Source: an uncultured delta proteobacterium (lineage in GTDB: Bacteria; Desulfobacterota; BSN033; UBA1163). From it: a stretch of DNA of 64,000 bases. A program made the translations under genes and the position numbers. How positions within the stretch are numbered: position 1 is the stretch's first letter; each line of letters starts with the position of its first letter. The stretch is taken from the NCBI GenBank assembly GCA_963827685.1, contig CAWHBU010000005.1, forward strand, positions 192,001 through 256,000, given 5' to 3'. The notes under the pieces were generated by a model, which saw only the letters and a list, made by a program, of their open reading frames with translations, ran no database searches and was not told the origin of the DNA. Positions 1-64,000 of this stretch are shown in pieces.

Positions 1-376
1 TCACGTTCCCTTCTTTTTCGATCTCTTTCCGATGTACCTTCCAGGGGCCTATCGTCTGACCATAGAGAACGAGGCAGGTAGAGAGGGAAGGTCTTTTTAT
101 ATATTCCATCAATGCTTCCACCTTCTCCTCATCCATGCGATCAGCTTCGCGGACGAGAACAAATCGATACGGAGAAAGCATCGGGAGCGTCTGTGCGGCC
201 CGGACGATCTCCTGGCCGCTGTGTTCTTCTCCGTCAAAAAGATGGAAGTTAAATCCTCTTTCTTTTGGAGAAAGTGTTTGATTTAAAAGTTTCTGAATTT
301 CCTCTTCGATGAGGTAGTCCTCAGGCCCGAATAGAAAATAGACCGTGTAAATGTCTGAGGTTGCTTTGGCTTTCAT
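1..376 (-). CDS. holA: DNA polymerase III delta subunit, 5' part (runs off window edge)
   Basis: Not in the ORF track. Manual translation from ATG 376 gives MKAKATSDIYTVYFLFGPEDYLIEEEI...FNFHLFDG...AAQTLPMLSPYRFVLVREAD, the typical HolA N-terminus. It lies downstream of leuS-lptE. Confidence 0.9.
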   Translation of the reverse strand, partial: MKAKATSDIYTVYFLFGPEDYLIEEEIQKLLNQTLSPKERGFNFHLFDGEEHSGQEIVRAAQTLPMLSPYRFVLVREADRMDEEKVEALMEYIKRPSLSTCLVLYGQTIGPWKVHRKEIEKEGNV

Positions 377-385
377 TCTATAACG

Positions 386-3300
386 TCATTCCTTTTTAAA
401 TTCGATTATCTCTTTTTCTATTTCGGGATAGATATTATCAATCTCTTTTTGGATTTCTATCGTCTTGGCCAATGCAGTGACAACTTTGCAGTAGTGCTTG
501 ATGTCATCCAGTGATAAGATTCGTCCTTCTTTTCTTCGGTCTTTCAACCACTTGTCACAAACCCGATAACCGCCGATTTGATATTGCCAGACCTCAGGTA
601 AAATGCCTTCAAAATACTGGTCATTATTTATATAGACTTTTCCTTTCCAATATTTAACCTTTTCAACCTTGTTGCCTCCTTTGCCCTGAAATCTTGCAAC
701 CGGTGAATCAACTTCCGCCGATTTAAGCAGGTGCAAGTCAACAAGCCTGTTTCCGTATTCGGACATATTCCTGAACAGTTTATAGTCCTTTGTAAACGGA
801 ACCCTCGGAAAGTCTATCTTCAGAAACTCTGCATATTTCCCCCTGTATGTCTTGGAATAAAGAACAGCGTAGATGTAACTGAAGATTTCTTCAGGGATGA
901 CTTCTTCTCTATAGGTTTTAAATAAGGACTTGAAGATGTCAGGTTTAATGTTTGGCTCTCTAACCTCCCCCTTGGCGTGAAACAAGCCTTTCCCTTCTTG
1001 TGGCGGATATACGTATAAAGGGAAAACATAAGACTGGATTGTTGACTCACCACATTTCATTTCGACAAGGGTATCACAACAGAAGAAATGATTTACAATT
1101 AATGCCTTGGTGTTCCTTGCAGATATTAAACCAAAATTATCTTTAAGGAAATGGCGCATCATTTCTTGTCTTGCATCACCTCTCGCAATAAGATTTGGCT
1201 GATAGTAAATCCATCTTATATCAAAAGGGCGATACGAAAATCTATGGAATTGGTTTCTCCAATTTTCATTGCTGCGAACCTTGTCTCTCTCTCGTGCAGT
1301 ATTCCAATGGTCACCGTCTTTCAGATGATAAGTTGTGCTGAACAACTCGTCATCCAACTTGGTCTCCCTCATGGTCTGGATTCTTCTTTCCAAGACTTTT
1401 TTATCAATATCTGTTAGGAAGTGGTCACGCCTGGTCTTTACGCCGCTCGAAAAGACATTAAACACTTTTGTGGTAGAAACGAACGTGTCATATATGCTCC
1501 GCAACGAGAAATCCTTTTCATCAAAGAAGTAATGGGGTTCTGTTGGTTTTAGTTTTTTCCATTTTGTTGTCTGGGAGTCAGAAGCGTTTAAATAGCTGTA
1601 TTTAGTTTCTCTTAAGCCGTACACATCCTGATAAAAGACCCTGCATTCTTTCACATGTTTCTCTCTTTTGATGAACAATGCTATAGACACGCCCTGTTGA
1701 ATGTCAAAGACATTTTCATCCTTGCTCCCATCAGGAGACTTTTCACCGAACCGGCTACTCCCATGAAGATTTAGGACGTATATTTCATCGAAACTCTCAA
1801 ATAATTTCTTCCTCATTCCTCTATGGATTAACCCTGAAAGGTATGAGTTATTAGTTATTATTCCTATAATGCCCTTGCCCTCACGGTCAATCTTCCAGTG
1901 GGCAAACCGGATAAACTTTATGTAGTCATCCGAAAGGGGCTGTATGTTTTTTTCTTTAAGGACATCTTCTTTATAGACTTGCATTTCATGTTCTATGAAC
2001 TCAGACTTGTTGACAGAAATTTTGGAATATGGGGGATTGCCTAATATCACCAATATAGGCTGTTCTTTCTTGACCTTTCCTGCAAGGTGTGATTCTTCGG
2101 ACAGGGAAGCCATTCCCGGTAGTTCTGTCTGCGCAAGTTCCTCCATCTCAAGCGTATTCGTAAGGTATAATTTAACCCTGTCATCCTTCTGCAATCTGTA
2201 TCCTAATTCTTCCAACAGGAAGGACATCTTTAAATGACCTACTGCATACGGAGCCATCATCAATTCAAAGGCGTAAAAGTTTCTCAGGATATGGTCTGTT
2301 ATGAAATTCTCTCTGCCGCCCTCTCCGTATTTCGATACAAATTCACCGACAGCCAGTTTAGCCGTCTCTGCCAAAAAGGTAAGCGTCCCAGCAGCAGGGT
2401 CTAGGACCGTGACATTTTTGTCTGCGAAGCCGTCCGGTTTCCTGAATTGTTCCTTCAAGATACTGTGCAATGACCGGACGATATAAGAAACCACCGGTTC
2501 GGGAGTGTAATATACGCCCCTCATCTCCCTTGTTTGGGGGTCATATTCAGATAGGAAGGTTTCATAGAAATGAACGATAGGGTCTTTTCCTTTACCCTCA
2601 TGGAAATATTGATGCAACAGATTGTTCGCGTCCGTAACAGATAGGACTTCGGATATATCATCAATAATCCATTCCATCTGTTGAGGGAGTGACCCTAAAG
2701 AAACAAACTGAAAAACATCTCTCAGGATACCGATCGTCTGAGGGATATTGTCATAGGCAAGTTTTCGGTTAAATCCGTTCTTGGACCGTATCCTTGCTGC
2801 AAATAGTCCATAGGTGATGGTCTGCGCATAAAGGTCTGAAAATTCATTCTCTGTAAGACTGTTGATTAAGTAATCTTTGAAAGCCTTGTAAAAGCCCCTG
2901 ATAAATCCTTTGCCTGTCTGTTCTTCTTCCCTGAGTTCCTGCGCTATAACCTCATCCTTCAAGAAGCGTGTTCTTTTGGCAAGTTCTATTGCAAGGGTCT
3001 TTGCATCATATACTTTTGGGAAAGAGAAGGAGAAGAATTTCTCAAGTAATTTGGCAAAATCAGATTCATTTTCAACTTGGGGGATGGTTTTAAGTTTATG
3101 CAACATAAAAGGTCTGGCAATGGATACTTTGTCGAACAAGGTTCCATTGCGATAAAGCCTAAATTCAAAAAAGTTGGTTAATATCAAGTTAGGAAAGATA
3201 TGAAGATACCGTTTTAATTGGTCGGTTGTTTCTATTAGGTCTAAATATTCAATTGTGGGTGCTTTGGCTTCAATATAACCAACGATGTGTTGTTTTCCGT

Positions 3301-3499
3301 CCCATATTCTAAAATCGGGGTTACCGGCTTCTGTTTTTTTAGGGAGCGTCGTAATATGAAATTTCTTTTTTTCAATAGAATCTCCATAAGTCTTTAAAAG
3401 GTCTTCTAACGTTGAATAATAACTAACTTCCGTAGCATCGCCAGTCTTGCTGACTTCAAATATTTTCTTCAAGTAAGATTTCAGCATATGTTCGGACAT
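386..3499 (-). CDS. Single-chain restriction-modification enzyme (Type IIG / ISP-like): nuclease, N6-adenine methyltransferase and specificity domain
   Basis: 1037 aa. N-terminal PD...EAK (GNPDFRI...GYIEAK), GVYYTPEPVV, motif I VLDPAAGT, motif IV GNPPY, and C-terminal YRPFD and YQIGGY..DKWLKDR typical of the ISP-type C-terminal domain. Confidence 0.85.
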   Translation of the reverse strand: MSEHMLKSYLKKIFEVSKTGDATEVSYYSTLEDLLKTYGDSIEKKKFHITTLPKKTEAGNPDFRIWDGKQHIVGYIEAKAPTIEYLDLIETTDQLKRYLHIFPNLILTNFFEFRLYRNGTLFDKVSIARPFMLHKLKTIPQVENESDFAKLLEKFFSFSFPKVYDAKTLAIELAKRTRFLKDEVIAQELREEEQTGKGFIRGFYKAFKDYLINSLTENEFSDLYAQTITYGLFAARIRSKNGFNRKLAYDNIPQTIGILRDVFQFVSLGSLPQQMEWIIDDISEVLSVTDANNLLHQYFHEGKGKDPIVHFYETFLSEYDPQTREMRGVYYTPEPVVSYIVRSLHSILKEQFRKPDGFADKNVTVLDPAAGTLTFLAETAKLAVGEFVSKYGEGGRENFITDHILRNFYAFELMMAPYAVGHLKMSFLLEELGYRLQKDDRVKLYLTNTLEMEELAQTELPGMASLSEESHLAGKVKKEQPILVILGNPPYSKISVNKSEFIEHEMQVYKEDVLKEKNIQPLSDDYIKFIRFAHWKIDREGKGIIGIITNNSYLSGLIHRGMRKKLFESFDEIYVLNLHGSSRFGEKSPDGSKDENVFDIQQGVSIALFIKREKHVKECRVFYQDVYGLRETKYSYLNASDSQTTKWKKLKPTEPHYFFDEKDFSLRSIYDTFVSTTKVFNVFSSGVKTRRDHFLTDIDKKVLERRIQTMRETKLDDELFSTTYHLKDGDHWNTARERDKVRSNENWRNQFHRFSYRPFDIRWIYYQPNLIARGDARQEMMRHFLKDNFGLISARNTKALIVNHFFCCDTLVEMKCGESTIQSYVFPLYVYPPQEGKGLFHAKGEVREPNIKPDIFKSLFKTYREEVIPEEIFSYIYAVLYSKTYRGKYAEFLKIDFPRVPFTKDYKLFRNMSEYGNRLVDLHLLKSAEVDSPVARFQGKGGNKVEKVKYWKGKVYINNDQYFEGILPEVWQYQIGGYRVCDKWLKDRRKEGRILSLDDIKHYCKVVTALAKTIEIQKEIDNIYPEIEKEIIEFKKE

Positions 3500-3552
3500 C
3501 TTTGACCACTTTCCGTTAAATAGAGGACCTCTAAAACCTACTTCATGCGCTC

Positions 3553-3581
3553 AGATTATAACTTATGGGGGTATATGTCAA
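3553..3581 (-). promoter_or_regulatory. Putative sigma70 promoter for the RM gene and holA
   Basis: Minus strand reads TTGACA, then TATAAT at a 15-nt spacer or TAATCT at a 17-nt spacer, about 55 nt upstream of the RM start. Confidence 0.55.
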
Positions 3582-3621
3582 ACGCAACCTGGGCTGGGCT
3601 TGATTAACAATCCTCTTCAGT

Positions 3622-4785
3622 TCATGGTCTTTTCTTACTCCCCTCATAGAGGTCATACTCCAACAATCTACACTCGATGGGGCCGTTGTAAAAAGGAATT
3701 CTTCTTTTTGTCCTTAACCCTACTTTTTTTGCCAGGTCGAGATTACCGGTAAATACGTACCCCGTATACCCATTACATTTCTTTTTAAAGAAATCCCCAA
3801 TCCCTTTGTAATTCTCCTTTAACTTTTCCATTTCCCCCAGCCGCTCACCATATTCTGGGTTCAGGACAACCACTCCTCCCCCACCCGGGACAGGCGTTTC
3901 CGAAAAGTCACATACACCAAACTCAATGAAACGATTCACACCTGCTGTCGTCGCATTCCTCTTTCCTGCCTCAACAGCCTGCTGACTGATATCCGTGGCA
4001 ATAATCCTTCCATTCAACTTTTCCTTCGCCTCTGCTCTTATTTTCCTGCGGAGAGCTTTCCATGAAGATTCATCAAACCCTTTCAAATGCATAAAACCAT
4101 AATTGCTCCTCAATAAGCCTGGAGCCCTACCAAGAGCGATCAATGCGGCCTCGATGGCAAGCGTTCCACTGCCGCACATCGGATTGACAAAATTCCCATT
4201 GCCCATCCATCCAGTTGCCAGGACAACAGCCGCCGAGAGGGTCTCCTGCATCGGCGCCCTGAGAGGGATCATTCTGTACCCACGCCTGGAGAGAGGTTCT
4301 CCGGACGCATCGAGAAAAACTTGACAAAGATTACTCCTCCAGTAGAGATGAATCACAACCCTGTCTCTTTCAGAACCGGTATCAGGTCTGCGCCCACGCT
4401 TTTCTTTAATCCTGTCCACCACGGCATCCTTGCATTTCACATTTGCAAACCTTGAATCCTTAATAGTCGGGTTGTGAACAGAAGAGGTGACAGAAAAATA
4501 ACTATCCTCTGAAATAAAATCTTCCCAACTGATTCGTGATATCCTTTTATAAAGATCGTCAGGAGTCTTCGCATTGAATGACTCGAGAAGAAAAAGAAGT
4601 CGCTGTCCTGTTCGGATCAGCAGGTTGAGTCTTAATGTGTCCTCCATCGTCCCTTCCGTCTCGACCTCTGCCTTTCCCTCTGATAAGACTGGAAACCCTA
4701 AGGAAAGAATCTCCTGCTTTAGAAAGGGCGAAACTCCCTTAGCACAAGTAATGACGATCCTGCTCTTTTTTGACCAAAAAGACAT
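3622..4785 (-). CDS. THUMP-domain class I SAM RNA methyltransferase (RlmL/YpsC-like)
   Basis: Motifs KCKDAVVD, LDASGEPLSRRGYR, APMQETL, NPMCGSGT and NPEYGERL. Confidence 0.88.
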   Translation of the reverse strand: MSFWSKKSRIVITCAKGVSPFLKQEILSLGFPVLSEGKAEVETEGTMEDTLRLNLLIRTGQRLLFLLESFNAKTPDDLYKRISRISWEDFISEDSYFSVTSSVHNPTIKDSRFANVKCKDAVVDRIKEKRGRRPDTGSERDRVVIHLYWRSNLCQVFLDASGEPLSRRGYRMIPLRAPMQETLSAAVVLATGWMGNGNFVNPMCGSGTLAIEAALIALGRAPGLLRSNYGFMHLKGFDESSWKALRRKIRAEAKEKLNGRIIATDISQQAVEAGKRNATTAGVNRFIEFGVCDFSETPVPGGGGVVVLNPEYGERLGEMEKLKENYKGIGDFFKKKCNGYTGYVFTGNLDLAKKVGLRTKRRIPFYNGPIECRLLEYDLYEGSKKRP

Positions 4786-4848
4786 AGGGATCTCGATATA
4801 CCCAAATATTCTATGAATTCGGAATGCAAGGGTTCAAAGAAATGCAAA

Positions 4849-4914
4849 TTGCTTATTATTATAAGCAAAAAAATATTTATTTCAATTGCCATTTGTTATA
4901 TAAATTGGTAAAAT
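4849..4914 (+). promoter_or_regulatory. Palindrome and sigma70 promoter upstream of the small-protein/nucleotidyltransferase pair
   Basis: TTGCTTAT-tatt-ATAAGCAA at 4849-4868. TTGCCA (4886)-17 nt-TAAAAT (4909) with an extended TG. Confidence 0.5.
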
Positions 4915-4922
4915 TTAACATA

Positions 4923-5117
4923 ATGAAAAAGGATCCGCATATCCTTAAATTATCTTCGGACGATGAGAAAAAGGAGCTTGAGTTCGAACTCGACTACCTC
5001 TCCTCATTGACCTTTGAAGAGCGGCTCAAGATGATGAGAGAAAAATCAAGAGAAATGTTAAAGCAAATGATTGATCATGGACATCGAAGAGCTGTTGAAA
5101 TCATTAAACGCCCATAA
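4923..5117 (+). CDS. Small helical protein, partner of the downstream nucleotidyltransferase (antitoxin-like)
   Basis: 64 aa from ATG 4923 (ELDYLSSLTFEERLKMM), overlapping the next gene. Confidence 0.6.
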   Translation: MKKDPHILKLSSDDEKKELEFELDYLSSLTFEERLKMMREKSREMLKQMIDHGHRRAVEIIKRP

Positions 5118-5523
5118 TGTTGAATTTGTCATCATCGGAGCAACCGCTTTTCCCATCCATGGATATGCGAGGGCAACCCTTGATATTGATATTTTTATCC
5201 ACCCCGAACTTGAGAATGCGGGCCGCACACTCGATGCCCTTCGAGATTTTGGCTATGACACGGCTGAGATCACTGTCGAAGATTTATTGACACGGAAAGT
5301 ATTGATTCGCCAATATCTGGTAGAGACAGATATCCATCCTTTTGTCACTGGAATCACATTCGATCAAGTATGGAAAAACCGGATTCCCGGAACTTTTGGG
5401 AAGGAAAAAGCTTACTATGCCTCTTTGGATGACCTCATCGTGATGAAGGAATCTGCCGGGAGACCAAAGGATCTCGAAGATCTTAAAGTCCTAAAAATCC
5501 TCAAAGAGAAGAGAAATAAATAA
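5077..5523 (+). CDS. Small nucleotidyltransferase (pol-beta superfamily, DUF6036/AbiEii-like)
   Basis: VIIGATA..HGYARATLDIDI and C-terminal K..AGRPKDLEDL. Confidence 0.75.
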   Translation: MDIEELLKSLNAHNVEFVIIGATAFPIHGYARATLDIDIFIHPELENAGRTLDALRDFGYDTAEITVEDLLTRKVLIRQYLVETDIHPFVTGITFDQVWKNRIPGTFGKEKAYYASLDDLIVMKESAGRPKDLEDLKVLKILKEKRNK

Positions 5524-5556
5524 AAAACAAGAGATTCCTTCTTCTCTGCCACTTTT

Positions 5557-6480
5557 TTAAAGTTCTTCAGGGGTAAAAGCCACCACTTCATCAATCATCT
5601 CGGCATCCCCAAAAACCATGACCAGCCGATCCACCCCGAGTGCGATGCCAGCCGATGGAGGCATATTGTCTAATTCGGCTAAGAATTTATCGGGCATCGG
5701 ATAGATGCATTTGCCAAGGCATTGGCGATTTTCATTTTCTACGTGAAAACGCTTTCTTTGCTCTTTTGAATCAACCAATTCCGAAAAACCATTAGCCAGC
5801 TCCAAACCACCGATATAAAGTTCAAAACGTTCTGCAACAGTTTGATCTTCCCGCTTCAGCCGGGCGAGTGCTCCACGCTGAGCAGGGTAATCATAAATAA
5901 ATGTCGGTTTTTCTACTCCTAGTCTCGGCTCAATGTCCTGAACCATGATTTCATCAAAAAGGTTTCGCTCCAGTGCTTCAGTCACGGAGGTCTGGGTGTA
6001 ACCATGAAATGCCTCCTTGACAGAAATTCTTTCCCATGGCTCGGACAGATCAATCTTATGACCACGGAAAACGATATCTTGCCCCAAACCAACAGCCCTG
6101 TCCACGGATCGGATCAATTCCTCACATTCCTCCATCAAAGAACGGTAGTCACCACCTGCTCTATACCACTCCAGAAGAGTAAATTCAGGGAGGTGCAGGC
6201 TCCCTCGCTCTCTTTCTCTCCAGCACCGGCAGATTTGAAAGATCTTCCCATATCCTGCTGCCATCATACGTTTCATACAAATTTCGGGAGAGGTGTGAAG
6301 GAACCATGTATCGGAGGGAACGGCATCAATATGAGATTCTGGTGCAGGGGTGGCAATTCGGTGGGGGGTCTCTACTTCCAGATAGCCTTTTTCAATAAAA
6401 AACTGCCTGATCCCCTGTAGGACACGTGCCCTTTGTTGAAGGTTTTCTTTGCGTCTTGCAAGTGGCCAGTTTTTCGCCAC
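5557..6480 (-). CDS. epmA: EF-P lysine-lysine ligase
   Basis: LysRS catalytic-domain paralog (LHTSPE, HLPEFTLLEWYR, ELANGFSEL, GIALGVDRL) next to efp. Start taken at GTG 6480. Confidence 0.92.
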   Translation of the reverse strand: MAKNWPLARRKENLQQRARVLQGIRQFFIEKGYLEVETPHRIATPAPESHIDAVPSDTWFLHTSPEICMKRMMAAGYGKIFQICRCWRERERGSLHLPEFTLLEWYRAGGDYRSLMEECEELIRSVDRAVGLGQDIVFRGHKIDLSEPWERISVKEAFHGYTQTSVTEALERNLFDEIMVQDIEPRLGVEKPTFIYDYPAQRGALARLKREDQTVAERFELYIGGLELANGFSELVDSKEQRKRFHVENENRQCLGKCIYPMPDKFLAELDNMPPSAGIALGVDRLVMVFGDAEMIDEVVAFTPEEL

Positions 6481-6484
6481 GAAC

Positions 6485-7048
6485 CTACTCTTTGACCCTT
6501 TTCGAAAATTCACCCGTTCGGGTATCAATGGTAATCAGCTCACCTTCTTCGATGAACGGAGGGACGCGAAGTACATAGCCGGTTTCTAACGTAGCGGGCT
6601 TGAAATCCGCCTTCGAGGTATCTCCTCTCACCCAAGGCTCCGTCTTAATTACCCTGAGATTGACGAAGTTCGGCAACTCGACCCCAATCGCTCTATCTCC
6701 GAACAACAGGACCTCCACATTAAAATTTTCGATCAGAAAGTTCTTGGCATCCCCCAGAGATTCCTCGTTGATAATGATCTGTTCGTAGGTTTCATTATCC
6801 ATGAAGTGATAGTGATCACCTTCCTTATAAAGAAATTGCATGGCTCGTTCTTCTAATGAAGCGGGCTCGAAGGTTTCTCCCTCACGATACGTTCTATCAA
6901 TACTTAAGCCCGTGATCATATTCCTCAGTTTCGTCCGATAAAGGGCTTGGCCCTTGCCGGGTTTGGAAAATTCGAAAGCCGTCACGATGTACGGTTCTCC
7001 ATCAATGATGACTTTCAAGCCCTTTCTTAAATCCGAAGCAGTATACAT
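6485..7048 (-). CDS. efp: Elongation factor P
   Basis: KPGKGQA loop, KPATLETG, VPPFIEEGE. Confidence 0.97.
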   Translation of the reverse strand: MYTASDLRKGLKVIIDGEPYIVTAFEFSKPGKGQALYRTKLRNMITGLSIDRTYREGETFEPASLEERAMQFLYKEGDHYHFMDNETYEQIIINEESLGDAKNFLIENFNVEVLLFGDRAIGVELPNFVNLRVIKTEPWVRGDTSKADFKPATLETGYVLRVPPFIEEGELITIDTRTGEFSKRVKE

Positions 7049-7062
7049 AGCTTATTCTTTTT

Positions 7063-7145
7063 CCCTCATCCCCTTCCGCCCTCAAGGGGCAAAGGTAAGC
7101 CTGCTTGCCCTGCCTATTGCAGGCAGGCGCAGGCAGGGGTGGGGG
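7063..7145. repeat. REP-like hairpin carrying two nested CCTGC...GCAGG palindromes
   Basis: CCCTCATCCC...GGTGGGGG host. Outer CCTGCTTGC|CGCAGGCAGG spans 7100-7137; inner CCTGCCTATTGCAGGCAGG spans 7109-7127. Confidence 0.7.
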
Positions 7146-7160
7146 TAAATCTTCATTCCG

Positions 7161-7778
7161 TCAAAAATTATAAAAGAAACGCTCTCGAATTCGTTCCGCC
7201 ATGGATCCTGCCGTCTTTTGAATGGCAGCTTGTTTAGCCGCTTCGTTGGTAACACCACTGGATGAAGCCCGAAACCATTGGCTTTCACTCAAACCATTCT
7301 CCTCCCAAAGGACCTTCCCGGTCCGGTCCTTCAGAGATAAACCGACGACGATACCGATCTGATATTGCAAAACAAAACCAGATTTATCATAAGCAACTGA
7401 ATAGGTGGTAAAAGATCCGACAACACCTTCCAAAATGGCATCTGCTTCTGCCCGGCTTACGACCTTCACCCTTCTATCTTGGATGAACTCGTTCAAAAAA
7501 GCTTGAGTGAATGGGATTTCAATTCCAGGCTCAAAGGTATTGTTTTTGAACGTTGGGATGGCAATGGAACTGAGACCTGGTGGAACATGTGTCTCCTTAC
7601 CGACCATCTGGTATCCACAGGCCACTAGCAGAACCAGGCTGATAATTGATAACCACCTGTAATTTCGGATTTCGGATTGCGGATTGGGGAATTTCTCTGT
7701 GGTTGAGTTAACAGGTAAAGACCCTAAACTGACATTCTGGATTCTGTCTTCTGTATTCATCTTTTCCGTTCTTAACAT
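7161..7778 (-). CDS. lptE: LPS-assembly lipoprotein LptE
   Basis: Lipobox [17 protein letters not shown], located directly after leuS. Confidence 0.85.
7662..7758. repeat. 7-bp-period arrays inside the lptE 5' region
   Basis: ATTTCGG ATTTCGG ATTGCGG ATTGGGG (7662-7689) and ATTCTGG ATTCTGT CTTCTGT ATTC (7734-7758). Confidence 0.7.
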
Positions 7779-10369
7779 ACAATATTGACCAGTTTTTTGG
7801 GCACGAGGATCACCCGTTTGATCTCCTTACCTTCAAGCAATTTCCGAATTCTCTCACTTTTTAATGCCCAGGCCTTTACTTCCTCCCCCCCATACGAGGC
7901 AGGAATAGTCATCCGATCCCTCAATTTTCCATTCACCTGAATGACCATCAAGACTTCATCTTCCAAAACGGCTTCCGGGTCGTAATCGGGCCATCGGGTT
8001 TTGACGATCGATTCCCGATTCCCCAGCGCTTCCCAGAGCTCTTCGGCAAAGTGAGGGACAAAGGGCGAGAGCAAAACGACCACTGTCTCAAGCGCCTCGC
8101 GCAATACCCTTCTGGAAATATCATCGGCGTTGTCTTTGACCTCCGAAACGTAGATCTCATTCACCAATTCCATGACGGCACTGATCGCGGTGTTAAAATG
8201 GAATCGTTCAATGTCTTCCGTGACCCTTTTGATCGTTTTGTGGGTCTTCTGCCGTAGAGATTTTTGACCTCCCTCAAGGACTGTTCCGAAAGGAAGTGGT
8301 TTTACATTTTCAAGATGACGATGCTGCTCATAAAAGAGTCTCCAGACCCGATTGAGGAAACGGGCAGACCCGTCCACTCCCTGGTCGCTCCAATCCAAAT
8401 CCTTCTCAGGCGGAGAAGCGAAGAGGCAAAACATCCTGGCCGTATCCGCACCGTATTTCTCAATCAAGTATTCAGGGTCGACCACGTTCTTCTTGGATTT
8501 GGACATCTTTTCAAGCCTTCCGATAGAGATGAGGCTGCCGCACTTTCGGCAACGAATCGTCTCTCCCTGCCCCTCCATCTCATCGGGGAAGAGATAACCA
8601 TCCTTGGCACACTCGTATACTTCTTTACAAACCATCCCCTGAGTCAAAAGGTTTGTGAACGGCTCATCGACGCTTACCCATCCCATCTCTTTTAGAACAC
8701 GGGTGAAAAATCGGGAATAGAGAAGGTGCAGAATCGCATGTTCAATCCCTCCAATGTATTGATCCACGGGCATCCAGTAATCCACCCGTTTTTTGTCTAA
8801 AGGACCCTTATCATAGTCAGGGCATGCAAACCGATCGAAATACCAAGAGGACTCGACAAAGGTATCCATGGTGTCTGTCTCCCTTCGGCCTGGCCCCCCA
8901 CATTGAGGGCACCGGGTTTCCACAAACTCTTTTAACCCAGAAAGAGGCGACTTTCCCATCCCGGTGATCTCTATATTGGAGGGAAGGACGACAGGAAGAT
9001 CTTTTTCGGGGACGGGGACAGTTCCACATCGCCCGCAGTAAATGATGGGGATGGGCGCTCCCCAATAACGCTGTCTGGAAATGCCCCAATCCCTTAATCG
9101 ATAACTGATTCTGCTTCCACCGAGTCCCTTCTCATCGAGATATTGAGCGATTTTCTCTCTTGCTTTAATGCTATCCATTCCGTTAAATTGACCGGAGTTG
9201 ACCAGAAAGCCTTCTCCTTCATAAGCCTCCGTCATCGTGTTAGCATCCAGAACTCGATCCTCTGGTTGGACGACCACAATCAAAGGGAGTCCGAGTTTCT
9301 TCGCAAATTCAAAGTCTCTCTGGTCGTGGGTGGGCACAGCCATCACTGCTCCCGTTCCATACTCCATCAAAACAAAATTGGCAACGAAAATGGGCATCCG
9401 GGCCTGGGTCACCGGATTCAGGCAATAACCTCCGGTGAAAACACCCTCCTTTTCTGTCGTCTCAGCGGTCCTCTTTATCTTGTCCTGCCGTCTCATTCTT
9501 TCGACGAATTCTTGTACCGCCTGCTCCTGTGAGGTCCCTTTGGAGAGGCTCAGGGCAAGGGGGTGTTCGGGTGCCAAACTCATGAATGTTGCGCCAAATA
9601 CTGTATCCTGCCGGGTGGTGAAGACTTTAATGACCTCTTTCGAATGCTCCAAAGGAAAATGAATTTCAGCGCCGATGGACTTTCCAATCCAGTTGCGTTG
9701 CATGGTGAGAACCCGTTCGGGCCATCCAGGAAGTTTATCGCACCATTCGAGAAGTTCTTCTGCGTATGCCGTGATTTTAAAGAACCATTGATCCAGCTCT
9801 TTCTGTGTGACACCTGGATCATCGGCATGGCCTCGCCAGCATGTCCCGTCGCTCATCACCTGTTCATTCGCCAAAACGGTGTTGCAGATCTCACACCAAT
9901 TAACAAAGGACCTCCTTTTATAGGCCAATCCCCTCTCATACATTCTTACGAAGAAGAGTTGCTCCCATTTGTAATAGGATACGTCACAGGTAGCAAACTC
10001 CCGATCCCAGTCATAGCTGAAGCCCATCCGCTTCAACTGACTTCTCATGGTACCAATGTTCTCGTAAGTCCATTTGGCAGGGTGAACTCCACGCTCCATC
10101 GCAGCGTTTTCCGCAGGCATGCCAAAGGCATCCCAGCCCATGGGGTGTAGGACATTAAAGCCTTTCATCTTTTTGTAGCGGGCAACAACATCCCCGATAG
10201 AGTAATTCCGTACGTGGCCCATGTGGATCTTGCCCGACGGATAGGGGAACATTTCAAGAAGATAATATTTCTCTTTATTCCGGTCCTCCGTCACCTTAAA
10301 GAGATTCTGAATTTCCCAGATCTTCTGCCACTTCTTTTCAATCTCTTCGTGGTGATAACGTTGCTTCAT
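7772..10369 (-). CDS. leuS: Leucine--tRNA ligase
   Basis: [13 protein letters not shown] (HIGH motif), KMSKS, editing-domain GTGAVMAVP. Confidence 0.98.
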
Positions 10370-10386
10370 GCCATTCCCCGATTTAT

Positions 10387-10483
10387 AGTCCAGAGTTCGG
10401 AGTTCTTAGTCCAGAGTAAACTCTCATTTCCTAACTAATTTTTTTTCTTGTAACTCTTAATTCCGAACTCTTAACTCTAAACT
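10387..10483. repeat. Inverted pair of 7-bp-period arrays (argG/leuS junction)
   Basis: AGTCCAG AGTTCGG AGTTCTT AGTCCAG AGT ... AACTCTT AATTCCG AACTCTT AACTCTA AACT. Confidence 0.75.
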
Positions 10484-10490
10484 AATTTTC

Positions 10491-11693
10491 TCATCCTCTC
10501 ATCATCCTCCGGATTCGGAGTCTCAAAGCATTGAGCCGGATGAACCCTTCCGCATCTTTCTGATTATAGACGATATCCTTCTCAAAGGTAGCGAAGGCTC
10601 CATGGTAGAGAGATTTTTCTGACTTCCGGCCGATCACGGTACAGTTCCCTTTGTAGAGTTTCAGGCGAACCGTTCCGGTCACATCCTTCTGTGTCTCATC
10701 GATCGCTTTCTTCAAAATCTCCATCTCCGGTGAAAACCAGTATCCATAATAGATCAATTCCGATATCTTGGGGATCAGGCTATCCCGAAAATGCATGACC
10801 TCTCTGTCCATGGTCATTGATTCGATGGCTCGATGGGCAATGTGAAGGATCGTTCCCCCCGGAGTTTCATAGACTCCTCTTGATTTCATCCCTACGTAAC
10901 GATTCTCCACCATATCGACCCGGCCGATTCCGTTTCGACCTCCCAACTCATTCAATTGGGACAACAGGACGGCAGGAGAAAGTCCCTTTCCGTCGATCCG
11001 TTTTGGAACGCCATCTTCAAAATCGATTTCAATCACTGTGGGGCGGTCAGGTGCCTTTTCTGGAGAGACGGAGAGAACAAACATATTCTTTGGCGGCTCA
11101 GCCCAAGGATCTTCAAGAATTCCTCCTTCGAAACTGATGTGCAGGAGATTTCGGTCAGAAGAATAAGGCTTCTCTTTTGTCACGGGGATGGGAATTCCGT
11201 TTTCCCGAGCATAGGCGATCAAATCCTCTCTCGACTTAAATTGCCATTCCCGCCAAGGAGAGATCACCCGAATGTAAGGATTAAGCGCATAGTAGGTCAA
11301 TTCAAATCGGACCTGATCGTTCCCCTTCCCTGTAGCCCCATGAGCCACGGCATCTGCCCCCTCTAATTGGGCTATCTCCACCTGCCTCTTGGCGATTAAG
11401 GGCCGAGCGATGGAAGTGCCGAGGAGATAAGTTCCCTCATAGATGGCATTGGCTTTTATTGCTGTCAAGACATAATCCCGAACGAACTCCTCCCTGAGGT
11501 CCTCAATATAGACCTTACTGGCACCTGTGGCTCTGGCCTTTTCTTCCAGGTGATTCAATTCTTCGGCCTGGCCGATATCTGCAGTGAAAGCGATCACCTC
11601 ACACCCAAATTCATTTTTCAACCATTTCAAAATGATAGAGGTGTCCAGGCCCCCGGAATAAGCCAGGACTACCTTCTTCACTACGCCTTTCAT
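10491..11693 (-). CDS. argG: Argininosuccinate synthase
   Basis: [34 protein letters not shown]. Confidence 0.98.
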
Positions 11694-11709
11694 GGAAACC
11701 CCCTTATCA

Positions 11710-11875
11710 ATTTCCGATTTCGGATTGCGGAATTCGGATTATAGTAACTTGGATTCAAAGCTTCGCAGTCCGGATTCAACATTCTGTATTATAAGAATAT
11801 TTCCACCAATTTCGGAATTCGCGACAAAAGCACTTGAATTTACATTCCGCAATCCGCATTCGGTACTCCGCAATT
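11710..11875. repeat. Inverted pair of 7-bp-period arrays (argD/argG junction)
   Basis: ATTTCCG ATTTCGG ATTGCGG AATTCGG ... ATTCCGC AATCCGC ATTCGGT ACTCCGC AATT. Confidence 0.75.
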
Positions 11876-13063
11876 GAAAAAGACTTCCTCTAAAGCCTTG
11901 ACCACTCGGTCGACTTCTTCCTTAGTGACAATCAGCGGAGGAAGGAACCGGAGCACATTTCCCATGGTGCAGTTGATGAGAATTCCTCTCTGCATCATCT
12001 CCGTGACAATAGAACCCCCCTCCATCTTCAACTCCATGCCAAGGATCAAACCTTTCCCTCGAACCTCCTCAACGAAAGGAAATTTTTTCTTGATCTTCTC
12101 GAGCTGCGACAGGAAGTAATCTCCTACGTTTCGGCAATTCTCCAATATCCCTTCGTCCAAAAAGGCTGTCAAGGCGGCTACACCCGCTGCGGTGGCCAAG
12201 GGATTCCCTCCAAAGGTGGAGGCATGGTCACCTGGGTTAAAACTCTCAGCGATTCCTTTCTTGATCAATAAAGCTCCAATGGGGACTCCTCCTGCCAATG
12301 ATTTGGCAAGCGTGAGGATATCGGGTTCAACCCCGTCATGCTCATAAGCAAAGAGTTTCCCCGTCCGGCCCATCCCCACTTGGACCTCATCAAAGATGAG
12401 GAGGAGCCCCTTCTCATCACAGATCTCACGGAGCGCTTTCAGATAACCCTCTGAAGGGCAGTTCACTCCTCCTTCTCCCTGGATGGGTTCCAACATGACA
12501 GCACAGGTTTTCGAATTGATGCCCTTCTTCACTGCCCCGATATTGTTGAAGGGGACATATTTGAACCCAGGCATCAGAGGTTCATACCCTTTGTGGAACT
12601 TCTCTTGACCCGTTGCGGTCAGGGTGGCCAGAGTCCTGCCGTGGAAGGATCGCTCCATGGTGATGATCTCATATCGATCCTTTCCCATCTTCTCCTTTGC
12701 ATATTTCCGGGCCAATTTCATTGCACCTTCATTGGCCTCAGCCCCGCTATTGCAGAAGAAGACTTTATCAGCAAAGGAGTGCTTACAAAGAAGAGAAGCG
12801 AGCTGGATCTGAGGTTCGATATAATACAGGTTTGAGACATGGATCAGTCTTTCTGACTGATCTTGAATGGCCTTGACAACTTTCGGGTGGCAGTGGCCTA
12901 AACTGCATACCCCCAGGCCCGATACAAAATCCAAATATTCTTTGCCCTCCATATCCCAAACCCGAGTTCCCTTCCCTCTGACCAGAAGCACGGGATAACG
13001 GGCATAGGTATTGGCCACGTATTTTTCCGATAACATCATCATGGTTTGAGAATCCATCTGCAT
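11840..13063 (-). CDS. argD: Acetylornithine aminotransferase
   Basis: NSGAEANE, SFHGRT, DEVQVGMGRTG, AKSLAGG, located in the arg cluster. Confidence 0.95.
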   Translation of the reverse strand: MQMDSQTMMMLSEKYVANTYARYPVLLVRGKGTRVWDMEGKEYLDFVSGLGVCSLGHCHPKVVKAIQDQSERLIHVSNLYYIEPQIQLASLLCKHSFADKVFFCNSGAEANEGAMKLARKYAKEKMGKDRYEIITMERSFHGRTLATLTATGQEKFHKGYEPLMPGFKYVPFNNIGAVKKGINSKTCAVMLEPIQGEGGVNCPSEGYLKALREICDEKGLLLIFDEVQVGMGRTGKLFAYEHDGVEPDILTLAKSLAGGVPIGALLIKKGIAESFNPGDHASTFGGNPLATAAGVAALTAFLDEGILENCRNVGDYFLSQLEKIKKKFPFVEEVRGKGLILGMELKMEGGSIVTEMMQRGILINCTMGNVLRFLPPLIVTKEEVDRVVKALEEVFFNCGVPNADCGM

Positions 13064-13075
13064 CTCGAAAAAATC

Positions 13076-13150
13076 AGTTTGGAGTGATTAGTCCGGTGTC
13101 CGGAGTATCTATTTTAAATCTCCGAACTCCCGAACTCCGAACTCAAAACT
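13076..13150. repeat. Inverted pair of 7-bp-period arrays (argB/argD junction)
   Basis: AGTTTGG AGTGATT AGTCCGG TGTCCGG AGT ... CTCCGAA CTCCCGAA CTCCGAA CTCAAAA CT. Confidence 0.75.
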
Positions 13151-13152
13151 TC

Positions 13153-14037
13153 TTATTCTCTCGTGATCTGTGTCCCAATCCCTATATCCGTAAAAATCTC
13201 CAACAGGATCGCATGCTCCACCCTTCCATCAATGATATGGGTTTTGGCCACCCCTTCTTCTAAGGCATTGAGGCAGCAATTTACCTTTGGAATCATTCCG
13301 GACGAGATGACTTTTTGGGTGATTAATCGCTTTGCTCGTCCAACATCGAGCGTGGCCATCAACCGATGTCTCCCATCCATCACTCCCTCCACATCGGTAA
13401 GTAATATCAATTTTTCCGCCTTTAGCGCAGAGGCTATCTTCCCAGCCGCCAGATCCGCATTGATATTGTAGGTCTCTCCTTCGTCCCCTACGCCCACCGG
13501 TGCAATGACCGGAATGAAATTCTCCTTCTCCAAGGCCTCGATCACCCCAGGGTTGATGGCCTTTACTTCCCCCACCATTCCGATGTCAATGATTTCGGGC
13601 ATTTCACCCTTACCGCGACGCTTCGTCAATTGCAATTTCTTGGCGGTGATGAGATGTCCGTCTTTTCCGCTCAGCCCGACGGCTTTCCCTCCCTGTTGGT
13701 TGATCAAGGCAACAATCTCTTTATTTACCTTCCCGACGAGGACCATTTCCACGACATCCATCGTCTCTCCGTCTGTTACCCTCATCCCCTCTACGAAATA
13801 AGATTTCTTCCCTACCTTGGTCAACATTTCACCGATCTGAGGCCCCCCCCCGTGGACGACAACAGGGTTAAGGCCGATATATTTCAAAAGAACGACATCG
13901 AGAGCGAAGCTCCGCTTCATTCTCTCTTCCTCCATGGTGCTCCCGCCATACTTAATCACGATGGTTTTGTCATAGAATCGCCGAATATATGGAAGGGCCT
14001 CCAGAAGTACCTTGGCTTTATCAATGGCGTTTCCCAT
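13153..14037 (-). CDS. argB: Acetylglutamate kinase
   Basis: VIKYGGS, VVHGGGP, GMRVTD, YNINAD, GMIPK. Start at ATG 14037 with GAGGG upstream. Confidence 0.96.
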
Positions 14038-14074
14038 AACGATGATCCCTCGCGTTAGTTCGGAAACCTTTTTC

Positions 14075-14118
14075 TTCGTGTCCGTGTTCGGACACGTGAC
14101 ACACGACACGGTCACGAA
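14075..14118. repeat. Inverted 6-bp-period array (hslU/argB junction)
   Basis: TTCGTG TCCGTG T ... ACACG GTCACG AA; the arms match at 12 of 13 positions. Confidence 0.6.
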
Positions 14119-15450
14119 TTACAAGATATACCGGCTCAGATCTTCATCCTCTACAAAATCTTTCAGCTTCTCTCGGACATATTTCGCATCGATCACCATG
14201 CTTTTCCCGGACATCTCAGGGGCATCAAACGAAATCTCATCCAGTAATTTTTCCATCATGGTATAGAGCCGCCTGGCTCCGATGTTCTCTGTCCTCTCAT
14301 TAATGAGAGCCGCCATCTCGGCAATCTCTGCAATGCCATCCTCTTTAAAATTGACCTTGACCGACTCTGTCTCCAACAAAGCGGTGTACTGTTTGATCAG
14401 GGCGTTTTCTGGCTCGGTGAGGATTCGCACGAGATCTGCCTTACCTAAAGAATCCAATTCGACCCGGATCGGAAACCGCCCCTGAAGCTCAGGGATGAGA
14501 TCCGAGGGTTTGGAAACATGGAATGCTCCGGCAGCAATAAACAAAACATGGTCTGTCTTGACCATCCCGTATTTCGTCGTCACCGTCGTCCCTTCCACAA
14601 TGGGCAGGATATCCCTCTGAACGCCTTCCCGAGAAACATCCGGACCCAAGGTGGATTCCCTTCCAGCGATCTTATCAATTTCGTCAAGGAAGATAATTCC
14701 CGATTGTTCGACCCGCTCAATGGCCTGTTTGATGACGGAGTCCATATCGATCAGTTTATACGCCTCCTCCTGGGAGAGGATGGTGACTGCTTCCGGAACC
14801 TTCACCTTTCTCTGCTTTTTCTTCTTCGGAAAGAGACTCCCAAACATATCTTTGATGTTGACATCCATCTCTTCCAATCCAGAGGCAGAAAAGATCTCGA
14901 CAATAGGAAGGTTTCGGTCCACAATCTCCACATCCACATACTTGTCATTTAACTTCCCGGCCTTCAGCAACTTTCGCAGTTTTTCGCGAGTAGCTCGCTG
15001 ATCTTCGCCTTCCTTCTGTGTCCCCTTCCCAGAGGAAGGGAGGAGCAAATCCAGGAGCCGCTCTTCAGCTATCTCCTCTGCTCTCTGTCGGACCTTTTGG
15101 GACTCCTCCGCTTTCATCATATTGACAGCCAGCTCCGTGAGATCCCTGATCATCGACTCCACATCCCTGCCTACATAACCCACTTCTGTAAATTTCGATG
15201 CCTCAATCTTCAGAAAAGGAGCCTGGGCCAATTTAGCCAACCTTCGAGCGATCTCTGTCTTACCGACCCCCGTGGGGCCAATCATAATGATGTTCTTGGG
15301 CGCAATTTCGTCCCGGAGAGGCTCCGGAACCTGTTGACGTCTCCAACGGTTTCTCAATGCAATGGCCACCGCTCTCTTCGCATCCGTCTGCCCGACAATG
15401 TATTTATCCAGTTCGGACACGATCTCCCGGGGGGTGAAGGTCTTCATCAC
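14119..15450 (-). CDS. hslU: ATP-dependent protease ATPase subunit
   Basis: [23 protein letters not shown]-terminal DLSRYIL. Confidence 0.98.
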
Positions 15451-15980
15451 AATTCCTCCACGATGATTTGATCATTCGTATAAATGCAGATGGAGGCAGC
15501 GATCTTCATCGCCTCTACAGCGATGGCCCTGGCATCCAAATTTGAAAACTCAACCAATGCCTTGGCAGCAGCATGGGCATAAGGACCGCCACTTCCAATG
15601 GCCGTCACCCCATCGTCGGGCTCAATGACATCCCCATTTCCGGAGATGACGAGCGTGTGTTCAGAGTCGGCGATGATGAGCAAGGCCTCCAACCTACGGA
15701 GGATCCGATCCGTTCTCCAATCTTTGGCCAATTCCACGGCTGCCCTGAGTAGATTCCCGCTGAACTGGTCCAGTTTTTCCTCAAACTTTGCGAAAAGGGT
15801 GAAAGCATCTGCCGTGGCCCCTGCAAAACCAGCGAGAACTTTATCATGGTAAATCCTTCGAACCTTCCTGGCAGTATGCTTCATGATGGTGTGTTCAAGA
15901 GACACCTGACCGTCCCCTGCCATGACCACCTTTCCTTTGTGCCGAACTGATAGAACCGTCGTACCCCGTATCTTGTGCAT
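15447..15980 (-). CDS. hslV: ATP-dependent protease subunit
   Basis: G-TTVL N-terminal threonine, [19 protein letters not shown]. The longer ORF-track start reads through the repeat array. Confidence 0.97.
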
Positions 15981-16035
15981 TGCTTCAGTCCTCATTTTCA
16001 TCCCTTTCCCCACTCTCACCAGTCTTACGGATTTA

Positions 16036-16236
16036 AAATCCCAAATCCCAATTTCCAAATCCCAAATAAATTCCAACCTCCAATTCCCAATAATGAAAAT
16101 GATTTTGTTTCGAATTTGGAAATTTGATCATTGGAATCTATTTGTAATTTGGCCTGCCTGCGCGAAGCCCCGCCTGCCAAAGCCTTGTGCGGCGGGCAGG
16201 CGCTTCGGCGAAGGCAGGTGCTTGAGGCTTGGTGTT
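16036..16236. repeat. Inverted 7-bp-period arrays with a nested palindrome insertion (xerC/hslV junction)
   Basis: AAATCCC AAATCCC AATTTCC AAATCCC... opposite ...AATTTGG [66-bp GC-rich insert 16153-16218] TGCTTGA GGCTTGG TGTTT. Confidence 0.8.
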
Positions 16237-17213
16237 TACCCCTTATTCCCGTCATTTTTCCGATCCGCACTCCTGAAACTGCGAGGATGGGCCTTGTCAT
16301 AGACCTCCATCAATTTCCCCATACTGACGTGGGTATATCTCTGGGTGGTCGAGAGGCTCGAATGTCCTAACATCTCCTGAATCTCCCGGATATCAGCCCC
16401 GGCATCCAAAAGATGCGTTGCAAACGTGTGACGGAGGCTGTGAGGGCTGACTTTTCGGAAAATGCCCGAATGTCTTACATACTTCTTAACCAATCTTCCC
16501 ACACTCCGTGCAGTCAATCTCCCTCCTAAGGAGTTGACAAAAATAGGGCCATCTCCCTTTACCATTCCTCGTTCTTCCAAATAGGACTTCGTTGCCTCTA
16601 TGGCTTTCATACCGACCGGGACGATGCGCTCTTTCCTTCCCTTCCCCATCACTCTCACGATGCCCAAGTCCAGATCCAATTGATCCGAATTCAATCCCAC
16701 CAACTCGCTGACACGCAATCCGCTGGAATAAAGAAGTTCTAAAATGGCTCGATCCCTTAAACCCTTCTCCTTCGACCCTTCTGAAGGCCTTTCAGAAATA
16801 CTCTTGGGTGATTCCATCAACCGGAAGGCCTCATCCACAGTGAGCGTGGTGGGAAGGGTCTTCTCCACCTTCGGAGTCGAAACGCTTTTGGCCGGGTTAG
16901 AAGGAATCACTTGCTCTCTGACCAAATATTTAAAAAAAGAGCGCAGCGTGGAAATCTTTCTGGCGATGGAACTCTTCTTATTTTTCCGGTGGAGGAAGCT
17001 TAAATATTTTCGAATGGCTATGCGATCCACTTTTTCTATCTCCACTTCCCCCGTAGGACTAAGATACATTCCCAAACTCTTCAAAAAATCCTCAAATCCC
17101 TCTAAATCCCTTCGGTAACATCGACAGGTATGAGGTGAGGCGTTCTTTTCAACAGACAGATAATGTATAAATTGATGGATGAAACCACGCTTATCAACAA
17201 ACCGAGAAGCCAT
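16236..17213 (-). CDS. xerC: Tyrosine recombinase XerC
   Basis: Catalytic R-K-H-R-H-Y set (GLRVSE, GKGRKER, HSLRH, LGH, TQRYTH) and xerC-hslVU synteny. Confidence 0.9.
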   Translation of the reverse strand: MASRFVDKRGFIHQFIHYLSVEKNASPHTCRCYRRDLEGFEDFLKSLGMYLSPTGEVEIEKVDRIAIRKYLSFLHRKNKKSSIARKISTLRSFFKYLVREQVIPSNPAKSVSTPKVEKTLPTTLTVDEAFRLMESPKSISERPSEGSKEKGLRDRAILELLYSSGLRVSELVGLNSDQLDLDLGIVRVMGKGRKERIVPVGMKAIEATKSYLEERGMVKGDGPIFVNSLGGRLTARSVGRLVKKYVRHSGIFRKVSPHSLRHTFATHLLDAGADIREIQEMLGHSSLSTTQRYTHVSMGKLMEVYDKAHPRSFRSADRKNDGNKG

Positions 17214-17317
17214 TCATCCCCTCATTGGTCATCCCTTCAGACATCATGTAAGTTATGAAAATATTATTAAAAATTAATTCTATAACACAATCCCTAAATT
17301 TATCAATATTTTTCTCA

Positions 17318-17347
17318 TTGACATTCCTTAAGTTTTCCGTATACACT
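17318..17347 (+). promoter_or_regulatory. Putative sigma70 promoter for dodecin
   Basis: TTGACA-18 nt-TACACT, followed by an AAGGAGG ribosome-binding site. Confidence 0.5.
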
Positions 17348-17388
17348 TGAATTGTTAATGCCAATTTCAAGAAAAGGAGGTGATAAGA

Positions 17389-17601
17389 ATGGCAGAACCA
17401 AGAGTCGCGAGGGTGACCGAAATTATTGCGGGTTCTTCAAAGGGTTTCGAGGATGCCATCAAGGTTGGCTTTGCAAGAGCGGCAAAGACCTTAAGGGGTA
17501 TCACCGGAATGCGTGTTGCTGAAATGCGGGTGGCAGTGGAAAATTCTAAAATTATCGAATACAGGGTCAGGTTGGAAATCATTTTCGTCCTCGAAACCTA
17601 A
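17389..17601 (+). CDS. Dodecin family flavin-binding protein
   Basis: 70 aa with RVTEIIAGSSKGFEDAI...RAAKTLRGI...EYRVRLEIIF and a strong RBS. Confidence 0.9.
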   Translation: MAEPRVARVTEIIAGSSKGFEDAIKVGFARAAKTLRGITGMRVAEMRVAVENSKIIEYRVRLEIIFVLET

Positions 17602-17628
17602 TGACTTATCTATCTAACATTTACCAAC

Positions 17629-17673
17629 CCTGCTTGCCCCGCCCTCCGTCGGGACCGGGGCCGGCAGGCAAGC
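17629..17673. repeat. Nested GC-rich palindrome
   Basis: GCTTG[CCCCG...CGGGG]CCGGCAGGCAAGC. Confidence 0.55.
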
Positions 17674-17691
17674 GTAAAGAGGACTAAAAAT

Positions 17692-17734
17692 GAAAGGCCC
17701 TATCTTCAAAGCTGAGGTAGGGCCTTTCTGTTTT
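17692..17734 (+). terminator. Rho-independent terminator between convergent genes
   Basis: GAAAGGCCCTATCTTCA-aagc-TGAGGTAGGGCCTTTC followed by TGTTTT. Confidence 0.75.
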
Positions 17735-17785
17735 CAGATCCCCATTTCTCATTGAATGGTAATAAAAACCCAGAAAATTCAGGGC

Positions 17786-18796
17786 TTAAGTTCTCTCCTT
17801 GATTACTTTCCGCAGCTCCTCTTTACTTGCGACTGCGGTTCCGACCTTTCCAACGACAATCCCCGCCGCATAGTTCGCTAAACTCGCTGCATCTTTAACC
17901 CTCACACGAGGCCCTGTTCCTAAAGCAAGAGCCATCGTTCCAATCACCGTATCTCCGGCACCCGTCACATCATAAACCTCTTTGGCGACCGTGGGGACAG
18001 GATAGGGTTGCTGATGAGGCTCGAAAATCGTCATTCCCTTTTCTCCTTGCGTGATGACTAAAGCGTTACACTTCAACCTCTTCAACAGGTTCCTCCCCAT
18101 TCTCTCCACTGAGAATTGATCGGTGACAGAGATCCTTGATGCTTCACTCGCCTCATTGGTATTCGGGGTAATCACGGTGGCTCCTTTATAAAAAAAGAAA
18201 GTTTTTAGCTTCGGATCAACCATGATCAATTTCTTTGAATGCCTCGCTTTTCTGATGATGGTTTGAATCAGCGTTCTCGTCAACAAACCTTTCCCGTAAT
18301 CAGAAATCACGATCCCGTCGAAATCTTCAATTTTGTCCGTCAAAAACTTCGATAGATTTCTGAAGGTAGAAACCTTGGGGTGATCGGTCGTCTCCCGATC
18401 AACTCGAACCAATTGTTGGTAATGTGGATGGTGAGCGATGATCCTGGTCTTAACCGTCGTCTGTCTCCCTTGTTCAAAAAATATCCCTTGCGTTTGAATT
18501 CCCCTTTCAACAATTCTTTTATATATTTTCTTCCCATTCTCGTCATCACCCACAATGCCACAGAGCGATACGATCCCTCCAAGTGAACGAATATTATGCG
18601 CAACATTGGCAGCCCCTCCAAGGTTAAAATCCTCTGTTTCCACAATGATGACTGGAACGGGAGCCTCTGGGGATATCCGAGAGACTTTTCCCAAAATGGA
18701 TCGGTCCATCATAATATCACCCACCACCAAGAGTTTTACCCGAGGAAAATTGTTCAATATGGATTCCAGCTTTTTCCGTTCACTCATCCTGATCAT
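17786..18796 (-). CDS. rfaE1: D-glycero-beta-D-manno-heptose-7-phosphate kinase (HldE kinase domain)
   Basis: RISPEAPVPV, GGAANVA, SDYGKG, DVTGAGDTV, VGKVGT. Confidence 0.93.
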   Translation of the reverse strand: MIRMSERKKLESILNNFPRVKLLVVGDIMMDRSILGKVSRISPEAPVPVIIVETEDFNLGGAANVAHNIRSLGGIVSLCGIVGDDENGKKIYKRIVERGIQTQGIFFEQGRQTTVKTRIIAHHPHYQQLVRVDRETTDHPKVSTFRNLSKFLTDKIEDFDGIVISDYGKGLLTRTLIQTIIRKARHSKKLIMVDPKLKTFFFYKGATVITPNTNEASEASRISVTDQFSVERMGRNLLKRLKCNALVITQGEKGMTIFEPHQQPYPVPTVAKEVYDVTGAGDTVIGTMALALGTGPRVRVKDAASLANYAAGIVVGKVGTAVASKEELRKVIKERT

Positions 18797-18809
18797 TTCA
18801 TCTATCCTT

Positions 18810-19757
18810 TTAATACTTTTTTCGCTTCTGAAAAAATTCAACCGTCTTTTTCAATCCGATCTCGATTTCAACCTTTGGCTCATAATTGATCATTTCTTTT
18901 CCCTTGCGGATATCGGCCAAGGAGTGTCTTACATCCCCTTTCCGAGGTTCTTGATAAATAGGGGATACCTTCGATCCGAGAATCTCTTTCAGGATATTCA
19001 GTAATTGGTTCAACGAGATTCTTTTTCCACAGGCAATATTTATGGCCTGTCCATGGAGGTGTTCTGCCGACATGGCAAGAAGATTGGCTTGAACCACATT
19101 CTCAATATAGGTAAAATCTCGAGATTGCTCTCCATCTCCGAAGATGATCGGTACACGACCCTGAACCAGGGCATCGATAAACTTCGGGATGACAGCAGAG
19201 TAGAGGGAGTTCGGGTCCTGTTTTGGGCCAAAAATATTGAAATACCTCAGGGAGATGGTTTCGAGACCATAGAGTTGGTAAAAAAGTCGGCAATATTGTT
19301 CCCCGATATATTTTTGTAAGGCATAGGGCGAGAGAGGATGGGAGGGCATTTCCTCATGCTTTGGTAAAGTAGGGGTATCGCCGTAGATGGAAGAAGAGGA
19401 CGCATAGATGACTCTCTTCACCCCTTTCTCCCTGGCGGCAAGAAGAATATTCAAAGTCCCTCCTGCATTGACTGCATTCGAGGTCCCCGGATCCTCTACA
19501 GAACGCTGAACCGATGGGAGGGCACCCTGATGAAATACATATTCCATTCCCTGCACCGCTTTTTGACAGGTACTGAGGTCACGTATATCTCCTTCGACAA
19601 TCTCCAGCGAAGGGTAGGTTTTGGCAAAAATCAAATTGTCTCTTTTGCCAGTGGAAAAATTATCGAGGACTCGAACAAAGTGGCCCGCTTTGAGCAAGTC
19701 CTCCGTCAGGTTTGACCCGATAAACCCCGCTCCTCCAGTCACTAATACTTTTGGCAT
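18810..19757 (-). CDS. SDR nucleotide-sugar epimerase (WbpP/TviC-like UDP-GlcNAc 4-epimerase)
   Basis: GGAGFIG, SVQRS, YALQK, LRYFNIFGPKQDP. Confidence 0.85.
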   Translation of the reverse strand: MPKVLVTGGAGFIGSNLTEDLLKAGHFVRVLDNFSTGKRDNLIFAKTYPSLEIVEGDIRDLSTCQKAVQGMEYVFHQGALPSVQRSVEDPGTSNAVNAGGTLNILLAAREKGVKRVIYASSSSIYGDTPTLPKHEEMPSHPLSPYALQKYIGEQYCRLFYQLYGLETISLRYFNIFGPKQDPNSLYSAVIPKFIDALVQGRVPIIFGDGEQSRDFTYIENVVQANLLAMSAEHLHGQAINIACGKRISLNQLLNILKEILGSKVSPIYQEPRKGDVRHSLADIRKGKEMINYEPKVEIEIGLKKTVEFFQKRKKY

Positions 19758-19876
19758 GTTAATCTCCCGTTGTTTCTATTTAACAAAATGATCTCAATTT
19801 ATCAAGGAATAATATCCCTATGATACGCAGTGTCTTGATGTAAAAAGGATAGGGAGACACTTCACTGAGATAATTA

Positions 19877-20968
19877 CTATTCGTTCCCCTTTCCCTCGAT
19901 TAATTTGACCGTTCGATCTGCTGCTAATCGGACGCCCCTCGGATTCCAATGGCTATCATCAAGAAAAAAGAGCAGGGCTGATTTTTCTTGGTATTCGTCT
20001 TCGAAGGCTTTTTGGGTATCCACGGTTTCAACCTTTCTTTTTTTCAACTCCTGAATCAGCTGTTCTAAGAATACGGGTCTTCGGGGGTTCGGCAGAAAAT
20101 CGTGATAAATATTTTCTTTGTTGGGGATCGGAAGAAAGATAAAGCGAATATTCCTTTTTCTTAGAACCTGGTTATAGGCTTCGATGGTTTCGACTGCTTT
20201 ATGGAGACGCTCAGCGGGCACTTCTTTATTGGCTGCCTCCCCCTGAACAAAAAGCATGGGGCCAAATTTTGAAGGAAAATGATAAAAATCCATGAGAGTT
20301 CCATTTCCTACTTTTGCCCTGACATAGTTCAGCATATTCATTTTGAAAAGACGGTCGAGTATCACCCCTACGGATTGAACCCATCTCGTTTGCTCTACTT
20401 TGTCTCTCCATTCATAAAAAGAAAGAAGCGCTTCCCTTTTTTTGGATGGTTTTGGAGGCGGCATATTGAGAATATCTCTCTCAATGAATGAAACAATGAC
20501 TACCTTTGGAGAATCTTTCTTAAATCGAAGATCCTTTAGGAAAGTATTGATCGATCCCACCGGGGCGTAAGGGTACACAGGAACTTTCAATTGTTCTTCT
20601 AAAACTTCAGAGAGCATCTCTTCTTGTGTCAGCCCAATGCCGGCAATATTCGAATCGCCGATGATGACTACCTGTGGTTTCATCCCCTCCGCATCCTTTT
20701 TCCGATAGCCATAGCGGTCCGTTATCCATTTCACCCTCTTGGGGGTGGCAAAAGAGGTATGATGCGCTAAATCCCCGCTGCTTTCCAATTTTGTTACTTC
20801 CATGCAGGGGTAAAAATGCCCAGGGAAAATTGAGTGAATTTTTCTTATGAGCAAAGCCTCCCAAACCCGAAAGGCGAAAAAATCGATCGGCAAGACGAAT
20901 AGTTCAATCCCGATCATGAGAAGGAAGGGACATGAGAAAAGGAAAACTTTCAAAATAAATTTTTTCAT
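19877..20968 (-). CDS. SGNH-like O-acetyltransferase (AlgX/AlgJ family)
   Basis: N-terminal membrane anchor, IGDS, PIPNK, DSHWN, next to an MBOAT gene. Confidence 0.8.
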   Translation of the reverse strand: MKKFILKVFLFSCPFLLMIGIELFVLPIDFFAFRVWEALLIRKIHSIFPGHFYPCMEVTKLESSGDLAHHTSFATPKRVKWITDRYGYRKKDAEGMKPQVVIIGDSNIAGIGLTQEEMLSEVLEEQLKVPVYPYAPVGSINTFLKDLRFKKDSPKVVIVSFIERDILNMPPPKPSKKREALLSFYEWRDKVEQTRWVQSVGVILDRLFKMNMLNYVRAKVGNGTLMDFYHFPSKFGPMLFVQGEAANKEVPAERLHKAVETIEAYNQVLRKRNIRFIFLPIPNKENIYHDFLPNPRRPVFLEQLIQELKKRKVETVDTQKAFEDEYQEKSALLFFLDDSHWNPRGVRLAADRTVKLIEGKGNE

Positions 20969-20977
20969 AAACCCTTC

Positions 20978-22438
20978 CTAAAATTGGAAATAGATAAACT
21001 CTTTGGTTCCAAAATGGCCAAACAATAGGATGGCCAAAACCATTGAATAATAGACGGCCCACCTCAGACTGATCCGCTTCTTAGATAGCCACTGGTCAAA
21101 ATGATTGCCTCCTTGCAAGAGATGGATGAGCAACAATATTCCAACTGAAACAACCCCCACGACCGATTGAAATTTCAGCGGCCCAAAAAACGGAGTGGCC
21201 TTAGGTGCCTGAATACCGAGGCCTCCCCATCCTGTGAATAAATGCGAGATGATATAGATCGCATCCGAGATGCTATTTGCCCTAAAAAATATCCAGGCAA
21301 AACACACCAGGAAGAACGTTCCCACTATTTTCAAACCATTATGAAGTCTTGGAACTCTATCCAAACCTATCGTCTTACGAACCTTCTCTCTAATCCCTTG
21401 CGTTAAAACTGAAAAAACGAGATAAATTCCGTGCAATCCTCCCCAAACGAGAAATGTCCAATTGGCTCCATGCCATAGCCCACAGATCAATAAAACCATG
21501 AATAGATTAAAATACCACCTTGGCATGGTAACGCGATTCCCCCCTATCGGAATATAGAGATAATCTCGAAACCATGTGGAGAGAGAAATGTGCCACCTTC
21601 TCCAGAATTCGGGGATGGATTTCGAAAAATAGGGGCGATTAAAATTATCCATGGTGGTGAATCCCATGATCTGGGCCGCTCCGATGGCCATATCCGAGTA
21701 ACCTGCAAAATCGCAATAAATTTGGAATGCGAAGAATAAGGTCGCCAGGACGAGGCCGATCCCCTGATGATGAGTCGGATCGTTATATACAGAATCCACC
21801 AAGGGGGCTAAGTTGTCCGCAATCACCATTTTTTGAAAGAGTCCCCAAAGCATCAATTTCAATCCGTTAGTCACTCTCGAATAGTCAAAACCAAATTTTC
21901 CATACAACTGGGGCAAGAACCTTGTCGCCCTTTCAATGGGCCCGGCCAACAATTGTGGAAAGAAAGCCACATAGAGTGCGTAGAGCCCCAAATGCTTTTC
22001 GGGGGACTGGTCCCCTCGATAGACATCAATGGCATAACTCAAATTTTTAAATGTGTAGAATGAAATACCAATAGGTAGAAGAACATTGAGCGCAGGACTT
22101 CCATAAAACAGGTTGTAATGCTGGAAGATGACTCTCAAGGAATCATTGAAAAAATTGTAATACTTAAATACAAACAAAAACCCGAGGTTGAAAAATAGAC
22201 TGAGGATTAGAATTGTCTTTCTTCTGGATTTTGTTGCAATTTTACCCATCCAGAGGCCAGCAGAATAGGTGATGAAGGTTGTTATGATAATTAAAATGAC
22301 ATAGGCTGGCTTCCATGAAATATAGAAATAGTAACTTGCCCCAAGAAGCAATATCCATCGGAAACGGTAAGGAATCGCAAAGTACATTGCCGTCACAATT
22401 GCGAAAAAAAACAAAAATTGCATGGAGTTAAACAGCAT
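20978..22438 (-). CDS. MBOAT family O-acyltransferase (AlgI-like)
   Basis: LPIGISFYTF, GPIER, FWRRWHISL, GLWHGA, FIYFQF. Confidence 0.93.
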   Translation of the reverse strand: MLFNSMQFLFFFAIVTAMYFAIPYRFRWILLLGASYYFYISWKPAYVILIIITTFITYSAGLWMGKIATKSRRKTILILSLFFNLGFLFVFKYYNFFNDSLRVIFQHYNLFYGSPALNVLLPIGISFYTFKNLSYAIDVYRGDQSPEKHLGLYALYVAFFPQLLAGPIERATRFLPQLYGKFGFDYSRVTNGLKLMLWGLFQKMVIADNLAPLVDSVYNDPTHHQGIGLVLATLFFAFQIYCDFAGYSDMAIGAAQIMGFTTMDNFNRPYFSKSIPEFWRRWHISLSTWFRDYLYIPIGGNRVTMPRWYFNLFMVLLICGLWHGANWTFLVWGGLHGIYLVFSVLTQGIREKVRKTIGLDRVPRLHNGLKIVGTFFLVCFAWIFFRANSISDAIYIISHLFTGWGGLGIQAPKATPFFGPLKFQSVVGVVSVGILLLIHLLQGGNHFDQWLSKKRISLRWAVYYSMVLAILLFGHFGTKEFIYFQF

Positions 22439-22481
22439 GATTCCTTACCCCAATTTCCACTGTTTGAATGGCCTTAAAGAA

Positions 22482-22862
22482 TTATAAGGGGATCCTGTCG
22501 GAAGGAAGGCACCGCCTCCTCAATTCTTTGAACTCCATTTCTAAAAGAGCGTACCGTTGCGCCAGATCTTTATTCTGACCTGTTAACTTAGAAATGACAA
22601 CGGAAAAATGGAAGACGATAAGGAGGAGAAAGAAAAAGGCGATTAAAACTACCGCAGACAAATAGAATATACCAGTGATTCTGACAAAAAACTGCGAGAG
22701 GAGAAACTCAGGCCATAGACTAAACACCAGGACCGCTATGCCTGTAAAAAGCCAGAGGATAGCATATTCTTCCCGAAGTCTCTTCTTTCTGATGAGCTCA
22801 AAGGTGATCACGAGCAGAATCATACTGAGCACACCAACAATGATTTGAATCTTGATTAACAT
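22482..22862 (-). CDS. DUF2304 membrane protein
   Basis: IRKKRLREEYAILW, three hydrophobic segments, coiled tail DLAQRYALL, follows a DPM-like GT2. Confidence 0.8.
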   Translation of the reverse strand: MLIKIQIIVGVLSMILLVITFELIRKKRLREEYAILWLFTGIAVLVFSLWPEFLLSQFFVRITGIFYLSAVVLIAFFFLLLIVFHFSVVISKLTGQNKDLAQRYALLEMEFKELRRRCLPSDRIPL

Positions 22863-22873
22863 CGTTTTCCCTC

Positions 22874-23605
22874 CTATTCCAAAAGGGGTGACTTTTTGAA
22901 ACAATCTACAAAAATCGCTAATAGAACCTTCACCATATAATAGATAGACCTGATTTTCGTAATCGAAGACTCCCCGGAGTACCTCTCACTCATTCCGACC
23001 GGAACTTCTCCCATCTTTAAACGACATTGATGGAGCAAGATCACTACTTCGGGCTCTGGATAATCCTGTGGATAATTCGAAGCAAATAATTGAATCGCCT
23101 TTCGATTCGCTGCCCTAAATCCAGAAGTGGGGTCTGTAATCTTCTGCCTCACAATCATTGAAATTACTTGGGAGAAGATGGAAATTCCTATCCTTCGCAT
23201 CGTCGATGATTTATAGCCCAAATCTCCGATAAAACGCGAACCGATGGCCACATCAACGTTCTTCTCTTCCAAAGCCTTAAGGAGTTTGCCAATCTCTTTC
23301 GGATCATGTTGACCGTCGCCATCGACCTGTATCGCAATATCATAACCTTTCTCATGGGCATACTGGTATCCCGCTTGCATGGCTCCACCGATCCCCAGAT
23401 TAAAAGGGAGATCCAGGACCATTGCGCCGCAGGCCTTGGCTTTTTCTGAAGTGAGATCCGTGGACCCATCATTCACCACCAGCACCTCCCCCTGTGGAAG
23501 ATGGGTATGAACCTGGTCCACCACCTTTTCCAATGATCCCTCCTCATTAAAAGCAGGGATAATCACTAATATCCTTTTTCCTAAACCCCTATAAATTGAT
23601 TCCAT
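22874..23605 (-). CDS. GT2 glycosyltransferase (polyprenyl-phosphate/DPM-like)
   Basis: IPAFNE, VNDGS, NLGIGGA, DGDGQH, DPTSGFR, YPQDYPE. Confidence 0.9.
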   Translation of the reverse strand: MESIYRGLGKRILVIIPAFNEEGSLEKVVDQVHTHLPQGEVLVVNDGSTDLTSEKAKACGAMVLDLPFNLGIGGAMQAGYQYAHEKGYDIAIQVDGDGQHDPKEIGKLLKALEEKNVDVAIGSRFIGDLGYKSSTMRRIGISIFSQVISMIVRQKITDPTSGFRAANRKAIQLFASNYPQDYPEPEVVILLHQCRLKMGEVPVGMSERYSGESSITKIRSIYYMVKVLLAIFVDCFKKSPLLE

Positions 23606-23982
23606 TCGCCTATATGGGACCCTCCTCGATCCTCTCCTGTATCCTATGCATCGATATCAGATTCAGAAGGGATCATTCTATGGAGTCATTTAGATTAAAG
23701 TAAAGAATTTATCATGATCTCAATATCGGATGTAGTCCAGATTAGATTATTAAAAAGGCTACACAGAACGTTTTCTTTCTAGCAGAAGAATTGAAATTTT
23801 CACCCTACAGTAAGATTAAATATTTTATAACTCTTTAGCGCTTTGAAAAATCGTCGTCATGGAACACCGCTCAGGGATGACCGCATTCCAAAACTTTGAA
23901 AGCATCCCTGACCGGGGGACCAATTTCATTCCTTTTCAAAGAGCTAAAGTGTTACAATATTTTAAATCATCATGAACGACTA

Positions 23983-24921
23983 TTAGACTGTATTGTTTGA
24001 AAGGAACTCTTTGTACCATTTGTACGTTATTCTTAACCCCTCATCCAGCAGAGTTTTGGGTTTCCAACCCAGGGTCGTTATTCTGCTTGTATCGAGAATT
24101 CTTGCCGGATTTCCGTCTGGTTTGGCAGTATCATAAATGATATACCCTTTAAAACCCGTTATCCTTTTGATCCACTCAGCCACTTCCGTTATGGTTGTAC
24201 CCACTCCAGTCCCTACATTGATTGCCTCATTCTCGTCATACTGATCCATCAAAAAAATGCACGCCTCTGCAAGGTCATCGGCATAGAAAAACTCCCTCTG
24301 GGGTCTGCCGGTTCCCCAAAGAGTGACAGATTCCTCTCCTTTGACCTTCGCCTCATGAAACTTCTTGATGAGTGACGCCACGACGTGACCTTCTTCATCG
24401 AAATGATCCTTGATCCCATACACATTTGCAGGAATGATTGATATGAAGTTTGTTACATATTGTCGGTTATAGGCCTGGCACATCTTCATTCCGGCAAGTT
24501 TCGCAACCCCGAAAGGCTCATTGGTTGGTTCAAGAGGGCCCGTCATCAGGTATTCCTCTTTCATCGGTTGTTGGCACCCCTTTGGATAGATACATGAACT
24601 AGCAAAGAAGAGAAGTTTCTTGACCTCATACCTGTAGGATAGATCAATTACATTGGTTTGAATCATGAGGTTTTCGTAGATAAACTCTGCTGGGTAGGTG
24701 CTATTGGCGAAGATTCCACCCACCTTGGCTGCAGCGAGAAACACATATTGAGGATTCTCTTTTTCAAAAAACTCTTTAACCTTCTTCCTCTCGGTTAAAT
24801 CCATCTCCTTATGGGTTTTTGTAATAATATTGGAATAGCCCAAGGAGCGGAGTTTTCTAACCATTGCCGAACCAATAAGTCCTGTATGACCCGCTATATA
24901 GATCTTGGCATTCTGTTCCAA
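23983..24921 (-). CDS. GDP-L-fucose synthase family epimerase/reductase (catalytic Tyr replaced by Phe)
   Basis: AGHTGLIG, AAAKVGGI, SSCIYP, WGTG.P.REF; NEPFGVAK in place of NEPYxxAK. Confidence 0.88.
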   Translation of the reverse strand: MEQNAKIYIAGHTGLIGSAMVRKLRSLGYSNIITKTHKEMDLTERKKVKEFFEKENPQYVFLAAAKVGGIFANSTYPAEFIYENLMIQTNVIDLSYRYEVKKLLFFASSCIYPKGCQQPMKEEYLMTGPLEPTNEPFGVAKLAGMKMCQAYNRQYVTNFISIIPANVYGIKDHFDEEGHVVASLIKKFHEAKVKGEESVTLWGTGRPQREFFYADDLAEACIFLMDQYDENEAINVGTGVGTTITEVAEWIKRITGFKGYIIYDTAKPDGNPARILDTSRITTLGWKPKTLLDEGLRITYKWYKEFLSNNTV

Positions 24922-24939
24922 TTCGAAACACCTCTTGGC

Positions 24940-26157
24940 TTATGTGTAATTCTCCAAAAAGTTTGCCACGGTATCCATGATATATTGAATCTCTTCCTCT
25001 CCTATATCTTGATGGACCCCTATGTGGAGCCCGTTCTTCCCGATATATTCAGCATTCGGGAAATCGTCAATCTTATAGTTCAAAAAACCAAAGCCATCGC
25101 ATTGGGTCGGCATGGAAAGGAAGAGGCTCCTTGTGTCAATTCCCTTTTTCTCCATAAAGTCGACAAGCTGATCGCGCTTAAAGGGAGCATCTTCCTTCAC
25201 GATGATAGGAAACGCATGGGGACCAATCCTTTCATAAGGCTCTTCGGTGATGGTGCAGAGATATTCTCCAAACTTTTTAAATCTTTCAATCAGGATGAGC
25301 AAGTTCTTTCGCTTCTTCTTAAATATCTGGTCAAAGATCTCAAGATTTCCCAATCCAACCGCCGCTTCCAGTTCGTTCATTTTGGATGAAAATCCTATCC
25401 TTTCGAATTGGAAACGGATATCCACACCATCCCCAGATTGGAACCTCTTGGGACAATAGCCGGAACTGATATTCAGGACACAGCTCTCGCACTTGCAGGC
25501 CCTCCCATGAGACCGGAGAGATCTCAGGATCTCGGCAAAGTCGGACCTATCTGTGACCACTACCCCTCCCTCGATTGTTGTGATGATATGAGCCACATAA
25601 GTGCTGTAGGCGGCCATGTCTCCAATGGTTCCTATGTTTCTCCCTTTATAAACGGCTCCGTGGGCTTCGGCTGCATCTTCAATAACATAAAGACCATATC
25701 TCTTGGCTATCTCCATAATAGGATCCATATCCGCTGGTTTTCCCATAAGGTGAACAGGCATGATAGCCCTAGTTTTTTCACTAATCCTCTCCTCGATTTT
25801 ATTGGGATCGATATTTAGTGTTCCTCGATCAATATCGACAAAGACGGGTATAAAGCCAGCTTGTAATACAGAGTTCCCTGTGGCAACAAAGGACAGGGCA
25901 GGTAAGATCGCCTCATCTCCTCTTCTTGCTCCGAAATCGAATAAAACGGCAAGGGCTAAGGCATCTGCATCGGCACCGCTGCTAACTGCCACGGCTTCTT
26001 CTGTCCCTACAAGCTGAGCAAACTTTTTCTCAAATTCCCTTACCAACTTCCCGCTTGAAACCCGATTTGAATTCAGAGCTTCGATGATGAGAGCTTTTGA
26101 TCTTTCAGAAATGGTCACTGTTCCAAATGGAATTCTCATACGATTTCTTTTCTCCAT
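24940..26157 (-). CDS. DegT-fold PLP/PMP enzyme of the His type (ColD/RfbH-like 3-dehydratase)
   Basis: PVHLMG, EDAAEAHG, STYVAHIITTIEGG (His at the Schiff-base Lys position), GRACKCESC...C. Confidence 0.75.
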   Translation of the reverse strand: MEKRNRMRIPFGTVTISERSKALIIEALNSNRVSSGKLVREFEKKFAQLVGTEEAVAVSSGADADALALAVLFDFGARRGDEAILPALSFVATGNSVLQAGFIPVFVDIDRGTLNIDPNKIEERISEKTRAIMPVHLMGKPADMDPIMEIAKRYGLYVIEDAAEAHGAVYKGRNIGTIGDMAAYSTYVAHIITTIEGGVVVTDRSDFAEILRSLRSHGRACKCESCVLNISSGYCPKRFQSGDGVDIRFQFERIGFSSKMNELEAAVGLGNLEIFDQIFKKKRKNLLILIERFKKFGEYLCTITEEPYERIGPHAFPIIVKEDAPFKRDQLVDFMEKKGIDTRSLFLSMPTQCDGFGFLNYKIDDFPNAEYIGKNGLHIGVHQDIGEEEIQYIMDTVANFLENYT

Positions 26158-26168
26158 CCATAAAGAGG

Positions 26169-27656
26169 TTAGGTTTCTTCCAAATACTTCCTCTTTAACC
26201 TTTTCGCCAATCCTTTCACAATCCCTCTAAGGACTTCTTCCCCAAATTTCTCCCTGATTATCCTTTGATATCTTTCACTGCTATAATACTTTACATACGC
26301 TTCATCGCGGAACCTCAAAACCTCCGCGCTCGTCAGATATTTGGTAGGAAGAGGCAAATGTTCATAAGAATAAGGGGAATAGCCTGCCCAGGTTTCAGGC
26401 AACCTCCATCCTTCAGTTACTGCCTGGTCATAGAGGGGGCTGCCAGGGTAAGCCGTAGCACAGTAAAGGTTCATAAACTCACAGTTCAATTCCATGGCCA
26501 GATCGAGGGTATCCTGCATGGAATTCAAGTCATCCTCAGGCAAGCCAACGATATAGTTACCTATTACATTTATACCTATCTCTTGTGTTAGTTTCACCAC
26601 CTGTTTTATCTTTTCTACTGTAATCCCCTTGGTAACACTCTTCAATATCCTGTCGTTTCCAGACTCAATTCCGTAAGCAAGCCATGTGAACCCTGCCTCT
26701 TTGAGCTTCCGGAGCAATCTTTCATTCACTGTATTGATCCTTGCATAAGCCCAGATATTCAGTTTATAAGGTCTCTCGATGATCAAGTCGCAGATCTTCA
26801 AAACGTGTCTCTCGTTGAGCACGAACATTTCATCTATGATCTTTATATTCCTAACGCCATAGGCATTCACCAAAAGGTCTACTTCTTCCACGACTTTTTC
26901 TGGACTTCTGTGCCGGATACCGGGTCCACCAAATAGCGCACTGATACAGCAGAAATGGCACTTAAAGGGGCAGCCCAGGCTTGTATAGATGACAGCGTAG
27001 GGCTCTCTTCTCTGGCCCGGTTCCTGGAAACAGTGCCAGTTGTGGGCCCTGTATCGTTCCATGGGTAGCAAATCCCAGGAGACATAAGGGAGTTCTTCAT
27101 CAAGGTCGTGGATAAGAGGGGCCCTTTCGTTTCCTATGATTTCTCCATCCTTACGATACCAGAGCCCCTTTATATCAAATACCTTCTTTTCGTAATCTCG
27201 TTTCAGGATTTCGACAAGTTCTGAAAAGGTATAGAACCCCTCGCCTTCGCAGACAAAATCTGTCCTCTCTTCTTTCATTGTTCTCTTAGGCAATGCACTA
27301 GGATGGAGTCCCGAAACAACTGTCTTGACAGTTAAATCTCTTTTGTGAATCTCTTCGAGAATTGCTCTCACACCGAGCATATTCATCGTTGATGCGGACG
27401 GATTGGTTCCTGAAACAACGATTCCAACAAGGATGGGATTTATTTCGGAGATTCTTTCAACCACACTGGAAGGACTCAACCTCTCCGCTTCTGCATCAAT
27501 GACCTTAACGACAAGCCCCTTCTTCCGAAGGAAAGTGGCCATGAGCCCAGCCCATAAAGGCGGTTCAATGGCGGTCAGGGAGTTGGCACTTAGCTCGCCG
27601 TATAACTCTTTCTGACTGCCGGGTTTGATCAGAAGAATGTCAGGCCTGCCCTTCAT
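26169..27656 (-). CDS. Cobalamin-binding radical SAM protein
   Basis: N-terminal B12-binding-type domain (EPPLW, GLHPSALP, GEGF) and CPFKCHFC. Confidence 0.88.
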   Translation of the reverse strand: MKGRPDILLIKPGSQKELYGELSANSLTAIEPPLWAGLMATFLRKKGLVVKVIDAEAERLSPSSVVERISEINPILVGIVVSGTNPSASTMNMLGVRAILEEIHKRDLTVKTVVSGLHPSALPKRTMKEERTDFVCEGEGFYTFSELVEILKRDYEKKVFDIKGLWYRKDGEIIGNERAPLIHDLDEELPYVSWDLLPMERYRAHNWHCFQEPGQRREPYAVIYTSLGCPFKCHFCCISALFGGPGIRHRSPEKVVEEVDLLVNAYGVRNIKIIDEMFVLNERHVLKICDLIIERPYKLNIWAYARINTVNERLLRKLKEAGFTWLAYGIESGNDRILKSVTKGITVEKIKQVVKLTQEIGINVIGNYIVGLPEDDLNSMQDTLDLAMELNCEFMNLYCATAYPGSPLYDQAVTEGWRLPETWAGYSPYSYEHLPLPTKYLTSAEVLRFRDEAYVKYYSSERYQRIIREKFGEEVLRGIVKGLAKRLKRKYLEET

Positions 27657-28376
27657 TTCTTATCTTCTCTGAAGTAATTCTTAGCTATCGCAAGCCTTTC
27701 GGGGGTCCCTATGTCAAGGAGTCTTTTTTCGGTAACGTATCCATATAAACCTTTATCTAAAACTTCTGGGAAGAGGTCGTACTCCAGTGACAGTTTCTGA
27801 CCCGATGGTATCTCTTTGAGTATCTTTTTATCAAAGACATACATACCGGCATTGATAAGATCATTTCCATTTACGGGGATTTTTTCACCAAAGCTAATGA
27901 TCTTTTGATCTCCATCCAATCTGATTACTCCATACTCTACAGGGGTTTCCATTGTGGTCACGGCAATCGATATTAGAGGCTCCTTTTCCAATATGGAACT
28001 TGATGAAATCCTCTATGTCTATTTCACACAGAGAATCACCATTTAAAACCAAAAACATATCGCTCTCTATAAACGATTCTGCGTTCTTTATTGCACCTGC
28101 AGTTCCCAGAGGTTGATCTTCGTCGGATACCACGAAGATCAACCTCCCTCTCTTATTCTTGTAATACCTTTTAATCAAATCCCCTTTAAAACCCGTACAG
28201 AGGATGAAATGAGTGAAACCATAACGCGCCACGTAATCTACCAGGATGTCCAGAAAGGGCCTGCCGCTTATCTCTGCCATTGATTTGGGACGGTCACCGA
28301 CGACATCTCTTAGCCTCATCCCCAGACCACCACAGAGAATGATCACATCCATATCCTTAGTCCTAATTTTTCTCAT
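27653..28376 (-). pseudogene. hddC: Heptose-1-phosphate guanylyltransferase (HddC-like), frameshifted
   Basis: ILCGGLGMRL..PKSM and LNGDS in one frame; EYGVI..INAGMY..DIGTPE in the next. One extra base near 27978. Confidence 0.8.
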
Positions 28377-28383
28377 GTGATTT

Positions 28384-29385
28384 TTAATATCTCGGCGTAA
28401 TATTCGGTTCATAGACCACGATCTGGCTGCCATGGGCTTCAAATCTGAAAGGAACTCGGAGAAGTTTGCGTAGCTTTTGTTTGATCGATGGCTGATCCTC
28501 AGGTCTTGCAAATAAAAGCATAAAACCACCTCCACCGGCACCCAACAACTTTCCGCCTACAGCCCCCGCCTCTCTCGCCGCCTCGTATATCTCATCGATC
28601 TGAGCAGTGGATATCTTTTCACTTAAGCTCCGTTTGAGTGTCCAGGCCTCATGCAACATCCTTCCAAACTCGGTCACATCAGTGCTACTGTTGAGAACAG
28701 ATATCACCTCATCTACCATCTGCTGTATCAAGGTGAGTTCTTGTTTCTTCTTCGGAGTGTTCTCGATCTGCGCCTTGGCGACTTCAGAGGAAAACCTGGA
28801 AAAACCTGTAAAATAAAGCATCAAATGGTCCTGCAACAATTGTAGCCTTTCTTTGCCGAGGGTGATGGGTGTCACCTGGAAGTCGCCATCTTTATTAAAT
28901 GCTATCTTATTAAATCCCCCTATAGCGGCAACCACCTGATCCTGGGTACCCACATTTTCTTTAAGTAAGGTCCTCTCAATATGGATCGCCTCCATAGCTA
29001 ATTGCATCTTGGTCGGCATGATCCCCTTCAAGGCATAGAGCGTGTGGAGGATCCCTACGGTAAATGAGGAACTGGAGCCTATGCCGGTCCTTGCAGGCAG
29101 ATCCCCGTCGTGGTGTATCTCCACTCCCTCTTCGATCTTCATATATTCCAACGCTGCCTTGACGGCAGGATGGATAATTTCTGAGGTTTCTTTCACATTC
29201 TCGACCCTGGAATATACAATCCTGTGTTTATGGTCAAAGAATGGAGGCAAATACCTGCAACTGATATAGCAGTACTTGTCAATACTTGTGGCCAGAACCG
29301 CACCACCACTCTCTTTAAACCAGGCAGGATAGTCTGTTCCACCGCCAAAAAAGGAGACTCTAAAAGGCGTTCTACTGATAATCAT
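28384..29385 (-). CDS. hddA: D-glycero-alpha-D-manno-heptose-7-phosphate kinase (GHMP)
   Basis: RVSFFGGGTD, GIGSSS, GTQDQ, KLLGAGGGG. Confidence 0.88.
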   Translation of the reverse strand: MIISRTPFRVSFFGGGTDYPAWFKESGGAVLATSIDKYCYISCRYLPPFFDHKHRIVYSRVENVKETSEIIHPAVKAALEYMKIEEGVEIHHDGDLPARTGIGSSSSFTVGILHTLYALKGIMPTKMQLAMEAIHIERTLLKENVGTQDQVVAAIGGFNKIAFNKDGDFQVTPITLGKERLQLLQDHLMLYFTGFSRFSSEVAKAQIENTPKKKQELTLIQQMVDEVISVLNSSTDVTEFGRMLHEAWTLKRSLSEKISTAQIDEIYEAAREAGAVGGKLLGAGGGGFMLLFARPEDQPSIKQKLRKLLRVPFRFEAHGSQIVVYEPNITPRY

Positions 29386-29395
29386 AACCTGCTCT

Positions 29396-30349
<954 letters not shown>

Positions 30350-31312
30350 TTAGAATACCGCCTTACATGCTTCAATGGTTTTGATAACACTTTTTTCATC
30401 TAAATGATTTAACTGATGGAGGTGCTCTCTGCTTCCCATGTCAAAGACATAGGCATCCCCAAATCCCATTCTCTTCAATCTTACCTTTGAATCCTTTCGA
30501 TCGATGGCACTGGCAACCAAACTATCTAATCCGCCCTTGTTGATAAAGGCTTCTTCAAGAGTGATCACCCAATCATATTGATTCAATACTTCAAGGAATG
30601 ATGCTTCATTTAAAGGCTTCAACATAAAAATATCGATCACTCCAATCTTAGTGGGGCTATCTTTGAGCAAGTGTGCCACTTTGATGGCTTTATGGGTCAT
30701 AATACCCGTTGAGACGAGGCATATCTTTTCACCTTTGACCAACTCCTTAAATCCGTTTAGGAAATCCAAATCCTCGATGTGAGAATAAATTGGCAGTAAA
30801 GGTTTTCCGTCAAACCTGAGATACTTAGGTTTTTTTACTCTAACAGAATAATCGACAAATTTTCCAGCTAATTTCCAATCACTGGGTGAAAATAAAACAA
30901 GGTGCGGCAGAGCTCTCATGATAGTAATATCTTCAAGACAATGATGCGTAGGTCCAGATACGTCATAGCTTAACCCTGCACCCACTCCAATTAAATTGAC
31001 ATTGATCTCTTTTAATTGCGCATGGAGTGATAGATTGATTCGTATCTGCTCATAGGCTCTCATGGTTAAAAACGGAGCGATTGCATAGGCATAAACCGTG
31101 AACCCCTCTAAGGCCAAACCCGTGGAGATATTGATAAGATTTTGTTCTGCAATCCCGACATTAATAAATCTATCTTTAAACTTTTCCCTGAGCCTATCAA
31201 GCTTTGGCGATCCAAAATCAGCGGAGACAAAAAATAAGGTCGAGTCTTTGTGCATTCGATTGTAAATCCCCTCGATAAATACGTCTCTCATCGTTCTTGT
31301 TTCAGCCTTCAT
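30350..31312 (-). CDS. Transketolase C-terminal (pyrimidine-binding) subunit
   Basis: NVGIAEQN, RAYEQIR, GPTHH. Confidence 0.88.
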   Translation of the reverse strand: MKAETRTMRDVFIEGIYNRMHKDSTLFFVSADFGSPKLDRLREKFKDRFINVGIAEQNLINISTGLALEGFTVYAYAIAPFLTMRAYEQIRINLSLHAQLKEINVNLIGVGAGLSYDVSGPTHHCLEDITIMRALPHLVLFSPSDWKLAGKFVDYSVRVKKPKYLRFDGKPLLPIYSHIEDLDFLNGFKELVKGEKICLVSTGIMTHKAIKVAHLLKDSPTKIGVIDIFMLKPLNEASFLEVLNQYDWVITLEEAFINKGGLDSLVASAIDRKDSKVRLKRMGFGDAYVFDMGSREHLHQLNHLDEKSVIKTIEACKAVF

Positions 31313-32136
31313 TTCAATTCCGCAAGGATGGCATCTATTTCTTCTGCCTTCAGATTCTTTACATGGCTTAATGGATCTGTTTCAAGGCTGGGGACGCCCT
31401 TTCCCTTTATAGTATGGGCGATCAATACCTTAGGTTTATCCTCATTGTCTTCTTTCAATGCCACTAAAGCATTATAGAGGGAATAAACATCATGCCCATC
31501 CACTGTCTCCGCCTTCCATTTAAAAACTCTGAATTTCTCATCGAGAGGGCTTAAATCGATCACATTCCTGCAGTAATCAAGCATGCAGACTTTATTGTGA
31601 TCAATGATAACGATTAGATTATCCAATCTGTGTTCACCGGCAAACATCACTGCTTCCCATATTGAACCTTCGAACAATTCTCCATCGCCAAGAAGGACAA
31701 ACACCTTCTCGCTTCTCTCTTTTCTTTTTAATGCCAAGGATATGCCGCAAGCCACTCCAAGGCCGTGGCCCAAAGCACCATTGGTTGTTTCAAATCCAGG
31801 GATGATGCAATCTGGAATGCATCCTAAAAATGAACCTTCCTGCCCTACCCTGCCCAGTTCCTCTTTATTAAAATACCCCACATCTGCCAGGATGGGATAG
31901 AAGCAGATGGCTCCGTGTCCTTTGCTGATAATCAGCCTGTCTCTCTTTTCCCACCTGAGATTCGTTGGATCAAAATTTATGATCTTGCCATAATATAATG
32001 TGACGAATATCTCAACCGCCGAAAGGGATGAGGCAATCCTCGTCTCCTGAGCTATTCTATGTATTTTTAAAGTTTCTTTCCTTACCCATGAGGCCTTCTG
32101 TTTTAAATATTCAAATAAATCAGAATTAGGGTTCAT
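31309..32136 (-). CDS. Transketolase N-terminal (ThDP-binding) subunit
   Basis: SKGH, GALGHGL, GDGE..EGSIWE, HTIKGKG. Confidence 0.88.
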   Translation of the reverse strand: MNPNSDLFEYLKQKASWVRKETLKIHRIAQETRIASSLSAVEIFVTLYYGKIINFDPTNLRWEKRDRLIISKGHGAICFYPILADVGYFNKEELGRVGQEGSFLGCIPDCIIPGFETTNGALGHGLGVACGISLALKRKERSEKVFVLLGDGELFEGSIWEAVMFAGEHRLDNLIVIIDHNKVCMLDYCRNVIDLSPLDEKFRVFKWKAETVDGHDVYSLYNALVALKEDNEDKPKVLIAHTIKGKGVPSLETDPLSHVKNLKAEEIDAILAELK

Positions 32137-32571
32137 TCAAATCCTTTCATTAGAAATTTGTCGTTGAGATTCTTCTTTTTCTTCTAAATTCAATATATGA
32201 ACCACAGCATCCTTTAAATCTCTCTTAATGAAAGTAGCATTCGTTGTCCGTTTCTCTTCTGCCCCATAACCTGTTTCGACAAGAAATGTTTTAATATCTA
32301 AGCGTTTTCCAGCTTCAATATCGGTATTTTTATCTCCGATAAGAACTATTTCATCCATTTGATAATTATTTTCTTCAATAACATCCTTTAACAGCTTAGT
32401 ATTGGGTTTCCTACATAAACAATCTTTTGCATACTCCGCAACAATACCATCAGGATGATGGGGGCAGTATAGCACTTTTTCTATTTTAATTCCTTCATTA
32501 TTAAGACGATTCATCATAGATTATGTTAAACGGTGGAATTGTTCCATGGTAAAATAACCTTTTGTTATTCT
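32137..32571 (-). pseudogene. gmhB: Heptose-bisphosphate phosphatase remnant
   Basis: CPHHP..CLCRKP, IGDK..D, VETGYG. The upstream frame ITKGYFTMEQFHRLT* has a TAA at 32521-32523, and the N-terminal DRDG motif is missing. Confidence 0.85.
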
Positions 32572-32664
32572 CAACTTCTTTAGCGACTGGGATTAATGAT
32601 AACTTATCTACTATTTTATCAAGAATAAAAACAAAAGGAATAGTCGACATTGAAACACCCATGG

Positions 32665-34111
32665 AGAGGGTGTGCTAAATTTAGTTGAAATTTGAGAAGT
32701 GGCTCCTAAAATGGTGGTAATCTCTTACTTTGGGAAGAAAAAGAAAAACCACCAAGAAAGGAGCCAGTGATGGAGAAGATATTACGGATTGGTAGAGGTG
32801 TCAAGGTTAGGCGGGCGCGGGTGAAAGAGATTTGTGATAGGGGATTGAAGCAGATGGATGTGGATATGAAGATAGAGTTAATCCAGGCATTGATCCCCGT
32901 AGGGTTGTGGCATGTGAAGGAGGTTTTGGAGGAAGAAGTCAGAAGTTTAGCTGGGGAAAGATATAAGCGCCGGGGGGTTCCTGGGTATGATCGTTGGGGG
33001 AGCCAAGGGGGGTCAGTTTATCTATCGGATCAGAAGCTTCCGATCTTGGTGCCAAGGGTGAGAGATAGGCGTGGGGGGAAAGAGGTACGGTTAAAGAGTT
33101 ATGAGCGGTTACAGGAGCCTCGTGGGGCAGATGAAGGGGTATTGAGACGAGTTCTCCATGGATTAAGTTGTCGGAACTATGAGGAGTGTGCGGAAGCGGT
33201 GCCGGAGGCTTTTGGTTTGAGTGGTTCGACAATTTCGAGGCGATACATTCGAGTCAGCGCAAAAGCGCTCAAGGAGCTTTGCGAGCGTCGATTGGAGGGG
33301 TATGATTTTGTAGCATTGATTCTGGATGGGAAGAGTTTTGGTGCAGATGAGATGATTTTGGTATTGGGGATTACCGTCAAAGGGGAGAAGATTCTTTTAG
33401 GATTTATTCAGGCGGGGACGGAGAATGAGCGGGTTGGCCGGGAAATGCTCCAGGGGTTGCTGGAGCGTGGGCTAGAGATGGAAGAAGGGTTTTTATGTGT
33501 GATTGATGGATCGAAAGGGTTGAGGAAAGCGGTGTATGAAGTTTTTGGGAATAAAGCCTTGGTGCAGCGATGCCAGTGGCACAAGCGGGAGAATGTGGTG
33601 AGTTATCTTCCGAAGGCGATGCAGGCTTCGATGAGGCGGAAGCTTCAAGAGGCCTATGAGGAGCCCATCTATGAAAGGGCGAAGGAGAGACTGTTAAAGA
33701 TTCGTAAGGAACTGCAGCTGCTCAACCGATCGGCGGTCAATAGTTTAGACGAAGGATGTGAAGAGACCTTGACGCTGCATCGTTTGGGACTCCTTAGAGA
33801 ATGTGGGATCAGCTTTAAAACCACGAACTGTATCGAATCCTTGATGGCGCTCATTGGTCAGAAGACCGACAAGGTCGATTATTGGAAGAATAGTGATCAG
33901 AAGCATCGGTGGTTAGCCGCAGCCCTTTTAGATATTGAGCCGAGACTTAGAAAGGTCAAGGGTTACAGATATCTTCCACAGTTAAGAATTTCTATCCAGA
34001 GGGAGATTGCGAGACAGGGAGGAAAACAAGAAATGCCGAAGGTGGCGGAGGCGGCCTGATGAACTCAACAAGGAGCCATTATCGAATTTCAACTAAAAAA
34101 GGTATTGACTC
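32665..34111 (+). mobile_element. IS256-family insertion sequence
   Basis: Inverted ends TTTAGTTGAAATT..TGGCTCC / GGAGCCA..AATTTCAACTAAA. A CCCATGG direct repeat flanks it at 32658-32664 and 34112-34118. Confidence 0.88.
32770..34059 (+). CDS. IS256 (mutator-type) transposase
   Basis: VPRVRD, ILDG, VIDGSKGL, QRCQWHK, TTNCIES. Confidence 0.93.
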   Translation: MEKILRIGRGVKVRRARVKEICDRGLKQMDVDMKIELIQALIPVGLWHVKEVLEEEVRSLAGERYKRRGVPGYDRWGSQGGSVYLSDQKLPILVPRVRDRRGGKEVRLKSYERLQEPRGADEGVLRRVLHGLSCRNYEECAEAVPEAFGLSGSTISRRYIRVSAKALKELCERRLEGYDFVALILDGKSFGADEMILVLGITVKGEKILLGFIQAGTENERVGREMLQGLLERGLEMEEGFLCVIDGSKGLRKAVYEVFGNKALVQRCQWHKRENVVSYLPKAMQASMRRKLQEAYEEPIYERAKERLLKIRKELQLLNRSAVNSLDEGCEETLTLHRLGLLRECGISFKTTNCIESLMALIGQKTDKVDYWKNSDQKHRWLAAALLDIEPRLRKVKGYRYLPQLRISIQREIARQGGKQEMPKVAEAA

Positions 34112-34506
34112 CCCATGGGGAATTTCCAATAAATGTGACTGGCCATGGCTTCTACTCTAAAATCAATATGCGGGATGACGGCTTTGTACTCATGCAAATT
34201 AGCATCGCCTTCTTTAAGGATGCTAACAGCAGTAGGAATAGACCAGGCAGAATCAAGAGAAAGAATGTTTATGCTGAAAAAAATGGCTGATGAAAATTAA
34301 TAAAAAAGTTGAAATTAAAATAGATATTTTACTTATATTTCGGATAAATTTAAGCATCGGATATCCTCTGAATAATGAATTTGTCGAGGATCATAATATA
34401 TTCCGGTCAGAAAGCATATAGGAATACAAATAATTTAATGGTCCATTTTCATTTGGAGTATCATATCGAATAAAGGTCGCTTTAGCCGCTAATGCATATA
34501 AATATT

Positions 34507-35212
34507 TCATTTCCATAGGATGAAGTCCCGAAAGAACTGAAAAAGAAATGTTGCGCCCCATTTCCATATTCTAAGTTTCCTCTCTCCACCTATTCGAGCA
34601 GGTTCATCAGCGGGAATTTCGGCAATTTTCAGCTTCCTTTTGGCCGCCCTGGCTGATAAAAGCGGTTCCCAGCTAACCAGGCAGCCAAATAATTTTTCCG
34701 GAGTGGAATACCATTTCTCTTTGTCGAGTTCCAATTCTTTAATCAGGCTCACCTTGTAGACCCGGTAAATACCCATGGCATCTGTATAGGAGCCACCAAA
34801 TAATAGATTGATAAATCGAGTAAAAAACCAATTTCCAAAGCCTGTAATGAAATCATCATCATCGCTCTTGGCGTTGCCGAGATACCGGGAAGCGATAACC
34901 ATATCGTAGCCTTCCTTCATCTTGGCGATTAAGTCCGGAATAGCCTCTGGAATGCTGTTCCCATCCGGGCTGAAGGTAATGATCACGTCGCCTTTAATCA
35001 TTGGAAACACTTCCAGATAGGCCTGGCGGATTCCAGGCTTCTGCTGAACATGAACAAAATAGCCTTGCCGCCTGGGCATACTCAACCGTGCCATCTTGCG
35101 AACCACCATCGACAATCAAAATTTGATCACACCACTCTTTATGGATGCGCGGCATAATAGCCTTCATGCCATCAATCTCGTTAAGACAAGGTATAACTAA
35201 AGTTGTCTTCAT
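34507..35212 (-). pseudogene. GT2 glycosyltransferase, frameshifted
   Basis: VIPCLNE..VDGGSQDGTVEYA joins RRQGYFVH..FSPDGN..IASRY. One extra C near 35074-35076. Confidence 0.8.
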
Positions 35213-35585
35213 TAGTCACCTTCAATTCCTATTCGGAAAAGGGGTTTGACATTCTGCAAACATTCCGTCCCCTCAGGGCACTCCATTTTTGCCTTCACAA
35301 TTTTCGGGCTGCACGGGGAAAGTTTGGATTTTTCCGATGGCTTCATAAAGAGGCCCGCTCCTGAAAAAAATTCAGTCTCCGATATCGTGGCAATGATTTG
35401 GTCATCTGAAACAACGATAAAACCATTCTTTGATTCTATATTCTTGATTGTTTTGGCATCTGCTTGACTGCAGAAAAAGTTTTTGCCAACCATGCCCGTA
35501 ATGCCGCCATCCTTGAATTGTCGTAGATGGCATTCGCTTTTACCAATTACTAAAAAGCTTAAGTTGTTTCTATCTTGGTAGTCCA
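35212..35585 (-). pseudogene. C-terminal remnant of an unknown gene
   Basis: The frame of ORF 35212..35493 stays open upstream (DYQDRNNLSFLVIGKSEC...) as far as the point where the duplicated GT2 breaks off. Confidence 0.4.
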
Positions 35586-35996
35586 GAATAATTGAATCGC
35601 CTTTCGATTCGCTGCTCTAAATCCAGAAGTTCCGATAAAACGCGAACCGATGGCCACATCAACCTTCTTCTCTTCCAAAGCCTTAAGGAGTTTGCCAATC
35701 TCTTTCGGAGCATGTTGACCATCGCCATCGACCTGTATCGCAATATCATAACCTTTCTCATGGGCGTACTGGTATCCCGCTTGCATGGCTCCACCGATCC
35801 CCAGATTAAAAGGGAGATCCAGGACCATTGCGCCGCAGGCCTTGGCTTTTTCTGAAGTGAGACCCGTGGACCCATCATTCACCACCAGCATCTCCCCCTG
35901 TGGGGGATGGGTATGAACCTCTTCAACCACTTTTCCAACCGAGCCCTCTTCATTGTAAGCAGGGATAATCACTAAAATGTTTTGTCCATTTCCCAT
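35559..35996 (-). pseudogene. Truncated, internally deleted duplicate of GT2 22874..23605
   Basis: Near-identical DNA to about 23086-23569. It lacks the 96 bp equivalent to 23129-23224 and the C-terminus after KAIQLF. Confidence 0.9.
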
Positions 35997-36160
35997 AAAA
36001 ATAATTATTTCTACCAAAATTATTCGACTTTATCAAATTAAAAACAAGGGGCTACGGACGAAAGAAGAAACAAATCTTGAAATTGTCCTTGAAAAGTATC
36101 CGGGTGAGCATTTGGCAAGAGGACTTGTGACTGCAGGAAGGATGGATGAATCGAAGTTGC

Positions 36161-36181
36161 GGGGGCAAAAATTTTGCCCCC
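36161..36181. repeat. REP-like palindrome
   Basis: GGGGGCAAAA-a-TTTTGCCCCC. Confidence 0.5.
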
Positions 36182-36494
36182 CATTTCTGATAAACTAAAA
36201 TTCTTATCGAGGACGCCTCGCTCCCAGGAATAGGCTCAACTTTCATAGCCAGATATCCCCACAAGTTGACCGCCTGACAGGGTGCTCATATATCGCTGAC
36301 CGTAATTCAGCCGAGTAAATTGTACCTCTCCCGTGCGGGGGTCAGAGAATATTTCCGTCAGCACCTCCCGCTGCCGATAGGCATCAAACCAGGTTCCACC
36401 GCTCCATGCGCTGCCGGCCCATTGGAACTCCAGCCAAATAAAAATCGGCTAACCCAGATATGCTAATTTTGCCAAGGACTCAGACAGTTTCTGT

Positions 36495-37391
36495 TTAGTT
36501 AAACAACTTCGATAAATTAAGATAACCTGTAATGGCTGGGTCCAATAAGAATATTTTATATTTTAGAGAAAAACAGAAGATAATGTCCCACAAAGCAAGA
36601 AGTCTTTCCTTTCTTGTTAATTTAGAACTTTGTATTAACTTCCAATGCTCTATAGCCAATTTGGTAAAAGGGAAAAAAGAGGCTCGTGGGTCATCAGGGA
36701 GAATCGCTTCAAAAACAGCCTTCACTTTTTTTACAACATTTCCGCTTCGAATACTTATTTTAAAGAGAACTAAAGGTAATTGAAAGAATTCACCCATTAA
36801 ACTTAACTCTGCAAGTAAAAGATTGTCAGGCCCGAATACGTTCCTAAAAAGCCCAGTTTTTCTTAAGACGCGACTTCGGATAAGACCGTATATGCTCGCG
36901 CATGAATTATTCCACAATATCTTGCGAAACCTTCTATTAAGGGACATCCCTATCGTACTAAAATTGTCTTGTAACCGTCCGTAACCTCCTTTTTCGGCTA
37001 ATAATGCATCGGTACAGCATAGAATCACATTTGGATATTTCTCCATAATCTTTAAACAGGAGCTAATATAACTAGGCTCCTTAAAATCATCATGGGCATG
37101 CCACATGAAATATTCACCATGAGATAATTCAAAAACTTTATTAAAATTTTTTATTGCTCCCACATTCATTTCATTTCTGAAATAACGGACCCTCTTATCC
37201 CTTGCCCTATAATCCAAACATATCTCTTCCGTTGAATCGGTGGAATGGTTATCTGAGATAATCAATTCGAAATGCTCGTAATCCTGGTTTAACAGTGAAT
37301 CCAAGGCCTGACATATAAACTTCTCTGCATTATATACAGGGAAACCGATATTAACCAATGGTTTGCCTTCACCCATACATAATCCATTCAT
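36495..37391 (-). CDS. GT2 glycosyltransferase
   Basis: GFPVYN, ISDNHSTD, HAHDD. Confidence 0.88.
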   Translation of the reverse strand: MNGLCMGEGKPLVNIGFPVYNAEKFICQALDSLLNQDYEHFELIISDNHSTDSTEEICLDYRARDKRVRYFRNEMNVGAIKNFNKVFELSHGEYFMWHAHDDFKEPSYISSCLKIMEKYPNVILCCTDALLAEKGGYGRLQDNFSTIGMSLNRRFRKILWNNSCASIYGLIRSRVLRKTGLFRNVFGPDNLLLAELSLMGEFFQLPLVLFKISIRSGNVVKKVKAVFEAILPDDPRASFFPFTKLAIEHWKLIQSSKLTRKERLLALWDIIFCFSLKYKIFLLDPAITGYLNLSKLFN

Positions 37392-37424
37392 TATCCCATA
37401 TTAAGAACACTTTGGGACCCTCTA

Positions 37425-38189
37425 TCAAATTCTTCTTAAAAAGGCTCCGGGCCATTGAGTGATTCGTTTCTTAAATTCACTTTCATTAAAACGCCAAACG
37501 GGTTCTTCCACAATGAATTCTGGATGTTTTTTGATAAACTCAACAACTGCCGCACCCGGATTATCCCAAGCCCATTCCTCCTTACCACGTGGCACCTCAA
37601 CCAAGTCCTTAATAATCCCGTCTGTAGCAATGATATAGGAGCCGGAGGTGATCAGATCATGATAACCCTCTAACTCCTTAAGAACATGTTCCTTTTTATG
37701 GCTCGAATCGAGGATGACCAATACTGATTCAGGAGGTTTGATGAAAGACTTGACTCGCTCAATGATTTCGGAGGCTATGGAACTGCCTTCCACTAACGTG
37801 ACCAGAGGGGATAGCTCATGAGTTTCGATTGCCTTGCGATTGTGTGGCCGAATTTCAATATCAATACCAATCACCCGACCTTTACCCATTGCTTTGCACA
37901 GACTCGCATAAAACACCAGAGAGCCCCCATGAGCGATTCCTGTTTCAATGATGACATCAGGTTTAACTCGATAGATCACTTCCTGCACCCGAATCATATC
38001 TTCAGGAATCTGGATGATGGGCCGTCCCATCCAAGTAAACGTATAAGAATACTTTTGATTCCAAGCCACCTTCAGCCACAGTTCAGAGATCAACTCGAAT
38101 GCTTCATCCGTATAAAACCCTAAAATACGTCGATTCCCCTCAATTTCCTGTATCAGCTTTCCTTCCTTCGTATCAATGATGAGCTTCAT
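37425..38189 (-). CDS. CmcI (cephalosporin hydroxylase family) O-methyltransferase
   Basis: WMGRPIIQ.PEDM, KPDVIIETGIAHGGS, ILDSSH. Confidence 0.88.
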   Translation of the reverse strand: MKLIIDTKEGKLIQEIEGNRRILGFYTDEAFELISELWLKVAWNQKYSYTFTWMGRPIIQIPEDMIRVQEVIYRVKPDVIIETGIAHGGSLVFYASLCKAMGKGRVIGIDIEIRPHNRKAIETHELSPLVTLVEGSSIASEIIERVKSFIKPPESVLVILDSSHKKEHVLKELEGYHDLITSGSYIIATDGIIKDLVEVPRGKEEWAWDNPGAAVVEFIKKHPEFIVEEPVWRFNESEFKKRITQWPGAFLRRI

Positions 38190-39375
38190 ATTCTCCTTTC
38201 GTTAGGTCCATTAAGCTAATTAATTGAATATCCAAGTGATCTCTCTCTATCAAGCCCAAATTTTCTTGGTGGTAATTTGGATTCATTAAGATGACAGTGT
38301 TTACACGGTATCTCATCATCTCTTGGTATCCAACAATCGGATGCCCTGTCCCTGGAATATAGTGTCCTTGTTTTTGGGGATTTAAATCCACCACACAGGC
38401 AATCCAGTGCCGCTCGGGATCAATTAAGTTCGCTAAGGTTACCCCCTTGGCTCCTGCTCCCCACAGAGCCAGTCCCCCTTTGGAAGCAAATGTTCGGACC
38501 TTCTCCTGCAACACTTTCTTAAGCTCATGCTCGGACTTGGCAAATTCCCTCGCAAGATTGGGTATATGACCAGCCCTCTTGGCCACAAATGGCTTTTGAT
38601 CACTCGCCGTAGCTTCTGCCCAAAGATACTGCTTTTCAAATACATTCCGAATGCTTCCCACGCGAAATCCTGTTGCTTCAAATGCCGTGGTTAAAGAATC
38701 GGCAGTAAAATACGAACAATGTTCATAAAAGAAGTCCCAAAAAACTCGGTGATACAGGATCCATTCCCCACAAGGGGTTTCGAGAAAAACCTTTGCCTGC
38801 GGTGAATGCATCAACGTCCTCTTGATGGTGGCGAGTAGCGTTAGAGGGTCTGGGACATGTTCAATCACATGGCGACAAATCACCACATCGGCAGGAATCT
38901 CTGTATGTTCTGGTCCGTAGTAGCGCTTTTCGAATTTCAGGCGTCCCTCCAGATCGATCTCTGGGCCTGTGTAACTCGGGTCAAATCCATATCCTCTATT
39001 TCCAGATCCTGGTACCTGGACGAGTTTTCTCAAAAATAAACCTTTTCCGCAACCGACTTCGACAATCTGGCAATTTTGGATCCCCTTCTCAAAAACCAAA
39101 TAGTCAACAAGTTCCTCAATGTACTTGATAAATAGGAGAGAGTGTGTTTGTGTATTATCATAATCTTGACCGTACCCGACTTTGGCGGGGTCAAACGTTT
39201 GGTTAAAAAAAAACCCGCACTCATTACAAACCGCTAAGGTAAGGTTACCACGAGGTACAACTTCAGCAGTTTTTTGGTCACTGATTAGCAGGTTCTGAGA
39301 AACGGGAACTCCTTTACGCCGTAGAAAAGGGGAAATATGCGGTGAGCAACATACAGGACAGTAATTTTGAGGCAT
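38173..39375 (-). CDS. Class I SAM methyltransferase, sugar C-methyltransferase-like
   Basis: CPVC...CNEC zinc site, EVGCGKG, YEHCSYF, WGAGAKG, PGTGHPI. Confidence 0.8.
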   Translation of the reverse strand: MPQNYCPVCCSPHISPFLRRKGVPVSQNLLISDQKTAEVVPRGNLTLAVCNECGFFFNQTFDPAKVGYGQDYDNTQTHSLLFIKYIEELVDYLVFEKGIQNCQIVEVGCGKGLFLRKLVQVPGSGNRGYGFDPSYTGPEIDLEGRLKFEKRYYGPEHTEIPADVVICRHVIEHVPDPLTLLATIKRTLMHSPQAKVFLETPCGEWILYHRVFWDFFYEHCSYFTADSLTTAFEATGFRVGSIRNVFEKQYLWAEATASDQKPFVAKRAGHIPNLAREFAKSEHELKKVLQEKVRTFASKGGLALWGAGAKGVTLANLIDPERHWIACVVDLNPQKQGHYIPGTGHPIVGYQEMMRYRVNTVILMNPNYHQENLGLIERDHLDIQLISLMDLTKGEYEAHH

Positions 39376-40292
39376 CACTTTTTCCTGGAGAGGTGTTCCT
39401 GCCACCAATGTATTGTTTGATTTAGTCCTTCATCTAAATCGAATTCAGGTGACCAACCCAATCGATCTTTTAGAAATCTGACATCCGCCACCACAAGTGG
39501 AGGCTCATTGGCTGGGGCAGGGTTTTCACCAAATTCGATCAAATTATTTCCATTTAATTTTCCTCCAATTTTACAGATGATGTCTTTGAGGGCCACCGGG
39601 GTCCCCGAGGCAATATTGACGGCTCCTGTGATCTCTTTTTCTAACAAGGTGATAAATGCCCGGGCGGCATCCTGAACATAAAGGAAATCCCTAATTTGAT
39701 TACCTTCTGAACAACGTGCAGGTTCCCCTCGCAAAAGGGAGCGAATCACAGAAGGAACCAGCCTTTCGGGGTGCTCCCCGGGACCATAGAGAAAGAAGAG
39801 GCGTCCCCAGACTACACTGACATCCATCTGCCTTGAAAAAGCCTCTGCCATGATGTGAAGAGAGTGTTTGCATACCCCATAAAGCGTAGATGGTCTTATA
39901 GGTGTAATGTTTTCAGAGCAATAACCGTATTGCCAGTCGTATTCTGCGCAGGTTCCAGCTATAACGACACGATATCCACCCAGCTTAACAAAGGACGATA
40001 ACAATACGAGGCTCGATTGAACCCAGCGTAAGTTCTCTAAAGACGTCCAGTATTCCCCATGGGCTGTAAACCAAGCAAAGTGTAAGAGGTGCGTTGGTTT
40101 CACCTTTTCCAAAAGCGCTGAAACATCTCCTGAATCCAGCAGGTCACAATGGTGCCAATGGATATCAGGAAAACCGTCAATCGAACCCCTTGAAGTGACT
40201 GCGTGAACTTCATAACCCTTATCTAATAATAAGGGTAGACAATGACGACCGATAAATCCAGTTGCTCCGGTAACCAAAACCCTTTTCATCAT
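39375..40292 (-). CDS. NAD-dependent NDP-4-keto-6-deoxyhexose reductase/epimerase
   Basis: GATGFIG, HFAW, GTCAEY, YGVCK, RDFLYV. Confidence 0.82.
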   Translation of the reverse strand: MMKRVLVTGATGFIGRHCLPLLLDKGYEVHAVTSRGSIDGFPDIHWHHCDLLDSGDVSALLEKVKPTHLLHFAWFTAHGEYWTSLENLRWVQSSLVLLSSFVKLGGYRVVIAGTCAEYDWQYGYCSENITPIRPSTLYGVCKHSLHIMAEAFSRQMDVSVVWGRLFFLYGPGEHPERLVPSVIRSLLRGEPARCSEGNQIRDFLYVQDAARAFITLLEKEITGAVNIASGTPVALKDIICKIGGKLNGNNLIEFGENPAPANEPPLVVADVRFLKDRLGWSPEFDLDEGLNQTIHWWQEHLSRKK

Positions 40293-40816
40293 ATAAAGTC
40301 TGGGTATTGCTGATCCCCTATGGAGATAATTTGAACATCACCCGGCCAAAAGATCCCAAACGCTGGGTCATTCCAACGTACTCCCCTGGCCCACTCAGGA
40401 TGATGGAACTCGGACATCTGATACAAGACTTCCGTATGATCCTCCAAGGTCTGAAAACCATGTGCAAACCCCTCGGGAATATAGAGAATCCGGCGATTCT
40501 CTTTCGTCAATTGTACCGCTATCCATTGCTTGAAAGTAGACGAATCCGGTCTCAGGTCGATGATCACATCATAGATTGCGCCCATAGTGCAACGCACAAG
40601 TTTGGCTTCCTCATAGGGGGCAGCCTGATAATGCATGCCGCGGAGTGTTCCCTTTTTTTCGTTATAAGAAATATTACACTGGGCAATATTTGGATTTAAG
40701 CCATACTCCTTGAACTCTTTCGCACAGAAACTGCGGGCGAAAAACCCTCTTTCGTCCTCGATGGGGCTTATTTCAATAACATAGGCCTCTTTAAGTTTTG
40801 TTTCATTAAAGATCAT
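40289..40816 (-). CDS. rfbC: dTDP-4-dehydrorhamnose 3,5-epimerase family
   Basis: DERGFF, GTLRGMHYQ, PEGFAHGF, WNDP. Confidence 0.92.
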   Translation of the reverse strand: MIFNETKLKEAYVIEISPIEDERGFFARSFCAKEFKEYGLNPNIAQCNISYNEKKGTLRGMHYQAAPYEEAKLVRCTMGAIYDVIIDLRPDSSTFKQWIAVQLTKENRRILYIPEGFAHGFQTLEDHTEVLYQMSEFHHPEWARGVRWNDPAFGIFWPGDVQIISIGDQQYPDFI

Positions 40817-40817
40817 C

Positions 40818-42041
40818 TTAAATCACTTCTATTTTTGGAATTGGGCTGACAAACTTTCCACCCCACTGCCTGATGAAGGCCATCTGCTCCATAATTTCGT
40901 CTTTGAGATTCCACGGCAAGATGAACAAATAATCTGGTTTTGTCTCCTTGACCTTATTCGGTTCTTCAATGGGAATATGGCTTCCGGGGAGGAAGTGTCC
41001 TTGTTTGTACGGATTTCTATCCACTGTGTAATCAATAAAATCTCTTTTAATCCCACAGTAATTCAGCAATGTGTTCCCTTTTGCAGGGGCCCCGTAACCC
41101 ACAATCCTTTTGCCATCCCTCTTTGCCTGGATCAGAAACTTCAGAATGTCGATTTTGATCGCTTCCACTTTCTCTTGAAAACCGAGATAATGATGAATAT
41201 GTGCGTAACCGGCCTCCATTTCTTTTTGCTTCAACCGATGAACTCGCTCAGCAACCGGTCTCGTTTTGTCTTCCGTGTGCCGTGCATAAATCCGGAGAGA
41301 ACCCCCGTGGGTGGCCAATTCATCCACATCAAAGAGGGTAAGGCCATGGGCATGAAAAATCTTATCGACCGTTAGGAATGAAAAGTAAGAGAAATGCTCA
41401 TGATAAACCGTATCAAACTGCGTTTCCTCTATGAGCCTCAACAGATGAGGAAATTCCATGGTAATAATCCCGCGAGGCTTCAAGAGTATCTTCAATCCCG
41501 TGACAAAATCGTTCAGGTTTGGCACATGAGCCAGTACATTATTTCCCAACAAAAGGTCCGCATGCTTCCCCTCAGAAGCCAGTCGTCTTGCTGTCTGGGT
41601 TCCAAAAAATACGATTTCTGTGGGGACACCTTTTTGCTTCGCGACTTCTGCAACATTACGAGCTGGTTCGATTCCAAGTACCGGTATCCCCTTTTCTGCA
41701 AAATATTGTAATAAATAACCATCATTGCTGGCAATCTCAACCACAAAAGAATTCCTATCGATTCGAAAAAGACGGATCATGGAATCTACATATTCTTTAG
41801 CATGTTTTAGCCACGTGTCCGAGTAAGAAGAAAAATAGGCATAATCACCAAAGATATTCTCTGGAGTTTCATATTCTTGCAATTGGACCAAAAAACAGGA
41901 GTCACAGACATAAACCTCTAATGGATAAAACACTTCTTTTTCACGCAATTGTTCTCTTGTAAGATAAGAATTCGAAAGCGGAAAGGAACCGAGAGATAAA
42001 AAGAGGTGTGTGAGGGGTTGATTACAGAATCGACACTGCAT
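40818..42041 (-). CDS. NDP-hexose C-methyltransferase (EryBIII/TylCIII-like)
   Basis: CRFC...CDSC, EIASNDGYLL, NVLAHVP, YHEHFSY, HGGSLR, YGAPAKG. Confidence 0.88.
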   Translation of the reverse strand: MQCRFCNQPLTHLFLSLGSFPLSNSYLTREQLREKEVFYPLEVYVCDSCFLVQLQEYETPENIFGDYAYFSSYSDTWLKHAKEYVDSMIRLFRIDRNSFVVEIASNDGYLLQYFAEKGIPVLGIEPARNVAEVAKQKGVPTEIVFFGTQTARRLASEGKHADLLLGNNVLAHVPNLNDFVTGLKILLKPRGIITMEFPHLLRLIEETQFDTVYHEHFSYFSFLTVDKIFHAHGLTLFDVDELATHGGSLRIYARHTEDKTRPVAERVHRLKQKEMEAGYAHIHHYLGFQEKVEAIKIDILKFLIQAKRDGKRIVGYGAPAKGNTLLNYCGIKRDFIDYTVDRNPYKQGHFLPGSHIPIEEPNKVKETKPDYLFILPWNLKDEIMEQMAFIRQWGGKFVSPIPKIEVI

Positions 42042-42053
42042 CTTGAATGACCC

Positions 42054-43130
42054 TCATTTCTTAAGCCCTTCCTCGTAGTCCCCAATCTGGTTTATGGTCG
42101 TCATGAACACATTGTCATGATTACGATATGCCTTATACCACTCAATTGTTTTCTTTAACCCAGTCTCCAGATCCCATTGCGGATACCATCCAAGTTCTAA
42201 TTTCGCTTTGGAGCAGTCTAATTTTAGGGTATGCGCTTCGTATGGGTGAAAACTTTGATCAACTTCCCAACAAGCCTTTCCTCCCCACATCTGAACGATC
42301 CTCTCAACAATCCACCTCACGGGCTTCGCGCTCTCGTCCTCTGGCCCAAAATTCCATGCACCACCAAACGTAGGTCCATCCTCATAAAGATGTTGACCCA
42401 GTACCAGGTAACCGAAAAGTGGTTCCAGAACATGCTGCCATGGGCGGATAGCATCGGGATAGCGAATAACAATGGGCCTATTTTCCAACAAAGCCTTCAT
42501 GCAGTCAGGAAGGAGCCTATCTTCCGCCCAATCACCCCCACCGATGACATTCCCCGATCTCACTGAGGCCACAGACGCACCATGCTTTTCATAATGGTCA
42601 GGATTGAAATAAGATTTCGTATAAGCTGCCGTGATGAGTTCAGCGCATCCCTTACTTGAACTATACGGATCATGTCCACCCATGGGGTCATTTTCTCTGT
42701 ATCCCCAGACCCACTCTCGATTCTCATAACATTTATCGCTGGTCACATTGATGATAACCCTTACTCCTCCTATTTGACGGACAGTCTCCAACAGATGGAC
42801 AGTACCCATTACATTTGTAGAATATGTCTCAAGAGGGTCAGAATAGGAACGCCTAACGAGTGCCTGGGCAGCTAAATGGAAAATTATTTCAGGCTTATAT
42901 TTTTGAATAACACTCTTAAGATGCCCAAAATCTCGCACGTCCCCTTCAATGGAGGTTACCTTTGTATTGAGATTACACAATTCAAAAAGGCTTGGCTGGG
43001 TAGGAGCTTTCAAGGCATAACCGATGACGTTTGATCCTAAATGATGCAGCCATAGGGATAGCCAAGCTCCCTTAAAACCCGTATGGCCTGTAATGAGGAC
43101 TGTACGATTTCGATAAGTATGTTCAAACAC
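42054..43130 (-). CDS. rfbG: CDP-glucose 4,6-dehydratase
   Basis: GHTGFKG, HLAAQ, TSDKCY, DPYSSSK, RPWQHVLEPL. Confidence 0.95.
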   Translation of the reverse strand: MFEHTYRNRTVLITGHTGFKGAWLSLWLHHLGSNVIGYALKAPTQPSLFELCNLNTKVTSIEGDVRDFGHLKSVIQKYKPEIIFHLAAQALVRRSYSDPLETYSTNVMGTVHLLETVRQIGGVRVIINVTSDKCYENREWVWGYRENDPMGGHDPYSSSKGCAELITAAYTKSYFNPDHYEKHGASVASVRSGNVIGGGDWAEDRLLPDCMKALLENRPIVIRYPDAIRPWQHVLEPLFGYLVLGQHLYEDGPTFGGAWNFGPEDESAKPVRWIVERIVQMWGGKACWEVDQSFHPYEAHTLKLDCSKAKLELGWYPQWDLETGLKKTIEWYKAYRNHDNVFMTTINQIGDYEEGLKK

Positions 43131-43131
43131 G

Positions 43132-43899
43132 TTACCAAACCTTCCATGGAGGTTTTCCGCTATGCCATAGACTCTCTAATAGCCTGACATCCCGAAGCGT
43201 ATCCATGCTTTGCCAGAAGCCTTCATGACGATAGGCAACCAGTTGGCGGTCAGCCGCCAGACGTTCCAACGCGTCAGCCTCCAAACTGCTATGATCTCCT
43301 TCCAAATAGTTGAAAATCGTCGGCTCAAAAACCAAAAATCCTCCATTGATCCATCCTTCACCGATCTGAGGCTTCTCGGTAAATTGCGTTGCAAGGTTGC
43401 CATCGAAGATCAGACCGCCAAAACGGGCGGGTGGGCGAACTGCCGTCACCGTTGCCAACCCTCCTTGAGAGCGATGGAACCGCATCAGATCGTTGAGATC
43501 AACGTCACTCACGCCATCTCCATAAGTGACCATGAATGTTTCGTTTTTTAGCCAAGGCTCCAAGCGCTTTACGCGGCCGCCAGTAAGTGTATTCATACCT
43601 GTGTCAATGAGATTCACTATCCAGTCTTCGCATGCTTTATTGTGAACTTCCACCTTACCATTCGGCAGATGAACAGTCAGATTTCCATTTAATGTGTAGT
43701 AGTCCAGAAAGTAGCGTTTGACGATCTCACCTTTGTAGCCCAAGGCAATGAAGAATTCCTTAAAACCGTAGTGGGCATAATGTTTCATGATGTGCCAAAG
43801 GATTGGCCGTCCACCGATCTCCACCATCGGCTTAGGTTTAACTTCTGTCTCTTCGGCCAGACGTGAGCCAAAACCACCAGCGAGAATGACAATTTTCAT
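43132..43899 (-). CDS. rfbF: Glucose-1-phosphate cytidylyltransferase
   Basis: LAGGFGSRLAEET..KPKPMVEIG, TYGDG, INGGF, MDTLRD. Confidence 0.95.
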   Translation of the reverse strand: MKIVILAGGFGSRLAEETEVKPKPMVEIGGRPILWHIMKHYAHYGFKEFFIALGYKGEIVKRYFLDYYTLNGNLTVHLPNGKVEVHNKACEDWIVNLIDTGMNTLTGGRVKRLEPWLKNETFMVTYGDGVSDVDLNDLMRFHRSQGGLATVTAVRPPARFGGLIFDGNLATQFTEKPQIGEGWINGGFLVFEPTIFNYLEGDHSSLEADALERLAADRQLVAYRHEGFWQSMDTLRDVRLLESLWHSGKPPWKVW

Positions 43900-43992
43900 A
43901 GGATGTCCTATTATTTTTTAGCACTAATTTAACGCTTTTCTGCTGAAGAATCAACATCTTCTAAATAAAAGAATAGTTTCTTTATCGTTAAT

Positions 43993-45553
43993 TTATCCCT
44001 TTCTATCAAATATTTCTTCTTTGAGTTTCCATAGACTAAGTTCATTATTATTAAATATTAGCTCAAAATATTGAGACGCGGAGAGCCTCTGGACAAACGA
44101 AATGGGATACCCTCTTAAATGGCGTCTTTCTTCATCATCGTAAATTGTGGCCTTTTTAATTGAAATATAATGGACGCTATTCTTTACTAATAAACTTTTA
44201 GTTAATTCGCTATTCCCCCAGAAAACGTTTTCCAAATGCCAGAAATTCGAACCCCAAACGATTCTTCTGTTTGTATACTCCGTTAAATTATATTCAGTGT
44301 ACATGATGATAGCGTCCTCAGCAGTATTCCCTTTAATATAATTGATCCCCTCCTGAATTGCCGGCGTGATACGGCGTTGGGAATAGACATAGCCTAATAC
44401 ACCTAAAAACTGGACCAAACAAATCGCTAAGAATAGTATTTTGAGTCTCTTCTTATCCCAAAAAACGATCCCTCTCGATGCGATCACACATAAGAAGGGG
44501 GGAAATGGGCAAGAGGTATCGAATATCTGCATCAATATTGAAAAAGAATATGAAAAATAGAAAATAGAAAAAGATGGGGATCCAGAGCAACCCATCCTTT
44601 CTCAAAAACTTCTTCTTGAATAGATAAATGACCAAAAGTGAAAGGAGAGGCAATCCGAAATATTTTAGTTGATCTTTAACACTGAGAAATGTTGAGTTGT
44701 GGGCATAGGAAACCTTTTCGACGGATTCTTTTGGGGAATGTCTTTCAGGAGTCACCCAATTATTTATATTCCTGGATACTCCAGAAGTAAAGCTCTTCAA
44801 TGTCGTCCGGGCATTCCCCATCCAATGTTCTTCTTTAGAGGCATGTTTCTCTCTCCAATAGATATCAGGCAGAATGACTAATAAGGAAGCAAATGAAAAA
44901 ATTACTATTTTCGTTAGAAATTTATTTCTATAATTGAGAAAGAGGATGATAAGCAGAAAAGGGATCCCAAAAACCACACCACTCCATTTCGTAAAGTACA
45001 TGAGCCCGAATCCAAGTCCTGCAAACAGATGCTTCCTCCTTAGAATTAAAAAGAAGGTTAAAGTAGTCAGGGCAGCCAGCGGGACATCCACATAAAACAA
45101 TATTCCAAAACTGATGATCATCGGCACCGTGCCCACCAAGATCATCGAATATTTTCCTTCTTCTTCCCCATAAATCTCTTTACCCAACAGATAAGTTGAA
45201 AAGAGTAAAAGAGCATAATAGATCGTATGATAAACCTGCGCCAAGGGGAAGGAGATCCTTCCTGCGATCTTCCACAAAAAAGCCAAAAGAATGTGCCATA
45301 GAGGGGGAATTAGGTAGTCAACCTGATTCGCATAATTCTTTCCAAAAAGAGGATCAAAGGTGATTCTTTCTCCCTGGTTGAATATCCCCTTGGCAAATCG
45401 GTAATGGGTAATCTCATCCCCCAAATATAACTTGGAGTTTAAACCCACCACCATCACCCCTAATGAAAAAAAGAGGATAATTGCCCAAACCCTTTTCCCC
45501 CCGGAAATTGTATAGGTCTCTTTCTTAAACGACATCGTCGCCTTTCTATTCAA
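43993..45553 (-). pseudogene. GT-C (ArnT/PMT-like, GT39) membrane glycosyltransferase, frameshifted
   Basis: GDE..H, PPLWH, YVD, RYLLP. The frame breaks at a G6 run (44497-44502); removing one base gives PISPFLCVIAS and continues to 43993. Confidence 0.75.
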
Positions 45554-45718
45554 TCCTAAGAGAATTTATTTTGTCTCAGGGCTGAGAAGATCCACTACCT
45601 CTATCACCTTTTCGTACATTAGATAGAAATTATTCTTAGGACTTGAATCAGCAACGACTGAACGAAAGAGGATTCTATTCATTTCTTTTTGGATGGTTCA
45701 GCCGGCAAGTATAGGATT

Positions 45719-46213
45719 TCAGGGGCAGTGACCAACAAAATCCTTGATCGTTTTGATCAAAGTGTCTCTCTCGGCATACGGCTTTCCCTTACCGACTTTT
45801 CCTCTTCTTTCCAGCATCTCTTTTACCGCTGATTCGAGGTCCTCTATATCATAGACGACTTTTATCAAATCATTCCCGACCAACCGTTGTGCGAGCTCCA
45901 CCTGATGGTCATCAACATGCTCTCCATAATGGTGCCTCCTTGGGACCACGATGATGGGAATTTGAAATTTCAGGGCATTCAAGATTGTCCCTGTTCCCCC
46001 GTGCCCAACGACCAACAAGGCTTTTTGAAAATATGAGAGATTTTCTTGATAAGAGGCGTAACGAAAATATTTGGCATTTTGTGGTTCATAGGGGACGGTT
46101 CCAATTTGCATGATCACTTCCTTGTCGATCTTCCCTGCAATTTCGTCCATCTTATTGATCAGTCGTGTGAATTCTATCCCTTTTACGGCTGACCCCAATG
46201 TGACGAAAATCAT
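45719..46213 (-). CDS. PssE/CpsG-type glycosyltransferase (GT28 C-terminal, Alg13-like)
   Basis: MIFVTLG, HGGTGT, VPRR..YGEHVDDHQ. Confidence 0.9.
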   Translation of the reverse strand: MIFVTLGSAVKGIEFTRLINKMDEIAGKIDKEVIMQIGTVPYEPQNAKYFRYASYQENLSYFQKALLVVGHGGTGTILNALKFQIPIIVVPRRHHYGEHVDDHQVELAQRLVGNDLIKVVYDIEDLESAVKEMLERRGKVGKGKPYAERDTLIKTIKDFVGHCP

Positions 46214-46716
46214 ATTAGCCTCCCTCCATAGACGGCTTTGGGACCCGCCTTTTTCAAAAGCTCAGGCCATTGGACAAGAAACAGGTCCACAATCGGATAA
46301 AGGACTTTCCCTGCATAGGACAAGTCTTTCACCCGGGTCAATGTTTCGAGATAGATTAACCTTGTTCGGAAGAATATTTTTCCTATATAAAATGCTGGAA
46401 CGGCAATTTCTGCCCCTGTAGAAAAAAGAATGGATGGTTTCTCCTTCCAGAAGATCCAGATGAACTGAAATAGGTTTATAATGGCGGTGAGAAATACGGC
46501 GAACAAGGATGAGTATCCCAAAAGAATCCTCAACCGATAAATTCTCTTGACCTCCTCCAACTGAATTTCCCTGAGACTGGGGAAGTTATGAACAATCAAA
46601 AAGACATCATACCCTTTAAATGCTCCTATGATGCTTAAAGCCTCGGTCAGATGACCTCCACTTCCAGTAACAATACCTATCCTCCTCATCGGCATCTGGC
46701 CTTTTCCGTCACACAT
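46210..46716 (-). CDS. PssD/CpsF-type glycosyltransferase subunit (Alg14-like)
   Basis: SGGHL, STGAEIAVP, FLVQWP. Confidence 0.9.
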   Translation of the reverse strand: MCDGKGQMPMRRIGIVTGSGGHLTEALSIIGAFKGYDVFLIVHNFPSLREIQLEEVKRIYRLRILLGYSSLFAVFLTAIINLFQFIWIFWKEKPSILFSTGAEIAVPAFYIGKIFFRTRLIYLETLTRVKDLSYAGKVLYPIVDLFLVQWPELLKKAGPKAVYGGRLI

Positions 46717-46723
46717 TTGTTCT

Positions 46724-47293
46724 TTAAGCTTCTCCCCTTCTTTTAATCACTTTGACCGGGACACCTGCCGCGACACTATAAGGCGGAATATTTTTATTCA
46801 CAATGGAGCCAGCCCCAATCACAGACCCCTTCCCTATTGTCACCCCTTTGATAATGACACAATGAGAGGCAATCCAAACATCTTCCTCAATGCTAACCTC
46901 CTTGCCATTCATCCCCTGCTGGTTAATGGGAAGGTCTGAATTTTCAAAACGATGATCTAAATCTACGATGATATTCTGAGGACCTATAATTACATTGTCC
47001 CCAATCCTTATTCCCACGCCGCTGTAGATCACACTCCCCTCCCCAATATGGACTCCATTCCCTATTTCGATCTTTCCTTCCGGAGTCGTGCTAATCGTTA
47101 CCCCCCTGAGAATCCGAACATCATCCCCAATCGTTACGGCACCCGGAGAGTTCCCAACGATTCGAATGCCTTCGTAAAATTTTACATTCTTTCCAATCTT
47201 TCCCCCCATCGAATGGATGGCCGCTTTCCAGAACCAATATCGAAGGCTAAAACCGATGTTGAAATAAAGAAATTTTAGAATTCTCCCCAACAT
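46724..47293 (-). CDS. Hexapeptide-repeat O-acyltransferase
   Basis: Left-handed beta-helix repeats, EEDVWI, GVTIGKGSVIGAGS, GVPVK. Confidence 0.88.
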   Translation of the reverse strand: MLGRILKFLYFNIGFSLRYWFWKAAIHSMGGKIGKNVKFYEGIRIVGNSPGAVTIGDDVRILRGVTISTTPEGKIEIGNGVHIGEGSVIYSGVGIRIGDNVIIGPQNIIVDLDHRFENSDLPINQQGMNGKEVSIEEDVWIASHCVIIKGVTIGKGSVIGAGSIVNKNIPPYSVAAGVPVKVIKRRGEA

Positions 47294-47304
47294 AAAATAT
47301 CCTT

Positions 47305-48273
47305 TTAATTTTTAAATCCATCCTTTTTCCAATAACTGGTAATAATGGCTCCTCGTCGTAAACTACTCTCCAACTGCGCGAAGGGACCCGTCAGGAGAGT
47401 AAATAATATCCAGGCCAACCTCTGAAAGAAAGGACTTTCCCCTCGGTGCTCTTTTCCCCAGGCTTTTTGTGGATCGAGATTGGGAAAGAGAGAGATCACC
47501 AAAGTCGGCGGATGCCACCAGTTCATAAAATGATCCATCTTCGCCGCGGTAAACCCAACCTTGCCCAATAATAAACTGAGTGTTTCTGCCCTGAAATAGT
47601 AGAGGTCTCTTGGGACATCGAAGGCCGCCCATCTCTTTTTAAAGATTTTGTACTGTATAGAGTTGCTGTTCGGGACCTGAATAATTAAAAACCCTTCTTT
47701 CTTTAGGATTCGATGGATTTCTTTTATCACCCTCGCGGGACTATGCGTATGCTCGAGCACATTATAAAGAGTAACGAGATCGAAGAATTCATCTGAAAAA
47801 TTGGCCGACAACAGATCTCCCTTTAGAACATTCAGGTTAAGATGTTGTTTCGCATAGTTCGCCGAATCAGAGGTCTCGACGCCGAAAGTTTCAAAGCCTT
47901 TGCTTCTGAATACATCGAGTCGATCGCCCGCGCCACACCCCACATCTAAGACCTTGCCGGAATTCTTGTCCGTAAATATTACCACTTTCGAGACCTCATC
48001 CTGAAGGAGATGATAGCGGTAGCTTTTCTCCAACCTCCTCACCCATTTTGTAAGAAATGAGTCCGCCTCCAGTGTCTCCTTCCAGGAATAGGTTTCTGGG
48101 TAGAATTTCCCTATTTCTGTCTCAGTAGGTCTCGGGTTCACATAGAGAAGCCCACACTGCCTGCACTCCACCACCTGAAATTGATCATCGCTGATGCCGA
48201 GCTTATCTTTCTTCTTAAAAATAACCTGGGTGTTATCAAGATCACATAGGTCACAGTTCACGTACTCCATCAA
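47305..48273 (-). CDS. Class I SAM methyltransferase with N-terminal zinc ribbon
   Basis: CDLC...CRQC, VLDVGCGAG, VLEH, QVPN. Confidence 0.85.
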   Translation of the reverse strand: MMEYVNCDLCDLDNTQVIFKKKDKLGISDDQFQVVECRQCGLLYVNPRPTETEIGKFYPETYSWKETLEADSFLTKWVRRLEKSYRYHLLQDEVSKVVIFTDKNSGKVLDVGCGAGDRLDVFRSKGFETFGVETSDSANYAKQHLNLNVLKGDLLSANFSDEFFDLVTLYNVLEHTHSPARVIKEIHRILKKEGFLIIQVPNSNSIQYKIFKKRWAAFDVPRDLYYFRAETLSLLLGKVGFTAAKMDHFMNWWHPPTLVISLFPNLDPQKAWGKEHRGESPFFQRLAWILFTLLTGPFAQLESSLRRGAIITSYWKKDGFKN

Positions 48274-49403
48274 TATTCTCTTTTCCCAAACCCCCTGATT
48301 TCCTGGATAATAGAATCGACCTCTTCGTCCTTTAAATCGGGGAAGAGAGGGAGAGTTAATAATTTTTTCCAGACGGAATCTGAGATGGGGGTTTCGCCTC
48401 TGAAAGGATGGTACATTTCATAATGATTATTGGGGATATAATGAACCCCTGTCGAAATCCCTTTCCCTTGCAAATAAATATTGAGTTGATCTCTCTTATC
48501 GACTTTGATCACGTAGTTGTGATGCGAAGGCTTTGCATAGGATCTAATGACAGGAGTTTCCAGCCATTTTAAACGTTTGAGGCCTTCGTTATATTCCTCC
48601 GTAATCTCTTTACGTCTCTGATTCATCTTGTCCAGTTTCTTGAGTTGAACCAGCCCGATGGCGGCCGGGATATCATTCATATGGTATTTGAAACCCACTT
48701 CCTCCACGTTATAATACCAGGAATATCTCTCATCCTTCTCTTCTCTCGACCAGGTATCCTTCGATATTCCCATCCATCTCAGCTTGAGTAGTCGCCCGTA
48801 TAATTTCGGATCGTCCGTGGTGATCATCCCTCCTTCACCCGTCGACATGTTCTTTACCGCATGAAAACTGAAGCACGCAAGATCTCCCAGCGAGCCCAAT
48901 TTCTGCCCTTTATATTCTCCACCACAACCGTGGGCCGCGTCCTCTACCACATGGATGCCTCTCTCTTTGGCGAGATCCAGAATGGCGTCCATATCGCAGG
49001 CGTGTCCGCCGTAATGGACGACGACAATGGCTTTTGTCTTCGAAGTGACCTGTTTCTTCACCTGCATGGGATCTATGTTAAGTGTATCCGGTTCGATGTC
49101 TGCGAAGACGGGAATTCCACTGTTATAGAGGATGGCATGGTTGGTTGAAATAAACGTCATAGGGGTGGTGATCACTTCCATGTCTTTAATCTCGAGAACT
49201 TTCAATGCCAGATGGAGGGCAGCCGTTCCTGAGTTGAGAGCCACTGCGAATCTTGTGCCGATATATTCAGCAAACCTTTCCTCAAACTCTCTGGTCTTTG
49301 GACCCAAACCGATCCATCCCGTTTCGAAAGGTTCCCGTAGGGCTTCCAATTCTTCTTCGCCGAATGAAGGCTTGAACACAGGTATCATGAACCCCTCTGT
49401 CAC
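48270..49403 (-). CDS. DegT/DnrJ/EryC1/StrS aminotransferase
   Basis: NSGTAALH, EDAAH, FSFHAVKNMSTGEGG (Lys type). Confidence 0.9.
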   Translation of the reverse strand: MTEGFMIPVFKPSFGEEELEALREPFETGWIGLGPKTREFEERFAEYIGTRFAVALNSGTAALHLALKVLEIKDMEVITTPMTFISTNHAILYNSGIPVFADIEPDTLNIDPMQVKKQVTSKTKAIVVVHYGGHACDMDAILDLAKERGIHVVEDAAHGCGGEYKGQKLGSLGDLACFSFHAVKNMSTGEGGMITTDDPKLYGRLLKLRWMGISKDTWSREEKDERYSWYYNVEEVGFKYHMNDIPAAIGLVQLKKLDKMNQRRKEITEEYNEGLKRLKWLETPVIRSYAKPSHHNYVIKVDKRDQLNIYLQGKGISTGVHYIPNNHYEMYHPFRGETPISDSVWKKLLTLPLFPDLKDEEVDSIIQEIRGFGKREY

Positions 49404-50431
49404 TCACTCAAGGCAATTTCCCTTGCAGAGATTCCGAATCGTTTTATCAATCGATAGACCTCCCGGTTGGTGATGCGTTTCTTTTGTTGGATCATTTTTC
49501 TCTTTTCGAGCATCAACGGAAGCTTTTTCCATACAGAGAGGTAGACTTTCAGCAATATCTTCACCAGTTCTGTTTTAGAAAAATCACTTGTGAACTGGCC
49601 CGCCGCCCCTTTGCCTTTCAAGGCACCATAGGCCTGGAAGGCATATCTCCACAGCGTATAAAATTGGCCGAGAATGATTAGGGAAACGGGAAAGTTCTTC
49701 AACGCCACCCAGATCCGATTCCTCTCGACCAAAAAGGCTTTAAAAGCGGAAACCCTTCCTCCGGAGCTGGTAGAATGGTGATGATAAACAACGGCTTTCG
49801 GGCTATAGATGCATTTCCATCCCGCCAGCTGCGCTCTCCACCCCATATCCGTCTCATCCGCATAAGCAAAAAAATCTTCATCATACAAACCGATGTCTTC
49901 TAACATCTCTCGTCGATAGAGACAAGCACAATCGCTGGCAAAGAATATTTCTTCCTCTTCGCCATATCGGTCTCTCTTTTCAAGTCTTCCCCTACCGAAA
50001 GAAAGTCCATCCGGGCAAACCACAATACCTACCCCATCAATGACGTCGGGCTCACTTTCCAAAAGGATTTTGGAAGCACAAGCACCATAGTTTTTATCTT
50101 TCTCAATGGATCTTTTCAACTCTTCTACACATTTCGGATCCAACCGGGTATCATTATTTAAAATCATGATATATTTTCCCTGAGACGCCAGAATCCCGAT
50201 ATTATTTCCAGCACCAAAGCCGAGGTTTTTTTCATTGATAATCAGATTGACATCCTGGAATTTCTCCTTCAAGAAATCCACCGAGCCATCAGTGGACGCA
50301 TTATCCACCACGATAATTTCTAAAGGTCGATAGGTCTGATTATAGAGAGACCTTAAACAATTGTCCAGCACAAGATACCCATTCCAATTAAGAACCACCG
50401 CGCTGATGAGGGGGAAATCCTGGTTAGTCAT
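49400..50431 (-). CDS. GT2 glycosyltransferase
   Basis: VDNASTDG, NLGFGAGNN, LNND, YADETD. Confidence 0.88.
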   Translation of the reverse strand: MTNQDFPLISAVVLNWNGYLVLDNCLRSLYNQTYRPLEIIVVDNASTDGSVDFLKEKFQDVNLIINEKNLGFGAGNNIGILASQGKYIMILNNDTRLDPKCVEELKRSIEKDKNYGACASKILLESEPDVIDGVGIVVCPDGLSFGRGRLEKRDRYGEEEEIFFASDCACLYRREMLEDIGLYDEDFFAYADETDMGWRAQLAGWKCIYSPKAVVYHHHSTSSGGRVSAFKAFLVERNRIWVALKNFPVSLIILGQFYTLWRYAFQAYGALKGKGAAGQFTSDFSKTELVKILLKVYLSVWKKLPLMLEKRKMIQQKKRITNREVYRLIKRFGISAREIALSE

Positions 50432-50484
50432 CCGTTCACAACCTTTCGCATTGAACCAAAAAGAGATTACGCGTTGTAATGCCC

Positions 50485-51324
50485 CTATTCCAAACCGAGG
50501 ACTTGATCTACTCTCGTGAATCTAAAATGTTCTAAAAGAAATTTAAACTTCTTCAACGCAGAAGAAATGCCGTAGTATGAAATGACACGATTGAAAAGAG
50601 GAAGCTTAAAGCGAGGCGTCTTGTCGTAACCTTCCCAGGGATGAAAATAAAGCAAAAATGCTTGAGTTCGATTGATTCTCCTCAATCCCCAGTAGAGGAA
50701 GGAGGACGGCAAAGCTCTCAAGTAAAATCCTCCCGAAATGGGAATCTTCAACTTTCCGATCATTAATGGGCACAAAGGAAACTCCATGAGGGGACTCTGT
50801 GGATTCTCCTTTCTTACATCTTCAAAAGAGATCCGATAAGGTCGGGTGGGTGCTCCGCTTATCCCATAAAGAGGATTTATTTTCAAAGGAAAGATGCTCG
50901 CATCATATTGGTATCCAAAATCCAAAAGAACCTTGAGGGCCCATCGGTTACGGTTATCCATAGAAAAACAAGGGGCGCGAAACCCTTTAATCTTAATCTT
51001 TCCCAGAATCTTTTCCATGACAGAATGAAAACGTTCAAGTTCCTCCCGGAACAAGCTTTCATTCAAGTTCCATACGAGCTTGTGAGAAAAAGTATGACAA
51101 CCAATCTCATGCCCTCTCTCGAAGATTGACTGAATGAGACGAGGATTCTGCTCTGCTACCTCCCCCACAACAAAGAAGGAAGCTTTTGTTTTATATCTGT
51201 CCAGCAGGTCAAGAATGGGTCGCGTCGCCTCTTCAACCTGCGAAAAAGAAGACCTCCTCCCCTCCACCAATTCCGAGTGGTACCATTCTTCTAAATCAAT
51301 CGACAATGCATTGATCACAGCCAT
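50485..51324 (-). CDS. Polysaccharide deacetylase (DUF3473-type)
   Basis: SIDLEEW, HEIGCH, FRAP, YDAS, GGFYLR, YFHPWE. Confidence 0.88.
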   Translation of the reverse strand: MAVINALSIDLEEWYHSELVEGRRSSFSQVEEATRPILDLLDRYKTKASFFVVGEVAEQNPRLIQSIFERGHEIGCHTFSHKLVWNLNESLFREELERFHSVMEKILGKIKIKGFRAPCFSMDNRNRWALKVLLDFGYQYDASIFPLKINPLYGISGAPTRPYRISFEDVRKENPQSPLMEFPLCPLMIGKLKIPISGGFYLRALPSSFLYWGLRRINRTQAFLLYFHPWEGYDKTPRFKLPLFNRVISYYGISSALKKFKFLLEHFRFTRVDQVLGLE

Positions 51325-51378
51325 CGCAGCGCTTCGACAACCTCATTCAGCTATCGACCCAACCCCTCAATGAAACGG

Positions 51379-51404
51379 GCCCTGAACCTAATATGGTACA
51401 GGGC
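51379..51404. repeat. Short GC-ended palindrome
   Basis: GCCCTGAACC-taatat-GGTACAGGGC; arms match at 9 of 10 positions. Confidence 0.4.
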
Positions 51405-51453
51405 GGGCATCTTAACTCTGACCTTTTAGCCATGTCTTTTTACTTTCACGTAA

Positions 51454-52566
51454 TTAGATGACATCGGTATCTCCCCAGTTGACATACCATTTCTCCGGAG
51501 AATTAAATATTTCTCTTTTCGAATGAAAATAGACCATAAATTGAAAAGTTTTTGGGCTCGGGAGAAATCCTCTTTTCCGAAGGATCCTATCATAAGGATG
51601 GCCTTGGGGGACCATGAAAGCCAAAAGATCAGTGCCTTTGTGTCGGCTGTGTTGAATTCCCCTTTCCGTTAACGCCGTAAGGGTTACTTGATCCAGTGCC
51701 AATAAATCGACAATGACGGCGCTATTAAATTTGAGGAGTTCAACCTTTCTCAAGACAATATATCCCATCATCTCTCCACTTTTTTTTGCTCGATAAATCG
51801 TATAGGTTCGCGTTGGGTGTTGAAGATATCTCCAGGTCAAATAATTCCGATTTCGGACCCCAATGATGGGGTAAAGTGACAATGCTTTTTGCCAGAAATG
51901 ATCGAACTGATCATCCAACGAACCCATTTCTTCTATCTCAATCTTCTCCACCCCATTTCTTCTCTTTAATCTGTAGCAAAGAGCATACAAGAACCTTACC
52001 ACCCCTCCAGCAAGAAGGCTCAGAAGTGGAAAGTGGAGGTACCGATTTATGATGCCGCTAAATCTTATTGGATAGACCAGGACGGGAAGCTTCACCACTT
52101 CCTTCCAGCCGATTTTTTTCAATCCATGAATCGTTTCCTGCCGTATAGGGAATGCAATCAAGAAACGTCCATTCTCTTTTCTCACCCGTTCGATTCCGTA
52201 TCGCCCCAGCGCCTCGAAGATGCCCCTTCTCCAATAATCGGGGTGAACCATCAAATCAAGCGAAAGGGTCCCCAGAATAGATTCTCCTTGGACGGAAAAC
52301 GACCGAGGGATATCTGCAAAGTGTCCGACGATCTTACTCTCATCCTCCACAACATAGATCCATCCCTGTCCATCAGGCCCTCCCAGGAATTCCCACCCCC
52401 AAAATCTTGGATCCAATTTGTCTTTTTCTTCTTCCCCGAAGACAACTCCTCTGAGGGATAAAATTCCTTCCATATCCATCTTATTTCCATCCCGAACTTT
52501 CCAATAACGCATTTCATCCATCATTCTGGCCGTTCTATTTTGAATAAACCATTTCAACTGTCTCAA
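51454..52566 (-). CDS. GNAT family N-acyltransferase
   Basis: DLMVHPDYWRRGIF acetyl-CoA motif, YLTWRY, C-terminal GDTD. Confidence 0.8.
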   Translation of the reverse strand: MRQLKWFIQNRTARMMDEMRYWKVRDGNKMDMEGILSLRGVVFGEEEKDKLDPRFWGWEFLGGPDGQGWIYVVEDESKIVGHFADIPRSFSVQGESILGTLSLDLMVHPDYWRRGIFEALGRYGIERVRKENGRFLIAFPIRQETIHGLKKIGWKEVVKLPVLVYPIRFSGIINRYLHFPLLSLLAGGVVRFLYALCYRLKRRNGVEKIEIEEMGSLDDQFDHFWQKALSLYPIIGVRNRNYLTWRYLQHPTRTYTIYRAKKSGEMMGYIVLRKVELLKFNSAVIVDLLALDQVTLTALTERGIQHSRHKGTDLLAFMVPQGHPYDRILRKRGFLPSPKTFQFMVYFHSKREIFNSPEKWYVNWGDTDVI

Positions 52567-52596
52567 TGCATCTTTTCTTAATCTATCCTAAACAGA

Positions 52597-53883
52597 TCAT
52601 TCTTTCGCCTTCCTTTTATAAGGCCGGTAAGCCAAATAAAAGTTTATTATAAAAAGACAGAAAGCAACGATACCCACGATCATAAGAACCTGAATCAAAG
52701 TGTCGTGGAATAATATCATTAAACCAAGCTCAATCAAGGTGAAGCAGAACAGAGGATAAAGAAACCATCTCCTGGGAGTGGAGAGATGGTAGTAGAGTAA
52801 GATCAAGGTCAGGGAGAAGAGGGTCATATTGACAGAAAACATTCCTATCAAAGGCGCACATTCTAAGTAGACCTTCCCACTCAGTACCCTGACGATGGAC
52901 AAAGGGAAGAGAAGGGAGAATAAGATGCTCCCACCACACAGAAAAACAGCTATTCTAAGGCTCTTTCCTAAAGTCGAAGGTATTCCTTCTTCCCGTCCCT
53001 CTAACGAGGAAAGTTTAGGAAACATAACCGTGACGATGGGAATAGGAAGAACGAGAATAATTTTCCCTACCATCTGGGCAATGGAATAATAACCCGCCTC
53101 AAAGGGTGTGAAGAAGTGTTTGACTAAAATCAAATCAATATTGGTAAGAACCATAAAGCATAATAATACCAATCCTGCTGAAAAGGAATACCGATATACC
53201 TCCGAAAAACTGGATGGGAGGGAACGCTTTGCTATGACTCCCTGATCGGCTACCGTCTTTTCCTTAAGAAGGCTAATTCCTATAAGGAATAAAGACAGAA
53301 TCGTTGTAACGATATAAGAAACGGCAATCGCGCCCATGGCTCCCCATAGCCCAAAACCCAAAAGGACGAAGAGGATCCCTAAGGCAAATTTAAGACCACT
53401 ATTAATGATGAGATTGAGGGTCAACAAACCAAATTTTTGTAATCCTTGAAGGCCTCCCCATAAAATAGGGATAACCATGGAGAAAGCCAGACTCAATCCA
53501 AAAAGGATGACCAATCCCCGGGAGGAAATTTGAAGGAAAGAAGAGATGGGGGAACTCGCAAAAATGATCACTAAAAAAAATGACAAGGCGATGATGGACA
53601 TCAATAAGAGAAAATGCCGCAGCAGTTCAATGGCTTGACGATATTGGTTTTGAACTTTGAAGGATGAAAAGAACCTCGTGACGGTGGTTTGAACCGTACC
53701 CGCGGGAACAGAGATTATCGCGAAGAGTGCGACGAGGGTGTTGAGGTGCCCGTAATCGGTGGGCGGGAGGATTCTTATCATGAACAAATGGTAAAGGAGG
53801 TTGAAAAGGTTGAATAACCCCATACCGATAAACACCAATCCGGTTTGCTTGATAAACTCATCCTTAAATCCGAACCATTTCAA
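52597..53883 (-). CDS. Oligosaccharide flippase (Wzx/MATE-like)
   Basis: About 12 hydrophobic segments, LPPTDYG, NIDLILVK, AGYYS. Confidence 0.85.
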   Translation of the reverse strand: MKWFGFKDEFIKQTGLVFIGMGLFNLFNLLYHLFMIRILPPTDYGHLNTLVALFAIISVPAGTVQTTVTRFFSSFKVQNQYRQAIELLRHFLLLMSIIALSFFLVIIFASSPISSFLQISSRGLVILFGLSLAFSMVIPILWGGLQGLQKFGLLTLNLIINSGLKFALGILFVLLGFGLWGAMGAIAVSYIVTTILSLFLIGISLLKEKTVADQGVIAKRSLPSSFSEVYRYSFSAGLVLLCFMVLTNIDLILVKHFFTPFEAGYYSIAQMVGKIILVLPIPIVTVMFPKLSSLEGREEGIPSTLGKSLRIAVFLCGGSILFSLLFPLSIVRVLSGKVYLECAPLIGMFSVNMTLFSLTLILLYYHLSTPRRWFLYPLFCFTLIELGLMILFHDTLIQVLMIVGIVAFCLFIINFYLAYRPYKRKAKE

Positions 53884-55406
53884 TAAATCACCTCGTAAAT
53901 AATGGATGTTCGATCCGCTCTTATAAAAATTTCTTTTAGATCCGTTGATTGAATTGATTCAATGAAACCCGGGTTCATTTCGTGAGTATGTCTATTGACG
54001 AGAATATATCGAACCCCTCTTGTTTTTGCATCATGGATAATCTCGTTATAGGATTTGCCAGGATTCCCCGGTGTAGGAATCCCCTCAGGTAACATTGTGA
54101 ATTCTCGGTCAGCATAGAACGCTTCAATGGGACTATTACTCATAATGATAGCGTCCTGAGGGGTATTCTGTTTTAACCACAGTCCAACCTTTTTCTGATC
54201 TGCACGACTTCTTCTCTCCGGTGTCAGACTCTGTGGCAACTGGCTTAAAATCACAACCATGATGAATAAGGCAGTCACCTTTTCTGGATTCGATATCCTG
54301 ATTTTTTCCAAATATCTCTTAATTTCTAAAATACCTTGACCAGCCCAAAAGAGAGAAAGGGGAATGACCGGGACTGAAAAACGGATCGTGGAAGGGACAA
54401 AGGTGGACAAAGAAAACAGATGGAAGAGAACCAAGGAGGCTAAAAACAACTCAAAGGCAATAACCCTCCCCCTAACCCTTATTAGCCCAAAAAATAGAAA
54501 TAGCCACAACGAAAAGTGGTAAGCCCTCAAATAGTGATAGATAACAAAAGGGAGAAAGTGAACAACTTTTTGGGTGATCTTTTGGATTCTGAAATTCTTT
54601 TTTACGGGTTTATCTGGCTCAATACCCTTTGAAGGATTAACCTCCTCAACACCCTTTTTAAGAAATTGAGCTTGTGTTCCCAGCCCTTTCTTACTAATCA
54701 ACCATTGACCTGTTTCGCGATGGATATAGAGGACGTAGGGGATGACAAAGATAAAAACGCTCAAAACCAGAACTCCAATGGGGACGAATCTCTTAAGCCA
54801 CTTCTTTTTAAGACCGCCATCCACGATGATCCAAATTAGATAAACCAGAACATAACCCATCCCCTCTGGCCTTGTAAGATAGGCCAGACCAAGAAAACAT
54901 CCTGATAACGCTATCCTCCATACCTTCTCTTTCTTTAGCCCTATCCAGAAAAAATAAACCGATAGGATCAGAAACCCCCAATAAGTGGCTTCGGTGAGGA
55001 GCATTCCCGAATAAGTTACAAGGTAGGGATGGAAAGCATAGAGAAGCGCTGAAAAAATGGCTTCTTTTTTGCCAATTGCCTCTTTGACTAAATAAAATAA
55101 TGGAATGATGGTAAGAGTCCCGAAAAAAAGGGAGATTAATCTTCCTGTTATTTCAACATGCGTGGTATCCGGAGAAAACAAGAAGATCAAGAAAGGGAAA
55201 AAAGGATGGCCAGGCGATGACAATCCTTTTATAAAATGGCCCTTTAAAAAATCCCTCGCCATGAAACCATAGGCAGCGCTGTCATTGGCAATCCCCTGTG
55301 CCATCAGGACCGCATAAAGCCTTAATCCAAACGAAATCCCGACGAGGAGCAAAACTACCTGCTTTTCATCAAGGGTTTTGAAGAAATAAATAAACTTATT
55401 GATCAT
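53880..55406 (-). CDS. GT-C (ArnT/PMT-like, GT39) membrane glycosyltransferase
   Basis: NDSAAY, HPFFP, LTE, TRPEG and many transmembrane segments. Confidence 0.8.
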   Translation of the reverse strand: MINKFIYFFKTLDEKQVVLLLVGISFGLRLYAVLMAQGIANDSAAYGFMARDFLKGHFIKGLSSPGHPFFPFLIFLFSPDTTHVEITGRLISLFFGTLTIIPLFYLVKEAIGKKEAIFSALLYAFHPYLVTYSGMLLTEATYWGFLILSVYFFWIGLKKEKVWRIALSGCFLGLAYLTRPEGMGYVLVYLIWIIVDGGLKKKWLKRFVPIGVLVLSVFIFVIPYVLYIHRETGQWLISKKGLGTQAQFLKKGVEEVNPSKGIEPDKPVKKNFRIQKITQKVVHFLPFVIYHYLRAYHFSLWLFLFFGLIRVRGRVIAFELFLASLVLFHLFSLSTFVPSTIRFSVPVIPLSLFWAGQGILEIKRYLEKIRISNPEKVTALFIMVVILSQLPQSLTPERRSRADQKKVGLWLKQNTPQDAIIMSNSPIEAFYADREFTMLPEGIPTPGNPGKSYNEIIHDAKTRGVRYILVNRHTHEMNPGFIESIQSTDLKEIFIRADRTSIIYEVIY

Positions 55407-55442
55407 TGATTTGAATTGAAGGGAGTTAAGATATTTCTATTT

Positions 55443-56609
55443 CTATATTCCATTGAATGAGCCAGAATGTCTCATTAAGATTTGGACGATCTTCTGGCTT
55501 GCCTTCCCATCTCCAAATATCTTACTTCCCTTTAGATACCTCCTTCGTCCCTCCGTATGACTTACCTCTTTCATAATTCTTTCCACACTTGTCCCTACCA
55601 ATACGTTCCAACCACTTTTGATTGTCTCCACCCATTCCGTCTCTTCCCTCAACGTCAAACAGGGAACCCCGAACCAATAGGCCTCTTTTTGAACCCCCCC
55701 TGAATCAGTCAGGATGGCCTTAGCATTCTTTCCCAGTTTGAGCATATCGAGATAAGAGACTGGTTCAATAAATTTAATATTTTTGAATTCGGAGGAGAGA
55801 TGATAGACCTTTATCATCTTCTTCGTCCTCGGATGAAGCGGAAGGACGACAGGGGTTTTTCCCCCAATCTCATTCAAGGCTCTACAGATAGATTTTAGTT
55901 TCTTAGGATCGTCAGTATTTTCAGCGCGGTGGAGAGTAGCCAGATAATAGTTCGGAGTTCGGAGTGAAGAGTTCGGAGTGAAGAGTCCAAGATCACTAAG
56001 GATGGACGACTTCTTTTGGGCCAATTTTGAATAATAGAGAATCGAATCGTACATCACATCGCCTACATTTTTAACTATTCTTCTACTTTCCTCTTTTATC
56101 CCTTCCTTCAGTAAATTCCGGACCGCCTGGTCAGTGGGACAGAATAGAAAAGTTGAAAGATGGTCCGTCAGGAGGCGATTAATTTCCTCGGGCATGTCCT
56201 GGTTATAGCTTCTCAAACCTGCCTCCACATGAGCGACAGGAATTTTTAGTTTTGCCGCCGCCAAAGCACCAGCCAATGTCGAATTCGTATCACCATAAAC
56301 GATGACCCTTTCAGGTCTTTCCTTTTCAAGGACCATCTCAATACGTTCAAGCATCTTACCGGTCTGCTTGGCATGAGAACCGGAACCCACCCCCAGATGG
56401 TAATCCGGCTTGGGAAGCTTAAGTTCTTCAAAAAAGACTTTATCCATCATGTAGTCATAGTGCTGTCCGGTATGAACCAGTATTTCTTGAATCCGCCTCT
56501 TTTCGTAGAGTCGAGTCTGCGACCTTTCATTGATTTTTTGGATCGCACGACAGATTGCTGCGGCCTTAATAAATTGGGGCCTTGCGCCCACAATGGTCAC
56601 AATCTTCAT
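55443..56609 (-). CDS. wecB: UDP-N-acetylglucosamine 2-epimerase, non-hydrolysing (WbpI-like)
   Basis: GARPQFIK, HTGQHYD, GDTNST, HVEAGLRS, HRAEN, DSGGVQKEA. Confidence 0.93.
   Translation of the reverse strand: MKIVTIVGARPQFIKAAAICRAIQKINERSQTRLYEKRRIQEILVHTGQHYDYMMDKVFFEELKLPKPDYHLGVGSGSHAKQTGKMLERIEMVLEKERPERVIVYGDTNSTLAGALAAAKLKIPVAHVEAGLRSYNQDMPEEINRLLTDHLSTFLFCPTDQAVRNLLKEGIKEESRRIVKNVGDVMYDSILYYSKLAQKKSSILSDLGLFTPNSSLRTPNYYLATLHRAENTDDPKKLKSICRALNEIGGKTPVVLPLHPRTKKMIKVYHLSSEFKNIKFIEPVSYLDMLKLGKNAKAILTDSGGVQKEAYWFGVPCLTLREETEWVETIKSGWNVLVGTSVERIMKEVSHTEGRRRYLKGSKIFGDGKASQKIVQILMRHSGSFNGI
55949..55990. repeat. Six tandem 7-mers inside wecB
   Basis: AGTTCGG AGTTCGG AGTGAAG AGTTCGG AGTGAAG AGTCCAA. 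Confidence 0.8.
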
Positions 56610-56774
56610 CCTTTGACTCCAAGAGGGATAAACTGTTCTTTTATGGATGTTTCATCAATCGAATAAACTGTTTGGCATCGACAAAACGACCTCATCAGAA
56701 GCAACCCGTCCAGCTTTTTCGATCTCCACGTTATGCCTCCTCGTGGAATAGGCTCAAAAAGGTCCATGCTACAC

Positions 56775-57692
56775 TCAAAATATCCCTACCTCATCACGAT
56801 TACTTGCTCTTAGAGAGTCTTTGGCGTGTTGGTAAACCAGGAAATATTTTTTCAATTTGTATTTTGTTTTTGACTTATTTTTAACAAAGGGAAGTGAAAG
56901 GGTAAGCATTACTATTCTCCACCATGCTTTGAACACCTTCTCTCTATTGATCCGCTTCACCGTCTCTGGATAATAATGCTTTCTATAGAAGATATGCTCA
57001 GCACGAATTTTCTTGTCCCATACTCCAAGTGGCGTTGTGTTTCTTTCGCTCTGGCCACCCGAATGAATAATGACTGCTTCGTCTACATAACCGATTTCGT
57101 AGCCATGCTTCCTCACTCTTAGACAGATATCCTGATCCTCTCCATACAGAAAAAAATCTTCGTCGAACCCCCCGATTTTCTTTATCAGATCAGCACGGGC
57201 GACCATACTCGCACCGATAACGCATGCAATAGAGCCTGGGAGCCCCGAAAGTTCATCTTGGGTGTATTCTTGTCCCAAATATTGTTCGGATTTCGACCAC
57301 TGTAATGTTCCATCTGGGTCAATCAACCTGGTTCCTGCTAAACCTACGTGGGGATTTGATTCCATATAGGATAGTATTCCTCGTAAGGCCCCTCTCCTGA
57401 GTCTCGTATCCGGGTTAAGAAAAAAGATGTATTTTCCTCGGCATTGATGTAGAACTTGATTATTCGCGGCGGCAAATCCTCGATTTTTATCATTAGCAAA
57501 GAGGGACACCATGGGGAATACTTTTTGAAGATAAGCTACGCTGCCGTCGCTCGATCCGTTGTCCACGACAAAGATTTCCTTACGGCAATCTTCCTCCGCG
57601 AGGATCGACCGAATACAGATCCCGACTAAGTCTTCGGTATTGTACGACACAATTATAATTGAAACTTCGGGTTGTCCTGTTTCACCGATCAT
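56775..57692 (-). CDS. GT2 glycosyltransferase
   Basis: IIVSYN, VDNGSSDG, LNPD, YGEDQD. Confidence 0.88.
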   Translation of the reverse strand: MIGETGQPEVSIIIVSYNTEDLVGICIRSILAEEDCRKEIFVVDNGSSDGSVAYLQKVFPMVSLFANDKNRGFAAANNQVLHQCRGKYIFFLNPDTRLRRGALRGILSYMESNPHVGLAGTRLIDPDGTLQWSKSEQYLGQEYTQDELSGLPGSIACVIGASMVARADLIKKIGGFDEDFFLYGEDQDICLRVRKHGYEIGYVDEAVIIHSGGQSERNTTPLGVWDKKIRAEHIFYRKHYYPETVKRINREKVFKAWWRIVMLTLSLPFVKNKSKTKYKLKKYFLVYQHAKDSLRASNRDEVGIF

Positions 57693-57727
57693 TCGTTAGC
57701 TATCCGGTTTGGGTGCAATATGGATGA

Positions 57728-58309
57728 TTAAGAAATTCCCAAAAACTCAACTTTATCCTTTATTTTACGATAAGATTTCCCACAGGCCTTGCACGAACCT
57801 TTCCCGGATCGGAAGGTTATCTCCTCAGCACATTGGCAGACCCATCCCTTCACTTTTCCTGGATTTCCATAAACCAAAGAATAATCCGGAACATCCCTGG
57901 TCACCACAGAACCCGCCCCAATAAAAGCATACTGACCAATCGTATTTCCACAGACAATTGTCACATTGGCACCCATGGTGGCTCCTCTTTTCACCAAAGT
58001 ATTCCGAAATTCTTTCTTTCTCGATATGAAACTCCTGGGGTTAAAGACATTCGTAAAGACCATAGAGGGCCCGCAGAAAACATGATCCTCCAAGATCACT
58101 CCATCATAGATAGAGACATTGTTTTGAACCTTTATATTATTTCCTAAGACCGCACCTGAACCGATAAAGACATTCTGACCGATGACACAGTTCTCCCCAA
58201 TCCTCGCACCCGACATGATGTGGGTGAAGTGCCAGATCTTGGTCCGCTCCCCAATCTCTACGGGTCCATCCACGACAGCCGTGGGGTGAATAAAGTATTC
58301 CTTTTCCAT
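57728..58309 (-). CDS. WbpD/WlbB-like N-acetyltransferase
   Basis: [38 protein letters not shown]. Confidence 0.88.
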
Positions 58310-58313
58310 CTCC

Positions 58314-59324
58314 CTATTCTCCTTCGAGGCGGATTGGAAACCCCTTCTTCTTCAAAGACTCCTGGGCAGCCATAAGAATTTTTACCACTCTAAGTCCGTC
58401 CCGGCCTCCGGTTTTAGGTTCTTTCCGCGATTCGATGCTTTGAATAAAATGTTCTGCTTCAGCCCTGAGCGGTTCAGCCATCTTGATACTCGGAATGGTA
58501 ATATCTCCAAACCTCAGGCTGAGGTATTCCCCATAGGTATCATAGGAGAGATTCTTTACCCCTTTATCATAGATCTTCAGTTTCTCGGAAGCCTCCATAT
58601 CGTCGAAGACCACCATCTTTTTTGAGCCCACGATGGTGATCTTTCTTAACTTATGAGGATCCAGCCAACTCAAATGAATATTTGCCATCTTGCCATCAGA
58701 GAATTGGAGTCCAAGAAACACCACATCCTCAATCCCCTTCTGGATATAACTCTCTCCATGAGCGGTCACCGCAACCGGTCCTTCCTCGAGGAGGTATAGG
58801 ATGACCGATAGATCATGGGGGGCAAAAGAAAGGAGGGCATTTTCATCCTGACGGATCACACCGAGATTGACCCGCTGGGTATAAATATAATAAATTCTTC
58901 CCAATTCACCGGACCCGACCATTTCCTTCAGCCGGTCGACCACAGGATGATAGATCAAAAGATGACCCACCATGAGAATTCTTTTTCTCTTCTTTGCGAT
59001 CCCTAACATCTCCTCGGCATCTTTTGTATTCAAGGCCATCGGTTTCTCTACCAACACGTCTTTATCGGCTAACATGGTCTCTTTCGAAATGGAATAATGG
59101 GAGAGAGCTGAAGAAGCCACCACGACTCCTCTCACCTCTGGATCTTGAAGAATGGGTTTCAAATCCTCAACCATCTTCGTTTGGGGATAGGTCTTCTGTA
59201 ATGAGAGCAATTTCGAAGGATCCTGATCACAGACATATTTCAATCGAACATTGGGAATTTCGGAAAACACCCTGATGTGGTTTTTCCCCCATGCCCCAGC
59301 TCCCACGACAGCAACGCTGATCAT
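58314..59324 (-). CDS. Gfo/Idh/MocA oxidoreductase (WbpB-like)
   Basis: GAGAWG, VEKPM, VGH, APHD, SWLDP.K. Confidence 0.85.
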
Positions 59325-59395
59325 AGAATCTCCTCCAGCAACCAATTCATAATTTGGCCGGCAAGTGTTCCTCGACCCCGCCCCCCCAAAGCCTT

Positions 59396-60064
59396 CTAAG
59401 GGGCTCTACCCGTTTTAACTCCTATGATTCGATATTGAAGCACCAAGAAATCGATCAACCCATTAAAAACCAGCCTGTTGATGAACTTCATCGTCTTGCT
59501 GCACCGTTTCTTCTTTATCAACTTTTTGATCTCATAGCCCGTTTCTCGAAACATATTTTCAATCGTCTTCAGAGTAAAAAAACGCAAATGGGTTCTATCT
59601 AATATTCCTAGGTCAACATATTCCCATCGCCCGTCCAAAATTAAAGGTTTTAGAATTTTATAATATCGGATGTTAGGAATGCTACAGATAATGATTCCGT
59701 CATCTTTTAGAATTTCCCGGTGGCTTTTAAGAACTTTCCAAGGATCAACCAAGTGTTCCAACACATCGCCGTAGACAATACAGTCGAAGAAACCTCTGCT
59801 GAAGGGCAAGATATCCTTTTCAATATCACCGATGATTACTTCTTGATAGTAGGATTTTGCTTGCTGGGCGGCATGGGGATTAACTTCAACCGCGAAAATC
59901 TCTTCAAAACCTTTCTCTTTAAGTATTTGCCCCGTCTTCCCTACACCACAGCCTACATCCAATATTCTCCTGGCTCCTTTGGGAACGAGTTCGATCAGGT
60001 CGGTTCTTGGAAAAAATCCATGGAAATAATTAAACTCTTGATGGCTCATCGTCATCCCAATCAT
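59396..60064 (-). CDS. Class I SAM methyltransferase
   Basis: LDVGCGVG, DVLEHLVDP, GILDRTHLRFFT. Confidence 0.85.
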   Translation of the reverse strand: MIGMTMSHQEFNYFHGFFPRTDLIELVPKGARRILDVGCGVGKTGQILKEKGFEEIFAVEVNPHAAQQAKSYYQEVIIGDIEKDILPFSRGFFDCIVYGDVLEHLVDPWKVLKSHREILKDDGIIICSIPNIRYYKILKPLILDGRWEYVDLGILDRTHLRFFTLKTIENMFRETGYEIKKLIKKKRCSKTMKFINRLVFNGLIDFLVLQYRIIGVKTGRAP

Positions 60065-60215
60065 TCTTTCTATTCTGTTCTATTGCCCAAGTCTCTTGAG
60101 GCAAAGTTCAAACTTTCAGGATAACATGACTCGAATCCTTTTCAAAAGCAGAATGCCGTTTCGATTCAGATAAGAAGATCGACCAGCCCTCCACTCCTTT
60201 CTTTTTATGATCCGG

Positions 60216-61163
60216 CTAAATGGCCTTCTGCAATCCCATCCCTTCAGGAAAGAACCTTAGATGCCACCAGAACAGATAGGCATAAATTGACAGTTTTCGT
60301 CGCCAGCTTTTGACCGTGAATAAGGTAACCAGACAAGCCGTGATCATTAGCAATAGCTCGAAACCCAGTCTTATCAGCAAGCCGGCCAGGAGAACGAACC
60401 ATTGTACCTCCCCCCTATTTTTTCTGAAAAAATGGTATCGGGAACGACAGTATTCAACTTTTGCTCTCTTCTTTTCTGTCTCGGCACTTTTTCCTTGAAA
60501 ATGATAAACTTCAGCCTGAGGGACATGGTAGATCTTCCAGCCTGCCTGCTTCATCCGATAGCACCAATCCGTTTCTTCAAGAAAAAGAAAATAATCCTCA
60601 TCCAATAAGCCTACCTGATCTAAAGCATCTCGTCTCACCATCATGCAGGCACCAATCACCGAATCAACTTCAACGGGTCCGGAATATCTTCTCTCCTTTC
60701 CTGGAAACTTTTTCGGGAAGAGCCATCTCAGAAGACTCTTATTGAGGAGCTCTGTGGCCAGGGAAGGAAAATTGGCGATGGAGTTCTGTTTCGACCCATC
60801 TGAATTGAGTAGTTGTGCCCCTGCCACCCCGACATCGGAATGGGCATCCATAAAGGATACTAATCGTTCAATAGCTCCGTCCTTCACCTGAATGTCTGGA
60901 TTCAAGAGAAGAACATATCTTCCAGATGCTTTTTGAAGCCCCTGGTTGACGGCCTTTGAAAATCCCAAGTTTCTCTCATTTACGATGAGATGCACGAAGG
61001 GAAATGTCTTCCTTATTTCATCTGCGCTTCCGTCCTGGGATCCATTCTCAACCACAACAACCTCCCAGCCCATCCTTTGCTGATTTTCAAAAATCGACCG
61101 CACACAGGGAAGGAGGAACTCTTTCGTATTCCAATTAACGATAATAATGGACAAATCAATCAC
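60216..61163 (-). CDS. GT2 glycosyltransferase
   Basis: IIVNWN, NLGFSKAVN, LNPD, FLEETDWC; the start position is uncertain. Confidence 0.88.
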   Translation of the reverse strand: MIDLSIIIVNWNTKEFLLPCVRSIFENQQRMGWEVVVVENGSQDGSADEIRKTFPFVHLIVNERNLGFSKAVNQGLQKASGRYVLLLNPDIQVKDGAIERLVSFMDAHSDVGVAGAQLLNSDGSKQNSIANFPSLATELLNKSLLRWLFPKKFPGKERRYSGPVEVDSVIGACMMVRRDALDQVGLLDEDYFLFLEETDWCYRMKQAGWKIYHVPQAEVYHFQGKSAETEKKRAKVEYCRSRYHFFRKNRGEVQWFVLLAGLLIRLGFELLLMITACLVTLFTVKSWRRKLSIYAYLFWWHLRFFPEGMGLQKAI

Positions 61164-61222
61164 GCCGTAACGAACTCCAAGTATAATCAGTTCTACCCAT
61201 CTCAAATTACCTGCAAACCAAT

Positions 61223-62350
61223 TTAACCCAATTCTTTTATAAAATTTGTGAGATCCTGTCTCGTCCTCTCTAGCGTAAAACCTCTTGCTACATCAATCCC
61301 CTTCTCTTGGCACCTCTCCCTAAGTCCTCTGTCTTCGATAAAAGTGAGAACCCCTTCAGCAATTCTATCCGGTCGATGAGTTGGGACAAAATAGGCAAAA
61401 TCTCTCCCTGTTCCAAAATTCCTGTAACTCGATATTTCAGTGAATATGGAGGGAACACCGCTCGCAAGGGCTTCCATGGCTGGCAAACCAAATCCTTCAC
61501 CCTCAAGTGAAGAAGAGATAAAGATATCCATACTCCGATAGAGTTCTGCCATTTCCTTCTCTCTTAAATTGATGTAATATTGATCGACCAGTTTTCCCAC
61601 TTCCTCTCTTTCAGAAGGAGGATGAGGAGAAACTCTTATGAATTCTACAGGGATTCCTCTTTCTTTCAATATTCTTATGGATTGGAGGGTATCTGGGATC
61701 CCTTTAAACCCTACCTGCATCGAGCCGACAGACAAAATCCTGATCCTTCCATTTTCGCCCCAGATCCTATTTCCATCGGGATAAAATATTTTTGGATCGA
61801 TGCCATTTTGTATGAGACCACATTTCTGGTGATAGCGTTTTTCAATCAACTCGACCAGATGTTTGGAAACCGCCGCTTTAATTGTCGGAAGGGCATAGAT
61901 CGACTCAATCTCCTTGATCCTCTTTATAAATTTCAATATATCCATGCCCCTTTTCAATATTGGAAAGAAGCCTCTCCTCAAATATTTCTCAGTTATCGCC
62001 TCGCCCTTGATCCTTGACATATAATCGATTGGCTCATAACCCTGGCAAAGATGAACCATCTTCGCCTTGCCTCTCTGAAAAAGCCTCTTCACATCACTAT
62101 ATAAGGTTCCGACATAGATATCACAATTTGGGATATCATCCTCCGTTTTCACAATCATTGGCTTTTCATATAAATTTAACTCTGCTAAATTCAATTCTGT
62201 TTGCACATTTTTTGTCACGAGGAATGTCTCATAACCCATTTCATTAAGTATCTTCACATGTTGCGAAACTACTTTTACACCCCCAGATGTCGCCAACTTG
62301 CCGTACCTATCTTTCAGGACATAATCCTTGATAAAATACCCTATCTTCAT
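61223..62350 (-). CDS. GT4 glycosyltransferase
   Basis: SGGVK, NGID, EGFGLPAMEALASG. Confidence 0.88.
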   Translation of the reverse strand: MKIGYFIKDYVLKDRYGKLATSGGVKVVSQHVKILNEMGYETFLVTKNVQTELNLAELNLYEKPMIVKTEDDIPNCDIYVGTLYSDVKRLFQRGKAKMVHLCQGYEPIDYMSRIKGEAITEKYLRRGFFPILKRGMDILKFIKRIKEIESIYALPTIKAAVSKHLVELIEKRYHQKCGLIQNGIDPKIFYPDGNRIWGENGRIRILSVGSMQVGFKGIPDTLQSIRILKERGIPVEFIRVSPHPPSEREEVGKLVDQYYINLREKEMAELYRSMDIFISSSLEGEGFGLPAMEALASGVPSIFTEISSYRNFGTGRDFAYFVPTHRPDRIAEGVLTFIEDRGLRERCQEKGIDVARGFTLERTRQDLTNFIKELG

Positions 62351-62485
62351 CCCTTCTCCGTCTTTATTTCTTCTTCCTCTCTCGCCAAGATCAATATATT
62401 TTCGCTCATGATCAGTCGGCGATAAGTAAACGATTTCTCTTTCTATGCTCTTTTAACCAGCCAATGGAGAAAATTTTCATCATAT

Positions 62486-63091
62486 TTACGATTGAGAATG
62501 AAAAATTCCTTTGAGGCGTGCCACCCTCCGCTCTAGCTTTTTTAAGATTTGGTCATCACTCCCCACGGTTCTCAAAGGAGGGAGTCTACCCCATGTCTCC
62601 GGATTAGAAGTCTTCTGAGCCGTGACCCATATCCCCTTCGGTCTTTTTAAATTTCCCTCCAAGGCACAATCCAAAATTTTAAACCGATTCAATAAAAGCT
62701 CAATCCCATCCGGTGTAAATCTCCAATAATCTTTGGGAGCACGATGGATCTTAAAATGCATAACAGTGGTCAAGATGAGAAGTCCATTTGGACGAAGCAC
62801 ACGATGGATTTCATCGATCGCCTTTTGAGGATGGGGAAGGTGCTCAAGGGATTCGAGGTTCAATACCAATCCAATGCTCTCATCTGAAATCGGCTTCATG
62901 TCTGCGATATCACAGATAATGTCAATGCAGGCCGGGTTGAAGTCCGTCATATCCTGCTTAATATACCGTTTTCCTGGAAAGAGGGGCTGATAAAAATTCG
63001 GTTCCCATCCGGCGCAGGTATCGAGGATAGGTTCCTCAAAGGGGAAACGCCCGATCGCCCATTTGACATAGTTGACAATCGCTTTTCTCAA
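62486..63091 (-). CDS. Methyltransferase type 11 domain protein
   Basis: LEHLPHP..AIDEIHRVLRPNG, H.APKDYWRFT. Confidence 0.78.
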   Translation of the reverse strand: MRKAIVNYVKWAIGRFPFEEPILDTCAGWEPNFYQPLFPGKRYIKQDMTDFNPACIDIICDIADMKPISDESIGLVLNLESLEHLPHPQKAIDEIHRVLRPNGLLILTTVMHFKIHRAPKDYWRFTPDGIELLLNRFKILDCALEGNLKRPKGIWVTAQKTSNPETWGRLPPLRTVGSDDQILKKLERRVARLKGIFHSQS

Positions 63092-64000
63092 TTAGATCTC
63101 CTTCCCTTCGCTTGTTTCTGCACCACCCGAGTCAGGATAGAAAAAAGGCGGGGCGCACAGGCCTGGTAGGTGTAGTTTTCCAAGACCCTTCTTCTCCCCT
63201 CGCGACCCATCTGTTCCCTCAATCCGGGATTTTCAATAAGGAGAGAAAGCTTTTCCTCCCATTCCTTAGGAGTCACCGCCCAAAATCCATTAGTCCCGCC
63301 CTCGACCAGATCCTTGTTGATCCCCACAGGGGTACAAACCACGGGAACACCTACTCCCTGGTACTGTATAATCTTGAGGCCGCATTTCCCCCATGACCAT
63401 GGATCATCAACGAGGGGCATCAGACCAATATCAAACCCCTGTAGATCAGCCACCTCTTCCTCTAAACTCCAATTTTTCTTAATCACTTTCATCCGATCAC
63501 AAGCGAAAAAAGTGTCACAGACAATCTTCAGTTCCACATGAGGATATTTTGCGCCTATCCTGTCGAAAATAGGTCTCATCTTTTCCAAATAATGAATCGA
63601 ACCATGATCCCCGATCCACCCAAGGGTCACCCTTTCCTGTTGAACCGGATAGGTTTTTAAATGATATCTTTCCTGATCAATCGCCGTGGGGATCACCTCG
63701 ACATTTTGATTAAATGGAAGCACCTCGCTCTTCAAAAATTCATTTCCGGCGATGACGAAGTCAGAGTTTTTGACCATCTGGATAAAACGTCTTCTCCGGG
63801 TTGAAGAAAGTGGATCTTTGGCCTTTGAGTTTCGATACATCACCGAATCATCAAAATCATAGAGTATCCGTTTCGCCCTTCTCCTCAACAATCCAAGCCG
63901 GGGTTGATTGAATCTTTTCCTCTGAAGAAAAACGATATCATATTGGGAGAGTTCGTTGAAGAATCGAAAATTCTCTTTCAAGGTCCTGGGATAGAGGCTG
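63088..64000 (-). CDS. GT4 glycosyltransferase, 3' part (starts beyond window)
   Basis: YDFDD, GWIG, GKCGLKIIQY..GVPVV; the frame is open to the window edge. Confidence 0.85.
   Translation of the reverse strand, partial: SLYPRTLKENFRFFNELSQYDIVFLQRKRFNQPRLGLLRRRAKRILYDFDDSVMYRNSKAKDPLSSTRRRRFIQMVKNSDFVIAGNEFLKSEVLPFNQNVEVIPTAIDQERYHLKTYPVQQERVTLGWIGDHGSIHYLEKMRPIFDRIGAKYPHVELKIVCDTFFACDRMKVIKKNWSLEEEVADLQGFDIGLMPLVDDPWSWGKCGLKIIQYQGVGVPVVCTPVGINKDLVEGGTNGFWAVTPKEWEEKLSLLIENPGLREQMGREGRRRVLENYTYQACAPRLFSILTRVVQKQAKGRRSN

Follow-up and report, generated by a model that had tools for sequence, protein, structure and literature searches.

Tandem arrays of seven-nucleotide units have been described in several bacterial groups. 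The GGGAATC and GGGGAYT arrays of Xanthomonas and Nostoc consist of tandem 7-nt units, typically in about 4 copies and often degenerate, with a gene context that is mostly kept between species and a length that is variable (Rehm et al. 2015, PMC4692102). In Xanthomonas there are 70–75 inverted pairs per genome, each made of two convergent arrays that could form a stem-loop; the GGGAATC arrays are 89–93% intergenic, have a mean distance of 28 nt to the ORF upstream and are mostly found between co-directional ORFs (PMC4692102). The TAACTGA direct repeats of marine Beggiatoaceae, cyanobacteria and Bacteroidetes occur in 2–6 copies, are mostly intergenic and lie a few bases upstream of start codons, with one inverted case among 170 sets, and a post-transcriptional role has been proposed for them (MacGregor 2015, PMC4679880). 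In Geobacter metallireducens, which belongs to a related group (it is a former deltaproteobacterium), the heptanucleotide x4 and x5 elements likewise consist of 4–5 tandem heptamers and are present in 15–49 copies between and within genes, some of them adjoining amino-acid biosynthesis genes (Aklujkar et al. 2009, PMC2700814). Finally, Mrazek et al. (2007), as summarised in PMC4679880 and PMC4692102, found seven to be the commonest unit among long repeats of 5–11 nt and proposed that this predominance reflects polymerase slippage; these summaries mention neither a paired inverted architecture nor clustering in one operon.

Arrays of this kind are present in the 64,000-nt stretch of DNA analysed here (the window), at the junctions of a string of minus-strand genes assigned with NCBIfam and Pfam: xerC (17213..16236), hslV, hslU (15450..14119), argB, argD (13063..11840), argG (11693..10491), leuS (10369..7772) and lptE (7778..7161), followed by efp and epmA. 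An earlier note on this DNA had placed heptamer arrays at xerC/hslV, argB/argD, argD/argG, argG/leuS and leuS/lptE; we find them at all five junctions and confirm that they are real. It had also suggested looking for an excess of period 7 over randomised sequence, and that excess is clear. Tandem Repeats Finder (TRF) returns 34 rows for the window, 14 of which have period 7, nine of these lying inside 7662–16067. When lags from 3 to 15 were scanned in segments of 21 positions, at least 18 self-matches were reached five times at lag 7, eight times at lag 14 and at no other lag. Lowering the threshold to 14/21 yields 14 period-7 regions, nine of them inside 7654–16070, whereas 50 first-order random sequences average 3.0 and reach at most 9. 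The double AGTTCGG unit (up to 3 mismatches) matches 21 times against 4.98 expected, and the double ATTKCGG unit (up to 2 mismatches) 15 times against 2.75, counts that none of 100 shuffles reached in either case. Sorted by period, the window has 11 arrays at period 7 vs. 0–2 at periods 5, 6 and 8–11, and no short period other than 7 is enriched.

All features below are on the minus strand. At xerC/hslV, the 3' arm on the mRNA (16029..16095; TRF period 7, 4.6 copies) is of the GGGATTT/GGAAATT type, i.e. AAATCCC on the plus strand, and resembles the Xanthomonas and Nostoc units; it has a period-7 region at 16029–16070 and pairs in the predicted fold with the 5' arm, a degenerate CCAAAT-type array (16112..16152) recognised from sequence and fold. 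Adjoining it is a GC-rich GCCTGCC...GGCAGGC palindrome (16153..16225), seen in the sequence, which represents a second, non-heptameric repeat family and of which L013, one of the relatives compared below, has a near-identical copy inserted within an AGTTCGG array. Directly after the hslU stop, at about 14075..14118, short CGTGAC/CGTGTC-type inverted repeats, again identified from sequence, form a sixth hairpin that was missing from the earlier list. The 320-aa argB ORF obscures it because its 5' end is spuriously extended: alignments of relatives to ArgB start only at about residue 26, and the true start is the ATG near 14035. The argB/argD element (13064..13152, by TRF) comprises an arm of three AGTTCGG units, a 14-nt loop, an irregular CCGAACT-type arm and then six T, making this the only junction with a T-run after the stem. 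At argD/argG, the ATTGCGG-type 5' arm (11841..11880; TRF 11846–11874, plus sequence) supplies the final ~10 codons of argD together with its stop, the ArgD profile ending at residue 395–397 of 407. A ~100-nt spacer (11745..11840), delimited by sequence and conserved in L007 and L018 (blastn to L007: 84% over 191 nt), separates it from the CCGMAAT-type 3' arm (11701..11744; TRF 11710–11740), which stops just short of the argG ribosome-binding site. The argG/leuS junction has a GAGTTMR-type 5' arm of the AGTTCGG family (10450..10486; TRF, period-7 region and fold) and a complementary CTCYGRAC-type 3' arm (10382..10420; period-7 region and fold). Two arrays follow at leuS/lptE, both inside the long lptE ORF and in the same layout as in L015: one of the ACAGAAT type (7730..7764; TRF 7734–7758) and one of the CCGMAAT type (7654..7696; TRF 7662–7690), the latter just upstream of the lipoprotein signal peptide and with the strongest period-7 score of the window (19/21). 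Some arrays overlap the ends of ORFs, at the 3' end of argD and in the 5' part of the long lptE ORF. Far from the string, an AGTTCGG-family array lies in frame in the coding sequence of wecB (55942..55986; TRF period 14, 2.3 copies, 100% matches), with the translation TPNSSLRTPN.

The most probable reading, to which we give a probability of roughly 0.6, is that the arrays, most of them in inverted pairs, belong to the heptanucleotide class of simple sequence repeats found in Xanthomonas, cyanobacteria, Beggiatoaceae and Geobacter, that they arise by in-place growth and copying and act as mRNA stems, and that they are not the empty sites of a cargo element. The class itself is already known from other bacterial groups, with inverted heptamer arrays directly behind stop codons described in Xanthomonas (PMC4692102). 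Because the arrays are mostly inverted pairs, each intercistronic spacer of xerC-hslVU-argBDG-leuS-lptE contains a long imperfect palindrome. Replication slippage in a 7-nt register would grow the arrays, and template switching, gene conversion or trans-mobilisation would make the arms alike and copy hairpins to nearby junctions. Since they lie inside a co-directional gene string, the hairpins would be transcribed and fold into stems of 20–35 bp, most likely 3'-end-protecting, processing or partial-termination structures that would uncouple the expression of functionally unrelated neighbours.

Pairing of the arms is well supported at four of the five junctions, in line with the earlier claim of four sites with oppositely oriented arms around spacers of roughly 15–100 nt. 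Folded as mRNA and compared with dinucleotide shuffles, xerC/hslV gives a z of -4.3, argB/argD -4.1 (-33.5 kcal/mol), argG/leuS -3.4 and argD/argG -2.2, with eight other window spacers as controls ranging from -1.7 to +0.6. At leuS/lptE the units of the two arrays are unrelated and the arms unpaired (z +1.1), with no complementary partner for the ACAGAAT-type array at that junction. We extended the comparison to 80 further loci retrieved by ArgG (relatives labelled L001, L004 and so on). In the window and these loci, complementary array pairs less than 100 nt apart account for 37 of 54. The median fold z is -2.6 inside the gene string (n = 141) vs. -1.0 outside (n = 59; Mann-Whitney p = 1.6e-4). 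Signs of selection at the RNA level were absent from two comparisons: of 48 hairpin-like sites, 25 give the better fold on the sense strand and 22 on the antisense strand, with 141 vs. 132 G-U pairs, and none of 13 consensus pairs in an 8-species alignment shows compensatory change. Promoter-like and terminator-like sequences are not enriched in 6400–17900 either (13 vs. 12.2 and 15 vs. 13.0 expected). We infer a role for the hairpins in mRNA, possibly in RNA processing.

The arrays are overwhelmingly non-coding, with 113 of 129 midpoints outside coding sequence where non-coding DNA makes up only 18% of bases. The first array typically follows the upstream stop at once, at a median distance of 5 nt (within 10 nt or overlapping in 44 of 75), and the last one ends a median of 27 nt ahead of the following start (n = 60), which leaves room for that gene's ribosome-binding site. 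The gene string is retained in about 30 related Thermodesulfobacteriota MAGs, which have heptamer arrays at its junctions too. Of the 156 co-directional gaps of 40 nt or more inside xerC..epmA, 64 hold arrays; in the flanking regions of the 31 sequences compared, 7 of 141 gaps do (5/93 co-directional, 1/24 convergent and 1/24 divergent), all such cross-species counts being phylogenetically non-independent. Slippage alone is insufficient to explain this concentration in one gene string. The arrays share with those described for Xanthomonas and Nostoc their tandem degenerate heptamers, inverted pairs, position near the 3' end of the upstream ORF and preference for co-directional gaps, but are clustered in one gene string rather than dispersed, comprise at least 8 unit types in one clade, and have unit types that are replaced at a junction between species and other palindromes nested within them. 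As most unit types are not G-rich, G-quadruplexes are no general explanation here. Like the TAACTGA repeats, the arrays are mostly intergenic, sometimes run over ORF ends and occur in scattered phyla, whereas that family, as described, has one unit type in direct orientation before start codons and the present arrays have several units, inverted and after stop codons.

Across about 30 species, the gene string retains arrays at its junctions, with unit types that change. An array-type element is found at argD/argG in 28 of 30 species, and one and the same junction carries at least 8 unrelated unit types in different species. The unit-type label at argD/argG changes at least 14 times on a 30-tip tree, vs. 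15–18 times among the 10 values listed of 200 shuffles, and 6 times after merging into superfamilies, vs. 8–9 among the 15 values listed of 300 shuffles. Aligned junctions are seen filled with different unit types, empty or absent, and the earlier observation that unit sequence varies while period and architecture persist is borne out. Polymerase slippage favouring seven would explain a constant period with differing units. The note had held that simple slippage is no explanation, and slippage at a single site indeed fails to account for everything: whole hairpins recur at neighbouring or non-orthologous junctions (see below), which would reflect copying. Arrays also change by whole units. Length differences of 0, +7 or +14 residues among WecB orthologues fall exactly at the array, and the inserted peptides, TPNSxLR and NPQSAIR, are what three-unit stretches of the two main unit types encode. 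Slippage is infrequent at present, as orthologous arrays in close species differ mostly by point changes and not in copy number.

Some of this variation would also fit non-autonomous mobile palindromes (MITE-, REPIN- or foldback-like) whose heptamer arms are incidental, which are moved by an enzyme encoded elsewhere and which prefer sites after stop codons or existing hairpins. REP sequences and REPINs, short palindromes and inverted doublets of extragenic DNA, form hairpins and occur in many copies between operon genes, much like the present elements; REPINs, however, are not known to have a 7-nt internal periodicity and are tied to a RAYT transposase, a gene not found in the window. The argB/argD hairpin of the window, including its irregular right arm and loop, is the argD/argG hairpin of five relatives (L001, L004, L010, L011 and L012). 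Near-identical paralogues exist within genomes, with two hairpins 97% identical over 64 nt in L041 and two 90% identical over 61 nt in L071; the unit type is swapped between very close species (e.g. L022 vs. L024 and L025); L004 has an AGTTCGG hairpin within an ATTGCGG hairpin, other small elements being nested in arms or centres in relatives; and a few junctions are empty, in L014, L027 and L009. Against mobility, neither target-site duplications nor conserved termini are seen, and the 56 window proteins include no Y1/RAYT-type or other candidate transposase, the only transposase being an IS256 copy (32767–34059). The scarcity of arrays in flanking gaps would be odd for a freely moving element, 57 of 69 significant site-to-site matches connect orthologous junctions, and the in-frame 21-nt steps in wecB together with the L071 paralogues, which are one 7-nt unit apart, point to in-place growth. 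We regard mobile palindromes as a possible but clearly less probable explanation than heptanucleotide arrays that grow in place and are copied.

The earlier note had instead read the arrays as footprints or empty docking sites of a junction-targeting element that carries cargo elsewhere, for instance a gene for a four-helix-bundle protein (IVS-protein/Avd-like). The occurrence of one junction in filled, empty and absent form would suit this, as would a ~110–130-nt inverted-repeat element enclosed by hairpins in L010, L011, L022, L023 and L024, GC-rich palindromes enclosed in the hairpins of some relatives, and, at argB/argD of L004, a GT17 glycosyltransferase gene within an insert of 1.1 kb. 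These inserts have nothing in common, however, and successive hairpins enclose ordinary housekeeping genes; array-adjacent ORFs encode ferredoxin, YajC, NifU, cytochrome c, PanD and ribosomal proteins S9 and S20. The four-helix-bundle family PF05635 matched none of 26 and none of 57 small ORFs that adjoin arrays or lie in array-rich loci; these 83 were selected among 190 small ORFs without overlaps and 72 ORFs adjoining arrays. No TIGR02436 match is listed for the 56 window proteins, in agreement with the note's statement that the window lacks a four-helix-bundle gene, and we found no paper linking heptamer arrays with this family, a link that the note had raised. A cargo element is very unlikely; what survives of that interpretation is the non-random arrays, the arm pairing, the variation of one junction among relatives, the limits of single-site slippage and the small elements nested in hairpins.

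A further proposal is that a multimeric regulator or nucleoid protein binds the arrays at the DNA level and controls arg and neighbouring genes, three units (21 bp) corresponding to two helical turns. The Geobacter metallireducens elements are annotated as putative global regulator sites (PMC2700814) and Nostoc heptamer repeats are reported to affect promoter use (bioRxiv 10.1101/2022.06.06.494920); arrays also surround arg genes in the window, L071 and L041. The Geobacter elements, as presented in that annotation, are GC-rich single arrays for which inverted pairing is not described, while those studied here mostly form inverted pairs. Moreover, the diversity of unit types at one junction would be unreadable by a single sequence-specific protein, the arrays follow stop codons and are not at promoters, and the arg association is a sampling effect, since the loci were retrieved by ArgG. 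We therefore consider binding sites improbable. The same array architecture is also found in unrelated phyla.

The minus strand of the window carries a co-directional string of housekeeping genes, xerC, hslV, hslU, argB, argD, argG, leuS, lptE, efp and epmA (assigned by NCBIfam, LptE via Pfam), and a polysaccharide-synthesis cluster, which includes a single IS256 transposase gene, takes up the remainder (18-64 kb). Sequence inspection and Tandem Repeats Finder both confirm degenerate heptamer arrays (AGTTCGG/CCGAACT, ATTKCGG/CCGMAAT and AAATCCC types) at the xerC/hslV, argB/argD, argD/argG, argG/leuS and leuS/lptE junctions, where an earlier note had placed them. Period 7 makes up 14 of the 34 rows of Tandem Repeats Finder output for the window (44% G+C), and when lags of 3-15 were tried, self-matches of at least 18 per 21-position window appeared at lags 7 and 14 only. 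Relaxing the cut-off gives 14 period-7 regions, compared with a mean of 3.0 and a maximum of 9 in 50 random sequences matched in first-order composition, and 9 of the 14 fall within 7654-16070. Double-unit motifs tell the same story, with 21 matches for AGTTCGG (4.98 expected) and 15 for ATTKCGG (2.75 expected), four- to five-fold above dinucleotide shuffles, of which 0/100 reach 21 and 0/100 reach 15. Period-7 enrichment over composition-matched random sequence, which the earlier reading presupposed, is therefore present within the 64-kb window. The arrays consist of head-to-tail 7-nt units in at least 2-3 copies, with imperfection allowed, and are commoner than composition predicts, as is characteristic of heptameric simple-sequence repeats (LSSR / STRR-like).

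Four sites had been described as having two arms able to pair, and the fold z-scores show hairpins at four of the five junctions. When the mRNA strand of each junction was compared with 60 dinucleotide shuffles, z was -4.3 for xerC/hslV, -4.1 for argB/argD, -3.4 for argG/leuS and -2.2 for argD/argG, against -1.7 to +0.6 for eight other window spacers taken as controls. The fifth junction, leuS/lptE, has a z of +1.1, and its two arrays are built of unrelated units. Just past the hslU stop, the hslU/argB spacer (14036-14118) holds a sixth hairpin, a short one made of CGTGAC-type repeats; it had been overlooked because the ORF finder runs argB through it. Inverted pairing is frequent beyond these sites as well, since the window and 80 loci from relatives together contain 54 complementary array pairs, 37 of them separated by less than 100 nt.

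These loci were retrieved by an ArgG scan with one genome per species. The 30 closest, with ArgG 86-95% identical, come from uncultured Thermodesulfobacteriota/Syntrophaceae-labelled MAGs and keep the gene order, with junctions of 18 to ~400 nt that mostly contain period-7 arrays. A single junction can hold AGTTCGG, ATTGCGG/ATTTCGG, CCAAAT-like, CGTGACC, CAATGAC, GACGATG, GCGCTAW or GTGGTGA units depending on the species, and a few species have short array-free junctions, as in L014 at argD/argG (37 nt), L027 at argG/leuS (38 nt) and L009 throughout. Variable states, with different unit types and some array-free junctions, are thus what the comparison with relatives reveals. On an ArgD+ArgG tree of 30 species, the argD/argG unit type needs at least 14 changes, compared with 15-18 among the shuffle values listed; merging related types lowers this to 6, compared with 8-9 among the shuffle values listed. 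An array-type element is nonetheless present at argD/argG in 28 of the 30 species. The more distant relatives have tight junctions and carry argF (ornithine carbamoyltransferase) between argD and argG (L029 2961-3872, L033 9022-9936), whereas the window's clade lacks argF there and has a heptamer hairpin instead (window 11694-11839).

Of the 129 arrays counted in the window and the 30 loci, 113 are non-coding, although non-coding sequence makes up 18% of bases; the first array begins a median of 5 nt past the upstream stop, and between the end of the last array and the next start there is a median of 27 nt. Arrays occupy 69 of 249 co-directional gaps overall, compared with 3 of 53 convergent or divergent ones. 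Most of this comes from the gene string itself, where 64 of 156 co-directional gaps have arrays, a count that is not independent because orthologous junctions of related species recur. In the flanks of the same sequences the corresponding figures, likewise not independent, are 5/93 for co-directional, 1/24 for convergent and 1/24 for divergent gaps. A preference for co-directional gaps is lost when the gene string is left out, and we therefore do not claim one. Overall, the arrays resemble those of Xanthomonas in being mostly intergenic, close to where the upstream ORF ends and between co-directional ORFs, while the flanks alone show no difference between gap types. Folding is likewise concentrated in the string, with a median z of -2.6 inside (n=141) vs. 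-1.0 outside (n=59; p = 1.6e-4, with junctions not independent across species).

Three processes of change are visible in the arrays, and the first, change by whole units, is seen in a coding gene. Within wecB (55443..56609, minus strand) there is an in-frame AGTTCGG-family array at 55949-55986, a perfect 14-nt x 2.3 repeat, and WecB orthologues differ exactly at this array by 0, 7 or 14 residues, i.e. 0, 21 or 42 nt. The inserted peptides, TPNSxLR in some orthologues and NPQSAIR in others, correspond to three translated units of the two main types. Two paralogous hairpins in L071, a Chlamydiae-labelled MAG, also differ by one 7-nt unit. Length change by whole units between relatives, a feature of the heptameric repeat class, is thus observed here. 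Most orthologous arrays in close species are of equal length and differ mainly by point changes, and for this reason we do not regard the arrays as hypervariable at present.

Copying between sites is also apparent. The hairpin at argB/argD in the window recurs at argD/argG in five close relatives (L001, L004, L010, L011 and L012), with a match across both arms, an irregular right-arm unit and the loop, and in the Nitrospinota locus L041 two hairpins that are 97% identical over 64 nt flank a ferredoxin gene. The hairpins in turn host other repeats in their arms or centres, namely GC-rich GCCTGCC...GGCAGGC palindromes, C-rich/G-rich palindromes and a ~110-130-nt inverted-repeat element; in a single case, L004, one heptamer hairpin lies inside another. 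The GC-rich palindromes, ~11 to 75 nt long, form a second repeat family that occurs in the window in the lptE/efp spacer (7085-7145), the xerC/hslV spacer (16153-16225) and the spacer upstream of xerC (~17330-17400), as well as in L003, L008, L013, L020, L022, L023 and L026; in relatives they are inserted within heptamer arrays. The copy in L023 is a clean 20-nt insert without duplication relative to L005 and L019. This nested palindrome provides the sole clean filled/empty comparison bearing on the terminal inverted repeats, target-site duplication and sharp boundaries expected of a MITE, as the flanks of the heptamer hairpins are too diverged to set boundaries. The ~110-130-nt element, with ends GTCATTCC ... 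GGAATGAC, lies at or near heptamer hairpin centres in five relatives (L010, L011, L022, L023 and L024, at leuS/lptE and argD/argG junctions), and looks like a small mobile element.

One question is whether the arrays could be footprints or empty sites of a cargo-carrying element, as the earlier note proposed. What lies between successive hairpins is the housekeeping genes themselves, and no common cargo was found. Pfam searches covered 24 small ORFs adjoining arrays, the L004 insert and LptE (26 in total), followed by a second set of 57 small ORFs drawn from the window, the close clade and array-rich loci; the other ~107 of the 190 small ORFs belong to distant loci poor in arrays. Array-adjacent ORFs matched ferredoxin, YajC, NifU, cytochrome c, PanD, S9 and S20, and some had no match. 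The note had pointed to similar arrays beside four-helix-bundle (IVS-protein/Avd-like) genes in other genomes; PF05635 matched 0/26 and 0/57 of these ORFs, no four-helix-bundle model (PF05635 / TIGR02436) is listed for the 56 window proteins, and the literature searched held nothing connecting heptamer arrays to this protein family. An IVS-like element with such a gene between its arms was accordingly rejected for the ORFs scanned. The earlier interpretation stands in part: the arrays are hairpin-forming elements that vary and are partly copied, but on the evidence of the ORFs scanned they are not empty sites of a cargo element. The single large insert among the junctions, found in one relative only, is a 1.1-kb low-G+C segment with a GT17-family glycosyltransferase gene at argB/argD (L004 7531-8667). 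No Y1 (RAYT) transposase, the enzyme associated with REP/REPIN elements and their hundreds of near-identical copies per genome, is present among the 56 proteins scanned in the 64-kb window. The IS256-family transposase gene (32767-34059, + strand) sits inside the polysaccharide cluster, oriented against nearly all other genes, with short gene fragments beside it such as a HAD-hydrolase piece (32137-32517). Small nucleotidyltransferase (DUF6036/DUF2204) genes adjoin epmA in the window (4824-5523, + strand), L002 and L007, and a nucleotidyltransferase/HEPN gene set occurs in the flank of L006; these are likely toxin-antitoxin-type accessory genes.

The arrays belong to a known but unexplained repeat class. 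Among the long simple repeats of prokaryotes, heptamers are reported to be the most abundant, and polymerase slippage has been proposed to account for this (Mrazek 2007, as cited in PMC4679880 and PMC4692102); PMC4692102 notes that they had received no detailed treatment in the literature. The same source describes ~185 GGGAATC arrays in Xanthomonas, 70-75 cases being convergent pairs able to form stem-loops, with 89-93% intergenic, an average distance of 28 nt from the upstream ORF and a location mostly between co-directional genes; their anatomy is the same as that of the window arrays. Other reports describe TAACTGA direct repeats ahead of start codons in Beggiatoaceae, cyanobacteria and Bacteroidetes (PMC4679880) and multicopy elements with a heptamer x4-5 in Geobacter (PMC2700814). 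The literature searched gave no account of these arrays in Thermodesulfobacteriota. New here are another lineage, many unit types in one clade and type replacement at fixed junctions, together with clustering in one old gene string, the nesting of other palindromes and, within a coding gene, growth by unit steps.

Do the hairpins have a function? Strand asymmetry, as a sign of selection at the RNA level, is absent: the sense strand folds better at 25 of 48 sites and the antisense at 22, with 141 and 132 G-U pairs, respectively. Compensatory changes number 0 of 13 pairs for the argG/leuS hairpin in an 8-species alignment. Scans gave no excess of promoter-like sites, and 15 terminator-like sites vs. 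13.0 expected, with none of the junction hairpins picked up. Intrinsic (Rho-independent) terminators, defined by a short GC-rich stem followed by a T-run, were rejected for these hairpins; six T follow the stem at argB/argD only. Inspection by eye picked out a palindrome resembling an ArgR box at the argD stop, as well as a -10-like hexamer within the argD/argG spacer; the promoter scan supported neither. Across the whole window, Rfam 15 gave 0 matches at gathering score and a tRNA scan found nothing. The GGA/GGAG motifs of several unit types might, speculatively, be linked to CsrA or the Shine-Dalgarno sequence. The persistence of hairpins in about 30 species despite sequence replacement speaks for some constraint, and each hairpin starts at or near the stop codon and leaves the ribosome-binding site free; the same pattern would also result, without constraint, from a process filling all free space or from an insertion hot spot. 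Judging from array position and the behaviour of REP-type elements, the most likely effect would be that of a long co-transcribed stem-loop after each cistron, which might protect 3' ends, serve RNase III-type processing or terminate transcription in part.

The inverted heptamer architecture extends beyond the window's clade, each time with its own units: L071 has 16 arrays in 21 kb, L041 and the Syntrophorhabdus locus L073 have 10 each, and the Blastocatellia MAG L042 also has such arrays, while many other loci among the 80 examined have none. A bolder proposal, to which we assign a probability of only about 0.15, is that heptamer-array palindromes form a distinct class of self-propagating bacterial element across phyla (Thermodesulfobacteriota, Nitrospinota, a Chlamydiae-labelled MAG, Acidobacteriota). 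They would be made and spread by a dedicated, unknown activity, e.g. a polymerase step prone to stuttering or a recombinase guided by hairpins, sited stop-proximally in old core operons and retained by selection as RNA punctuation marks despite sequence replacement. About 30 species sharing the same genes and junctions, with the hairpin almost always there and the unit type changing, make a natural comparison, and this material could help to decide whether mutational bias is at work or selection for hairpins, be it in RNA or in DNA.

Of practical use is that the arrays cause false ORF extensions, changed gene ends and assembly breaks. The 320-aa argB ORF, with its start at 14115, falsely extends through the CGTGAC-type hairpin, the likely start being the ATG near 14035, and hslV starts at 15980 rather than 16076. 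At the other end of a gene, the final ~10 codons of argD, together with its stop, come from an ATTGCGG-type array (11840-11874), and the ArgD profile stops at residue 395-397 of 407. For lptE (7654-7778) there is no in-frame ATG, GTG or TTG between the two arrays and the lipoprotein signal peptide, and the sole canonical starts, 7778 or 7760, put both arrays in an N-terminal extension of ~35 residues. This predicted extension may be translated, or translation may begin at a rare start codon instead; L015 has the same layout, while L007 and L012 have a normal start beside the signal peptide. Finally, the argG/leuS and leuS/lptE junctions of L019 contain N runs within heptamer arrays, which suggests that heptamer repeats break or confuse short-read assemblies.
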